Below, piece by piece: positions 1 to 64,000 of a stretch of DNA of 64,000 nucleotides. The stretch comes from Mobula hypostoma (Eukaryota), in NCBI RefSeq assembly GCF_963921235.1, contig NC_086097.1:138448001-138512000 (forward strand), given 5' to 3'. The notes below the pieces were generated by a model, which saw only the letters and a list, made by a program, of their open reading frames with translations, made no database searches and was not told the DNA's origin. A program made the position numbers and the translations under genes. How positions within the stretch are numbered: the first letter of the stretch is position 1; each line of letters starts with the position of its first letter.

Positions 1-59
1 GCTGAAAGGTGAGAGCAGTCTCTTAAAGCGCAAGCATTGCCAACACTGCGGAAAGAAGG

Positions 60-431
60 AAGATCAGAGGTGACTTGATAGAGGTGTATAAGATGATAAG
101 AGGCATAGATAGAGTAGACAGCCTAAGTTTTTTACCCCAGTTCAGAATGGCTAATATAAGGGATAATATAACTTTAAACTATTTGGAGGAAAGTAAAGGG
201 GAGGCGTCAGAGGTAGACCTTATACACAGAGTGGAAAGTGCATGGGATATGCTGCCAGGGGTAGTGATAGAGGCAAATATATTAGGGACATTTAGAGGGG
301 CACATAGATGAAAGAAAAATGGAGGGCTATGTGGGAGAGAAGGGTTAGATTGTTCTTGGAGCAGGTTAAAGGGTCAGCACAACAGTGTGGGCCGAAGGAC
401 CTGTATTGTGCAGTACTGTGCTGTGTTCTAG
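60..431 (+). mobile_element. CR1 LINE 3' fragment
   Basis: ORF 75..311 reads GDLIEVYKMIRGIDRVD, the C-terminal motif of CR1 ORF2, followed by a CR1-type 3' tail. Confidence 0.8.
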
Positions 432-1304
432 GCGACACTGTACAAAAGGGGTATTGCTGAGGTATTATTCTGTGAAAACTCCAACAATAACACCATGCTA
501 GGAATAATAAACAATTCAACACCAAGCCAGCCGGAGAAAGGGATAAGAATTGAATGGTGTCTTTAATGATTATGCCTGATTTATACTCAGTAAAATGCCT
601 ATCACCAGGAAAATTGTGCTGAACATATCCATGAGGAGCAGTCGGCATTGTGCCTGAACTGTTCATATCAGTCTGCAGAATGCTCACAAGATTGAGTTCA
701 GATATCTTTATTTGAAAGCTTTGTCCAGCTCATGTTCTCCTTCAAACCCACCATCACTCACCTAGACTCCTGCAGAAGCCGAGCAGGGAGAGGCTGGTCT
801 GGTCTCCAGGTCGTAGCGCTTCACTTGTTCCACACTCGTCATCTGCCATGCTGCATGCTGCTTTCAGTGCCAGGCTTAACACATCACCCCCCCAATTCTA
901 AATAAATAGTTCAGGAGCTGTTTCAAAGTCATTCCAGAGGGAAGTTAATCACTCTGAATCTCATGAATAACAGCAGCTGTACTGGATCTAGGTTTCCGTG
1001 AAGCCTTTGAAAAGACATCATGTTCAGGACTGATGGAAAAGGTCAGAAAACATGCTGTTACAGGAAGCGATTGTGGAACGCACGTGAAGTTTTAGAAGGA
1101 AAAGAGAAGGCGCATAGGGCAGCCAGTCAGAGTACCTGGAATTAGGATGTGGTGCCCCACAAGGATCACTGTGGGACCACTGTTCACTATTTGCATTAAT
1201 GATTCAGACATCGGAATCAAAAACTACTATTTCTAAATCTGGCAACACACATCAAAGTTGCTGGTGAATACAGCAGGCCAGGCAGCATCTGTAGGAAGAG
1301 GTGC

Positions 1305-1340
1305 AGTCGACGTTTCAGGCCGAGACCCTTCGTCAGGACT
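1305..1340 (-). ncRNA. Minimal type-I hammerhead ribozyme in Penelope pLTR (intact core)
   Basis: Minus strand reads AGTC-CTGACGA-AGG-GTCTCGG-CCT-GAAA-C-GTC-GACT. This gives stem I AGTC/GACT, the CUGANGA box, stem II AGG/CCT, the GAAA box, a loopless palindromic stem III (ACGT) and a GUC cleavage triplet (cut between 1309 and 1308). Confidence 0.85.
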
Positions 1341-1634
1341 AACTGAAGGAAGAGTGAGTAAGGGATTTGAAAGTTGGAGGGGGAGGGGGAGATCCAAAAT
1401 GATAGGAGAAGACAGGAGGGGGAGGGATAGAGCCAAGAGCTGGACAGGTGATAGGCAAAAGGGGATACGAGAGGATCATGGGACAGGAGGTCCGGGAAGA
1501 AAGACAGGGGGGGGGGGACCCAGAGGATGGGCAAGAGGTATATTCAGTGGGACAGAGGGAGAAAAAGGAGAGTGAGAGAAAGAATGTGTGCATAAAAATA
1601 AGTAACAGATGGGGTACGAGGGGGAGGTGGGGCC

Positions 1635-3143
1635 TCAGCGGAAGTTAGAGAAGTCGATGTTCATGCCATCAGGTTGGAGGCTACCCAGACGGAATATAAG
1701 GTGTTGTTCCTCCAACCTGAGTGTGGCGTCATCTTTACAGTAGAAGAGGCCGTGGATAGACATGTCAGAATGGGAATGGGGTGTGGAATTAAAATATGTG
1801 GCCACTGGGAGATCCTGCTTTCTCTGGCGGACAGAGCGTAGATGTTCAGCAAAGCGGTCTCGCAGTCTGCGTCGGGTCTCGCCAATATATAAAAGGCCAC
1901 ATCGGGAGCACTGGACGCAGTATATCACCCCAGTTGACTCACAGGTGAAGTGTTGCCTCACCTGGAAGGACTGTTTGGGGCCCTGAATGGTGGTAAGGGA
2001 GGAAGTATAAGGGAATGTGTAGCACTTGTTCCGCTTACACGGATAAGTGCCAGGAGGGAGATCAGTGGGGAGGGATGGGGGGGACGAATGGACAAGGGAG
2101 TTGCATAGGGAGCAATCCCTGCAGAATGCAGAGGGGGGGGAGGGAAAGATGTGCTTAGTGGTGGGATCCCATTGGAGGTGGCGGGAGTTACGGAGAATAA
2201 TATGTTGGACCCGGAGGCTGGTGGGGTGGTAGGTGAGGACCAGGGGAACCCTATTCCTAGTGGGGTGGCGGGAGGATGGAGTGAGAGCAGATGTACGTGA
2301 AATGGGGGAGATGCGTTTAAGAGCAGAGTTGATAGTGGAGGAAGAGAAGCCCCTTTCTTTAAAAAAGGAAGACATTTCCCTCGTCCTAGAATGAAAAGCC
2401 TCATCCTGAGAGCAGATGCGGCGGAGACGGAGGAATTGTGAGAAGGGGATGGCGTTTTTGCAAGAGACAGGGTGAGAAGAGGAATAGTCCAGATAGTTGT
2501 GAGAGTCAGTAGGCTTATAGTAGACATCAGTGGATAAGCTGTCTCCAGAGACAGAAACAGAAAGATCTAGAAAGGGGAGGGAGGTGTCGGAAATGGACCA
2601 GGTAAACTTGAGGGCAGGGTGAGAGTTGGAGGCAAAGTTAATAAAGTCAACGAGTTCTGCATGCGTGCAGGAAGCAGCACCAATGCAGTCGTCAATGTAG
2701 CGAAGGAAAAGTGGGGGACAGATACCAGAATAGGCACGGAACATAGATTGTTCCACAAACCCAACAAAAAGGCAGGCATAGCTAGCACCCATACGGGTGC
2801 CCATAGCTACACCTTTAGTTTGGAGGAAGTGGGAGGAGCCAAAGGAGAAATTATTAAGAGTAAGGACTAATTCCACTAGACGGAGCAGAGTGGTGGTAGA
2901 GGGGAACTGATTAGGTCTGGAATCCAAAAAGAAGCGTAGAGCTTTGAGACCATCCTGATGGGGGATGGAAGTATATAAGGACTGGACATCCATGGTGAAA
3001 ATAAAGTGGTGGGGGTCAGGGAACTTAAAATCATCGAAAAGTTTAAGAGCGTGAGAAGTGTCACGAACATAGGTCGGAAGGGATTGAACAAGGGGTGATA
3101 AAACCGTGTCGAGGTATGCAGAAACAAGTTCGGTGGGGCAGGA
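1635..3143 (-). CDS. Penelope-like RT + GIY-YIG endonuclease (5'-truncated, frame uninterrupted)
   Basis: Motifs MDVQSLYTSIPH, GVAMGT, RYIDD, a Cys-rich linker PCKRNKCYT, and GVIYCVQCSRCGLLYIGETRRRLRDRFAEH. The frame stays open upstream of the ATG at 2993 (SCPTELVSAYLDTVLSP...). Confidence 0.9.
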   Translation of the reverse strand, partial: SCPTELVSAYLDTVLSPLVQSLPTYVRDTSHALKLFDDFKFPDPHHFIFTMDVQSLYTSIPHQDGLKALRFFLDSRPNQFPSTTTLLRLVELVLTLNNFSFGSSHFLQTKGVAMGTRMGASYACLFVGFVEQSMFRAYSGICPPLFLRYIDDCIGAASCTHAELVDFINFASNSHPALKFTWSISDTSLPFLDLSVSVSGDSLSTDVYYKPTDSHNYLDYSSSHPVSCKNAIPFSQFLRLRRICSQDEAFHSRTREMSSFFKERGFSSSTINSALKRISPISRTSALTPSSRHPTRNRVPLVLTYHPTSLRVQHIILRNSRHLQWDPTTKHIFPSPPSAFCRDCSLCNSLVHSSPPSLPTDLPPGTYPCKRNKCYTFPYTSSLTTIQGPKQSFQVRQHFTCESTGVIYCVQCSRCGLLYIGETRRRLRDRFAEHLRSVRQRKQDLPVATYFNSTPHSHSDMSIHGLFYCKDDATLRLEEQHLIFRLGSLQPDGMNIDFSNFR

Positions 3144-3285
3144 GATTTTCTAAATCTGGAGTTGAGAGGGGTAGCGAATACTTAGGTTGGGTATGGGGTA
3201 GGGGAGGGTTGCATCCTAGAAGGTCACGCAGTATCTGGAAAATGAGTATCAAAAGGGTGTAAGAACGTGATGGAATCTGGAAATG

Positions 3286-5260
3286 CATAAGACCATAAGG
3301 CCATAAGACATGGGAGCAGAATTGGGCCATTCAGCCCATCAAGTCTGCTCCACCATTCCATCATGGCTGATCCCGGATCCCACTCAGTCCTATACACCTG
3401 TCTTCTCACCATATCCATTGGTGCCCTGATCGGTCAGGAAAAAATCAACTTCTGCCATAAATATACCCACAGACTTGGCCTCTACTGCAGTCTGTGGCAG
3501 AGCTTTCCACAGATTCACTGCTATCAGGCTTTAAAAAATCCTCTTTTCCTCGATTCTAAAAGGTCACCCCTCAATTTTGAGGCTGCACTCTTTAGTTTTG
3601 GATATTCCCACCATAGGAAACATCCTCTCCACATCCACTCTATCTAGTCCTGTCAACATTTGGTAGGTGTCAATAAGATCCCCACATACATCTAAATTCC
3701 AGTGAGTACAGGCCCAAAGCTGCTAAACGCTCCTCATATGTTAACCCCTTCATTCCCAGAAACACTCCCGTGAACCTCTTCTGGACTCTCTCCAATGACA
3801 ACACATCCTTTCTGAGATAGCAGGCTCAAAACTGTTGACAATATTCCAAGTGCGGTCTGACTAGTGTCTTACAAAGGCTCAGCATTATCTCCCTGCTTTT
3901 ATATTCCATTCCCCATGAAATAACTGCCAACATTGCATTTGCTTTCTTTACCACAGACTCAACCTGTAAATTAACTGTCTCGGAGACTTGCACGAGGACT
4001 CCTAAGTAATGGCCTCCTCTACTGCCATGATGAGGCTAAACTCAGGTTGGAGGAGCAACACCTCATATACCGTCTAGGTAGTCTCCAGCCCCTTGGTATG
4101 AACATAGAATTCTCCAACTTCCGGTAATTCCCTTCCCCTTCCTTCCCCTATCCCTATTTCACTCTGCCCCCTCCCCCAGCTCCCTCATGGTTCCTCCTCC
4201 TGCCACTACCCATTGTGTTTTCCCCTATTCCTTCTTCACCTTTCCTGCCTATCACCTCCCTGCTTCCCCTCCCCCACCCCTTTATCTTTCCCCTTACTGG
4301 TTTTTCACCTAGAACCTACCAGCCTTCTCCTTCCCACCCTCCCCCCACCTTTATAGGGCCTCTGCCCCTTCCCTCTACAATCCTGACAAAGGGTTCCAGC
4401 CTGAAACATCAACCGATCTTTTCCACGGATGCTGCCCGACCTGCTGAGTTCCTCCAGCGTGTTGTGAGTGTTGCTTTGACCCCAGCATCTGCAGATTATT
4501 TTGTGTTTACAACTCCTAAGTCCCTCTGCACATTTGATATTTGAACCTTCTCCCCATTTAATTAATGTAGATAATGTTGTTCCTTCTACCAAACTGCATT
4601 GCCGTACATTTCCCAACATTGTATTCCATCTGCCACTTGTTTGCCCATTCTTCCAATCAGTCTAAGTCCTCCTGCAACCGCATTGCTTCCTCAGCACTAC
4701 CTACCCATCCACCCATCTTCATATCATCCACAAACTTTATCACAAAGCCATCAATTCCGTTCCACTGGCAAACAAGGTGAAAAGTAGTGGTTCCAATACT
4801 GACCCCTGAGGAACACCAATAGTCACTGGCAGCCAACCAGAAAAGGCCCCTTTTATTCCTGCTCCCTGCCGCCTGCCTGTCAGCCATTCCCCTATCCATG
4901 CCAGTATTTTTCCCGTAACGCCATAGGATTTTATCTTGTTAAGCAGCATCATGTGTGGCACCTTATCAAATGCCTTCTGAAAATCCAAGTAAATGACATC
5001 TACTGCCTCTCCTTTGCCCACTCTGCTTGTTACTTCTTCGAAGAACTCTTAACAGATTTGTCAGGTAGGATTTCCCTTTACAGAAACCATGCTGACTTTC
5101 ACTTATTTTACCATTAGTCTCCAAGTACCCCCAAAACCTCATCTTTAATAATAGACTCCAACACTTTCCCAACCACTGAGGTTAGAGTAACCAGCCTAAA
5201 ATTTCCTTTCTTTTGCCTTCGTCCCTTCTCAAAGAGTGGAGAGACATTTGCAATGCATGC
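3286..5260 (-). mobile_element. CR1 LINE, decayed RT and 3' end
   Basis: ORF fragments SQHGFCKGKS, VDVIYLDFQKAFDKVPH, GVPQGSVL and KFVDDMKMGG; CATAAGAC-type tail repeats near 3290. Confidence 0.88.
4008..4511 (+). mobile_element. Penelope-like 3' fragment with pLTR and degenerate hammerhead, nested in CR1
   Basis: Encodes GLLYCHDEAKLRLEEQHLIYRLGSLQPLGMNIEFSNFR*. 10-bp TSD ACTCCTAAGT (3998-4007 and 4512-4521). Hammerhead remnant CTGACAA...GAAACATC at 4383-4410. Confidence 0.88.
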
Positions 5261-5604
5261 AGTATCTTGTTCCTCTCTGCATCTTATGGTGCAATGGGCA
5301 TCAACCTTGCCAGTTCATTCACATTTGTCTGTTTTTTATGAGACTGAGTTGCTATCTCTACGCTCAACCCAACACGAATGGAAAGCATGCAAAATGCAAT
5401 GCATTGTCTAATGGAAGATTCAAGTATAGAGACACACTGGCACTGACACTTGGTTGGATCAGATTTGGTTACCATGTGTGTATTTCTATAGGGATCTATA
5501 GGGAAACTGGATATTCTGCAGGGTCTGAAATATAAACCACCCCACCAGATGTCCTTTGTACATTCATTCCATTCTTTTTCTACCAGTCCGGTCTTTGCCC
5601 ACAA

Positions 5605-6000
5605 CATCCAGGACACCCCTGGGGCCCTAACCCTTCTTACCCTATGCAGCCTCAGGAGATGAAATCCAATAATTCATGCTTTCACCTCTGCATTTCCCAA
5701 CATCCTTGGACCAAACAGCAGCTTATCTGGAGAGCTGCGAAGCCTCAGAATCCCAAAGGTGCACTTGTCTTCTAGGCCGCGTCCTTGTGGTTTCAAAACA
5801 CGGACAGCTGTGAGCCCCAGGGAGCAGTTCCCACCACTGCAAGGAACCTATGTCTGAGTGTAACTCCAGGTCAGGGTCTCCAACAGAATCTCATCCTTCC
5901 TGAAAAGAAAAAAGAGAGACATCAAAGGTGGAAATTAAGCTATTTCTGCAGATGAGCTCAAAGTAGTCGCTGTTAAATGCCATTGTAGCTCCGCCCCAGA
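5605..6000 (-). repeat. Unclassified interspersed repeat, related to 37985-38705
   Basis: 5860-5946 (GTAACTCCAGGTCAGGGTCT...GCTATTTC) resembles 38630-38708. Confidence 0.5.
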
Positions 6001-6234
6001 TGTGTTTCAATACAACCGAATGTAGTGAGGTGACTGTCCTGATTGAGGAGATGATAGCATGTGCAAGCTGTATGTCCTGCTCAGTTTTATTTCAATAACA
6101 AATATATCCCATTCACAGTCATTTTCCTTGCTTTTTGTAAAGATACGAAACAAATATGGACATAATTCTACAGCAACTATCCCAACATCAGGGTGCTGTG
6201 CCCTCAGCCAATGAACTACATTGGAATTGTTGAC

Positions 6235-6350
6235 ATGTGATACTGCAGAAGTTAGAATCTGCTGTAACAAAATGCTGGTGAACCTCAGTGGGCCAGGCAG
6301 CATCTGTGGAGGGAAATAGACAATCTACATTTTTGGTTGAGGCCCTTCCA
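6235..6350 (-). mobile_element. Penelope pLTR-derived short repeat (decayed)
   Basis: AAATGCTGGTGAACCTCAGTGGGCCAGGCAGCATCTGTGG matches the pLTR at 1255-1295. Confidence 0.7.
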
Positions 6351-7234
6351 GAAGAAGTTTGCACTTTGTTTGCCACATTGGAAATGTGCTCACTATTGTA
6401 ATGTGCGAACTTCCCCTCTTTCCGATCCCAGGTTGCTGAATGTCCACTTCCTAACTAAGCAGCACTCATCTTCCATTTCCATGGTCTGATGGACAGGTCA
6501 CCCAGAGCTCTTCAAGGGTTCGAAGCAGATGAGGACGCCTTCCCTCCTCAGGCGATAAAAAGGTAAACTTAATTTTCATTTTCTAATGCCTTACAGACTT
6601 GGGACATTCTGGTTCACAGTCAATGACAAATGATGCTTCTTTGTCATTACATTACTTTTCCTTATTGAAGGTAATAGCTTATATCTCATTAGCTTACCAC
6701 TTGTATTTCCTAAGTTAATTTTCCAGCTTTCTCAGTTCCTGGGCTGCACTGCTTGCTTGAGAAGATGAGACAGCTGACCTAATTCTGATCTTCTGCCAAC
6801 ACGTTTGTCATTTTACCTAAGCCTGTTGAACACCCGGGAGTAACCTGTCCACTTACTGAGTCTGACGCTGGATGCCTTGTCTTGTCATATCTGCTGCCGG
6901 GACATAGAAAGCAAGGGCTTGATGTTCCACTTTTCGGGCACTATACAGAGGACCTGTGCACAATGTTTGATGTTCCACAGCAGGATGGCTGAACAAATGT
7001 GGCTCCCAGCATTGAAGATTCTTGGCATATCAACGATAATGGAAACAACCTTCAACTTGAAGTCATCCAGACTATGCATTGTATCTCCAAACTCCCACCA
7101 CGTGGTTAAGCAATAAACAACCTGTGAGTCAAACTCAGCGGTTTGGGCAGCATTTGTGGGAGGAATGGACTTGCTGATGTTTTGGTTTGAAACCCAACAT
7201 GAGGATGGCTAAGTTTTGATTGAATATTTGGGCA

Positions 7235-7840
7235 TGTAATGCTGAGGCTTTATAAGGCATTGGTCGAACCGTACTTGGAGTATTGCGAGCAGCTTTGGGC
7301 CACATGTCTAAGAAATGATGTGCTGACATTGGAGAGGGTTCGGCGGTGGTTCATAAGAATGATTTTGCATATGAAAGTGCTAACGTATAAGGAACATTTG
7401 ATGGCTCTGGGCCTGTACTCACTGGAGTTTACAGGAATGAAAGTGGGTCCCATTGGAACCTATCAAATATAGAAAGGCCTAGATAGAACGAATGTTTCCT
7501 ATAGTGGGTGCATCTCGGACCTGAGGGCACAGCCTCGAATACAAGGACATCCCTTTATAACAGAGATGAGGAGGAATATATTTAGCCATAGGGTGACAGA
7601 CAGCTGTGAAGGCCAAGTAATTTGTACAGTAGTAGGAGTAAAAATTTTTTATCAGAATACATACATGTCACCACATACAACCCCGAGATTTCCCTCCTGA
7701 AAACTGATCTTGATCAGTCAGGGCATTAAAGGTTATGGGGAGAAGGCAGGAGAACGAGGTTGAGAGGGATAATATATCAGCCATGACTGAACAGTGGAGC
7801 AGATTTGATGGGACGAATGTCCTAATCCTGCTCCTACGGT
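7235..7840 (+). mobile_element. CR1 LINE 3' fragment
   Basis: MLRLYKALVEPYLEYCEQLW...LGLYSLE, followed by a CR1 3' UTR. Confidence 0.85.
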
Positions 7841-9060
7841 GTAAACAACACCTGAACTTTTAATTCAGATCACTTTCTTGTCTTCATTCCCTCACGTCTC
7901 TTTGGGTTTCTCCAGCCTGTGACTCACTGAGATCTCTACCTTCCTCTTATTTTTGCTCTGTGATCATTGCCACTTTAATCTCTACACTGTTCAAATTTTG
8001 GGCTGTCCCTTTAATTCCTTGCCCCACAGGCACTGAAATTCCTTTTCTGAAACTCTCAGCCTCTCACCTGTCTTTCATGCTTTTCAGAATCTACACTTCA
8101 AACAATCTTTTGATTGCCTGCCCCAGTATTTCATTTCGTGTCTTAGGGTCAATGGGTTTCATTTTGGCTCACAGCTGTGAGATGCCTTGGGACAATTTTA
8201 GTGCATAACGGGCACACTTTTGTTATTATTCAGATACATCAACCTATCCCATAGCTTGGCCAAATCTTCTTTTTATTTGTCGATCAATAGGTAGAGACTA
8301 TTCATTACCTTTGCAGAATTTCTCTAACATAATTAATTATTGGTATCTATTTTTGCTCATCACATTCTAAAGCAAAATATTATTCAAATTCTTGGACCTT
8401 AAGCTGATTTCTGTTGTTAGTTTCTTCAGATAAAAAATTGTTCAATTTCTTATAGCAATTCGTATAGAATGCCAGTAAGGAATTAACCTTAAAGTCTCAT
8501 CAACTCTGCTGCAGAGTAATTTTGATTGAACTACATGAGCAAGGGTGTGGAGAAATTGGCTGATAAAGAATGGGACTTCACTGCTCCTCACAATGTCCTC
8601 CTCCTCCAACAGTGAACTCTCCCACACAAGATGAATATCTACAGATTCAACCCAAACACCCCGGAACCCCCATGGTGCTTGATCAACTGGTAAAAATAAC
8701 TATTCCTGAATTATTCCTTGTGTGTTATCAAGACAATGTTACCGTTACAGCGCTCCAATTTTTGGAGCAAGTATTTCTGATCTGGACCTTATGAGTATTA
8801 ACCGAGCATTAACATTATCATTTTCGTTAAACAAAGTGCAAATTTAAGGATGGTTCTTTCTTGGCACGTCTGTAGATTTGGTACCTATTTTTGAATGAGT
8901 GCTGATGGCGAGGGAGGTTTTTCCCTGGGGAGTACAACCAGAGCCAAGACGCACAGCACCATGGATGGCTCAGCTGTCCGGGGAGGGAGGAGGAGGAACA
9001 AGCAGTGTTCAGTAGTTAGGGGTTCAGGCATTTCTATGGTTGTAGAAGTGATTCTTGGAT

Positions 9061-9297
9061 AGAGCGTCATAGGAAGTCATTCCTGCCTGTGGCCATCAAA
9101 CTTTACAACTCCTCCTTTGGAGGGTCAGACACCCTGAGCCAATAGGCTGGTCCTGGACTTATTTCATAATTTACTGGCATAATTTACATATTACTATTTA
9201 ACTATTTATGGTTCCATTACTATTTATTATTTATGGTGCAACTATAACGAAAACCAATTTCCCCTGGGATCAATAAAGTATGACTATGACTATGACT
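9061..9297 (+). mobile_element. Rex1/Babar-like LINE 3' end with (CTATGA)n tail
   Basis: Encodes RHRKSFLPVAIKLYNSS. Ends AATAAAGTATGACTATGACTATGACTA. Same family as 9956-10570 and 15628-16000. Confidence 0.75.
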
Positions 9298-9338
9298 AAA
9301 TGCCCAGCCAGTCAGGCAGCATCTGTCATGATAGGAAC

Positions 9339-9760
9339 AGAATCAGAATCGGGTTTATTATTACAGACATGTATCACAATTTTTTTCACTTTGCAGCACT
9401 AGTGCAGTGCAATACATAAAACATACTATACATTACAGTAAGAAAAATATTTTTAAAAGCATAATTAAGTAGTGCAAGACGAGAGTAAAACTAATGGTGT
9501 AGTGTTCATGGATTCATGGACTGTTCAAAAATCTCATGGGAGAGGGCAAGAGGCTGTTCTCAAAACATTGAATGTGCATTGTTGGGTTACTATACCTCCT
9601 TATTGATGGTAGTAATGAGAAAGGGGTGTGCCTTGAGTGGTGGGGGTCCTTAATGATGGATGCCACCTTTTTGAGGCATTGTCCTTTGAAGATGTCCTTG
9701 ATGGTTAGGAGGTTAATGCTCATGATGGAGCTGGCTGAACTCACAACCACTGCAGATTGT
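9339..9760 (-). mobile_element. Rex1/Babar-like LINE 3' fragment
   Basis: ORF 9514..9774 contains CLKKVASIIKDPHH...FSLLPS; (CTGATT)-type tail. Confidence 0.75.
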
Positions 9761-9955
9761 TCCAGTCTTTTCATTACAGGGTCATGTAGGAGCCCTTCAT
9801 GGAAAATTATGCCTTGGAGCCAAAGTCAAGAATATCATGGACAGGCCAAAGGATATTCTGTGGGGGGGGGGATGTAAAATGTTTGACATAGATAAAGAAA
9901 AGGATGGTGTTCTGCAAGCAGATTTCAAGGACCCTGAAAGTTACCATTCCCATAT

Positions 9956-10570
9956 CATAGTCATAGTCATAGTCATACTTTATTGATCCCGGGGGAAATT
10001 GGTTTTCGTTACAGTTGCACCATAAATAATTAAATAGTAATCAGGAAATAAGTCCAGGACCAGCCTATTGGCTCAGGGTGTCTGACCCTCCAAGGGAGGA
10101 GTTGTAAAATTTGATGGCCACAGGCAGGAATGACCTCCTGTGATGCTCTGTGTTGCATCCCGGTGGAATGAGTGTCTGGCTGAATGTATTCCTGTGCCCA
10201 ACCAGTACATTATGTAGTGGATGGGAGACATTGTCCAAGATGGCATGCAACTTGGACAGCATCCTCTTTTCAGACACCACCGTCAGAGAGTCCAGTTCCA
10301 TCCCCACAACATCACTGGCCTTACGAATGAGTTTGTTGATTCTGTTGGTGTCTGCTACCCTCAACCTGCTGCCCCAGCACACAACAGCAAACATGATCGC
10401 ACTGGCCACTACAGACTCGTAGGTCATCCTCAGCCTCGTCCGGCAGATGTTAAAGGAGCTCAGTCTCCTCAGGAAATAGAGACGGCTCTGATGCTTCTTG
10501 TAGACAGCCTCAGTGTTCTTTGACCAGTCCAGTTTATTGTCAATTCGTATTCCCAGGTATTTGTAATCAC
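9956..10570 (-). mobile_element. Rex1/Babar-like LINE 3' fragment with (CTATGA)n tail
   Basis: ORF 10065..10427: YESVVASAIMFAVVCWG...HPLH...RSFLPVAIKFYN. Confidence 0.8.
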
Positions 10571-10911
10571 TCCATTTTGAACTCCCAAGTTAGTAGAGTA
10601 CCACAATGACTGTGTGGCTGGACTGATGTTGGAGGAGCGAGTGCTTTGGATTGCTGAGGACTGGGTCTGGGCCAGGTGGGACCTGCACAGGTTTGATGGA
10701 TTAACTCCGAGTTGGAACCAATGTCCTCATAGGAAAGCTCGAGAGCAGTGGATTGGCTTTCCCCGCCTTTGAAGACCTAAATTTTTGTTCTGTTTCATTC
10801 TATGACTACTTTTGAATGGTACAATTATGATCACTATCTTTAAGATGCTCTCCCACTGACTCTACAACCAATTATCGAGCTATATTCCCCTAAGTTACAC
10901 TTAGCATTAAG

Positions 10912-11039
10912 CATTAATCCCTTATTCACTCTTCCTTCAGTTAGTCCTGACGAAGGGTCTCGGCCTGAAACCCTGAAGGGTCTCTTCCTAGAGATGCTGC
11001 CTGGCCTGCTGCGTTCACCAGCAACTTTAATGTGTGTTG
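10912..11039 (+). mobile_element. Solo Penelope pLTR fragment with rearranged hammerhead
   Basis: Near-identical to the reverse complement of 1243-1365. TSD CTTAGCATTAAG (10900-10911 and 11040-11051). CTGACGA (10947-10953) and GAAA are retained, but the GTC site is replaced. Confidence 0.85.
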
Positions 11040-11051
11040 CTTAGCATTAAG

Positions 11052-11389
11052 TGTCCATTTGGTAGCATCGCATTTCCTGATACGCATTTCCAGTTGCTTT
11101 CCTCCGCCATGTCTATACACTGATGCGAAATAAATGGTCGGAGACGATGAACCAAATCGTCAAATCTACCTGCCGACATCCGAAAATATTTGAAATGCAT
11201 TTCCTCAAACATGTCTCTCACGAAGAAACTCAACACAGTGGCATAGAAACCCCACCGCCAACTAGCGTTTTAGCGGTGAATTGCAGAGCGATGCAGACAC
11301 AATACGCATGCTCGCTACAGCGTAGGGCTACGCAAAAGTATAAATCAGGCCTATGGCGTAGCCCATATGCACAAGTATAAATCAGCCTT
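11052..11389 (-). mobile_element. PIF/Harbinger-like non-autonomous DNA transposon fragment
   Basis: Minus-strand ORF contains [22 protein letters not shown] (Harbinger transposase N-terminal motif). Terminal AAGTATAAATCAGCCT is followed by TAA. Confidence 0.6.
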
Positions 11390-11589
11390 TAACACCACTC
11401 CATAATTTGACTCCATATCTGCTCCTCAGCTCTGCTGACTGTCAGGAGGCTTGTGGAATACACCCAGCAAAGTGATCCTTTCCTTTTTTCAACCATAGAC
11501 CCTTCTCAGATATCATTCCTCATTCCTCCTTACTCAATAATGATACGTCACCTTCCGTTTTACATCCTCTCCTTTTGATATTTCTGGAC

Positions 11590-11752
11590 TGTACTCTGCA
11601 TTGGCGATGAATGGGCTGAAAGGTCAAAGGCGATATTTGATTGACGGAGAGGAATGCGGGCTGAACCAATGAGCTGCGGCAGGAGGCGGGCTGTGTCCGC
11701 GGACAGAGCCTATTGATAAAGTTGCATTAGTTTGAATCCTTTCCTGGCCAGG
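11590..11752 (+). promoter_or_regulatory. EIF3E: EIF3E CpG-rich core promoter with TCT/5'TOP-type initiator
   Basis: ATTGG at 11600-11604, CCAAT at 11666-11670, GC box GGCGGG at 11685-11690, AT-rich TATTGATAAA at 11711-11720. CCTTTCC (11738-11744) fits the YCTYTYY TCT consensus, with its +1 C 14 nt before the ATG. CpG density is elevated to about 12110. Confidence 0.7.
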
Positions 11753-11842
11753 ATGGCGGACTACGATCTGACGATGCGAATTGCAAATTTCTTGGATCGC
11801 CACTTGGTTTTCCCGCTGCTCGAGTTCCTGTCGGTCAAAGAG
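11753..11842 (+). CDS. EIF3E: eIF3 subunit E (INT6), coding exon 1
   Basis: [30 protein letters not shown] matches the eIF3e N-terminus. Kozak context AGGATGG; donor AG|GTAAAG, phase 0. Confidence 0.97.
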
Positions 11843-13978
11843 GTAAAGGCGGAGGGTCCGGTCCACCCGCGTTGTCGATGTCTGTGTCGGGGTTCCCGGC
11901 ATCTGCAGCGCACCCACGTGAGGAGGTCTCCAGCCGGGGCCTAGTTTGAGCGTGGCCGCTGGGGGCCTGGGGAGGCACCGATTTCAACCCTCACCCCAAC
12001 CGTAACCCACCTGCCTCACACCCCTGTGCTAATCTACCGCACATCATCCGGGCTGGAGAATCGAGGGAGCGGAAGACACTGCTTCCCAAGCCTCGCGGGA
12101 GCGGGAGATACTGTCTTCCATTACCCCCCCCCCACCCACCCTATACTATAAACCTCCTCCCTTACTCTTTTCTACCACCTCCGCCATCCAGCACACGACT
12201 AACATTGATTTCTCTCTGTCATAAGCACACATCCTCTCCCTCCCCTACTCACTGCACATCTGGCCAGAGGGTTTAGGGCATCTGGTTCACCTCTTTCAGA
12301 ATCAGGTTTAATATCACTGGCATTGTCGTGAAATTTGTTGTATTTATAGCAACAATACATCATAATAGAAAAAAAACCTGTGAATTACAGTAAAAAGATA
12401 TACATATAATCGTAGAGCAAAAGTAAAAATAAAAAACGGTAGTGAGGTAGTGTTCATGAGTTTAATGTCCATTAAGAAATAGGATGGCAGAGGGGAAGAA
12501 ACTGTTCCTGAATCATTGAGTGTGTGCCTTCAGGTTTCTGTACCTCCTTCTAATGGTAGCAATGAAGGCAAGGCATGATCTGGTTAATGAGGGTCCATAA
12601 TGATGGCTGTTTTTTTTTTGCAATATTGGCTTGAAGATATCCTGGATACGATTGGAGGCTAGTGCCCATGACTAAGTTAGAACTCTCTGCAGCTATTTCG
12701 ATCCTGTGCAATGGCCTCCCCATACCAGACGGTGATGCAGCCCGTTAGAATGTTATCCACGGTACATCTGTAGAAATTTGCGAGTGTCTTTGGTGACATA
12801 CCAAATCACCTCAAACTTCTAATGAAGTGTATCCATTGTGCCTTCTTTGTAGCTGCATCAATATGTTGGGTCCAGGATTGATCCTCAGAGATATTGACAC
12901 CCAGGAACGTGAAATTACTCACTATTTTTCACTTTTGATAGCCCCATGAAGACTGGTGTGTGTTTCAACGCCTTGCCCTCTCTGAAGTTGATAATCAGTT
13001 CTTTGGTCTTACCGACATGGAGTCCAAGGATGTTGCTGCGAAACCACTTAACTACCTGATATATTTTGCTTCTGTATGCCTTTTCGTCACTTTCTGAAAT
13101 CCTGCCAACGATAGTTGTATCATTGGCAAATTTATAGATGGCATTTGAGCTGTGCCTCGCCACACAGTCATGGGTGTAGAGAGAGTAGAGCAGTGGGTTA
13201 AGCATACGTCCCTGAGGTACGCCAGTGTTGATTGTCAGCGAGGTGGAGTTGTTATTTCCAATCCGCACAGATTGTGGACTTCCGGTTAGGAAATTGAGGA
13301 TCCAGTTGCAGAAGGAGGTACGAAAGCCCAGCTTCTGGAACTTTTCAAACAGAAAGGTTGGAATGATTTTGTTAAGAACTGAGCTGTAGTCAATAAATAT
13401 AGTATTGATATAGTATTTGTGTTGTCAAGGTGATCCAAGGCTGCTTGAGGGCCAATGTGGTCACATCTATCATAGACCTATTGTGGTGAATTGCAGTGGA
13501 TTCAGGTCCTTGCTGAGACAGGAGTTAATTCCAGCCATTACCAACCTCTCAAAGCACTTCATTGCTGTAGATGTGAGTGCTACTGGACGATAGATGTTAA
13601 GGCAGCTCACCATGCTCTTTTTGGGTGCTGGTATAATTGTTGCTCTTTTGAAGCAGGTGGGAACTTATGACAGTAGCAATGAGAGATTAAAAATGTTTTT
13701 GAACCCCCCCCCCCCGCCAGTGTTTGGCACAGGTTTTCAGAACCCTACCAGGTACTCCATTGGGGCCTATCGCCTTGCAGGGGTTCACCCTCTTGAAAGA
13801 TGTTCTCTCTTTCAAAGCATGCATAAAATGCATTGAGCTCATCTAGAGTGAACCATCACTGCCATTCATGATGTTGGGCTTCACTTTGTAGGAAGCAGTG
13901 GCTTGCAAACCCTGCCAGAGTTGACCTGCATCTGATTCCGCCTCCAACTTTGGTTGGAATTATTCCTTTGCTCTTGAG

Positions 13979-14733
13979 CAGCGGTCCCCAACCACTGGGC
14001 GGCAAAGCATGTGCTACCGGGCCGCGAGGAAACGATATCAGTCAGCTGCACCTTTCCTCATTCCCTGTCACGCACTGTTGAATTGAACATAGGGTTGCCA
14101 ACTGTCCTGTGTTTGCTGGGACATCCCGTATATTGGGCTAAATTGGTTTGTCCCGTATTTCCCCCACTAAGGTAGAGCGTTCCTATGAAACCTTTCGTGC
14201 CGAAATGGCGTGAAGCAAAGAAGCAATTACCGTTCATTTATATGGGAAAAATTTTTGAGCGTTCCCAGACCCAAATAATTACCTACCAATCATACCAAAT
14301 AACACAAAACCGAAAATAACACTAAAATATAGTAAAAGCAGGAATGATATGATAAATACACAGCCTATATAAAGTAGAGATAATGTATGTACAGTATAAT
14401 TGGGAAGATGCAGGCAAAACCGATTTGTGGGGAAAAAATCAGCACATACGCGCATGCGCACATCACATGTGCAGGTCACGCATGCGCACACAGGTGCCCG
14501 TGCAAGGCTTCATGGTCATGGTAGTCTTTCCTGGGGTAAAGTGTCCCGGGATTTGACTGCTACTTTTGTCCCTTATTTGGGAGTGAGAAAGTTGGCAACC
14601 TGAACTGTAAAAGACATGTTGAGGTGAGTTTAACCCTACTTGGACCCCCACCCCCCCACCCCCGGTCGGCTGGTCTGCAAAATATTGTCAATATTAAACT
14701 GGTCAGCGGTGCAAAAAAGGTTGGGGACCCCTG
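13979..14733. mobile_element. hAT (Charlie-like) non-autonomous element with internal nested termini
   Basis: TIRs CAGCGGTCCCCAACC / GGTTGGGGACCCCTG. Perfect 8-bp TSD CTCTTGAG (13971-13978 and 14734-14741). Confidence 0.9.
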
Positions 14734-15627
14734 CTCTTGAGATAGCCTTCCGCAAATGGAACCTGGTTTTCTTGTACAGACTTGAGTGCCACAGATCTAG
14801 CCCAGAGACTACGAACCTTGCTCATCCATGACTTTTGATTTGGGTATGTACAGTACGTTCTCATGGACACACACTCATCCACACAGCTTTTAATGAAGTC
14901 AGTGACAGCTGTCATGTTCTTATTCAGACTCGAAGATGAATCCCTGAATACAATCCAGTTTACCAATTCAAAGCAGTGCTGTAAGCGCTCCTGTGCCTCC
15001 CTTGTCCGTACTTTCTTGGTGCTCACTACTGGTGCTGCAGTCTTCAGTCTCTGCCTATATTCGGGGAGTAGAAGTATAGCCAGGTGACCAGACTTTCCAA
15101 AGTGTGGGTGTGGGATAGCACAGTTGGTGCTCTTGATGGTGGTGTAACAGTGGTCCAGTGTGTTGGTTCCTCTTTTGTATTGTCCAGGTGATCCAAGGCT
15201 GCGTGAGAGCCAAAGGGATCACATCTGTCATAGACCTATTGTGGTGAATTGCAGTGGGTTCAGGTCCTTGCTGAGACAGGAGTTAATTCTAGCCATGACC
15301 AACCTCTCAAAGCACTTCATTGCCGAAGATGTGAGTGCTACTGGATGATAGACGTTAAGGCAGCTCACCATGGCAATAATTATTTTGAGGCTTTTTCAAG
15401 CTGACCTGGTTAAATCCCTCAAAATAATAGGGAAGGCATCAGGATGCACTGTTGCATACCTGTTGATTACATCGCTCATTTCATTTAGAGTCTGTTTTAC
15501 ACCGACCTGAGGGATGTATACCTCTACCATGGCAGATAAAATGGATGACAGTTGATCGCAAGATGTTCCAGGTTGGGTGAGCAGAACTGGGACAGCACCA
15601 CAACCTTTCTGCACCACAAGGAGTTGA

Positions 15628-16000
15628 TAGTCATAGTCATAAGTCATACTTTATTGATCCCGGGGGAAATTGGTTTTCGTTATAGTTGCACCATAAATAG
15701 TAATAGTAATATTACTATTAGTAACTAGTAATAGTCATGGAAATAATAAATAGTAATAGAATAGTAATAGAAAATAGTAATAAATAGTTAAATAGTAATA
15801 CGTAAATTATGCCAGTAAATTATGAAATAGTCCAGGACCAGCCTATCGGCTCAGGGTGTCCGACCCTCCAAGGGAGGAGCTGTAAAGTTTGATGGCCTCA
15901 GGCAGGAATGACTTCCTATGACGCTCTCTGCTGCATCTCGGAGGAATGAGTCTCTGGCTGACTGTACTCCTGTGTCCACCCAGTACATTATGTAGTGGAT
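15628..16000 (-). mobile_element. Rex1/Babar-like (CTATGA)n-tailed 3' fragment with expanded (AATAGT)n tract
   Basis: Homologous to 9956-10230; microsatellite-like AATAGT repeats at about 15695-15800. Confidence 0.75.
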
Positions 16001-17119
16001 CATAAAGCCTATTCCACCTCCTCTGCCTATGAAAGACTCAGCAGTCCTATCTTGGTGGTGTATTGAGAAACCGTCAAGCTGTATTGCTGCATCCGAAATT
16101 GTGGGGGATAACCAAGATTCCATGAAGCAAAAAACACAACACCTTTTAATGTCCCTCTGGTACAGCAATCTAGCTCTGAAATCTTCATCTTATTTACCAG
16201 ACACAGTCCGTTTGTTTGCCAGCAAGATGGCTTGTATTGGGAGTCGAAAGCTATGCTTAGTTGGACCAACTTTTAGACTAGAGCGGTATCCTTTCTTCCG
16301 CTGTCTTAAGGGGAACAGTGCCAGTCACCGGAGTCCATTCAAGTTTCGTGGACTTTGAGACCTTGGATGTAGTTGTGGTTATCAGTTGTTGCACACTGAA
16401 ACAGGAACATTTGATGGTTTCCATCGGAGCTGTTGGCACAAGTCACCTTCTTGGTGGCACTCCGGGAGTGGAAGGCATCAAGAAGTTGACACCCCCACCC
16501 ACCCAAACCCTGCCAATACTCTGTTTGGCCAGAGTGGGAGAGAATGATTTCAGCACACATGTACCGACACTTCCACACTTCTCCACCCCTTCTTCCTTTG
16601 CATATCTGGTTGGAAGCAATGGTAGACAATGGGACCCCCCCCCACCACTGATGAAACCTCTGCACCTCACTAAACTGTCCACTTCTTCTCCCACCCCAAC
16701 TCTCTCATCACAATGCTCTTTCCACTACATGTTACTGCTAGAAACCTGAGGAGCACAAGCTCTTAATTTCCCCTCCCCGCTCCCAACACTGCCCCTCAGG
16801 AGACAAAGCCCCTTCCCATTCCCCTATACCCTGCCAAAGGTCCTGCTGGAGGCCTAAGATGATTGCAGATTCTCAATGCCTCCCCCACTATCACATTTTC
16901 CCTCCCTACCACCTTATATTCCCACTCATCCGTCCCCTTGTGATCCTTTTTCCCCCACAACAAACAAATGTGCTAGAGGAACTCAGCTGGTCATGTTTTG
17001 GGTCAAAACCTACCATAGATGCTGCATAATCCATTGAGGTCCTCTAGCACATTGTTTGTTGTTCCAAATTCCAGCATCTGCAGTATCTGGAGACCCTCAC
17101 CCCCTCCTTCCCCAATTGC

Positions 17120-17705
17120 ACCAATTTTACAGGAGCATCATTGCATGTCCTGAGCAGCTGCATCACTGTCTGTTATGGGAATTGCAAGGCATCTGGATCA
17201 CAAGACCCCGCAAAGGAATACAAGGGCTGCTGAGAGCATCATTGGGGTCATTCTCTCACTCATCAAAGATACATGTCAGGAGACTGTGTATGCAGGGCTA
17301 TTAGCATTGTCAAGGATCCCTCCCATCTGTCCCACAATCTTTTTGACTCACTACCATTAGTCAGGACGTACTGTACCATTAGGACAAGAACTGTTAAGAT
17401 GGGATATAGCTTCTTCCCTACAGGCTGTGAGACCATTGAACTCCCTGCCACCACCCAGATCTCATCATGTATGAAATGCCAGCGGAGTTATACTATTTAC
17501 TTTTTGACTTGTATAGTAAATACACCTTGTGGTAAATGTCAATATTCAGGAATATATTTCATTATTTGTTAATTTATTTTTGGTAAAGTTACTTTGTTTT
17601 TTTTCTGTGTGGGTTATATGTACTGTGTAGTGCACCTTGGCCAGGAGGAGCATTGTTTCGTTTGCTGTTGTACATGTGTACAGCTGAATGACAATAAACT
17701 GAACT
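17120..17705 (+). mobile_element. Rex1/Babar-like LINE 3' fragment
   Basis: RAISIVKDPSHLSHNLFDSLP...SFFP motif; AATAAAC-TGAACT tail. Confidence 0.7.
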
Positions 17706-18989
17706 CGTGTGCCTCTCCTCCTACCCTCCCCCTCTAGTCATTCCAACCACAAAGGCTGCATCTTCCTATTCCCCACACAAGCCAATCTCTTTCCCCTTAC
17801 ACCCCTCTCAACCCTCCCCCCTGAGTCAAGTTCCACATCCTTAGGTGATTGTGATTTTTAAGGTAGGGGAAAAGATGTTAAAAGATCTGAATCTCTTATC
17901 ACCCTCAAGGCAGCAATGCCCTCACTCCACCCTGGTCCACAGTCCTTTTTTTTTTCAACCAGTACTCCAAAATGAGGTTTCTTCAGGCTCTTGCACATTC
18001 TTGGGGAGATTTGCTTTCACCTTGCATGAAGCCATTTGCAATAAATGTTAATGCTGGTTGCCTCCCAAATTGCTTGCTCTTCATGCATATCATGCAGCTG
18101 CAGATTAATGTGTCCCCATGCCTCAATATTTTCTGTTTTCCATAACAAATTATGACAGACACTAACAAACTGGAATAAAACAAATTATTGGGACTCCGCT
18201 GAAATAAAACTAGAAAATGTTGGGAAACACTCAGGAGGTCAAACTGCATAAGTGGAAAGAGAAACAAAATTAACAATTCTAATGAAGTTGTCTTTGATCT
18301 GAAACATTAAGTCAGTCTGTAGATACTGCATGTCTTGCTGAATATTTCCAGAATTTTCCCAGTTTATTTTACTGGAAATGCTCTGCAAGTTGGACTGCAT
18401 CTATGGAGAGAGAATCAGCATGAACCTTTCAAGTCAATGTTCTGTCATCTTATGGGGAGGAGAAAAACAAGTGGTAAGGGAAGGGCAGATCTGTGAGCTA
18501 GAGATCAGAAGTGATTGAATGACATGGGATTGTACTGGTTACAAGGGGATGGTGGAGGCAAGGGAGGGGCGTATCTGGGGAGATATAAATTGTAGGAAGC
18601 AATTGAAATCAGGTTTTAGCAGGAGGGCTGGCAGGGGTGCAGCTCTTAAGCGACACTGGAAGTGAGATTCAAGATGGGATAGAAATTAGAAAATATTGTC
18701 AATATTCTGGTTGTATAATGTATGCAGAGAGAGTCATTGTTCAAAGTTGATGACCTTTTCTCAGAATTAGGAAAACTTTGAAATCAAATATATTTTCATT
18801 TGCGGACAGAGATGGGATGGCAAACAAATAACATGTCAGTGATTGGTGGTCAAAAGAGACCAAATGATGGTACCATCCTAGAGAGTTTGGTCTTTGAATA
18901 TGATCAATATAGAAGAAATGGAATTAGCAAGTAACTGAAAACAGAGAGACTAGATAAAACTTAAAAAAATCAATGAAAAATGAAAATTG

Positions 18990-20470
18990 GTGAAAATAAT
19001 TGCTGTAGATGCTGAAAATATGAAGAAAATACTGGAAATAATTAGGACAGTTAGTGGTTTTGGAAGGACAAGTAGTTAATGTTCCTGGTTCATAACTTTT
19101 TGTTAGATATGTCCACCTTGATACAAACAGAAAGGGATGATTATCTGAAATTCTTGAGTTCTGAGGACTTTAGCCTGTCAATGGAAGGTGAAATGGTGTT
19201 TACATTGGGTTTTATTGGAAATGTAACATCGAACATAGAAATCTACAGCCATTACAGGCCCTTTGGCCCACAATGTTGTGCCGACCATGTAATTTACTCT
19301 AGAAACTGCCTAGAATTACCCTACTGCATAGTCCTTTTTTTTTCTAAGCTCCATGTACCTATCTAAGAGTCTCTTTAAAGACCCTATTGGATCCGCCTCC
19401 ACCATCGTTACCGGCAGTGCATTCTATGCACCCACCACTCTGTGTGGAAAAACTAACCCCTGACATCCCCTCTGTACCTGCTTCCCAGAATGAAGACCAT
19501 CATCCTCGACCTTGAGAGATAGCCATGACGACGACGAGCTACTTCCCAGCACCTTAAAACTATTCGTGTTAGCAATTTCAGCCCTGGGAAGAAAGCCTCT
19601 GGCTAGCCACATGATCAATGCCTTTCATCATCTAGTACACCTCTATCAGGACACCTCTTATCCTTCGTCGCTCCAGGGAGAAAAGGCCAGGTTCACTCAA
19701 CCTATTTTCATGAGGCACACTCTCCAATTCAGGCAACACCCTTGGAAATCTCCTCTGCACTGTCTTTATAGTATCCACATTCTTCCTGTAGTGAGGTGAC
19801 TGGAACTGAACACAGTACTCCAAGTGGGATCTGACCAAGGTTTTGTGTAGCTGTAACATTACCTCATGGCTCTTGAACTCAGTCCCATGGTTGATGAATG
19901 CCAACATGTCATACGCTTTCTTAACAACACTGTCAACCTGTACAGCAGCTTTGTGTGTCCTATGGACGCGGACCCCAAGATCTCTCTGATTCTCTACACT
20001 GCCACCATTCTACTTCTTCATCCAGATCTTTTATAAAAATCACAAAGAGGTGTGGCCCCAGAACAGTTCCCTGCAGAACTTCACTAGTCACTGACCTCTA
20101 TGCAGAATACGAACCATCTACAACCACCCTTTGCCTTCTGTGGGCAAGCCAATTCTGGATCCACAAAGCAAGGGTTCTTGGATCCATGCCTCCTTACTTT
20201 CTGAGTGAGCCTTGCATGGACAGCCTTTTCAAATGTCTTACTGAAATCCATATACACTACATCCACTGCTCTACCTTCATCAATGTGTTTGGTTACAGCC
20301 TCAAATAATTCTAACAAGCTCATAAGACACGAGCTGCCGTTGACAAAGCCATGCTGACTGTTGTGCAGCCATGCTGTGAGAGAGGTTGGTTATAATGAAG
20401 TACAGAGTGAAAGAGACAGGTAACTCAGAATCACCTTCGTCACTGAATGGATGTGTTCTGTTCAGTTTTA
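18990..20470 (-). mobile_element. Ancient Penelope 3' remnant split by a CR1 insertion
   Basis: pLTR-like GCTGTAGATGCTGAAAAT...ACTGGAAATA near 19000. Minus strand near 20410-20460 reads EHIHSVTKV, then (frameshifted) ELPVSFH, resembling the GIY-YIG tail EHLRSVRQRKQDLPVATYF. Confidence 0.5.
19225..20360 (-). mobile_element. CR1 LINE RT/3' fragment
   Basis: VDVVYMDFSKTFEK and LVRSHLEYCVQF...LFSLERRRIRG. Confidence 0.85.
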
Positions 20471-20704
20471 GTAGATGAAATATATTCAGTTCATCTATTC
20501 TACTAAAATGAAGAGTTTTATATCATCCTGCCATCTTATTGCAGTTTGCTGTCTGTGTACTTCCCATTTCTGTCTTGGTCCTTTCAGACATGTGTTGGGT
20601 CTTCAGCTGTTTGAATCCACTGACCAAAGAGATCGGAATAAGATTCCACCTGTATTCTCAAAGAGCAATTTGACAATTACTTCATTACTTTGAATAGTCG
20701 TCCA

Positions 20705-20890
20705 GCAGGTAGTGCAGCTGCCTCACAGCTCCCGTGGCCTGAGTTTGATCCTGATTTTGTGCACTGTTTGCGTGGAGTTTGCACATTGTTCTCATTTCCC
20801 CTAGATTCTTCAGATTCCTCATAGATGTCAAAGGTATACTGTTTGGGAGGTTAATTGGCTGTTGTAAATTCCCCTTAATAAGGTGATTAG
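20705..20890 (+). mobile_element. tRNA-derived V-domain SINE (HE1-like), decayed
   Basis: GCTGCCTCACAGCTCC...GAGTTTGATCC head, GTGGAGTTTGCAC V-domain, and GGTTAATTGGCTGTTGTAAATT. Confidence 0.6.
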
Positions 20891-21703
20891 TTGGAGAATT
20901 AGATGGTATTTGAACTATGCCTTGCCACACAGTCATGTGTGTATAGAGAGTAGAGCAGTGAGCTAAGCGCACACCCCTGAGGTGTGCCAGCGAGGAGGAG
21001 ATGTTATCACCAATCCACAGAGATTGTGGTCCTCCGGTTAGGAAGTTGAGAATCCAATTGCAGAGGGAGGTACAGAGGCCCAGGATCTGCAACACAATTA
21101 GAATAGTGTCAGTTAGCATTTCAGATAAAATAAATTCCAGGGAAAGGAACAGAATGTATGGAATTGCTTTGGGAGCGAGTGTAGATTTATTGGGCTGAAT
21201 GACTTGTCTCTGTCAAAAGTAAATGATTGTTAGGAAATATGAAAAAGCTGGGCTTTGGGAGTGCATTGAACAAATCTTTAGAGTCTCCATGGGCATGATG
21301 GGTTGAAGGAATTCCTATGCTGTAAAATTAAAAGATTGTGTGTATTGTTCAGAGCTGTAGATAATTTTTTCATTGGAGGGAGGGAGTAGTTATCACACAT
21401 GCTTTCTGCTCAACTGACTACAGAGATCACAGAGTGCTCAGATTTTCAGAAAGTCTCGTCTCTCTCACTCTTCACCATTTAATTTTACGCGTTGAATGTT
21501 GGTGTGCTTTTTAATTATGATGATTTCATTCAAGATTGCTGTGCAGAGCTAGAATTGGGCATTGTGGGTTATTTAGAATTAAGCTGTGGTCTGTACTGAA
21601 TTAGATGTAATGCTCAAAATGCGCCTGAGTTGAACACTGTGATGTTGTGTTTTTTTTAAGTTTTAAGGGTACTATACCTGCATTTGATATGTTTTAATTA
21701 TAG

Positions 21704-21821
21704 ATTTACAATGAAAAGGAGCTTCTCCAAGGGAAACTGGACCTACTCAGTGACACAAACATGGTTGACTTCGCTATGGATGTGTACAAAAACTTGTATC
21801 TTGATAAAGAGATTCCTCAAG
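21704..21821 (+). CDS. EIF3E: eIF3 subunit E, coding exon 2
   Basis: TAG acceptor; [39 protein letters not shown] plus 1 nt; donor AG|GTGAGT. 118 nt, in phase with exon 1. Confidence 0.97.
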
Positions 21822-21835
21822 GTGAGTTGTATATA

Positions 21836-22368
21836 TGTAACTTTTGCTTCGGCTAGCAGCTTAATATAGGGGGCGATAGCCCCTGGCCCAGCCAAACTTC
21901 TCATTTGGGTGGATGCTGCGCTGTGTCCCCTGTTACAAATCAGTACCCCGAAATAACAAACAGTACACAATATGTGATTAAATGATTAAGCTTTTTAATT
22001 CTTACTTTGACTATATGGTTAGTAAAGAAATGAAAAAAAAGAGAAAAAAGGGCCCAATCTTGTTAAACAGTCTGTTGCGCAATGTTGGGGCTCACTGATA
22101 AGTCGATCGTCCACCATCGACCTCCGAACGTCGCTGCCCTTTGGACCCTTGCTCCAAGTCCACCCCGTCCGGCGGTCTACCAACTCTCTCCATTCGTGTC
22201 TTCTCTCCTCATCTCTCCCCGGCAAAAGACTGTGAAAATCTCTCTTCCAGCTCACAAGAAAGAACAACAGCACCCCAAACCCCTTTATCTCCAGTCATAA
22301 CCCAAACATTGCTGCTACAGAGATACCTTACAGCATGTTACACAGCAGTGAAATCCTACAGTGTTACA
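21836..22368 (-). mobile_element. Solo LTR (Gypsy), related to LTRs at 39682 and 42935
   Basis: TGTAAC...GTTACA termini; TATA duplicated at 21832-21835 and 22369-22372; 533 bp; reverse-complement similarity to 42935-43467. Confidence 0.88.
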
Positions 22369-22784
22369 TATAATGTATATTTTTCAGGACATATAATGTC
22401 ACAATTCATAAGCATCATTTACAGCTTGTCGTGAAGGAATATGTTGGTGTGGATCCAAAACTCATTGCAATTTTGTATTTAGAGTCATACAGCATGGAAT
22501 CAGGCCCTTTGACATAAGTTGATGCCCAGCTAGGATTCACATTTAAGGTTGTCCTGTTTGCCACATTTGGCCCCAAACCAGGGGTTCCCAACCTTTTTTA
22601 TGACATGGGGCCTTACCGTTAACCGAGGGGTCTGTTGACCCCAGAATGGGCACCCCCAATCTAAGCCTTTTCTTTCCATTTTATGTTTTTGGGCCCCATA
22701 TTTTAGACAGGATGTGCTGGCATTGGAAAAGGTTCAGAGGAGTTTTGTGTGAATGATTCTGCAAACATTAGGATTAATGTGTGA

Positions 22785-23311
22785 ATTTAAAAACGCGAAC
22801 ACAAGGAAATCTGCAGATGCTGGAATTTCAAGCAACACACATAAAAATTGCTGGTGAACGCAGCAGGCCAGGCATCATCTCTAGGAAGAGGTACAGTCGA
22901 TGTTTCGAGCCGAGACCCTTCGTCAGGACTAACTGAAAGAAGAGCTAGTAAGAGATTTGAAAGTAGGAGGGGGAGATCTGAAATGATAGGAGAAGACAGG
23001 AGGGGGAGGGATGGAGCCAAGAGCTGGGCAGGTGATTGGCAAAAGGGATATGAGAGGATCATGGGACAGGACGCCTAGGGAGAAAGAAAGGGGGAGGGGG
23101 GAAACCCAGAGGTTGGGGAAGGAGTATAGTGAGAGGAACAGAGGGAGAAAAAAATTAATAATAAATAAATAACGGATGGGGTACGAAGGGGAGGTGGGGC
23201 ATTAACGGAAGTTAGAGAAGTCAGTGTTCATGCCATCAGGTTGGAGGCTGTACCTCTTCCTATAGATGCTGCCTGGTTTGCTGCGTTCACCAGCAATTTC
23301 TATGTGTGCTA
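22785..23311 (-). mobile_element. Penelope-like 3' end (pLTR) with an inverted pLTR piece at its truncated 5' side
   Basis: SLQPDGMNTDFSNFR* plus pLTR on the minus strand; + strand pLTR piece at 23248-23311; 13-bp TSD GATTAATGTGTGA (22772-22784 and 23312-23324); sits in a CR1 remnant. Confidence 0.9.
22895..22930 (-). ncRNA. Minimal hammerhead ribozyme, near-intact
   Basis: AGTC-CTGACGA-AGGGTCTCGGCTC-GAAA-C-ATC-GACT. Both core boxes are intact; a CpG-type G>A change breaks the stem III palindrome. Confidence 0.7.
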
Positions 23312-23488
23312 GATTAATGTGTGAGGTGTGCTTGGGTCTGGGCTGGAATTTAGAAAATTGGAGGGGTTGGGGTCGGAATCTCATTGAAACTACCTAATGT
23401 TGACTATATAAATAGAGTGGATGTAGAGAGGGTGTTTCAGTAGTGGGAGAGTCTAGGAACAGAAGGCACAGCCTCAGACTAGAAGGAC

Positions 23489-24610
23489 CATAAGACATTA
23501 GGAGCAGAATTAGGCCATTTGGCCTACTGAGCCTGCTTCACCATTCCATCATGGCTGACTTATTATCCCTCTCAACCCCATTCTCCTGCCTTTTCTCTGT
23601 AACTTCTGACGCTCTGACTAATCAAGAGTCTGTCAATCTCCGCTTTAAATTTACTCAGTTACTTGGTTACCACAGCTGTTGTGGCAATGAATTCCATAGA
23701 TGCACCCTCTCTGGCTAAAGAAATTCCTCATCTTTGTTCCAAAGGGATACCCTTCTATTCTGAGGCTGTGCCTTCTGGTTTTAGACTCACCCACTATTGG
23801 AAACATCTACTATATGTAGACCTTCCAATATTCCATAGGTTTCAATGAGATCCCCCTCATTTTCTGAAGTCCTGTGAGTATAGGCCCAGAGCCATCAAAC
23901 ATTCCTCATAAGTTAACCCAATCATTCTCATGAACCTCGTCTGGATCCTCTCCAATTCCAGCACGTCTTTTCATAGATGAAGGGCCCAAAACTGCTCAGA
24001 ATGCTCTAGGTGTGGTCTGATATTCTGGTCCTCTCAAAATGAATGCTAACATCGTATATGCCTTCCCTACCACAGGCTCAATTTGCAGTTAACCTGTAGG
24101 GAATCCAACACAAGGACTCCCAAGTCCTTTTGCACCTCTTAATTTTGAAATTTCTCTCCATTTAGGAAGTAGTCTATGCCTTTATTCCTTTTACCGAAGT
24201 GCATAACCATACATCTTCCTACACTATATTCTATTTGCCACTTCTTTGCTCATTTGCCCAATCTGTCTAAGTCCTTCTGCAGACTCTCTACTTCCTCAAC
24301 ACTACTTGCCCCTCTACCTACCTTCATATCATCTGCAAACTTGACTACAAAGCCATCAATTCTGTCATCCGAATCATTGACATATAACATGAAAAGAAGC
24401 AGTCCCAATACCAACCCCTGCGGAATACCACTAGCTATTAGCAGCTAACCAGAAAACATCCCCTTTATTCCCACTCTGCCACTTGCCATTCACCCAAACT
24501 TCTATCCATGCTGGTATCTTTCCTGTAATACGCTGGGTTCTTATTTAGCAGCCTCATGCAGCATCTTGTCAAAGGCCTTCTGAAAATTCAAGCAAACAAC
24601 ATTCACTATC
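23489..24610 (-). mobile_element. CR1 LINE RT/3' fragment
   Basis: Homologous to 3290-4990; CATAAGACA tail. Confidence 0.8.
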
Positions 24611-25025
24611 CTGCACATGGACAGAGCAGCAAAGACACTTGAAGGCCGAGGGGGTGGAGTTCATGATTAACTCATTGTGGTGCACTGACAATCTGTCTCA
24701 GTCCCACTTGGCAACCTGGAACATGTAGTGATCAAGTGATGTCCATTTTATCTGCTGAGGGAGATCTCCGTTCTCATCCTGGTTTCTGTGTGCATTCCAC
24801 CCCGGCTGATGGAGGAGCTGCGCACCCTGATGCCTTCCCAATCATTGTGGGAAATTTCATCCAGGCCAGCTTATATAAGTCTCTTCCCAACTACGAACAA
24901 CATACAGTATTACCTGTAGAACCAGAGGAATTAATACACTTTACCACAGTTACACCACCATCAAGAACGCTTACTGTGTCATCTCACACCTGCACTTCAT
25001 CCAGTCTAATCACCTGGCTTTACTA

Positions 25026-25886
25026 TGTTACGTACCCCGTAACTGGGTTGCCAAACCAGCAGAAATGGATCACTCAGTTGGAGTCTGGAGTACTAGAACT
25101 AAGAAAGTTTTATTAAAGAAACAAGCAACACAGTAATCGAAAGGATAATAAATGCAACAGTTCAGCGATGATAAACACACATGTGCACAGAATTAAGATA
25201 ACAGCATCAATCAAGCTCTATCGTTGTCTAGGGGTAAATGACCAAATTTCAAAGTGACTCAAAGTTCAGTCCAGTTAGTAGTTCAGTTCGCAGTAATCGT
25301 TGCCATGGCGATGGACAACGTTGGGGAAGAGAGAGAGAGAACAGGAACAACTGATCATTCAGAACGGCTTCACTCACAGACCGGCGAGATTGCTCACAAG
25401 CAACTTTTGGGCGGGTCCTTGGTGATGTCACCTGAGGTCACCGACTGTGACCCCTCCTCCAGATGCAGTCGATCCTCTGCAGTGAACCCGGCACCCAGGC
25501 AAGGGCGGACACACACCGGGTTCCCGCTGATTGTACCTTTCCACCCTGGCCGTTGTCTGGTACCTCTCACCGACTCGTGAGAAGCGTACCGCTTCCAGGG
25601 TCTCGTTACCTCGGGTGGCGTGTGTCCTGCCTTAGCGAACCTGACCCTTTTTATCCCCCTGCTGGGGTATCGCCTGTCCATCACTTCAAACAGTTCAAGG
25701 TTCAAAGGGGGTAGCCGCTCCAGACAGCTCTCTCTCTCCCACGTCCCTTCATTACACATCTCCAGACGCTGCTCCATTGTTCCTTATCTCTCCTTCCCCT
25801 GAGGGCAGGTGGCAGACCACTTGCTGATGTCACTGATGCTAACACAGGCCAGCAAACCTCTTAATTTTATGTGTATTCTCGTCACA
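25026..25886 (-). mobile_element. Solo LTR (861 bp)
   Basis: TGTTACG...CGTCACA termini; 4-bp TSD ACTA (25022-25025 and 25887-25890); AATAAA on the minus strand near 25110. Confidence 0.85.
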
Positions 25887-26426
25887 ACTACTTCTGGTGT
25901 ACAGACTGAGACTGAGAACAGCAGTACCAATTGTGAAGACCACAAAAATATGGTAAAGGGAGATGGTGCTCTTGGAATGTCATTGAAAACCTGTGCTGAC
26001 TCACTAGCAGGAGTGTTCAAGGACATCTTCAATCTCTCAGTTTTGCAGTTGGAGGTTTCCACCTGCTTCAAAAGAGTGTCAAATTATACCAGTGCCCAAG
26101 AAGAGCCGAGTGAGCTGCCTCAATGACGGTCGCATAGTTGCACTCTACATCTACAGTGATGAAGTGAAGTTTGTCATGGTCAGAATCAACTCCCGCTTAA
26201 GCAAAGACTTGGACTAGTTGCAATTTGCCTACCACCATAATGGGTCTACAGTGGATGTAATCTCACTGACTCTCCATGACCTTGGACCATCTGGATAACA
26301 GCAATATCTATGTCGGGCTGCTGTTTATTGATTACAGCTCAGCATTCATAGACATAGAAAATAGGTGCAGGAGTAGGCCATTCGGCCCTTTGAGCCTGCA
26401 CCGCCATTTATTATGATCATGGCTGA

Positions 26427-29400
26427 TCATCCAACTCGGAACCCTGCACCAGCCTTCCCTCCATACCCTCTGATCCCCCTAGCCACAAGGGCCATATCTA
26501 ACTCCCTCTTAAATATAGCCAATGAACTGGCCTCAACTGTTTCCTGTGGCAGAGAATTCCACAGATTCACCACTCTCTGTGTGAAGAAGTTTTTCCTAAT
26601 CTCAGTCCTAAAAGGCTTCCCCTTTATCCTCAAACCATGACCCCTCGTTCTGGACTTCCCTAACATCGGGAACAATCTTCCTGCATCTAGCCTGTCCAAT
26701 CCCTTTAGGATTTTATACGTTTCAATCAGATGCCCCCTCAATCTTCTAAATTCCAACGAGTACAAGCCTAGTTCATCCAGTCTTTCTTCATATGAAAGTC
26801 CTGCCATCCCAGGAATCAATCTGGTGAACCTTCTTTGTACTCCCTCTATGGCAAGGATGTCTTCCCTCAGATTAGGGGACCAAAACTGCACACAATACTC
26901 CAGGTGTGGTCTCACCAAGGCCTTGTACAACTGCAGTAGTACCTCCCTGCTCCTGTACTCGAATCCTCTCGCTATAAATGCCAGCATACCATTCGCCTTT
27001 TTCACCGCCTGCTGTACCTGCATGCCCACTTTCAATGACTGGTGTATAATGACACCCAGGTCTCGTTGCACCTCCCCTTTTCCTAATCGGCCACCATTCA
27101 GATAATAATCTGTTTTCCTATTTTTGCCACCAAAGTGGATAACTTCACATTTATCCACATTAAATTGCATCTGCCATGAATTTGCCCACTTACCCAACCT
27201 ATCCAAGTCACCCTGCATCCTCTTAGTATCCTCCTCACAGCTAACACTGCCGCCGAGCTTCGTGTCATCTGCAAACTTGGCGATGCTGCATTTAATTCCC
27301 TCAATCAAGTCATTAATATATATTGTAAACAACTGGGGTCCCAGCACTGAGCCTTGCGGTACCCCACTAGTCACTGCCTGCCACTCTGAAAAGGTCCCGT
27401 TTATTCCCACTCTTTGCTTCCTGTCTGCTAACCAATTCTCTATCCACATCAATACCTTACCCCCAATACCGTGTGCTTTAAGTTTGCACACTAATCTCCT
27501 GTGTGGGACCTTGTCAATAGCCTTTTGAAAATCCAAATATACCACATCCACTGGTTCTCCCCTATCCACTCTACTAGTTACATCCTCAAAAAATTCTGTG
27601 AGATTCGTCAGACATGATTTTCCTTTCACAAATCCATGCTGACTTTGTCCGATGATTTCACCGCTTTCCAAATGTGCTGTTATCACATCTTTGATAACTG
27701 ACTCCAGCAGTTTCCCCACCACCGACGTTAGGCTAACCGGTCTATAATTCCCCGGTTTCTCTCTCCCTCCTTTTTTAAAAAGTGGGGTTACATTAGCCAC
27801 CCTCCAATCCTCAGGAACTAGTCCAGAATCTAACGAGTTTTGAAAAATTATCACTAATGCATCCACTATTTCTTGGGCTACTTCCTTAAGCACTCTGGGA
27901 TGCAGACCATCTGCCCCTGGGGATTTATCTGCCTTTAATCCCTTCAATTTACCTAACACCACTTCCCTACTAACATGTATTTCACTCAGTTCTTCCATCT
28001 CACTGTCCCCTACTATTTCCGGAAGATTATTTATGTCCTCCTTAGTGAAGACAGAACCAAAGTAGTTATTCAATTGGTCTGCCATGTCCTTGCTCCCCAT
28101 AATCAATTCACCTGTTTCTGTCTGTAGGGGACCTACATTTGTCTTTACCAGTCTTTTCCTTTTTACATATCTATAAAAGCTTTTACAGTCAGTTTTTATG
28201 TTCCCTGCCAGTTTTCTCTCATAATCTTTTTTCCCCTTCCTAATTAAGCCCTTTGTCCTCCTCTGCTGAACTCTGAATTTCTCCCAGTCCTCAGGTGAGC
28301 CACTTTTTCTGGCTAATTTGTATGCTTCTTCTTTGGAATTGATACTATCCCTAATTTCTCTTGTCAGCCACGGGTGCACTACCTTCCTTGATTTATTCTT
28401 TTGCCAAACTGGGATGAACAATTGTTGTAGTTCATCCATGCAATCTTTAAATGCTTGCCATTGCATATCCACCGTCAATCCTTTAAGTGTCATTTGCCAG
28501 TCTATCTTAGCTAATTCACGTCTCATACCTTCAAAGTTACCCCTCTTTAAGTTCAGAACCTTTGTTTCTGAATTAACTATGTCACTCTCCATCTTAATGA
28601 AGAATTCCACCATATTATGGTCACTCTTACCCAAGGGGCCTCTCACGACAAGATTGCTAATTAACCCTTCCTCATTGCTCAAAACCCGGCCTAGAATAGC
28701 CTGCTCTCTAGTTGGCTCCTCGACATGTTGGTTCAAAAAACCATCCCGCATACATTCCAAGAAATCCTCTTCCTCAGCACCTTTACCAATTTGGTTCACC
28801 CAATCTACGTGTAGATTGAAGTCATCCATTATAACTGCTGTTCCTTTATTGCACACATTTCTAATTTCCTGTTTAATACCATCCCCAACCTCACTACTAC
28901 TGTTAGGTGGCCTGTACACAACTCCCACCAGCGTTTTCTGCCCCTTAGTGTTATGCAGCTCTACCCATATCGATTCCACATCTTCCCGGCTTATGTCCTT
29001 CCTTTCTATTGCGTTAATCTCTTCTTTAACCAGCAACGCCACCCCACCTCCCCTTCCTTCATGTCTATCCCTCCTGAATATTGAATATCCCTGAACGTTG
29101 AGCTCCCATCCTTGGTCACCCTGGAGCCATGTCTCTGTGATCCCAACTATATCATAATCATTAATAACAATCTGCACTTTCAATTCATCCACCTTGTTAC
29201 GAATGCTCCTGGCATTGACACACAAAGCCTTCAGGCGCTCTTTTACAACTCTCTTAGCCCTTATACAATTATGTTGAAAAGTGGCCCTTTTTGGTGCTTG
29301 CCCTGGACTTGTTGGCCTGCCACTTTTACTTTTCTCCTTACTACTTTTTGCTTCTACCCTCACTTTACACTCCTCTGTCTCTCTGCACTGGTTCCCATCC

Positions 29401-29459
29401 CCCTGTTGTGAACTAACCTCCTCTCGCCTAGCCTCTTTAATTTGATTCCCACCCCCCAA
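26427..29459 (-). CDS. CR1 ORF2 (APE endonuclease + reverse transcriptase), uninterrupted 1010-aa frame
   Basis: NARSIRNK, GITETW, SDH, NYRPVSLTS, SGVPQGSVLGP, KFADDTKL and HLEYCVQFW. The true start codon is uncertain. Confidence 0.93.
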   Translation of the reverse strand: MGGGNQIKEARREEVSSQQGDGNQCRETEECKVRVEAKSSKEKSKSGRPTSPGQAPKRATFQHNCIRAKRVVKERLKALCVNARSIRNKVDELKVQIVINDYDIVGITETWLQGDQGWELNVQGYSIFRRDRHEGRGGGVALLVKEEINAIERKDISREDVESIWVELHNTKGQKTLVGVVYRPPNSSSEVGDGIKQEIRNVCNKGTAVIMDDFNLHVDWVNQIGKGAEEEDFLECMRDGFLNQHVEEPTREQAILGRVLSNEEGLISNLVVRGPLGKSDHNMVEFFIKMESDIVNSETKVLNLKRGNFEGMRRELAKIDWQMTLKGLTVDMQWQAFKDCMDELQQLFIPVWQKNKSRKVVHPWLTREIRDSINSKEEAYKLARKSGSPEDWEKFRVQQRRTKGLIRKGKKDYERKLAGNIKTDCKSFYRYVKRKRLVKTNVGPLQTETGELIMGSKDMADQLNNYFGSVFTKEDINNLPEIVGDSEMEELSEIHVSREVVLGKLKGLKADKSPGADGLHPRVLKEVAQEIVDALVIIFQNSLDSGLVPEDWRVANVTPLFKKGGREKPGNYRPVSLTSVVGKLLESVIKDVITAHLESGEIIGQSQHGFVKGKSCLTNLTEFFEDVTSRVDRGEPVDVVYLDFQKAIDKVPHRRLVCKLKAHGIGGKVLMWIENWLADRKQRVGINGTFSEWQAVTSGVPQGSVLGPQLFTIYINDLIEGIKCSIAKFADDTKLGGSVSCEEDTKRMQGDLDRLGKWANSWQMQFNVDKCEVIHFGGKNRKTDYYLNGGRLGKGEVQRDLGVIIHQSLKVGMQVQQAVKKANGMLAFIARGFEYRSREVLLQLYKALVRPHLEYCVQFWSPNLREDILAIEGVQRRFTRLIPGMAGLSYEERLDELGLYSLEFRRLRGHLIETYKILKGLDRLDAGRLFPMLGKSRTRGHGLRIKGKPFRTEIRKNFFTQRVVNLWNSLPQETVEASSLAIFKRELDMALVARGIRGYGGKAGAGFRVG

Positions 29460-29464
29460 CTATT

Positions 29465-30190
29465 CTAGTTTAAAGTCACCTCAGTAGCCCTTGCTAATCT
29501 CCCTGCCAGGATATTGGTCCCCCTAGGATTCAAGTGTAACCCGTCCTTTTTGTACAGGTCACGCCTGCGCCAAAAGAGGTCCCAATGATCCAAAAACTTG
29601 AATCCCTGCCTCCTGCTCCAATCCCTCAGCCACACATTTATCCTCCACCTCATCGCATTCCTACTCTCACTGTCGCGTGGCACAGGCAGTAATCCCGAGA
29701 TTACTACCTTTGCGGTCCTTTTTCTCAACTCCCTTCCTAGCTCCCTATATTCTCCTTTCAGGACCTCTTCCCTTTTCCTACCTATGTCATTGGTACCTAT
29801 ATGTACCACGATCTCTGGCTCCTCACCCTTCCACTTCAGGATATCTTGGACATGATCAGAGATACCCTGGACCCTGGCACCACGGAGGCAAACTACCATC
29901 TGGGTCTCTGGACTGTGTCCACAGAATCGCCTATCTGACCCCCTTACTATTGAGTCCCCTATCACAACTGCCCTCCTCTTCCTTTTACCCTTCTGAGCTA
30001 CAGGGCCGGACTCTGTGCCGGAGGCACGGCCACTGTCGCTTCCCCCGGGTAAGCTGTCCCCCCCAACAGTACTCAAACAGGAGTACCTATTGTTAAGGGG
30101 CACAGCCACCGGGGTACTCTCTATTACCTGACTCTTCCCCTTCCCCCTCCTAACCGTGACCCACTTGTCTGCCTCCCGTGGCCCCTTGGC
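29465..30190 (-). CDS. CR1 ORF1 C-terminal SGNH/GDSL esterase domain (5'-truncated)
   Basis: VVIGDSIVRG, HIGTNDIG and DGLHLN blocks. Confidence 0.88.
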   Translation of the reverse strand, partial: AKGPREADKWVTVRRGKGKSQVIESTPVAVPLNNRYSCLSTVGGDSLPGGSDSGRASGTESGPVAQKGKRKRRAVVIGDSIVRGSDRRFCGHSPETQMVVCLRGARVQGISDHVQDILKWKGEEPEIVVHIGTNDIGRKREEVLKGEYRELGRELRKRTAKVVISGLLPVPRDSESRNAMRWRINVWLRDWSRRQGFKFLDHWDLFWRRRDLYKKDGLHLNPRGTNILAGRLARATEVTLN

Positions 30191-30943
30191 ACTGCCATCG
30201 TACCCTCTAATCATCAAGCTTCAAAACCTGGGCCTCTGTACCTCCCTGCGCAACTGAATCATTGACGACTTCATCAATAACATCTCCTCTTCGCTGATAA
30301 TCATCACTGGCACACCTCAAGGATGCATGCTTAGCCCACTGCTCTATTCTCTCTACACCCATGACAGTGTGGCTAGGCACAGCTCAAACACCATCTATAA
30401 ACTTACTGATGGTACAATTGTTGTTGGCAGAATCTCAGATGTTGACTAGAAGACATACAGGAGTGATAACGATCAGCTGTTTGAGAGGTGTCAGAACAAC
30501 AACCTTGCACTCAATGTCAATTGATTGTGGGCTTCAGGAAGTAGAAGTCGAACAAACACACAGCAGTCCTCATTGAGGGACCAGATGTGGAAAAAGTGAG
30601 CGGTTCCTAGCTGTTAACATCTCTGAAGATCTATCCTGGGCCAAGCATATTGATGCAATTACAAAGAAGGCATGACAGCAGCTATATTTCTTTAGGGGTT
30701 TGGGGAGATTTGGTATGTTACCAAAGACTCTAGCAAATTTCTCAGATGAACCGTGGAGAGCATTCTAACTGGCTGCTTTACTGCCTGGTACGGAGGGGCC
30801 ACTGCGCAGGATCAGAAAAAACTGCGGAGTGTTGCACACTCAGCCAGCTCCATCATGGACACTATCCTTCCCAACATCAAGATCAAGCCTAAAGAGGCGG
30901 CATCCATCATTAAGGACCTCCAACACCCAGGACATCCCTCTTA

Positions 30944-32407
<1,464 letters not shown>

Positions 32408-32585
32408 TTTCATTGCTATAATCAGGGAGGAGGTACTGGAGCCTAAATACACACACTCACCGTTTTATGAACATTTTCTTCCCCACTGCTATCGGATTTC
32501 TGAACAGTCAATGAACTGACCCATGAACACTACCTCACTAATATTTTGCTCTCTTTTTGCTCTACTTATTTTAATTTATCTATAG

Positions 32586-35500
32586 TGTGGTGGCTCGCCC
32601 ACGCGGCAAGTGAACCGGCTCCAGTAGTCGCGGGCGAGTCCACAGCCAGCAGCAACCGAGAGGGCTCTGAGTGTGGGGCAGACCTCGGCCCGGAAGCCGA
32701 CATCACTTCCGCCCCGCAAAGAGCAGGGGATGCTGGGAGCGGGCACTTAAGCGGGCAGGGATTTAAACAGTAAACAGTTCAACCAGACCTTGCTTGACTC
32801 AGTGTGTTGCTTTCACTCATTGCATATCAGCGCAACTACATTGGTGACCCCGATGGTCCAACGGCATTTGGACCCAGCATGAACAATTCGGCTCTGCAGA
32901 ATGCAGTTTCCCTTAAACTGCCAACCTTCTGGACCACTCAACCCCTGGTCTGGTTCGAGCAAGCAGAGACCCAGTTCCAGGTCAGGCAAATTGTCTCAGA
33001 CATCACCAGGTATTACTACGTGGTGACCGCCCTCGACCAGGAGACAGCGGGCCGCGTTATTGACTTTCTGTATCAGCCTCCAGCAACAGACAGGTACGAG
33101 GCACTCAAGGCCCTGTTAATCCGCACATTTGGCCGCGAACGGGCCACGCGGTTACTGCATATGGGCGGCCTGGGTGACTGTGCGCCATCGGTCCTGATGA
33201 GTGACATGCTAGCACTGGCAGACGGCCATAAGCCTTGCCTGCTTTTTGAACAGATCTTCTTGGAGCAAATGCCAGAAGACATCTGCCTCCTGCTAGCAGA
33301 TGAAGACTTCAGAGACCTGTGCAGGGTGGCTGCCCGAGGGGATGTGCTTTGGCGCGCCAAACAAAATGGCAGAACCACCATCGAAATTAGTGCTGTGGCA
33401 CAGCCGAAAGCCCAGCCCTCCCGCATCCCAGCAGCAGAGCACATAACATCCACACCAAAGGACAGCACCACTTCTGAGTCTTAGTGTATTTATCATCAAA
33501 CCCGCCGCTGCCGACTGCCATGCTCGTTCCAGGTAAACGCCAGGACCAGCCGTCGCTGATGGCTATGGTGGCTGGTCACCGTGATAGCCTCCTCTACGTT
33601 TGGGACAAGCACTCCGGGTGTAGATTCCTGGTGGACATGGGGGGCGGAAGTCAGTGTCCTACCCCGCTCGAGCCACAATACCGGAACTAGAAGAACAGGA
33701 CCGGAACTTACGGCAGCCAACAGCAGCACCATCCGCACCTACGGCACAAGAACCATCCCCTTGCAGTTCGGTTCCAGCTGCTTTACATGGACATTTACGC
33801 TGGCCGCAGTATCACAGCCATTGCTAGGTGCAGACTTCCTCTTCGCGCACTGCCTGCTCGTGGATTTGAAGGGACGATGATTGGTCGATGCGAGGACATT
33901 TCAGACTTTCTCCCTCGGTGAGGCCAGGTTACCGGCCCCGCATCTGGACTCCGTCACTTATTCCGACAACGAGTTCGCCAGAGTGTTATCGGAGTTCCCA
34001 TCTATCATCACACTGCAGTTTTCCTCAGCAGACCCCAAGCACGGCGTGATGCACCACATCCCCACACAGGGACCTCCCCTTCATGCCCAGGCCCGCAGGC
34101 TACCACCCGACAAGCTCCGCCTCGCGAAAGAGGAATTCAAGAAGATGGAGGAGATGGGGATTGTGCGGTGTTCTGACAGCCCTTGGGCCTCTCCACTCCA
34201 TATGGTGCCCAAGTCCGCGGAAGGGTGGAGACCGTGCGGCGACTATAGGAGGCTGAACGACGCCACTATGTCCGATCGCTATCTGGTACCACACATCCAG
34301 GACTTTATGGCCAACCTGCACGGGGTGCGCAACTTTTTGAAGATTGTCCTGGTTCGAGGGTATCATCAGATCCCAGCCCATCCGGACGATGTACCCAAGA
34401 CGGCCCTCATTACCCCCTTTGGCCTGTTCGAGTTCCTCAGGATGCCGTTCGGGCTCAAAAACACGGCGCAGACGTTCCAGCGCCTGATGGATGCAGTAGG
34501 GCGAGATCTGGACTTCCTGTTCATCTACCTGGATGACATACTTATCGCCAGCCGCTCCCGCCAGGAACATCTAGCACATCTACGCCTGCTCTGCCGCCGC
34601 CTATGTGGCTACGGCCTAGCTATCAGCCCCGCCAAGTGCCAGTTTGGCCTACCCGCCACTGACTTCTTGGGACACCGGATTGACCGCCATGGAGCTGTGC
34701 CTCTGCCAGCAAAAGTTGAAGCCGTCCGCCAATTTGCCAGTCTGTTAAAGGCCTGCAGGAATTTGTTGGGATGGTTAACTTTTATCACCGTTTCCTGCCC
34801 TCAGCGGCCCGGATCATGCGGTCCCTTTCCGGCTTGATATCTGGCAAGGTCAAAGAGGTCACCTGGACAGAGGAGGCGATGGTGGCTTTTGAACAAACCA
34901 AGAACATACTAGCAAACGCCACGCTCCTGGTCCACCCCCGGGTCAACGTCCCCACTGCCCTCACTGTGGATGCCTCCGACGAAGCAGTTGGTGGCATGCT
35001 TGGGGAGCTCATCGAAGGCCAGTGGAAGCCGCTCGCTTTTTTCAGCTGGCACCTACGACCCCAGGAACTTAAGTACAGCGCTTTCAACAGGGAGCTGCTG
35101 GCCCTGTACCTTGCCATCTGGCACTTCAGGTATTTCCTGGAGGCAAGGGGGTTTACGGTCTTCACAGACCACAAGCCCCTCACTTTCGCGTTTGCCAAAG
35201 TGTCAGACCTGTGGTCGGGCCGCCAGCGACGCCACCTGTTGTACATCTCAGAGTTTACCACCACGATCAAGCACATCTTCGGGAAGAACAAAGTGGTGGC
35301 CGACGCGCTGTCACACACCTCTGTCCAATCAGTGCACTCTCTGTCTCCGGGGGTGGATTATGCGGCGTTAGCTAAGGCACAATGACTGGACGGTGAGATG
35401 CTGGCGTACCAAACCGCAGTCTCAGGACTCTGCCTCGAAGACATACCCATTGGGCCTGAAGGTAATGAGCCCTTTTGTGATGTGTCCACCGGGCAACCTC

Positions 35501-36758
35501 GGCCCAATGTCCTGACCGCTTGGAGGTGCAGCGTTTTCGACGCCTTGCATGGTTTAGCCCACCCTTCCATCCGGGCGACCACCTGGCTGATTGCAGACAG
35601 GTTTGTGTGGCACGGCCTGCGCAAGCAGGTTGGGCACTGGGCCAGGACATGCACGCACTGTCAAACCTCCAAAATCCAGAGGCATGTGAGGGCCCCACTG
35701 CAACCCTTCCAGCCGACACATAGAAGGTTTGAACATGTCCATGTGGACATCGTCGGCCCACTGCTGGTTTCGAGAGGAGCGAGATACATGTTCACCATGG
35801 TGGACTGGTTCACGAGGTGGCCGGAATATATCTCACTCGCTGACATGGCCACGGAGATGTGCGCCAGAGCCCGGATTACCACCTGGGTGGCAGTCCAACG
35901 GCCTGGTGGAACGTTTCCACAGGCACTTGAAGTCAGCCCTGATGGCACGCCTCTGAGGGCCAGACTGGGTGGATGAACTCCCCTGGGTGCTGCTTGGTAT
36001 CCACACGGCACCCAAGGAGGACCTGGCCGCATCATCGGCCGAACTGGTTTACGGTGCCCCGCTCACAGTTCCCGGTGAGTTTGTGCCAGCACCCCATGGC
36101 CAGGAGGACACACCTACGGCAGTCCTAACTAAACTCCAGGAGCGGCTTGGAACACTTGCCCCAGTCCCGACGTCCCATCACGGAACAACACCCTCTTTCG
36201 TGCCCAAGGACCTATAACAGAGCAAGAATGTTTTCGTTCGCCGAGGCGTGCACAGACCACCCCTGCAGCAACCATACGAAGGGCCCTACAAGGTGGTGCG
36301 CTATAATGGGACGACCTGAGTTCTCGACATCGGCAGTCGTGAAGAGACTTATACCGTTGACCATCTCAAACTGTCGCATCTAGACCTTGAACACCCGGTT
36401 GTGGTGCTACCCCCATGACGACGAGGCCGACCACCTAAAAGAACTGACAGTGTGCAGGCTGTGGACTCTGCACCTCCTAGCGCCGGTTCTGGGGGTTGGG
36501 TCATGTGGCGGCTCGCCCATGCGGCAACTGAACTGGCTCCACTAGTCGTGGGCGAGTCCACAGCCAGTGGCAACCGAGAGGGCTCTGAGTGCGGGGCAGA
36601 CCTCAGCCCAGAAGCTGATGTCACTTCCGCCCCACAAAGAGCGGGGGATGCTGAGAGCGGGCACTTAAGTGCACGCAGATTTAAACAGTAAACAGTTCAA
36701 CCAGACACTGCTCGGCTCTGTGTGTTGCTTTCACTCGTTGCGTATCAGCGCGACTACA
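32586..36758 (+). mobile_element. Ty3/Gypsy LTR retrotransposon (CsRn1/Kabuki-like), near-complete but frameshifted
   Basis: 255-bp LTRs at 32586-32840 and 36504-36758 (TG...CA); TSD ATAG; PBS TGGTGACCCCGA (32842-32853, complementary to tRNA-Trp). Gag VSLKLPTFW, protease LLGADFL, RT YLDD, RNase H TDHKPL/ADALS, integrase HHCC zinc finger and VHVDIVGP. Confidence 0.95.
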
Positions 36759-37009
36759 ATAGTCTTATTATAATTTTTAATGTATTGCATTGTACTGCTG
36801 CCGCAAAACAACAAATTTCATAGCACATGGCAGTGATATTAAATCTGGTTCTGAATCTGCTAAAAGCCGCCTTCACCGTTCTATCTTCCCATAGTGCAGC
36901 ATTTGCTCTTATTTGAATTAAACTCCATTTGCCATTCCTGGGCCCACTTACCCAGCTGATCAAGATCCAATTTACTGTCTACGATGCCACATATTTTAAT
37001 GTCTCTCTT

Positions 37010-37745
37010 TCAATATTATTATTAGTTTCTACATAAAAGAATACAGAGTACAAGAAAGTATATATAAAAGTTGGAAAAAAAACAACTACCAATTACATTA
37101 TATCTATTCATGATAACAATATCATTCATGTAGGTTAGTCAAAGTTATATTGAAATATACTAAATTATTACCATTTTATTACAAAAGAAATCTAACCCCT
37201 ACCAAGACCAAAGCTGTTTATTAAGGAGAATAAAAGGTAAAATACCTTCTCGTATAATAAAAATTAATAATAACCAACATCTAAATTTAAACAATGAATT
37301 AAGGTTTTTGAAAGTTTTGAAAATAATTCAGAAAGGGTCCCCACAATGTCTTGACGAGATTCAGAAATCGAACAATGAATCTTCTCTAAATCTAAGCCTG
37401 ACATAACATCACATAACCATTGAGCATGAGTAGGAGGAGAAATATCTTTCCATTTAAACAAAAGCGCCCTCCTAGCTATAAGAGAACTAAAGGCCAAAAT
37501 ATGTAAATCTGATGTCTTCAACTTGATATCTTGTCCAACAACAGTACCAAATAGGGCCGTCAGAGGATTAGGCTTAAAATTGACTTTGAAAAGTAAAGAG
37601 AAAGTTTGAAAAACTTCCTTCCAATATTTTTCAAGACATGGACAAGTTCAAAACATATCAATTAATGAAGCTTCTCCATTATTACATATGTCACAGTAGG
37701 GAGATATATCGGAATAAAAATGAGATAGCTTATCTTTAGATTTTA
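37010..37745 (-). mobile_element. L1 ORF2 3' fragment
   Basis: Zinc-knuckle remnant PYCDICNNGEASL and LIARRALLFKWKDISPPTHAQW...LEKI. Confidence 0.75.
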
Positions 37746-37984
37746 ATGACATCTGCAGACTTTAACAAAGAAAGTGCAGATCTGAACATGCCATTTGGCC
37801 CATGATGTTTGGCCAATCGTGATGCCAATTTATACTAAATGTCCTCTTCATGTTCCCTTTAGATTTATGTGTACATCTTTAAGCCTCATAATCTCCACTA
37901 CACTACCTGCTTCCACTACTACACTTGGCAGCCTATCAACCCATTCCAGGCACCTGCCACTCTGTGTGTAAGTAGAACTTCAAA

Positions 37985-38705
37985 GGTTCAAAGGTCCAGT
38001 ATAATGTCAGAGAAATGAAAACAGAGGTGCCCGAAAGAATGAATGACAGATAAACGTAAGAGCCCCAAAGTCCTCCCCCCAGTTCCCCTCCTTCCCATGC
38101 GTAAGCGGCAGCGAGCAACACTTCCCCTCCCCCCACTGGCAAAATAGAAGCAAGCATCGGTACCACCACCGAACACTCAGCGTGAGCAAAGCAACAGACT
38201 TGCAGTTACCCCAAAGATTTGGCTTTTCATCCATCATTTGACATACCGCAAATTCTCTCTCTCTCTCTCTCTCACTAATAAGGGAGAAGGAGGTATCTCT
38301 GTTTTTTCCCCAGTGAGCGGGGAGACATAACAAACAACTTGCTGATTTATGATGTTAAAAGTCTGTTATGTCACTTCTTTCGAGCTCTGTGCCTGGAGAT
38401 TGCAAAGATCTCAGATCTTTGGGCCCACAGCAGATATCCCGACTCCCCGGATGACACACAGGTCTCCTGCCGTGACACCGACCTTCGATCCGCCCGTCTC
38501 CAGAGCCCTGAGATCTTAGGCTTCCAAATTCGAGCCGGACTCTCAGACCAAACCCTTGGCATGCTGAGCAATGGCCAGTTATGGAACCCTGAGAACGGGT
38601 CCCATTCCTGCAAAGGACTGAAGTCAGCGTGTAACTCCAGGTTAGGGTCTTCAAAAGAACCCTGAAAGGGAAAAATAAAGATATTAAATATGGAAACTGA
38701 GCTGT
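37985..38705 (-). repeat. Unclassified interspersed repeat (LINE-tail-like short tandem end)
   Basis: TTCAAAGG tandem at the left end; partial match to 5860-5946. Confidence 0.5.
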
Positions 38706-39554
38706 TTCTATTTTAACTTCATCAGTCCACAGGACCTGTTTCCAAAATGCATCAGGCTTGTCTAGGTGTTCCTTTGAACCTTTTGAATAGAACTTTTTGT
38801 CCGCAATGAGCAAAGGTATGTTTGGAGAAAAAAGGGTGCAGAATTTCAGGAAAAGAACCCGTCTCCAACTGTTAAGCACGGGGGTGGATCGATCACGCTT
38901 TGGGTTTGTGTTGCAGCCAGTGGCACGGGGAACATTTACTGGTAGAGGAGAGAATGAATTCAATTAAATACCAGCAAATTCTGGAAGCAAACATCACACC
39001 GTCTGTAAAAAAGCCGAAGATGAAAAGAGGATGGCTTCTATAACAGGATAATGAACCTAAACACACCTCAAAATCCACAATGAACTACCTCAAGAGACGC
39101 ACGCTGAAGGTTTTGCCATGGCCCTCACAGTCCCCTGACCTAAACTTCATTGAGAATCTGTGGACAGACCTCAAAAGAGCAGTGTATGCAAGACGGCCCA
39201 AGAATCTCAGAATTAGAAGCCTTTTGCAAGGAAGAATGGGTGAAAATCCCCCAAACAAGAATTGAAAGACTGTTAGCTGGCTACAGAAAGTGTTTACAAG
39301 CTGTGATACTTACCAAAGGGGGTGTTACTAAGTACTGACCATGCAGGGTGCCCAAACTTTTGCTTGGGGCCCTTTTCCGTTTTTGTTATTTTGAAACTGT
39401 AAAAGATGGAAATAAAGTTTACTTGCTTAAAATATTAAAGAAATGTGTCGTCTTTAACTTTATGCCTTTTGGAAATCATTTCATCTTTTACTCGCTTAGC
39501 TATTCACAGTAACAGAAATTTTGACGGGGGTGCCCAAATTTTCGCATGCCACTG
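38706..39554 (+). mobile_element. Tc1 transposon right half with a short internal inversion
   Basis: KHGGGS, QDNEPKH and [15 protein letters not shown]; right TIR ...TTTCGCATGCCACTG|TA; same family as 62658-63645. Confidence 0.88.
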
Positions 39555-40052
39555 TATGCCTTGTACTGTGTATTACTGTTGGTACTGTGTTTTGCACCTT
39601 AGCCCTAGAATAACGCTGTTTTGTTTGGCGGTGTTCATATATGGTTGAGTGACAATTATCTCAAACTTGAGTCCATGTATGTGTAGCGTACTGTAAGGTT
39701 TCACTGCCAATGTAATGGCCTCTCTGTAAGGTTTCACTGCTAATGTAATGGTTTCTTTGTAGCAGCAATGTTTGGGTTATGACTAGAGATAACGGGGTTT
39801 GGAATGCTGCTGTTGTTTCTTGTGAGTCTGGAAGAGAGATTTTCGCGGTCTTTGGTCGGGGAGAGGAGAAGAAGGAAGACGCATGTGAAGAGAGCTGGTA
39901 GATCACCGGATGGAGTGGACCGGGAGCGAGGGTCTGAAGGTTGGCGACACTCGGAGGAGGTCGATGGTTGATGAATGGCCATATTTGTGAGCTCCAAAGT
40001 GCACTTTCGACTTTTCTGTTAAAATGGGCCCTTTTTTCTTTTTATTTTCTTT

Positions 40053-40561
40053 CATCATCATCAGGTGCCATGCCCAGTTTGAGCTTTGACTGCAATGGCC
40101 CACACACTCCTGTTTCGGGTCAAGTGGATCAATTCATCAATTTCCAGTTCTCTGGCTGTTGTCTCCATCGTCATTTACCTTTATCTTCCTCTTGCTTTCT
40201 TCCCTTCAATCTTTCCCATAATTACCGTGCATTCTAACTCCTCTTTCCTAATCACGTCCAATGAAGTTACGTTGCCTTTTCATGATCTCATAGATTATTT
40301 CTCTTTTTGTGCTTGCTCTGTTCATGACATCCTCGTTAGAGATTCATTTTGTCCATGATATTCTTTGCATCCTCCTCAAAAACCACAACTCTGCTGCTAC
40401 AGTTCGTTTCCTCATGTTACTAGATATTGTCCAACATTCCGAGCCATATAACATAACTGGATAAATGTAACATTTCAGTACTCTGAGGCGGGTTGTTATA
40501 CCTAGTTTAGTATTGGTCAGAATACTCTTCATTCTCGTGAAGGCGTCTTTTGCCATCCCTA
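40053..40561 (-). mobile_element. RTE-clade LINE 3' fragment in the 5' LTR
   Basis: MAKDAF...VMLYGSECW...AELWFLRRMQRISW; (TGA)n tail; 11-bp TSD TTATTTTCTTT (40042-40052 and 40562-40572). Confidence 0.88.
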
Positions 40562-41955
40562 TTATTTTCTTTACTAACCCTATATTTAGATTAAGATGTA
40601 TAAAGTTCAATAAGTTAATTGCATATGGTGTACTGTCTGATATTTTGCAGTGCGCATTTGTAACAGAGCAACACATCACGCAGCATTCACACAAACGCGA
40701 CTTCTCAGATTGGCGGGGCCAGAAGTTGTCTTCCCCTAGACGAACACGTGCTGGCCGAGCCTGAGGGTTACAATTGTGGGGCTCGTCTGGGATTGATTCC
40801 GTTGGATGCTGTGTGATTGCCCTGAGCATTGAAATAGTGGGCTGTGTGTTTAAATCTGTGCTGGTATGGCTGTTGCTGGGGTGGAGCAGTGGTGCGCCTC
40901 CGTGGGGTTACCAGTAACTAATGCGTGCATGTTGAATGGAGTGGATATTCGTACCCTAGATGAATTGTTAATTCGATTTTTGTGTACAATTAAAGCTATT
41001 GGCAAAGTTGAGATCGTAGTGTGGCATTTTGATAAAATGGCAGGTTCAGACCTTGTTTTTGTTCAGACTAGCAATGACTTAACGGTAGTGGGACTGCCAG
41101 CGTCTTTCGGTGCCCGGGTGAGGCGGGGCCATGGCCTATCCATACTGTCAGGGAGGAGGAGAACGTAGCGGAGCGGGCTGAGTCACAAGTTGAGTTTCCC
41201 GTAGCAGGGTGGCGGTCAAAAAAGGAGACGGGGCTCAGGCGGAGAAGACGAAACATGCGTCGGTGCCTCCATTACTGCGAGAGTGGCCTCAGTTGGAGTT
41301 GAAGAACCAGATCTTATACCAGGTCGTGCCACCCCCAGACCAACCCCGACGTTGCCAGCTGGTTCTGCTGGAGAAGTATCGGAGGATTGTGTTGAAGTCA
41401 CTTCATGATGATTCTGGGCATTTGGGGGCGGAAAAGACCTATGGATTGCTCAGAGACCTGGCATACTGGCCCCGAATGAACTCAGAGATTAAAGAATACT
41501 GCAAGTTGTGCATTCGATGCATACGGCGGAAGACACTGCCTACGCAGGCAGCTCCCTTGTCCCACTTGCAGAGTGCGGGGCCTCTGGACCTGGTGTGTAT
41601 GGATTTCTTGGCAATAGAACCTGAAGCCAGCAACACGGCGAATGTCTTAGTCATCACGGACCACTACACCAGATAAGCTCAGGCTTTTCCTACCAAGGAC
41701 TAGAGGGTGTCTACAGTGGCTAAAGTGTTATGGGAGAAGTATTTTGTTTATTATGGCCTCCCCAGGCGAATAACTAGCGATCAGGGACGGGATTTCGAGA
41801 GCAGACTCATCCATGAGTTACTGGGCCAGCTTGGAGTCGAGAAGTCGAGGACCACGCCCTATCACCCGCAGGGTGATCCCCAGCCAGAGAGGTTTAATCG
41901 GACCTTGCTAGACATGCTCGGGACCCTGGAGATCAGCAAGAAGAGCAAGTGGAGT

Positions 41956-42717
41956 CCGCATAAGCAAATTACCATGTCATTACAATCTGAGATACGCGAA
42001 AGCGTTAATAAATCTGAGAGTCAGACAATTTAGGAATCCCTATACAGAGTTCACAGCATCCAGTCGTGTGCATCCCGACGGTGCCCGTGCCCAACCCCCG
42101 CCCCCCGCATATAGACATCATAACACACCAGCGACCCACGAATGACCAATAGAGTGGCGTCGGCCAGCTCAGTCCGAGATAGTCCATATGATGTCAACGC
42201 AGAAGACGAGCGAGGAAACCTAAGTCCATGGTAACCAATGACAACTGGCTCGTACCTCACCGTCGAGATGTCCCAACCAATGTTGACCAAAAAGTCTTTG
42301 ATGGCCCGCTGAACAGAGGGCTCGTCGTACTTCTGTCGTTTGGACACTCAGGTGTCCGACAGCCGTTCTTTCATCGGGACTGCTATATCCATAATCACTG
42401 CAGCTGGACCAGATCGAATAACAAGATCTGGCTTGCAGAACGTCCCGGCTGTCGGTATCCTGGGCTCCTCGAGCACCTCACGTCCTCTTTTCCAAATACG
42501 TTTTGCAATGAAACGGGCAACCCGATTGTGCCTCGCTCAACGTGCGAGATGAGTCACAGTACACGCTTGCAGCACATGACGTAAAGATTTGGGTGCTCCA
42601 CACAGTCCACGGCAGGCAGTGTCCATGCTCCCTGGACGTCCACGACAGCGTCTAACTTTAGTCCCAAAGGTGCTGGATCTTAGCTGAATACCCCAGATGA
42701 ACAATGGGTGAAACACC
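41956..42717 (-). mobile_element. R2 non-LTR retrotransposon 3' fragment (zinc knuckle + restriction-like endonuclease + 3' UTR)
   Basis: Manual translation of one minus frame from 42692: GIQLRSSTFGTKVRRCRGR...CRGLCGAPKSLRHVLQACTVTHLAR*ARHNRVAR...EEPRIPTAGTFCKPDLVIR...MDIAV...*VSKRQKY...IRGSLVCYDVYMRG. Confidence 0.85.
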
Positions 42718-44084
42718 CAGTAGTATCCGAACCTGAAGAGTTGGATGAGGGGGTACAGAGGTCTCAGAGAATTAGGCTGGCCTACATAGCACCAGGGGAA
42801 CAGGGCGTGACCCTTGCTGTTCTGGGGAGCTATGTCACTGCCTTTTACACCTGGGTTGGACTTTGTGTTTTGCAGGAAGGCTTGGCGAATTATCTCAATG
42901 TCATGAGGACATGACTAAATTTGTGGGGGGAGAGAGTAGCTTGCTGTAAGATTTCACTGCAAATGTAATGGTTTCTCTGTAGCATCAATGTTTGGGTTAT
43001 GACAAGAGATAATGGGGTCTGGAATGCTGTTGTTGTTTCTTGTGAGTCTGGAAGAGAGATTTTCGCGGCCTTTGGTCGGCGGGAGGAGAAGAAAGAAGAC
43101 GTGTGGAGAGAGCTGGTAGATCACTGGACGGAGTGGACCGGGCGTGAGGGTCTGAAGGTCGGCGACACTCGGAGGAGGTCGATGGTCGATGAATGGCCAT
43201 ATTTGTGAGCTCCAAAGTGCACTTTTGACTTTTCTCTTAAAATGGGCCCTTTTTTAAAATTTTCTTTACTATCCCTATATTCAGATTAAGATTTGTAAAG
43301 TTCAGTTAGTTAATTGCATATGGTGTACTGTCCGGTACTTTGTGGTTCGGATTTGTAACCGGGCAACACATCACGCAGCATCCACACAAACGAGATTTCT
43401 CAGATTGGCGGGGCCAGAAGTTGTCTTCCCCTAGACGAACATGTGCTGCCCGAGCCTGAGGGTTACATATATAATAACCATGTTTCCATGTCAAAAAAAG
43501 ACAGATGCTTAAATTTTGAAATAAAATCTTAGAGCAGAAAGTACTTGAAAGCATTCGGCATGTTCCTTAGAGTTAGAAACTTGGAGTTAACGTTTCTTCT
43601 CAAAGATACTTTACTACTACATGTTAATGTAAACATTTCGGCTTGAAGATGCATTCTAAAAAGTGCCTGACCTGAAAATTATTTTTGTCATCTGCACAGA
43701 AGTAGCCTGACTTGGTGAGTGTTCTTAGATTAGATTGTTTTTGTGACTGTTTTAATTAAACTTATGAAAAAATGTTTGTTGGGTTTTAACTACCCTTTGC
43801 TGGTCAGTTATCAGTTCCCAAAAATGATTCCATTTCACTTGAACCCCAACACTGGAGAGATGTTTGACCTTTTTGCAGCTTCACTGACACAGTGATCCAG
43901 AGCACAAGCTCACTGCTGTTTTCTCCATTTCACAGGACTCATGGGGGAGATTTGATCATTTTATGTTTGCATTCTTTGTTGGAAGTTGACAATCTGGTAT
44001 GATTTACAGTATGAACGTTGTTGGTGTGTGGTGGGCGAACATTTGCCAGTCTGCATTTTGGGATCAGCAGCTGTAATTTCTGGA

Positions 44085-44670
44085 CTTTAACATATTAGAT
44101 GACCTTTCCTTGGCCCAGCACGTTAATGCAATCATAATGAAGCATGCCAGCATCTTTACTTTATCAGGAATTAAGGAGGTATGGCTTGTCATTGAAAATT
44201 CTGCTTGCATCATGGTCTGGTCTGGCAATTTGAATGCACAGGATCATAAGCTGCAGAGAGTGGTGCGCTCTCCCCAGTACACCATGGGTGTGTTGCTCCC
44301 AACTATTGATAGTATCTCCAGGAAGGCAACGTCTATCATCAAAGATGCCCACGGTCAGGCCATTCATAGTTAACATCGGGCAGGAGGTACAGAAACCTGA
44401 AGTATCACACCTTCAATTTCAAGAACAGCTTCTTCACTTCACCTGTTTGTCTCTTGAACCTACTGGTAAAACCCTGATCACTACATTTCAGCAGCCACCT
44501 TGACTACTTTGCACAAAAATGGACTTTCTTTTTATGTTCTAACTGTATTTTCTTGTAAAAATTGGATGCTTTGTGCCTTGATGCTGCTGCAAGTAAGATT
44601 TTCATTGCACCTGTGTATATATTGTATTTATACATGTATTGTGTTTATGACAAACTCGACTTTGATTTCT
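44085..44670 (+). mobile_element. Rex1/Babar-like LINE 3' fragment
   Basis: QDHKLQRVVRS...KATSIIKD motif and tail. Confidence 0.7.
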
Positions 44671-45894
44671 TGTTCTGTTGCTTAACTGCTTGAAATCTCT
44701 AGGAATGCACATTGGCCTTTTTACAGTCAAGTCTGCTGAGCAATGACTTATAAGATTTGAGTTTCTGATTTCCAACATGCTTTAGTGTTTAATACTCATT
44801 ATTACTCTCGCTTCAGGATTTCAAGTCTTAAAAGTTTTCAACATGAAGTGTTTGATGGTAAATGCAGTGAAATCAGTGCCAGACACCTTAGCAAAGTTCA
44901 CCATCTAAATGCTCTTAAGTGTTTCTTTACTTATTTCAGAACCAAATAGAAAAATACTGAGTAATTTTTGCTGTGCACTTAGAGGCTGCAAGCAATTTTA
45001 AGCATGATTGATCTCACACTTAACAGCACTTGATTAAGCAATCATGGGAGGCCAGTAGTATTTCAGTATTGCAAGCAGCAGTGAGAAGAAGCAGGATCTG
45101 CATTAATCTTCCACATTGTGGTATGTCAGTTTCTGAAACACACGGAATGATGATATGTATGTAATGTGAACATAAAGCCGGTTTTATTTTTAAAATGAAT
45201 GCTTGCAGAAAAATCCTTTGAGGGAGAAATGCCTTTTATTTAGCTGTATCACAATATTATTCCATACTGAAAACCACAGGAGAAAAGGGTACACTCATTC
45301 TTATTCATCTTTACCAACTTCACAATGTCCCAAGTACTTTACAGAGAGCAAAATAACTTTGAAATTTCAATTTTGGTGTGATTGATTCTCAGTAGCGTCT
45401 GGGTAAACTTTAGGCCAGTTGTCAGATATAAGTCCTGTGTATCCAAAATGGTAACAGAATTGTGTTTTTTTTCCAAAATGAAAAGCTGCAGAAGAAAAAC
45501 TGAAAATACTGGAAGCACTCGGGAGGTCTGGCAGCATCTGTGGAAAGTGAAACAGAATTAATATTTCAGGGTCTTTGTCAGAGTCTGCTGAAGGGTCTTT
45601 GACATGAAGCATTAACTGTTTCTCTTTTTGCAGATGCTACTGGTTGAGGGTTTTCATTATTTATAACAGACCTGTTTTTCTTGAGGAAATGGTCCTGACA
45701 ACACAGGGCAAGCCTGAGTGTTGAGAGAACACTTAGTCTTCAAAGTTATTGTTTTCCCATGCCTCACTTAATAAAGGTGTGAATGTAATGTTTCAAATCT
45801 AAGACAAGTTAGTTGTCATAAGTTAGAGGATTTTATTTTTATCAAAGTTCGTCTCTGACCATTTGGGTAAAGGAAGACCTCTTTGTATTTTTAG

Positions 45895-46012
45895 CTCTGA
45901 GGGAAAAGCGTACAACTGTGGTTGCACAACTGAAACAACTCCAGTCAGAAACGGAACCAATTGTGAAGATGTTTGAGGACCCAGAAACTACAAGGCAAAT
46001 GCAGCCCACCAG
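45895..46012 (+). CDS. EIF3E: eIF3 subunit E, coding exon 3
   Basis: TTTTTAG acceptor; (A)[38 protein letters not shown](R); donor AG|GTATGC. 118 nt, phase matches exon 2. Confidence 0.97.
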
Positions 46013-46948
46013 GTATGCACTATATACCTTGCAGTTATTTATGGAAGTCAAATGGAGATGTTTTTAAAACAAGTTCCTAAACTTTGAAGGATGAACATGA
46101 TGATCAGCTACCTGACTATGATTAATCCTAAAAGCCCTCTAAATAAGTAAATAAAATAAAATAAATATTCTGGAGTTGGATATGGTTAATTTTATTAAAA
46201 GTGCACTGTATTGAAAGGATAGGCCAGTAGGCAGAGGTGGTGGGGTTGCTTTGTTAGTGAAAAATGAAATCAAATCTTTAGAAAGAGATGACGTAGGATT
46301 GGAAAATATAGAATCCTTGTAGGTAGAGTGAAGATGCTGCAAGAGTAAAAACAGACACTAATGGGAGTTATGTACAGACCTCCAAACAGTAACTAGGATG
46401 TGGGATAGAAATTGCAATGGGAGACAGAAAAGTCAATGTTATGATACTCATAGAGGATTTCAATATGCAGGTAGGTTGGGAAAATCAGATTGGTTCTGAT
46501 CCCAAAAGAAGAAATTTGTAGAAGGCTTTTGAGATGCTTTTTTTTTCAAAGTCAGCTTGTGTTTGAGCCCACGAGGGGTTCTGTAATGAACTAGATTTGA
46601 TTAAGAAGCTTGAGGTTAATGAACCCTTAGGAGGTAGTGATCATAATATGATAGAATTCACCCTGTAGTTTGAGAGGGAGTCAGAGTTATCCATATTACA
46701 GTAGAGTGAAGAGAATTACAGAGCCATGAGAGAGGAGTGGTCAAAGTTGATTGGAAGGGGACACCAGCAAGGATAATGACAGAACAGTAATGACTGTAGT
46801 TTCTTAGGGGCAACTTGGAAGGCGCAGGATAGATGCATCCTAAAGATGAAGAAGTGTCCTAAAGGGAGGACGAGGCAACCATAGCTAACAAAGGAAGTCA
46901 AAGACAGCATTAAATGAAAAGAAAGGGCATATAATATGGCAAAAATTA

Positions 46949-47922
46949 TACTGGATAACAAATTATTTTGAAAGTGTTGCTTCCTTGAAGTTTTTTTTGG
47001 TTTATGATTGCTTGAAACTGAACATGTAATTTCAGACTACTTATATTTGGAGAAACAAGAAATTAACTTTTATTGAAAATAATGCATTTAATTGCATAAT
47101 GGTGCTGATGCTTTGCAATAGTTCAACTAAGCTAAAATATATTGTTGATGATTTTCATTTGTGCTCAGTGTCTGAGCTTTCTTGCTTAAGTGTTCAATAA
47201 TAATCAGCCAGCACTGGTGGATTCCAGTTGCCCTGATACTGTTTCTCCATGACCACAGAGTCCTGGTGAAACCTTTCATCATGTTTGTCATTGACAGCAC
47301 CAAGATTTGCAGGAAGAGAGTCTAAATGGGAATGCAGAAAATGAATCTTTAGTGACATGTCGCACTTCATGGTTTTGTATGCTTGAAGCATGTTGTCAAC
47401 CAGCTGCAGGTAGTTTGCTCTGTAATTGCCAAGAAAAGGTTCAGCAACATCCTTGAATGCCTTCTGTGTGATTTTCTTCCGTCCTACTGGAAATCCTTCG
47501 AGTTGCCTGTCGTTGATGACCTGTTTGATTTGTGGACCAATAAAAATGCCTCTCTTAATCCTGGGCATCAGTTATTCTAGGAAACATCTGTCTCAAATAT
47601 TGAAATCCTTCAGACATTTATAGCCTTTCTAAAATCTGCCCTGCCATACTGCATCTGCCCTGCTTAGGCATGCCTAGGCCTGTCTGGACAAGATAGAAAA
47701 TGTTTCTGCGTACATTGTGGGCAACATTTTAATTGATGAATTATGAATTGAAATAGCAAATTTAGGCGATTTCAAAAAAATGGTGCCTGATGGGGAAATT
47801 TCATGGTGATTTTCATGAACAGCACCATGAAATTTCCCCATCAGACACCATTTTTTTGAAATCGCCTAACTTTCAAGATACACCCAAAAGTATGCATGAA
47901 GCAAAATCTTTTCTGTGCTGTG
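46949..47922 (-). mobile_element. Chapaev3 (CMC superfamily) DNA transposon, internally deleted
   Basis: ORF 47194..47568: GIFIGPQIK...FLGN...MSLKIHFLHSHLD...ERFHQD...LADY. 3-bp TTA duplication (46946-46948 and 47923-47925) fits TWA TSDs. Termini (T)AC...GTG. Confidence 0.8.
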
Positions 47923-48553
47923 TTAGTGGTAAGTTAGAGGATTGGGAAGCTTTTAAAAACCAACAGAAAGCAAATAAAAAGTCATCAGGAGAGAAAAGAT
48001 GAAATATGAAGGTAAGCTACCCAATAATATCAAAGAGGATACCAAAAATTTTTTCACATATATAAAGGGTAAAAGAGAAGGGTAAAAGTGGATATTGGAC
48101 TGCTGGATAATGATGCTGGAGAGTTAGTAATAGGGGACTAAGCATTGGTGGATGAACTTAAGAATTTTGCGTTAGTATGGAAGACAGAAATGCGACAGTG
48201 TCAGGGCGGAAGTGAGTGTAGTTACTATTACTAAGGAGAAAGTGCTTTGGAAGCTGAAAAGTCTGAAGGTAGATCGGTCACCTGAACCAGATGAACTACA
48301 CCCCAGAGTTCTAAAAGAGGTAACTGAAGAGATTGTGGAGACATTAGTAATAATCTTTAAAGAATCATTAGATTCTGAAATGGTTCTGGAGGACTGGAAA
48401 ATAGCAAATGTCACTCCACTGATTAAGAAGGGTGGGAGGCAGAAGAAAGAAAATTGTAAGTCAATTAGCCTAACTTAAGTGGTTTTGGAGTCCATTACTA
48501 AAGATGAGTTTTCAGAGTACTTGGAGGCACTTGATAAAATAGGCCAAAGTCAG

Positions 48554-49360
48554 TGTAAGAGCCATGTATCTCCTTATTGTCTTTCTGTGTTGTATTTGTG
48601 TTGCACATCCTCACTCTGGATTCAGGTCATTTGTCACGTGGAATGGCGGTAGAAATATGTAGTAGAGCAGTAGAGCTACTAGGACTTGATGTTTCAATCC
48701 CTATGGTAAGTCAGCACTCTTGATGTTGGCAGTGGGCTTGGAGTGGTGACAAGGAGGGAGGGTAGGTACGTCATTGGGGTCATCAGGTGGGCACCCTCCT
48801 TCTTTGACGTCTCCAGAGGGCTCAACGGTGCTGCCTGCAATCCCAGATACACCCCCCTCAGTTCCATACCTTCCTGTCTTCATCTTGCAGCCCAGTTGTT
48901 GTCTTTCCTTTTAATCCAAATCCAATTGCTGCTTTCTTCTGCTGCATTTGACAAGGACTTGATTGCTTGTTGGAGGAAGTGACCCCTCACCCCCATCTTT
49001 TTCAATAGACTGGTCGTAGATGTAGCAACAAATCCCCTGCATCCCATTTCTGCAGGGAAAATTTTGGTCTTCCAGCCATTCTGGGCAGCTTCAGTTGCTA
49101 AATATAGTCTCCTGTTCATCTGCATGGCGATGTAGAGAGAGGGTGAGTAAAGAGTGCATTCTTTTTGTTGACTGCTCATCTTTGTTTGAATTTGATCCAA
49201 TTACATTGTCTCATTTTCGTTTTACATGAATTACGGAAGAGTCATAATAAAGGATTAAACATACTTTTTTGACTTGAAATTCAGTTAATTGGAAGCACGT
49301 CATACAATGCGATACCCCCTCACTTCACCTCTTTTAGTTTGTTTTCAAGTAGTTGCTACA
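48554..49360 (+). mobile_element. Solo LTR with 5-bp TSD, carrying a Hero insertion
   Basis: TGTAAG...GCTACA termini; GTCAG duplicated (48549-48553 and 49361-49365); AATAAA at 49246-49251. Confidence 0.75.
48700..49105 (-). mobile_element. Hero-clade (RLE) non-LTR retrotransposon 3' fragment
   Basis: GWKTKIFPAEMGCRGFVATST...AEESSNWIWIKR resembles the Hero C-terminal PVEVGCRGF...AE..S.WLW motif. Confidence 0.7.
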
Positions 49361-52300
49361 GTCAGCATGGTTTCCTTTAGGGGAAATCTTGCATGACAAA
49401 TCTGTTGGAATGTTTTTGAGGAAGTAACATGCAGGATAGACAAAGGGACAGTCAGAGGATGTTGTGTACTTGGATTATCAGACGACCTTTGACAAGATGC
49501 TGCAAATGAGGCAGTTTAACAAGAGCCCAGAGTACTACAGGAAAGATACGAACTAGCATGGATAGAAAATTGGCTGGCTGGCTGGCAGGAGGCAAAGACT
49601 GGGAATAAAGGGGGCCTTTTCTGGTTGTCTGGTAATGGCTAGTGGTGTTCCACAGGGCCACAGGGGTTGGTATGGGGACACTTCTTCTCATGTCATATGT
49701 CAGTGATTTGGATGATGGAATTTCTGGCTTTGTGGCTAGCTTTCCAATTATATGAAGATAGGTGGAGGGGAAGGTAGTGTTGAGGAAGCAAGGAGCCTGC
49801 AGAAGGACTTGGATGGATTGGGAAAATTGACAAAGAAGTGGTAGATGGAATATGGTGTAGGGAAGTGTATGGTTATGCATTTTGGAGGCCAAGGCATTGA
49901 GTAAATTTAAAGCGGAGGTTGACAGTTCTTGATTAGTCTGGCGTCAGAGTTTATGAGGAGAAGGCGAGACAATGGGGTTGAGAGGGAGATTGGGTCAGCC
50001 ATGATGGATTTGCCCGAGCAAACTCTGGACCATATGGCCTATTTCTTCTCCTATGTCTATGGCCTTAAAGAATAATTAAGTTTATTGCTGTTTCACAAAA
50101 GGTTTGTATGGAATATTGTAATCTGCATTAAACAATTGTATTAACCCTGTATTTTATACCATGATCTAAAATATGCAGATGTTATCACCTACCCATTTAA
50201 CCTTTAATGGTTTGATTGGTTTTGCTCATCTTGGTGTGAATGGAAATTGTGAGCTGCTGATGTTTTGTTGTTTGGGGTTGTCACACTTGGTTTGTTTTTG
50301 TATGTTGATGGCCTGGTAGAGTGGACAAATTACCTTAAACTGCACAAGTTAAGGCTAATGAAAACACACTGGACTAAGCTCCCAGGCACACTAAAGTCAT
50401 GTCATCTATTTAGCTTTATTGAGCTTGTAATGAAAAGAGAATTAGAGTTGCAGTTTCCTCACCTATAACTTGATGCCTCTGTAATCAAAGTCTTGCAGTT
50501 CATAATTTAAACAATATTTATAAACAACACTGACAACCTGTGTTAGATGTCAACATCGCACATGTTTCATTCTGAGCAGTATTCTATATAAAGTTAGTTT
50601 ACTTTTAGTCCATTTAAAGTGCGGAGAAGACAGAATTTGCAGTTCCCAGTAAAAGCAGGAAAGTTTCCTCTGAAAAAATGTCACGAGTGGAAGATGGTCA
50701 CATATAATGCATATATAAGTCAGTCTTAATCATAACATCATCACCAATCTTGCATAGGAGTAGAATTACTGAATTATCTTCACTCTCCAATTAGCTTTGG
50801 CATTGTAATTATATATGGCCTTCTGTAAATTTTACAATTTGTCAATTTATACAATTTATCTTCAGTTTATCATTCTGGCAATGTTGTGTTAATTTTCTCT
50901 TCCCCACTTTACTAACTTTGTACCAATTAGGTTGTCAGGCTAATACCTTCTGAGTTTCTGGGTGCGCTAACATTTATTTATTTGAGATTCATAATGTTAA
51001 CTTTTCTCTTCTGTGAGCTTGAGAAATTGAAGTCTGGATCTGTATCACTTTCTCAAATAGGAAAAACAAAACGGTTCACAACGTTGTAAACGTGGTCTTG
51101 CTATAATCCTGTACAATTGCAGGACTTACTGAATTTTATACTCAATCATTGAATTCAGGGCTAGTAGTCTCTCAATCTTTCCTATTGTTTGTTGCACTGC
51201 TGTGTGCTTTCTGTCTTTCATGTATATGTATTTCCAAATCCTTTTGTGTTGTAGCTTTCTGCAGTTCTTCACAATTTGATTAATATTCTGTTCTTCCTTC
51301 CAAAATAAACAACCTCATTTTTTCACATTATACCCCATTTGCTAATTTTGTTTTCCAATTACTTACCCCATCAATACATGTCTGTAAATTGCATGCATCT
51401 TGCATTCCCACAATTTTGGTGTCATCCACAAATCTGGCCAGCATATATTTATTTCCTTCCTTTAAGTCACTAATACACATTGCTCATCATTGCAATCCCT
51501 GTATTTGTTGTCACTGCGAAAGTCCCATTAGGTTTCGGCAATACAAATGGTGTCTTGTTCTAATGTGGTTGGAAATGAGCAGTAACTGCATGACCAGTTG
51601 CGTCAAGGCTGAATACTTCTGGGGTTCGAGTTGATGAGAAGATTGATTTGCAGATCATGGTGGTCATTCTTCATTCCATTGAGTAAGGGGCAATCAAAGG
51701 GCTTTGAAAGTATTTGGACATCTTAAAGGGAACTCAGTTGTTTGTGTGTATGATTTTAAAAAGTATTGGCAGTGTAAAACAATCATTGTTTCATGAGTAA
51801 GGTTGTTTAACTATTTGCTTGATGGCGGGGAGAAGAGATATTACTGAAGATTGGTAATTGGCAAGTGGAGTAGCGCAAAATATGCCTGAGGTAAGGGACA
51901 TCGGCATGCTGCTGGATGTTCACTATCTTACTGTGCACTGCATAGCTCTATATGGTATTTTGCAATTAAGTAAAACAATGCGAGGGAACCTACAGGTTTG
52001 TCAAGTAAATTATTCAGTGCTTTGGTTTTTACAACATGTTTTCAGGAATTGTGATTCATAAGCTGACTGAACTAAACTGGATGATTTTCAATTTGACAGG
52101 CTTACTGTTTAAGGTACTAGCTATTATTGCTGGTATTATGCAAATAGAAAGCACTTTAGACACCCTGACTATAAAATGTCAAAATGTTTCTCCCAATTCC
52201 TTGAAGTGACAACCACAGATCTACAGCTGCAGTACTGTATTACCAACATTTGAAATTCAATCCCCTAAGCTTCATGATATCTGAGGACAAGCTGTGATAA

Positions 52301-52849
52301 TCACTCCCTTCTTGTTCATCTTGCCATAAAAGATTTGTAAAGGTAAAAATTCTAATATAACTGACAAAACAAATGAGGTTTTACCTTTGTTCTGACTGTA
52401 AATGCAGTTCCTGAAATGGAAATGGGAAAACGTTTCAGTAACTTTGAAAAAAGGATTTAGGATGTAAACTTGAAGAGGAGAAAATTTCATGGCCTTGAAG
52501 ATGGAGCTGGGAGAGTAAGACTGATGCAGAAGGGCCTCTTTCAGTTCTCTTCAGTTAGTTTCCATGATAACTTCGAATAAATAAATGAGCTGTCTAATTC
52601 TGATTATTTCAGGGAGGTTTGTTGTAATTTTTCATTCTGTTCACCAGAATAATTTTGTTAAGTGAGTGGGGCAGAAACTTTATCTTTTTTTTACAGGCTG
52701 TTAGAATCTGGGAGGGGTCTAGAGTAAACTTCTTAAGTGGTTGTGTGTATGCTCTTCAGCAGCATCTATCTTAATTTAAGTTTATTTTATGTGATATGTA
52801 TAAAATCTAGTTTATTTAATTGCTGTGATTCAATGAATAATATACTTAA

Positions 52850-53245
52850 ATCAGTAGGTTACTGGTTTAACATCCAACATAGAGATTCTGAGTACACAAA
52901 TCTCGATTGACTCTCCAGAACAATACTATGAGAATGCTGCATTATTAGAATTGCCCTTTTTTTTTACAGAAAAAGGTTACACTGAGGCCCATCTGCTCTC
53001 TTGATGGATGTATCACTACTTTGAAGAACTGGGGAAAAAAATTCCTAGGCCTCCTGGCCAATGTTTTTGCCTTGGTCAACATATTAAACAGATTGATTGA
53101 TATCTTCTAGTTGTTTACGGGAGTTTGATCTGTGCAAGTTGAGAACCAAGTTTCCTATTTTACAATAAAGACTTCAGTTGAAAAGTACTTACTTGGCTGA
53201 GATGTTCTAAGGTTGCGAAAGATATTGCAGAAGTACATGATTTTT
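52850..53245 (+). mobile_element. DeuSINE (SacSINE1-like), decayed
   Basis: Collinear with the Deu-domain consensus as recalled (GAGGCCC.TCTGC.CTC, TCCTGGCCAAT, TGTGCAA.TTG, AAAAGTACTT..TTGGCTG). Confidence 0.65.
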
Positions 53246-55457
53246 ATTTCCAAATTTAAAAGTGGTGCATTTTGTTAAAATATTTTTATTAATTTTCATC
53301 AGTAACCTTCAAAATCTTGTTCAGTAAGATCCCTGTTAATTGATGTTTCCGATTATGAACATTAATAATTTTTACTTGTGAGTGACTGGTATAAACAAAA
53401 TGGATCAATAATTTTTGAAATTGACTTCAAAGTAGATGCATTAACCTTTATTTTTTATTGAAATCATGGCTCCAAGAGATACTGACAGCTTGTATTTTAG
53501 GGGATCAAATGAGAGGCTATGGTAGTATGTAAGCAGATCAAAGGTGGAGCGCAGACTGGACCTTGCCGTTGGTAGATTTGACAAATCCACATCAGACATG
53601 GGCAGTGGGAGGACTAGAATGTTTTCTGTTTGATTAACCACAATTGGAGCTAAAACATAACTTGAAATGAAGGGCACAAGATCCACAAGTCTTATTCAGA
53701 TGTAACTGAAGGTAGCCCTGAGTGATAATGTCTGGGAAGTCTTCTGTGTCTAGAGGAATTGGATACCTTCCTGTTGTCCCAGCTGCTTGTTGGTGGAGAT
53801 TACACTAAGTTACCTTAGTGGAATTTGTTCAAAACTTAAAGTAAATTTGTTATCAGAGTGCGTCAATGTTCACCCTGAGATTTGTTTTCTGGCAGGTATA
53901 CTCAGTAAATCTAAGAAACATAATAGAATAGCTGAAACAACCAATGTGCAAAAGGTGACAACTGTGTAAATACAAAAGAAAAAAAAAATCAGCAATAAAC
54001 ATTGAACATAAGATTACCAGTCCTTGAAAGTGAATCCATAGGTTGTGGAAACACTTTAGTGATAGGGCAGACGTGAACCCCTGCCCTCCCCGCTGCTGAC
54101 GGCTGCTGTTTCAGGAACCAGGTTGAGGCTTAGTGCTCTGATGGTAGCCCTACATTAATTAAGGTGTGGATTATGGGTGGGGCGGGGGAAGGGGACTGGT
54201 GTTGAACAGTCTGAGGGTGGGTGATGTGGCTCTTGATGCTAAGCTCTGAGAGTGAGGTCTGTACCTTAGCTAGTACAGTGTATGTGGGCCATTGGGAGGT
54301 GGGTGGTTTGACTGTGAAGGAAGCTGCTATCTCCTAGTCTCTTTGTTTGGCTGCACAACTCTCCTCAACCCTGAGAGTCAAAAAGCTCAATGGCTAGCAA
54401 CCATCATTAAGCTTATTGACATGGAAAAATCTTTAGGCTAGGAGAGCAGTGCTGCCAAACAGCAGGGCAGACATCCGCTTCCATTGTATCTATCTAATAG
54501 GAGCTGATGACACCATTACAGGATCCAAGTGGTGAGAGTGCTTTAATTCCCAGCAATGGCTGTGCGCACTTTGCTCCCTGAATCTCGTAACTTGGCACCA
54601 AGTATCCACTCTATTTGCCCAGGCGTCATGTATTGTCTTGGTAGTCTGCACTGTGCTGAGGTCATGTGTGGATGACATCACCTTTTTATCAGTGTGGGAG
54701 CATCTGCAGAGGACAGGCTCACAAGCAGGGTTTGCCAGGTAGTGCATGGGCTGAATGATTTGTGTAGGTGTGTGGCAGGAGAATCAGCAGGGTGATAATG
54801 GGCATGTGTGAGAGTGTGGGTTGCTGAGAAACGAGTGACGGAATTGCTGTAAGAGCTGGCACAGGCTCAATGGGGCAAAGGCGCCTTCCCTGTTGTAAGA
54901 AAACATGAAACATGAGAAATGGTCATACCTTCTGACAGCCTCCAGTTCAGCATTTTTTAAAGGTGTATAATCACATACTAGATCTTTGTTAACTTAAATA
55001 AATGAAGATATAAATATTAACATTTGTAAAAAAGATTATTTTTCATTGGGATTGCTATCATCTAATAACTAGATAATTTTCTTACTGAAGATTCTGGGAA
55101 TTGTGACCAGTGTTGACAGCAAAATTTGTTTGCAATCATTCTACAGCTCTTTAGGATTCCTGGAAAATCAAAAGCAACCTGAGCATCTGATGTAACCAAA
55201 ATCTCACATTGATTTTAAAAGATTCATTGCTTTACAATTAAATTAACATAATTCACATGTGGAACAGTCAATTCAGTGGGATGGAGCCCGAGCTTGTCAA
55301 GCTCACATTAAACAAGCCTCCTCTCAGCAGACAAACCTTTAAATACTTTTGAATTATGTACTAACAATTAGAGCAATTTAAGGTCCACATTGTCCAAATG
55401 CTCGTACATTTTTTTCTGGCATGAAGTTATTTCTTTTTATCTCCATTATCACCAAAT

Positions 55458-55770
55458 ATGTGTATAAGATGATGAGAGGCATTGATTATGTGGATAGTCA
55501 GAGGCTTTTTCCCAGGGCTGAAATGGCTAACACGAGAGGGCACAGTTTTAAGGTGCTTGGAAGTAGGTATAGAGGAGAAGTCGGGTAAGTTTTTTACGCA
55601 GAGAGTGGTGAGTGCGTGGAATAGTATGATAGACTCCTGGATGGGTACATGGAGCTTATAAAAATGGAGGGCTATGGGTAACCCTAGGTAATTTCCAAAG
55701 TAAGCACGTGTTCGGCACAGCATTGTGGGCCGAAGGGCCTGTATTGTGCTGCAGATTTTCGATGTTTCTA
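55458..55770 (+). mobile_element. CR1 3' fragment
   Basis: VYKMMRGID...FFTQRVVSAWN and tail. Confidence 0.8.
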
Positions 55771-57154
55771 AATAATGGTGCCTTGACCTTTAATGGAAAC
55801 GTGTAGCTCTTGTGTTTCAGGGAAACCCAGTCAAGCCAGAGGGAGATACATCAGGTGGACCTGATATGGAATGTGAGCTCTGCGTTCTGTTTCTCTCCAG
55901 GAATGTTTTCCAGTGGTGTCTAGGATCTCTGAAACATGTTAGTGAGCCATATGGTTTTTAGGACACTGGTAGATTCTTGTTCTGTAATTACTTACTTCAT
56001 CTTTTTAATTTCAAAATTATTTAATCACGTAAATTTAATTATCCAGCTTTGTGGGATTGGAACATGTGTCTTTAGATCATTAGCCCAGGGCTTTAGACTA
56101 CTAGATTGCAGCTGGTCCTATATTGATTTGTAGCATGGGGTGCTTGAGATTGGGTCTCATGAGAGCATAGCTGTTTTGGCGTGCATATGGATACGAAATC
56201 GACCGACCGTAACAGAATAGAGGAAGGAATGCAAAACTGAACCTTTGCGTTGTCTACATCTTACAAAAAATAGGTCTGATAGTTGGGCTGAAGTTAAGGC
56301 ATGCTGTTCTCAGGCATTGAATAGAAGTGAAATTGGTTTTGAGCAGTTAATGAGTTTGACACTGAATAAGTAGAGTTTAACATATCCTGTTAGAACAGCA
56401 TGATTTATGCCTGCAGCTTCAGTTTGTGACTCCACCTTGACTGATAGTAAGCTCCCTCGCGTGGCTTGATTTGGCAGCTCCTCCAGGCTGATCCCCTGCT
56501 GATGTGCTAAGTACTCACTTCAGCCTTTAAAGAATGGTGTGCTGGAGCATGCAACTCTTTGTAACTGCTTTAAAGGAAAACTTAATAGTGAGGCTGTTTG
56601 TTGATTTGTTTTCAAATCAGACATGTAAGATTCCAGATGTACCATGAAACCTCCTGCAGGTTATTTGGTTCATTAGATATTACTTCCAAAAACACGGAAT
56701 AATGACATTACAAGCTGTTCACCAACATATTCCAGTTCTGCATCAGAAGTATTCTTCACTTGTGTCTTCAGTTTGAAATCTGAATTTAGTGCTTCCTGTA
56801 AGAGCCATTTAGGACACAAAATTGAAGGCTTGAAAGAGTTAACTGCAGCTTCCTTTACAACCTCTGCTGCAAGTTCTGGATTTACTTAGTCAAGTCTTTG
56901 AAGAGTAAAATGTTCCTGACAGTGACAGTTTTGTGACTTAGCCAAATTCCCTGGAGAAGACGAGGCTGTGGTCTGATATGTGAGAATATTATATCTTACT
57001 TTGCAGGTCCACAAATACCCATTGGGTGTAGATTGCAGGTGTAGCAATGTGCTTTATTACACAAAGCTTTGAAATGAAAGGGGCAAGTTTTATTGATGTG
57101 AAAGGTTGGTCCATTTCATATGGTCATGGTAGCATTTAAATTAAGGTTTTACTT

Positions 57155-57265
57155 GTAGAGTCTTTCCTTGACCATGTGGGTTTCATCTGGGTACTCTGGT
57201 TTCCTTCCACATCTCAGTCACCTGCTTGTAGGTTAATTAGACACTGGGAATTACTCCCCGTGTAG
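57155..57265 (+). mobile_element. V-domain SINE fragment
   Basis: GTGGGTTTCATCTGGGTACTCTGGTTTCCTTCCACATC...GGTTAATT. Confidence 0.6.
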
Positions 57266-58489
57266 CAGGGTGGCAGGAGAAATCGTACAGAAGGTGGCAA
57301 TATGGTTTGTGAAAGATAATTGTTCACAAGGATTTGGACTGATAGTTGTTCTTGTTCTGCCTCCTCTATATATCATATCTATATATCGCTATCTCTATAT
57401 ATTATAAATTTGTCCAGAATTGATATTGATAGATCACTTTAAAATTTTATCTCTGTGTAGTGATAAACCTTCTTTAGTATAAATGCTGCAGGACAGAGCC
57501 TCAATTTTGTGGCTGGCTGTCCCTCATTTGCATTACTTTTTGAACTGCATCTTTTAGACATTGGTGTTATTAACTTCACTGGCTACTCATAGCCAGGTCT
57601 GCTGTAAGCCATCTGTTGTTAATGCTCCTTTTTGCAGTGTACTGTTGCATGTTTTTAACTGGCGTGCATTAGTTTGCATTAGCTAAATTAAATTTGCAGC
57701 TTACCTCTAAAGTTACCATATAAATTGAAATCCATCTCATTTTTTTTTAGCTATCTTTAGTATAACTCTTGATCTTATTTACGTTGTCAGTAAATTTGAC
57801 AGACTGAATGCTTACTTTGAATGTGCAGGTTATTCACATAGGTGAGAGAGGATGGTGGTGACTAGTTAGTTGGTGAGTTGCAATCTTTCCCTGCCCCTGC
57901 ACACTATATTTCTAATTTTGCAGGTTTAGCTTATGTTCTCTCTCCTATTTTAATTAGTTTACCAGGTTTTCTACTTTACCTCCTGGGTTTTGATTTCAGT
58001 GCAAGCTTTTCATGTAAGTAAATGATAGCTAGATAAACTGTGGCATCTTACTGGATGTGATACACTCTGTTAACTACATTTTTTGAAATGAATGTTTTCC
58101 TGATATTCCTATTAATAATTGTTTCACTGTTCAGATCATATTAGCTGTGATTGGATCTGATCTTAAATTTGTGCCCAAGGCTCTTTTTATGAATATGTCC
58201 TCTTTATTGTTTCATATTGCCATAATGTTATTTGTTGGCCTTAAGTTTCTTCCCCCCCACCTCCCCATTTCTCTGCTTCTGTTTTCTTAAGTATCTATAA
58301 GAGGAAGCTCGCCACCCTCAGTGATTTTTTTTTGAAATGTTCTGTTGCATGGTTTCTCTGGCAAATCCTGGTTTGCTGATTCACATGAGCATCAAGTGGA
58401 TCTTGGACAGCTTTGTATTTTAGGAAACTGTGTCTGGTTCCACCAAGAGAATGAAATGTTGACTTGCAACCTGGATTCTTATTTTCCTT

Positions 58490-59365
58490 CAAAATTCAAA
58501 GTACATTTATTATCAAAGTATGTTTACTGTATACAACCTTGAAACTTGTTTTCTTGCAGGCAGTCATAAAACAATGAAACGCAATGGAACCTATTTTTTT
58601 AAAAAAGCACACAGCAAAGAATGTCCAACACCCATTCTGTGGGGAGAAAAAATAGTGCAAACAACAAAAAAAACGTAAACAAGTAACACAGAATATTAAC
58701 CACACAGACTGTGAAAATGAGTCCACAGACGTGGAGTCGGTACTTAGCCAAGGCGAGTGCCAATGGTTGCAGGCTACAGCTGCAGCGTCAGTTTAGCACT
58801 GAAGCACCTTGATCAAATCACGCATATCGTTAGAAAAAAGTGTAACATGGAACATGAACTGCAGAATCCCCGAAAGTGAGGTCCACAGCTGTGGAGCCCA
58901 TTCTGTGCTGAGGTGAGTGAAGCCCGAACAGGAACCCGATGTCTGCAGAGCAGCAACTTCTCCCGATCTTGGCGTCATGGAAGCAAAGATTCTTGGGTAG
59001 TAGCGAGTAGAGAGGGAGACCAGTCGGGCACAGACAGACAGCTGTCAACATCTGTTCGTTTTCCATTCTTGTCCCCTGATTTTAATCTTGCTCAATACTT
59101 TAATCGGCGTAGAGTAATGGAGCTGACCACGGATTCGTGTTTTGCCAACAGGCATTAACCCCCCCCCCCCCCCCAAGCAATGGCTTCCCTGGTCATACCT
59201 GCACTCACAACGGTCTTGCTTGCTGAATCTCCCAGGAGATTACAAAAACACCAGATCATTTAGTTAGCTCAAAAGTACATGCTTAAAAGGGAACTTTCAG
59301 GCTGCAATTGATCGTAGTTCAGAAGAAGATGAGTATTTTTGTGATCTGTCGCTGGAGACATCTTG
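58490..59365 (-). repeat. Unclassified LINE-tail-bearing interspersed repeat
   Basis: TTCAAAATTCAAAGTACATTTATTATCAAAG end similar to about 53830-53900. Confidence 0.45.
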
Positions 59366-60660
59366 CACACAGTTTCCTTGGAGGCACAGGTCACAAGAAA
59401 ATAACAGCTTCCTTAATACAACTTACGCTGTAGCTTATAAAAGTATTCTATATTCTCTAATGCATGAGTGAGATATTCCTCATTTCCCAAGTGATTATAT
59501 CAAGGGGTTCATTGTGGCTGTGTGGTGCAGCCAGAAATTCAATGGCATGGTGGTGGTCTAACACAAATACTGTATTCGTAGACAAAAATACAGGTGGTCT
59601 ACAAATGATGAAAAAGTAAGCTAATCAATATGGCACAAAATGCTTTGATTTAAAGTCAGTGATCATGTGATTGATTGAATTACAAGACATTGATCTGCTG
59701 TATCATCCACAGTTCAAGCAAGTTGAAACCTTGTAAAAATCCCAGTGACTGTTAGATTCTGCACAGCCTCTACAATAATTTAGGTCTATTAACTGTGCAA
59801 ATCTAAAGGATCATTGGGAAATAGTTAAAAACCGTAAAAGTGCAGTGGAGATCAATCTGTTTTGTCTGAATTTAAATCTTTTGTGCCCACCCGCTCCCCG
59901 CTTTCATTGCAGAGAAACACGTTTGAAAGGAATCATAAGGTAACTGGGATTGGACTAAAATGTATTCATCAAGTCCAGCTTGTGGGATGGTAGTCACATG
60001 CTGAACAGGTGGTCTTCATTTCCCTTTTCATGTTTGTAAGATATTTATAAATTACATACTGTGATGCACATGGATCAGACTCTTTAGTGTGGAGAAACCC
60101 TTGAAGAAAGAATAGAACGGTGACTGGTATTTTATGTATGACAACCAGTTGTGCTCATCCGGTTGTTCTTGCTGTCATCTAAGGGTAATTTAGGTGCCCC
60201 ATGCTGCTTGGGTGTTTGAAGTTAAGTCCTTGTATAATTGTGCTTCAGGAGAAGGGCAGTGCCATAAGGCTGTAGCAGGCTGTCTTTGAACTTTAATGCT
60301 GTTCCAGGGTTATTGCACTGACAATGTCTGTCTATAATTATCATAATTCCTTACCCATGCTGGTTGCTGGTGGATTAGAGCAAGTTAAGGGAAACATAAC
60401 TTCCTACTATATTACCCAAAGAAAGATGAGTTTGTTTGGAAGGACTTAGACTAATTAAACATTTGAAGTTGGATTTTAATTGAGTCAATGTTTCAGTCAG
60501 ATTTGAAGTTTAAAAGAAAGACAGTCTTTGAGTAAATTTCGTAAGACTGTTGAGAATGAAAGATAAAATGCTGTCGTGTTAAATTTTATCATCTCACTGG
60601 TTAGCACTTGCTAATTCAGCTTAATAACAATTTTCCTTTCTGCAAGCTACTTAAGAGTTT

Positions 60661-60960
60661 AATGCTGGATGAACTCAGCAGGCCAGGGAACATCTATCAG
60701 AAAAAAAGTACAGTTGACATTTTGGGTCGAGACCCTTTGGCAGGAATGGAGAAAAAAAGGATGAGTAGATTAAACCCTTCCCGCCCCCCCTTACATTTTA
60801 AATCTACTGCTCATCTTTTTTTCTCCAGGTCTGCCAAAGGGTCTCAGTCCGAAACGTCAACTGTACTTTTTTCCGTAGATGCTGCCTGGCCTGAAGAGTT
60901 CTTCCAGCATTTTGTGCATGTTGCTTGGATTTCCAGCATCTGCAGATTTTCTCTTTGTTT
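60661..60960. mobile_element. Head-to-head inverted pair of Penelope pLTR fragments
   Basis: The left arm 60661-60772 is the approximate reverse complement of 60800-60911. Both arms contain hammerhead-derived CTGCCAAAGGGTCTC...AAA.GTCAACTG. Confidence 0.85.
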
Positions 60961-61859
60961 GAAGAATCCAGCTTCTTGTGTGCCATCACTTTTACTTGTT
61001 CTACCTCCTGAGGGCTTAAACTCTGAAGTCTCTTTCCTTACCATTTCTGTATCTTTCTGGTTCTTTAAAGTGGCACCTAATGCCAAACTCTGTGTCCATC
61101 TTGTTTAAAGAGGATGTTTTGGTCTGGTGTCACCCTCTTGGTTAATGACCTGTAGGAAGATAAAACTGTTAGCAAAACTGAGGTAACTATTCTCTAGTAC
61201 GCCTGTCTCGCATGTCTAACACTAAACTGCAAAGGCATCAATTCTGGTCTGTTGCCATTTCTCTTGTCCATGTTGACAGAGAAAACAAGTAGTGGACTTA
61301 ATTTGTGGTTTACAGAAACTATGCAGTAAAAGCTGTTTTTGTTTTGACTTTTCCAAATGAGAGCTTGGCCTTTGTGCTGATCTCCTTGGGCTATCCAGAA
61401 AGAACTTCGACTCTACCAGCATCAGTTTTGAAGGATCTCTGACATCCTATAGTTATGATGTCACTACGCTGGTTGGGTAGTTAATCACATTAAAAGATGG
61501 TTGAACAGCAAATCAAGAAGGAATGATACAGTTTTTAATTAACATTTTAACTTTAAACATTTTGGTGTTAAAGATTTGAACACATTGTTACTGTTAAAAC
61601 TACAGTATTAAATTTTTGTTAAAATATTTTAAAAGCTATTACATTTTAAAGTATTTGAATTAAGTACAAAATATAAGAGCAAAAGAAATAGAAGCAGAGT
61701 AGGCTGTTTGACCTTTTGCATCTGTGCTGTATGAATTTGAAGTTTCATTGCAATCACCTCTCATTCAAGAGTACAGGCCCAGTATGTAATCTGTTTTAAA
61801 TGACAGTCCTCTCTCTATTGCAAGTATATACTTCCTTTTGTTTATCTCAAAAGCAATAG

Positions 61860-62330
61860 AGGTTTACCAGGATGTTGCCTGGATTAGAGGATGTGCTATG
61901 AGGAGAGGGTGGACAAACATTGGTTGTTTTCTCGAGTGGAGACCTGATAGAGGTTTATAAGTTTGAGAGGCGTCGAGAGCAGACAGCCAGTGTCTTTTTC
62001 GCATGGTTGAAATGTCTTAATACCAGAGGGGATGCAATTAAGGTGAGGGGGTAAGTTTAAAGGAAATGTATGGGGCAAGTTTTTTTATAAACACAGAGAG
62101 GTGGTGTTTGGAATGTGCTTCTGGGAGACTGGTAAAGGCAAATACAATAGAGGTGATCAAGAGGCTCTTTGAGAGGCACATGAATGTGCAGGAACTGGAA
62201 GGATATGGACATTGTGCAGGCAGAAGGGATTAGTTTACTTGGACATTGGATTACTAATTTAATTAGTTTGGTACAACATTATGGGCTGAAGAGCCTGTTC
62301 CTTGTGTAGTGCTGTTCTGTGTTCTAAGTA
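61860..62330 (+). mobile_element. CR1 3' fragment
   Basis: RFTRMLPGLE...YEERVDK...DLIEVYK and tail. Confidence 0.8.
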
Positions 62331-62657
62331 AATAGTCCAGCTTTTTAATTAACAAACTGCTCGCTTTCCTCATTGCTTCATGTTAACTTTAAATTGTCCA
62401 TATATGAAAATACACAAGCCCCTCTGAACGAAATGCTTCAATTGCTCATTTAAAAAAAAACACTTTTCTTGTTTCTTTCACTGAAGTGTATGACCTTGCA
62501 TTCTTCCCCATGGTATTGCACCTGACATGCCCCCAGCCATGCACTTAGCCTAATTTTAACTCCTGAAGCCTTATTGTACTCTGCATCCATCTTGTATGGA
62601 TGTCCATCTATGAATCATGAGCAAACTTGGACAGATTATAGTTGACACCCTTTTCAA

Positions 62658-63645
62658 TAGTGGCATGCAAAAGTTTGGGCACCTGTGGTCAAAATTTCTG
62701 TTACTGTGAATAGTTAAGTGAGTAGAATATGAACTGATCTCCAAAAGTCATAAAGTTAAAGATGAAACATTCTTTTCAACATTGTAAGCAAGATTAGTGC
62801 ATTATTTTTGTTTTGTACAATTTTAGAGTGAAAGAAAGGAAAGGGGCACCCCAAGAGATTTGAGCTCTCAGGTAACTTTTACCAAGGTCTCAAGACCTTA
62901 ATTAGCTTGTTAGGGCTATGGCTTGTTCACAGTCATCGTTAGGAAAGGCCAGGTGATGCAAATTTTAGAGCTTTATAAATACCCTGACTCCTCAAACAAT
63001 CAGCAGCCATGGGCTCCTCTAAGCAGCTGCCTAGCACTCTGAAAATTAAAATAAATGATGCCCACAAAGCAGGAGAAGGCTATAAGAAGATAACAAAGCG
63101 TTTTCAGGTAGCCGTTTCCTCAGTTCGTAATGTAATTAAGAAATGGCAGTTAACAGGAATGGTGGAGGTCAAGTTGAGGTCTGGAAGACCAGGAAAACTT
63201 TCCGAGAGAACTGCTGGTAGGGTTGCTAGAAGGGCAAATCAAAACCCCCGTTTGACTGCAAAAGACCTTCAGGAAGATTTAGCAGACTCTGGAGTGGTTC
63301 TCAGACACTGTTCTACTGTGCAGCGACACCTGCACAAATATGATCTTCATAGAAGTGTCATCAGAAGAAAACCTTTCCTGCGTCCTCACCACAAAATTCA
63401 GCATCAGAAATTAGCAAAGGAACATCTAAATAAGCCTGATGCATTTTGGAAACAAGTAGTGTGGACTGATGAAGTTAAAATAGAACTTTCTGGCTGCAAT
63501 GAGCAAAGGTATGTTTGGAGAAAAAAGGGTGCAGTATTTCATGAAAAGAACACCTCTCCAACTGTTAAGCATGGGGGTGGGTCGATCATGCTTTGGGCTT
63601 GTGTTGCAGCCAGTGGCACGGGGAACATTTCACTGGTAGAGGGAG
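62658..63645 (+). mobile_element. Tc1 transposon left part with open transposase N-terminus (63009 onward)
   Basis: TIR AGTGGCATGCAAAAGTTTGGGCACC. ORF contains GYKKI...SGRP...WTDEVKIE...KHGGGSIMLW and is cut off after GNISLVEG by an L1-like sequence. Confidence 0.9.
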
Positions 63646-64000
63646 AGCCCTGCTGGCCGCTGATGGGGTAACATCTTTTTGAACTTGCTCCTACCTTATC
63701 TATCTTTTTGTTTCCTACCAGTTTTTTGAAACCTTATTATAAATCTCAATATTGCTCTGTTATGTCTTTGAGAAAGACTAAAGCCTCTGGAAAAGAAAAA
63801 GATGATGATTCTCCAACCACTTTGGAATCAATTGGAGATTTCCTTAAAAAGCAAAGAACAGAACTTTCTGAGGAATTTAACCATCTTAAAGTCCAGTTGG
63901 ATACTATTCAACAAACTCTAATCGAACATGATAAGCGAATTAAGGAGAATTAATAAACTTTGTCGATACTGGAAGTGGACTTAGAAGACATGAGTAAGGT
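63646..64000 (+). mobile_element. L1-like 5' region / ORF1 coiled-coil start (ATG 63762), runs off the window
   Basis: MSLRKTKASGKEK...LSEEFNHLKVQLDTIQQTLIEHDKRIKEN* is a basic N-terminus plus heptad pattern typical of L1 ORF1p. Confidence 0.55.

Follow-up and report, generated by a model that had tools for sequence, protein, structure and literature searches.

An old R2 retrotransposon relic in place of the integrase tail of a Gypsy element within an EIF3E intron of Mobula hypostoma

The window analysed here, a stretch of 64,000 nucleotides from the Mobula hypostoma genome, carries exons of EIF3E on its + strand, and intron 2 of this gene houses a Gypsy element of about 3.8 kb (39682-43467, + strand). 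Inside the Gypsy element lies a piece of an R2 retrotransposon. The features on which the following account is based are listed below, with the type of evidence in brackets.

21704..21820, + strand: EIF3E exon upstream of the host intron, the second coding exon found (Pfam eIF3_N, E 9.1e-11, model positions 27-65)
39682..40772, + strand: Gypsy 5' LTR (TG...CA), interrupted by a LINE piece (sequence)
40775..40792, + strand: primer-binding-site-like sequence after the 5' LTR, which we take to be of the tRNA-Pro type (sequence)
40866..41205, + strand: gag N-terminal remnant, about 110 codons, with one frameshift near 41112 (tblastn to Hypanus and fish Gypsy proteins)
41212..41956, + strand: integrase zinc-binding and core domains with two stops, ending at the R2 insert (Pfam Integrase_H2C2, E 1.6e-18; rve, E 3.5e-6)
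41957..42714, - strand: R2 fragment of 758 nt, lineage D, C type (translation, PDB, protein representatives, junctions of Gypsy copies)
41957..42053, - strand: R2 stop codon plus residual 3' UTR-like sequence, 97 nt, possibly 3'-truncated (sequence)
42054..42719, - strand: R2 coding remnant with CCHC knuckle, RHNRV, KPD, second Asp, KRQKY and YDVYMRG (translation and PDB alignment)
42715..42719, no strand: right junction (5' side of R2), about 2-5 bases fitting both R2 and Gypsy (alignment starts)
42715..42934, + strand: last pol codons and polypurine tract (tblastn, sequence)
42935..43467, + strand: Gypsy 3' LTR (sequence)
45894..46010, + strand: EIF3E exon that follows the host intron (Pfam eIF3_N, E 2.2e-6, model positions 67-102)

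The two LTRs of the Gypsy element differed at 43 of 524 aligned bases (8.2%, K2P 0.088), and the 4-base flanks of the element agreed at 3 of 4 positions. A tblastn comparison with Gypsy proteins confirmed the earlier description of a deleted provirus: the gag N-terminus is fused to the integrase region, and what is missing is the remainder of gag together with the whole of PR-RT-RH. The integrase that remains is closest, among named sequences, to those of Mobula birostris (79%) and Hypanus sabinus (77%). When compared to three ray proteins, it was found to lack 276-289 codons after the core domain, that is ~830-870 nt, and the 758-nt R2 piece fills this gap. A further 509-nt LINE piece (40053-40561, - strand) is present in the 5' LTR only, has a short trinucleotide tail and is flanked by an 11-bp target duplication (40042-40052 and 40562-40572); it gave no Pfam match and, from its motifs, is presumably RTE-like. 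This LINE piece is a later insertion, and the Gypsy element as a whole is a nest of later damage. The R2 insert runs antisense to both the Gypsy LTR transcript and EIF3E, as had been proposed, with EIF3E exons on the + strand at both sides and R2 on the - strand.

The window holds other mobile sequences. Just past the upstream EIF3E exon there is a solo LTR (21867-22361, - strand, ~73% identical) that belongs to the same Gypsy family and is older, and a second Gypsy-type element (32586-36763, + strand) has 260-nt LTRs with 87% likeness and fragmented frames for RT, RNase H and integrase. A LINE at 26427-30220 (- strand), with an open second frame of 1010 codons and a first frame of 251 codons, looks young; we take it to be of the CR1 type and its first frame to be esterase-like. 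A 504-codon frame at 1635-3149 (- strand) combines an RT with a GIY-YIG domain, presumably as in Penelope-like elements, and two related transposase remnants (~38700-39560 and 62988-63671, + strand) are, we assume, Tc1-like.

Translation of the minus strand from 42719 to 42051 gave one frame containing CRGLC (at 42614), HVLQAC, RHNRV, the endonuclease motif KPDLV (at 42434) with a second Asp 13 residues further, KRQKY and GSLVCYDVYMRG. In-frame stops were found at 42539 and 42350, no frameshift was detected, and the frame closes with a terminal stop at 42053-42051. The fragment is therefore 5'-truncated just upstream of the zinc knuckle and runs across the endonuclease into the 3' UTR. These motifs and positions, from CRGLC to the C-terminus in a single minus frame, are the same as those in the original prediction, which had also placed the two stops correctly and had noticed about 100 nt of UTR-like sequence beyond the ORF (97 nt with the stop codon included). 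Folding of this UTR-like sequence was no better than that of shuffled versions (z -0.11).

A PDB search with this frame, in which the stops were replaced by X, returned the R2-type protein 8gh6 as best match (E 1.8e-14, residues 15-198), and all five matches obtained were R2-type. In the 8gh6 alignment the knuckle and both Asp residues were matched, the piece having a CCHC knuckle and, after it, a PD-(D)xK-type restriction-like endonuclease. Chain 8ibw shows an Ala opposite the KPD Asp of the window, which we take to be an engineered catalytic mutant. Pfam has no model for R2 pieces. Among 1.84 billion representative proteins, 1499 matched the frame at E<=0.001 and 33 at E<=1e-30; these 33 proteins, together with the E value for 8gh6, indicate that the match is not due to chance. 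Twenty of the protein matches were looked up, and all those bearing an element name were called R2, none of them being named NeSL, R4, Utopia or HERO. The piece belongs to the R2 clade, as predicted, an assignment against other RLE clades that is based on nearest neighbours, the named rows of the tree including no non-R2 outgroup.

The closest sequence to the R2 piece was XP_072139172.1 (P0023) from Mobula birostris (59% over 115 residues). This model, annotated as an 'uncharacterized protein', is a frameshifted, decayed R2 relic extending from RT to endonuclease on a 70.7-Mb M. birostris sequence, and it is a candidate for a second R2 stray in rays. A tree was built with 52 rows taken from 155 matches: the 40 best-scoring ones that cover at least 150 aa, 10 more distant ones, the R2 piece of the window and, from the Mobula relic, the part that is in frame. 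In this tree the two ray sequences were sisters (100/99), and the 39-row clade to which they belong (98/89), whose internal order the tree does not resolve, also comprises rows from Clonorchis, Schistosoma, tapeworm and Oryzias, at ~36-45% identity. Horizontal transfer from flatworms is not claimed, as the tree joins the ray pair to no flatworm group. By eye, against Fig. S12 of PMC13188248, the window piece shows lineage D motifs (an RVFP-like entry, RHNRV, F.KPDL and GSL..YD.YMRG) and none of the lineage A motifs. Motifs and tree support its assignment to lineage D, C type, where it groups with flatworm, fish and ray C-type R2 elements, apart from lineage A.

The N-terminal zinc finger(s), Myb, RT and 5' ribozyme are missing from the window piece through the 5' truncation. 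Its full-length relatives P0002, P0010 and P0017 carry C2H2 fingers or Myb plus RT: the best full-length match, P0010, has Myb and RT, and P0002 has, by eye, a two-finger N-terminus and linker motifs as in R2-1_MBi. Another of the matches, P0008 (CAK1599224.1, Parnassius mnemosyne), is a 2328-aa model in which an R2 segment with thumb, knuckle and endonuclease recurs six times almost unchanged; the gene predictor has probably fused truncated R2 copies from tandem rDNA units. Two-finger, C-type R2 elements have been described in manta ray, stingray and zebra shark (R2-1_MBi, R2-1_HBer and R2-2_STig), each with 28S sequence on both sides (PMC13188248). Since C-type R2 elements with 28S flanks are thus already known in sharks and rays, the parent of the window piece was most likely a normal 28S-targeting C-type element. 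The suggestion that this host harbours an R2 lineage was right, but the lineage is not a new one, having been published for sharks and rays (PMC13188248).

The limits of the insert were given by other copies of the Gypsy element. On the left, contigs of these copies depart from the window after 41956, as seen from loose ends in 3 of 4 runs, and on the right they rejoin it at ~42715. The replacement of the integrase C-terminus had been placed between 41955 and about 42718; the replacement stands, its edges being shifted to 41956 (one base to the right) and ~42715. The first bases of the insert resemble the next integrase codons, and a misplaced left junction was rejected because the other Gypsy copies leave at 41956. 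An assembly artefact was likewise rejected, as a contig from run X2 bridges the right junction with 0 differences and a contig from a second organism bridges both. At the right junction, alignments of R2 relatives start most commonly at 42716 (24 of 155), with 5 of 155 starting at 42719, and the Gypsy protein aligns from 42717. The resulting overlap of ~2-5 bases may represent microhomology.

R2 normally inserts only in ribosomal RNA genes. Neither a target site duplication (TSD) nor a poly(A) was seen in the sequence at the R2 insert. With up to 2 mismatches allowed, the 28S 3' target motif occurred 2 times across the window, where 6.5 occurrences would be expected by chance, and in neither case at a junction; Rfam found no rRNA piece in the 64-kb window. 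The best likeness to the 28S target was 12/19 and 9/12, off the junctions. Sequence, motif scan and Rfam all agree with what had been noted for the 3' junction, namely no TSD, poly(A) or 28S target. With no 28S motif at the junctions and no rRNA in the window, the piece is an R2-derived relic and not a canonical R2 insertion. At its 3' side, 97 nt follow the end of the ORF, or ~145 nt if counted from the conserved YxxYMRG at which several relatives stop. Three published C-type R2 elements have 221, 174 and 172 nt after the ORF, values worked out by hand from entry lengths tabulated in PMC13188248, so that a few tens of bases may be missing from the 3' end of the window piece.

Copy number was judged from contigs of 4 of 24 public runs, at a likeness of at least 80%; it should be considered that contig depth is not equal to copy number and that X2 may be the window's own sample. 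The contigs listed comprise 32 of 36,366 pieces, 24 of 3,397 loose ends and 15 of 333 joints. In the six bins covering only R2, depth ranged from 6.1 to 23.8 in X2 (organism A) and from 5.5 to 25.2 in X6 (organism B), while integrase bins reached 10,459-18,584 and unique flank 2.2-9.3. The contrast between the R2 part and the integrase is of about three orders of magnitude, and the chimera is single-copy because the depth of the R2 part is near that of the unique flank and far below that of the integrase. At 42558-42581, X2 had one contig only (depth 6.1, 0 differences), the one that bridges the right junction. This junction was represented in organism A, among the contigs listed, by one contig at least 80% alike, at single-copy depth. 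In organism B, a contig of 850 nt (41926-42775, 24 differences, depth 5) bridges both junctions with 31 and 61 letters outside, and another, over the boundary between 3' LTR and flank, shows 5 differences in 461 letters, with 30 letters on the LTR side, one below the bridging rule. These results indicated that the R2-Gypsy chimera is a single-copy sequence common to two species labels, most simply an orthologous locus, and the insertion event is old because the second species label carries both junctions.

These data bear on the idea that a chimeric, non-autonomous LTR family carrying R2 multiplied in the genome. In its favour, copies of the Gypsy family are very numerous and the present one is devoid of PR-RT-RH; against it, the R2 part is at single-copy depth in all three DNA-type runs used, and among the contigs listed there was one per junction per organism and no sister copy of the chimera with the same junctions. 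Nor did any contig listed bridge the gag-integrase deletion. Capture followed by LTR amplification, as put forward in the original prediction, predicts several copies with identical junctions, and the single right-junction contig listed for organism A, at single-copy depth, speaks against it. This reading is largely refuted and we consider it very improbable.

A few extra low-depth, diverged contigs matched parts of the R2 piece. Run X11 (organism D), the one run used of organisms C-I, whose shares are small, had one contig of depth 35 over ~42513-42612, with at least 10 differences from the window; the flank was almost uncovered in the same run and no contig listed lay over either junction, and the depth-35 contig may come from a relative of the parent R2 that is multi-copy and perhaps located in rDNA. 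Run X5 (presumed RNA) covered 3 of the 6 R2-only bins at a depth below 7, with no piece there among those listed.

The low-depth contigs are among the observations that would suit a ray C-type R2 family with relaxed target choice, similar to R2NS-1_CSi, which would have left a few scattered fossils, the window piece among them. Such a family would also account for the second decayed relative, XP_072139172.1, as sister of the window piece, and Clonorchis R2 proteins, found on several large contigs, are among the top matches, R2NS-1_CSi itself being a non-specific R2C family (PMC5035012). Nevertheless, depth over the R2 part does not go beyond roughly four times that of single-copy sequence, with just the one X2 contig at 42558-42581, the published shark and ray two-finger R2 elements all have 28S on both sides (PMC13188248), and the Clonorchis rows and the window piece are not joined in the tree. 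Such a depth does not support a large non-rDNA R2 family; a non-rDNA R2 lineage had been raised as one origin of the fragment. We regard a relaxed-target ray family as improbable, yet less so than an amplified chimera.

The R2 piece and the integrase carry an equal load of stops, 2 in ~205 codons and 2 in ~248, respectively. CpG loss per LTR was 24% (range 11-44%), which did not separate the ages and is compatible with an R2 piece of the same age as the LTRs. Between organisms A and B, the R2-spanning contig differed at 24 of 850 letters, when compared to 5 of 461 for the unique-flank contig, and since the former rate exceeds that of the unique flank there is no sign of constraint on the R2 piece. 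We infer that the piece is dead and has decayed neutrally. This bears on the idea that the piece was kept as a putative source of antisense silencing RNA directed at rDNA-resident R2, transcribed from the LTR or in EIF3E pre-mRNA. Its antisense orientation to both, and its fixation in two species labels, would be in keeping with such a role, against which stand the A-B differences just given and the normal degradation of intron RNA. We found no sign of function for the R2 piece and hold its retention for silencing to be very unlikely.

How the R2 piece came to replace the integrase tail can be read in two further ways. In one, the Gypsy reverse transcriptase would have jumped to an RNA antisense through the 3' end of R2 and back, and the chimeric cDNA would have been integrated once, with help in trans, and left unamplified. 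Consistent with this, the insert took the place of an ORF segment instead of simply interrupting the ORF, and one of its junctions has a short overlap, as in the cases of PMC5131818; moreover, both LTRs are present, and the equal stop load and compatible CpG decay of R2 piece and Gypsy fit a common date. However, an antisense R2 RNA must then have been co-packaged, and the orientation counts against capture because, as we infer from the model in PMC5131818, switching onto R2's own RNA gives the sense orientation. A random 758-nt piece of a 3.4-kb element was computed to end within the last 130 nt ~5% of the time, so that the 3'-anchored position would be a coincidence of that order, and no sister copy was found among the contigs listed. 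This reading is possible but unlikely, though it is the strongest of the alternatives.

We favour, with somewhat better than even confidence, a single insertion event in which a Gypsy copy already in place lost target sequence, either through repair of a break or through priming off target. The 3' part of an RNA or cDNA from a 28S-targeting C-type R2 would have entered, one time only, the Gypsy copy that EIF3E intron 2 by then contained, in an ancestor shared by two or more ray-like species. The R2 piece could have patched a double-strand break that had been resected, as in non-classical LINE insertions that do not depend on the endonuclease; alternatively, off-target target-primed reverse transcription could have been 5'-truncated at an early stage, with target DNA being lost on the 5' side. 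Either way, ~830-870 nt of integrase tail would have been lost with 758 nt of R2 left in place, and the piece would then have decayed neutrally, acquiring its two stops, with no further copying. Both the route and the order, Gypsy first, are our reconstruction. A 3'-anchored event is favoured because the position of the piece would arise by chance only ~5% of the time. A one-off insertion also agrees with the 5' truncation, the end in or near the 3' UTR, the target deletion and the short overlap at the 5' junction; the absence of TSD and poly(A), a site unlike the nuclease target and the deletion of target are the features of non-classical L1 insertions, and all of them occur here. The same Gypsy element, besides, took the later LINE insertion in its 5' LTR. 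On the other hand, captures by LTR template switching likewise leave internal ORF sequence replaced, with short overlaps (PMC5131818), and equal stop loads and CpG decay leave the events unordered. Set against the three mechanisms initially proposed, a one-off insertion with target loss fits best.

We conclude that the R2 piece is the product of a real, old, single accident, neither an amplified hybrid nor a demonstrated new lineage. Turnover of the rDNA erases old R2 copies. A fixed intronic relic preserves the tail of an old C-type ray R2 and places this lineage in ray germline DNA. The germline location is useful because the N-termini of stingray R2-1_HBer and killifish R2-1_CTe are identical in Fig. 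S5 of PMC13188248 and its authors consider that one of them may be a contaminant. The relic is, furthermore, a natural vertebrate case of R2 sequence outside 28S and bears on R2 specificity, the tightness of which is called open by the R2 engineering field (PMC13580325), though one decayed copy does not settle the matter. If a relaxed-target ray R2 did exist, it would be a vertebrate R2 lineage leaking from rDNA, and its fossils would form a natural record of off-target landings. We found no report of an R2 piece inside a vertebrate LTR element, a weak negative because the search was made without most subscription papers and Repbase.

The known systems resemble the locus in different respects. 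R2-1_MBi, R2-1_HBer and R2-2_STig, as well as the lineage D vertebrate R2p LaMa, NePa and CroHe, show the same order of knuckle and RLE and the lineage D motifs, but they are full-length with 28S on both sides, whereas the window piece is 758 nt long, decayed and intronic (PMC13188248). Non-specific R2 or R2-like families are described in planarian, fluke, sponges and cockroach (PMC5035012 and PMC7650587, among other sources). One of them, R2NS-1_CSi from Clonorchis, falls in the same broad R2C group, Clonorchis R2 proteins being 43% identical to the window piece; it is a dispersed family with near-identical copies, and no such family was seen among the contigs matching the window (PMC5035012). 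In LTR template-switch captures, 15 of 15 Drosophila cases had internal ORF sequence replaced with short overlaps (PMC5131818). Hallmarks of such captures are microsimilarity at both switch points and a cargo usually in sense to the LTR transcript. The locus shares with the Drosophila cases the foreign sequence that replaces an internal ORF between two LTRs and the short junction overlap, but its cargo is another retroelement, antisense, 3'-anchored and unamplified. Among 21 human non-classical L1 insertions, 18 had target deletions, of between 5 bp and 14.5 kb, a TSD or poly(A) was present in none, and most derived from the element's downstream half (PMC1920257). The window insert resembles these in having no TSD or poly(A), a non-target-like site, a target deletion, a piece from the 3' half and an intronic location, which is frequent among them; the element is L1 there and R2 here, and the 3' truncation of the latter is only suspected. 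Closest in kind are the incomplete extra-rDNA R2 copies of five Drosophila species, and junctions of 5'-truncated R2 elements have 1-5 nt of microhomology and upstream deletions (PMC2718515). Those Drosophila copies are likewise incomplete, diverged, located outside 28S and incapable of yielding active elements; they are 1-2% diverged, whereas the window piece is older, present in two species labels, from a vertebrate and nested in an LTR element. The R2 piece of Mobula hypostoma is thus an extra-rDNA R2 relic, of a kind already in print for Drosophila (PMC2718515).
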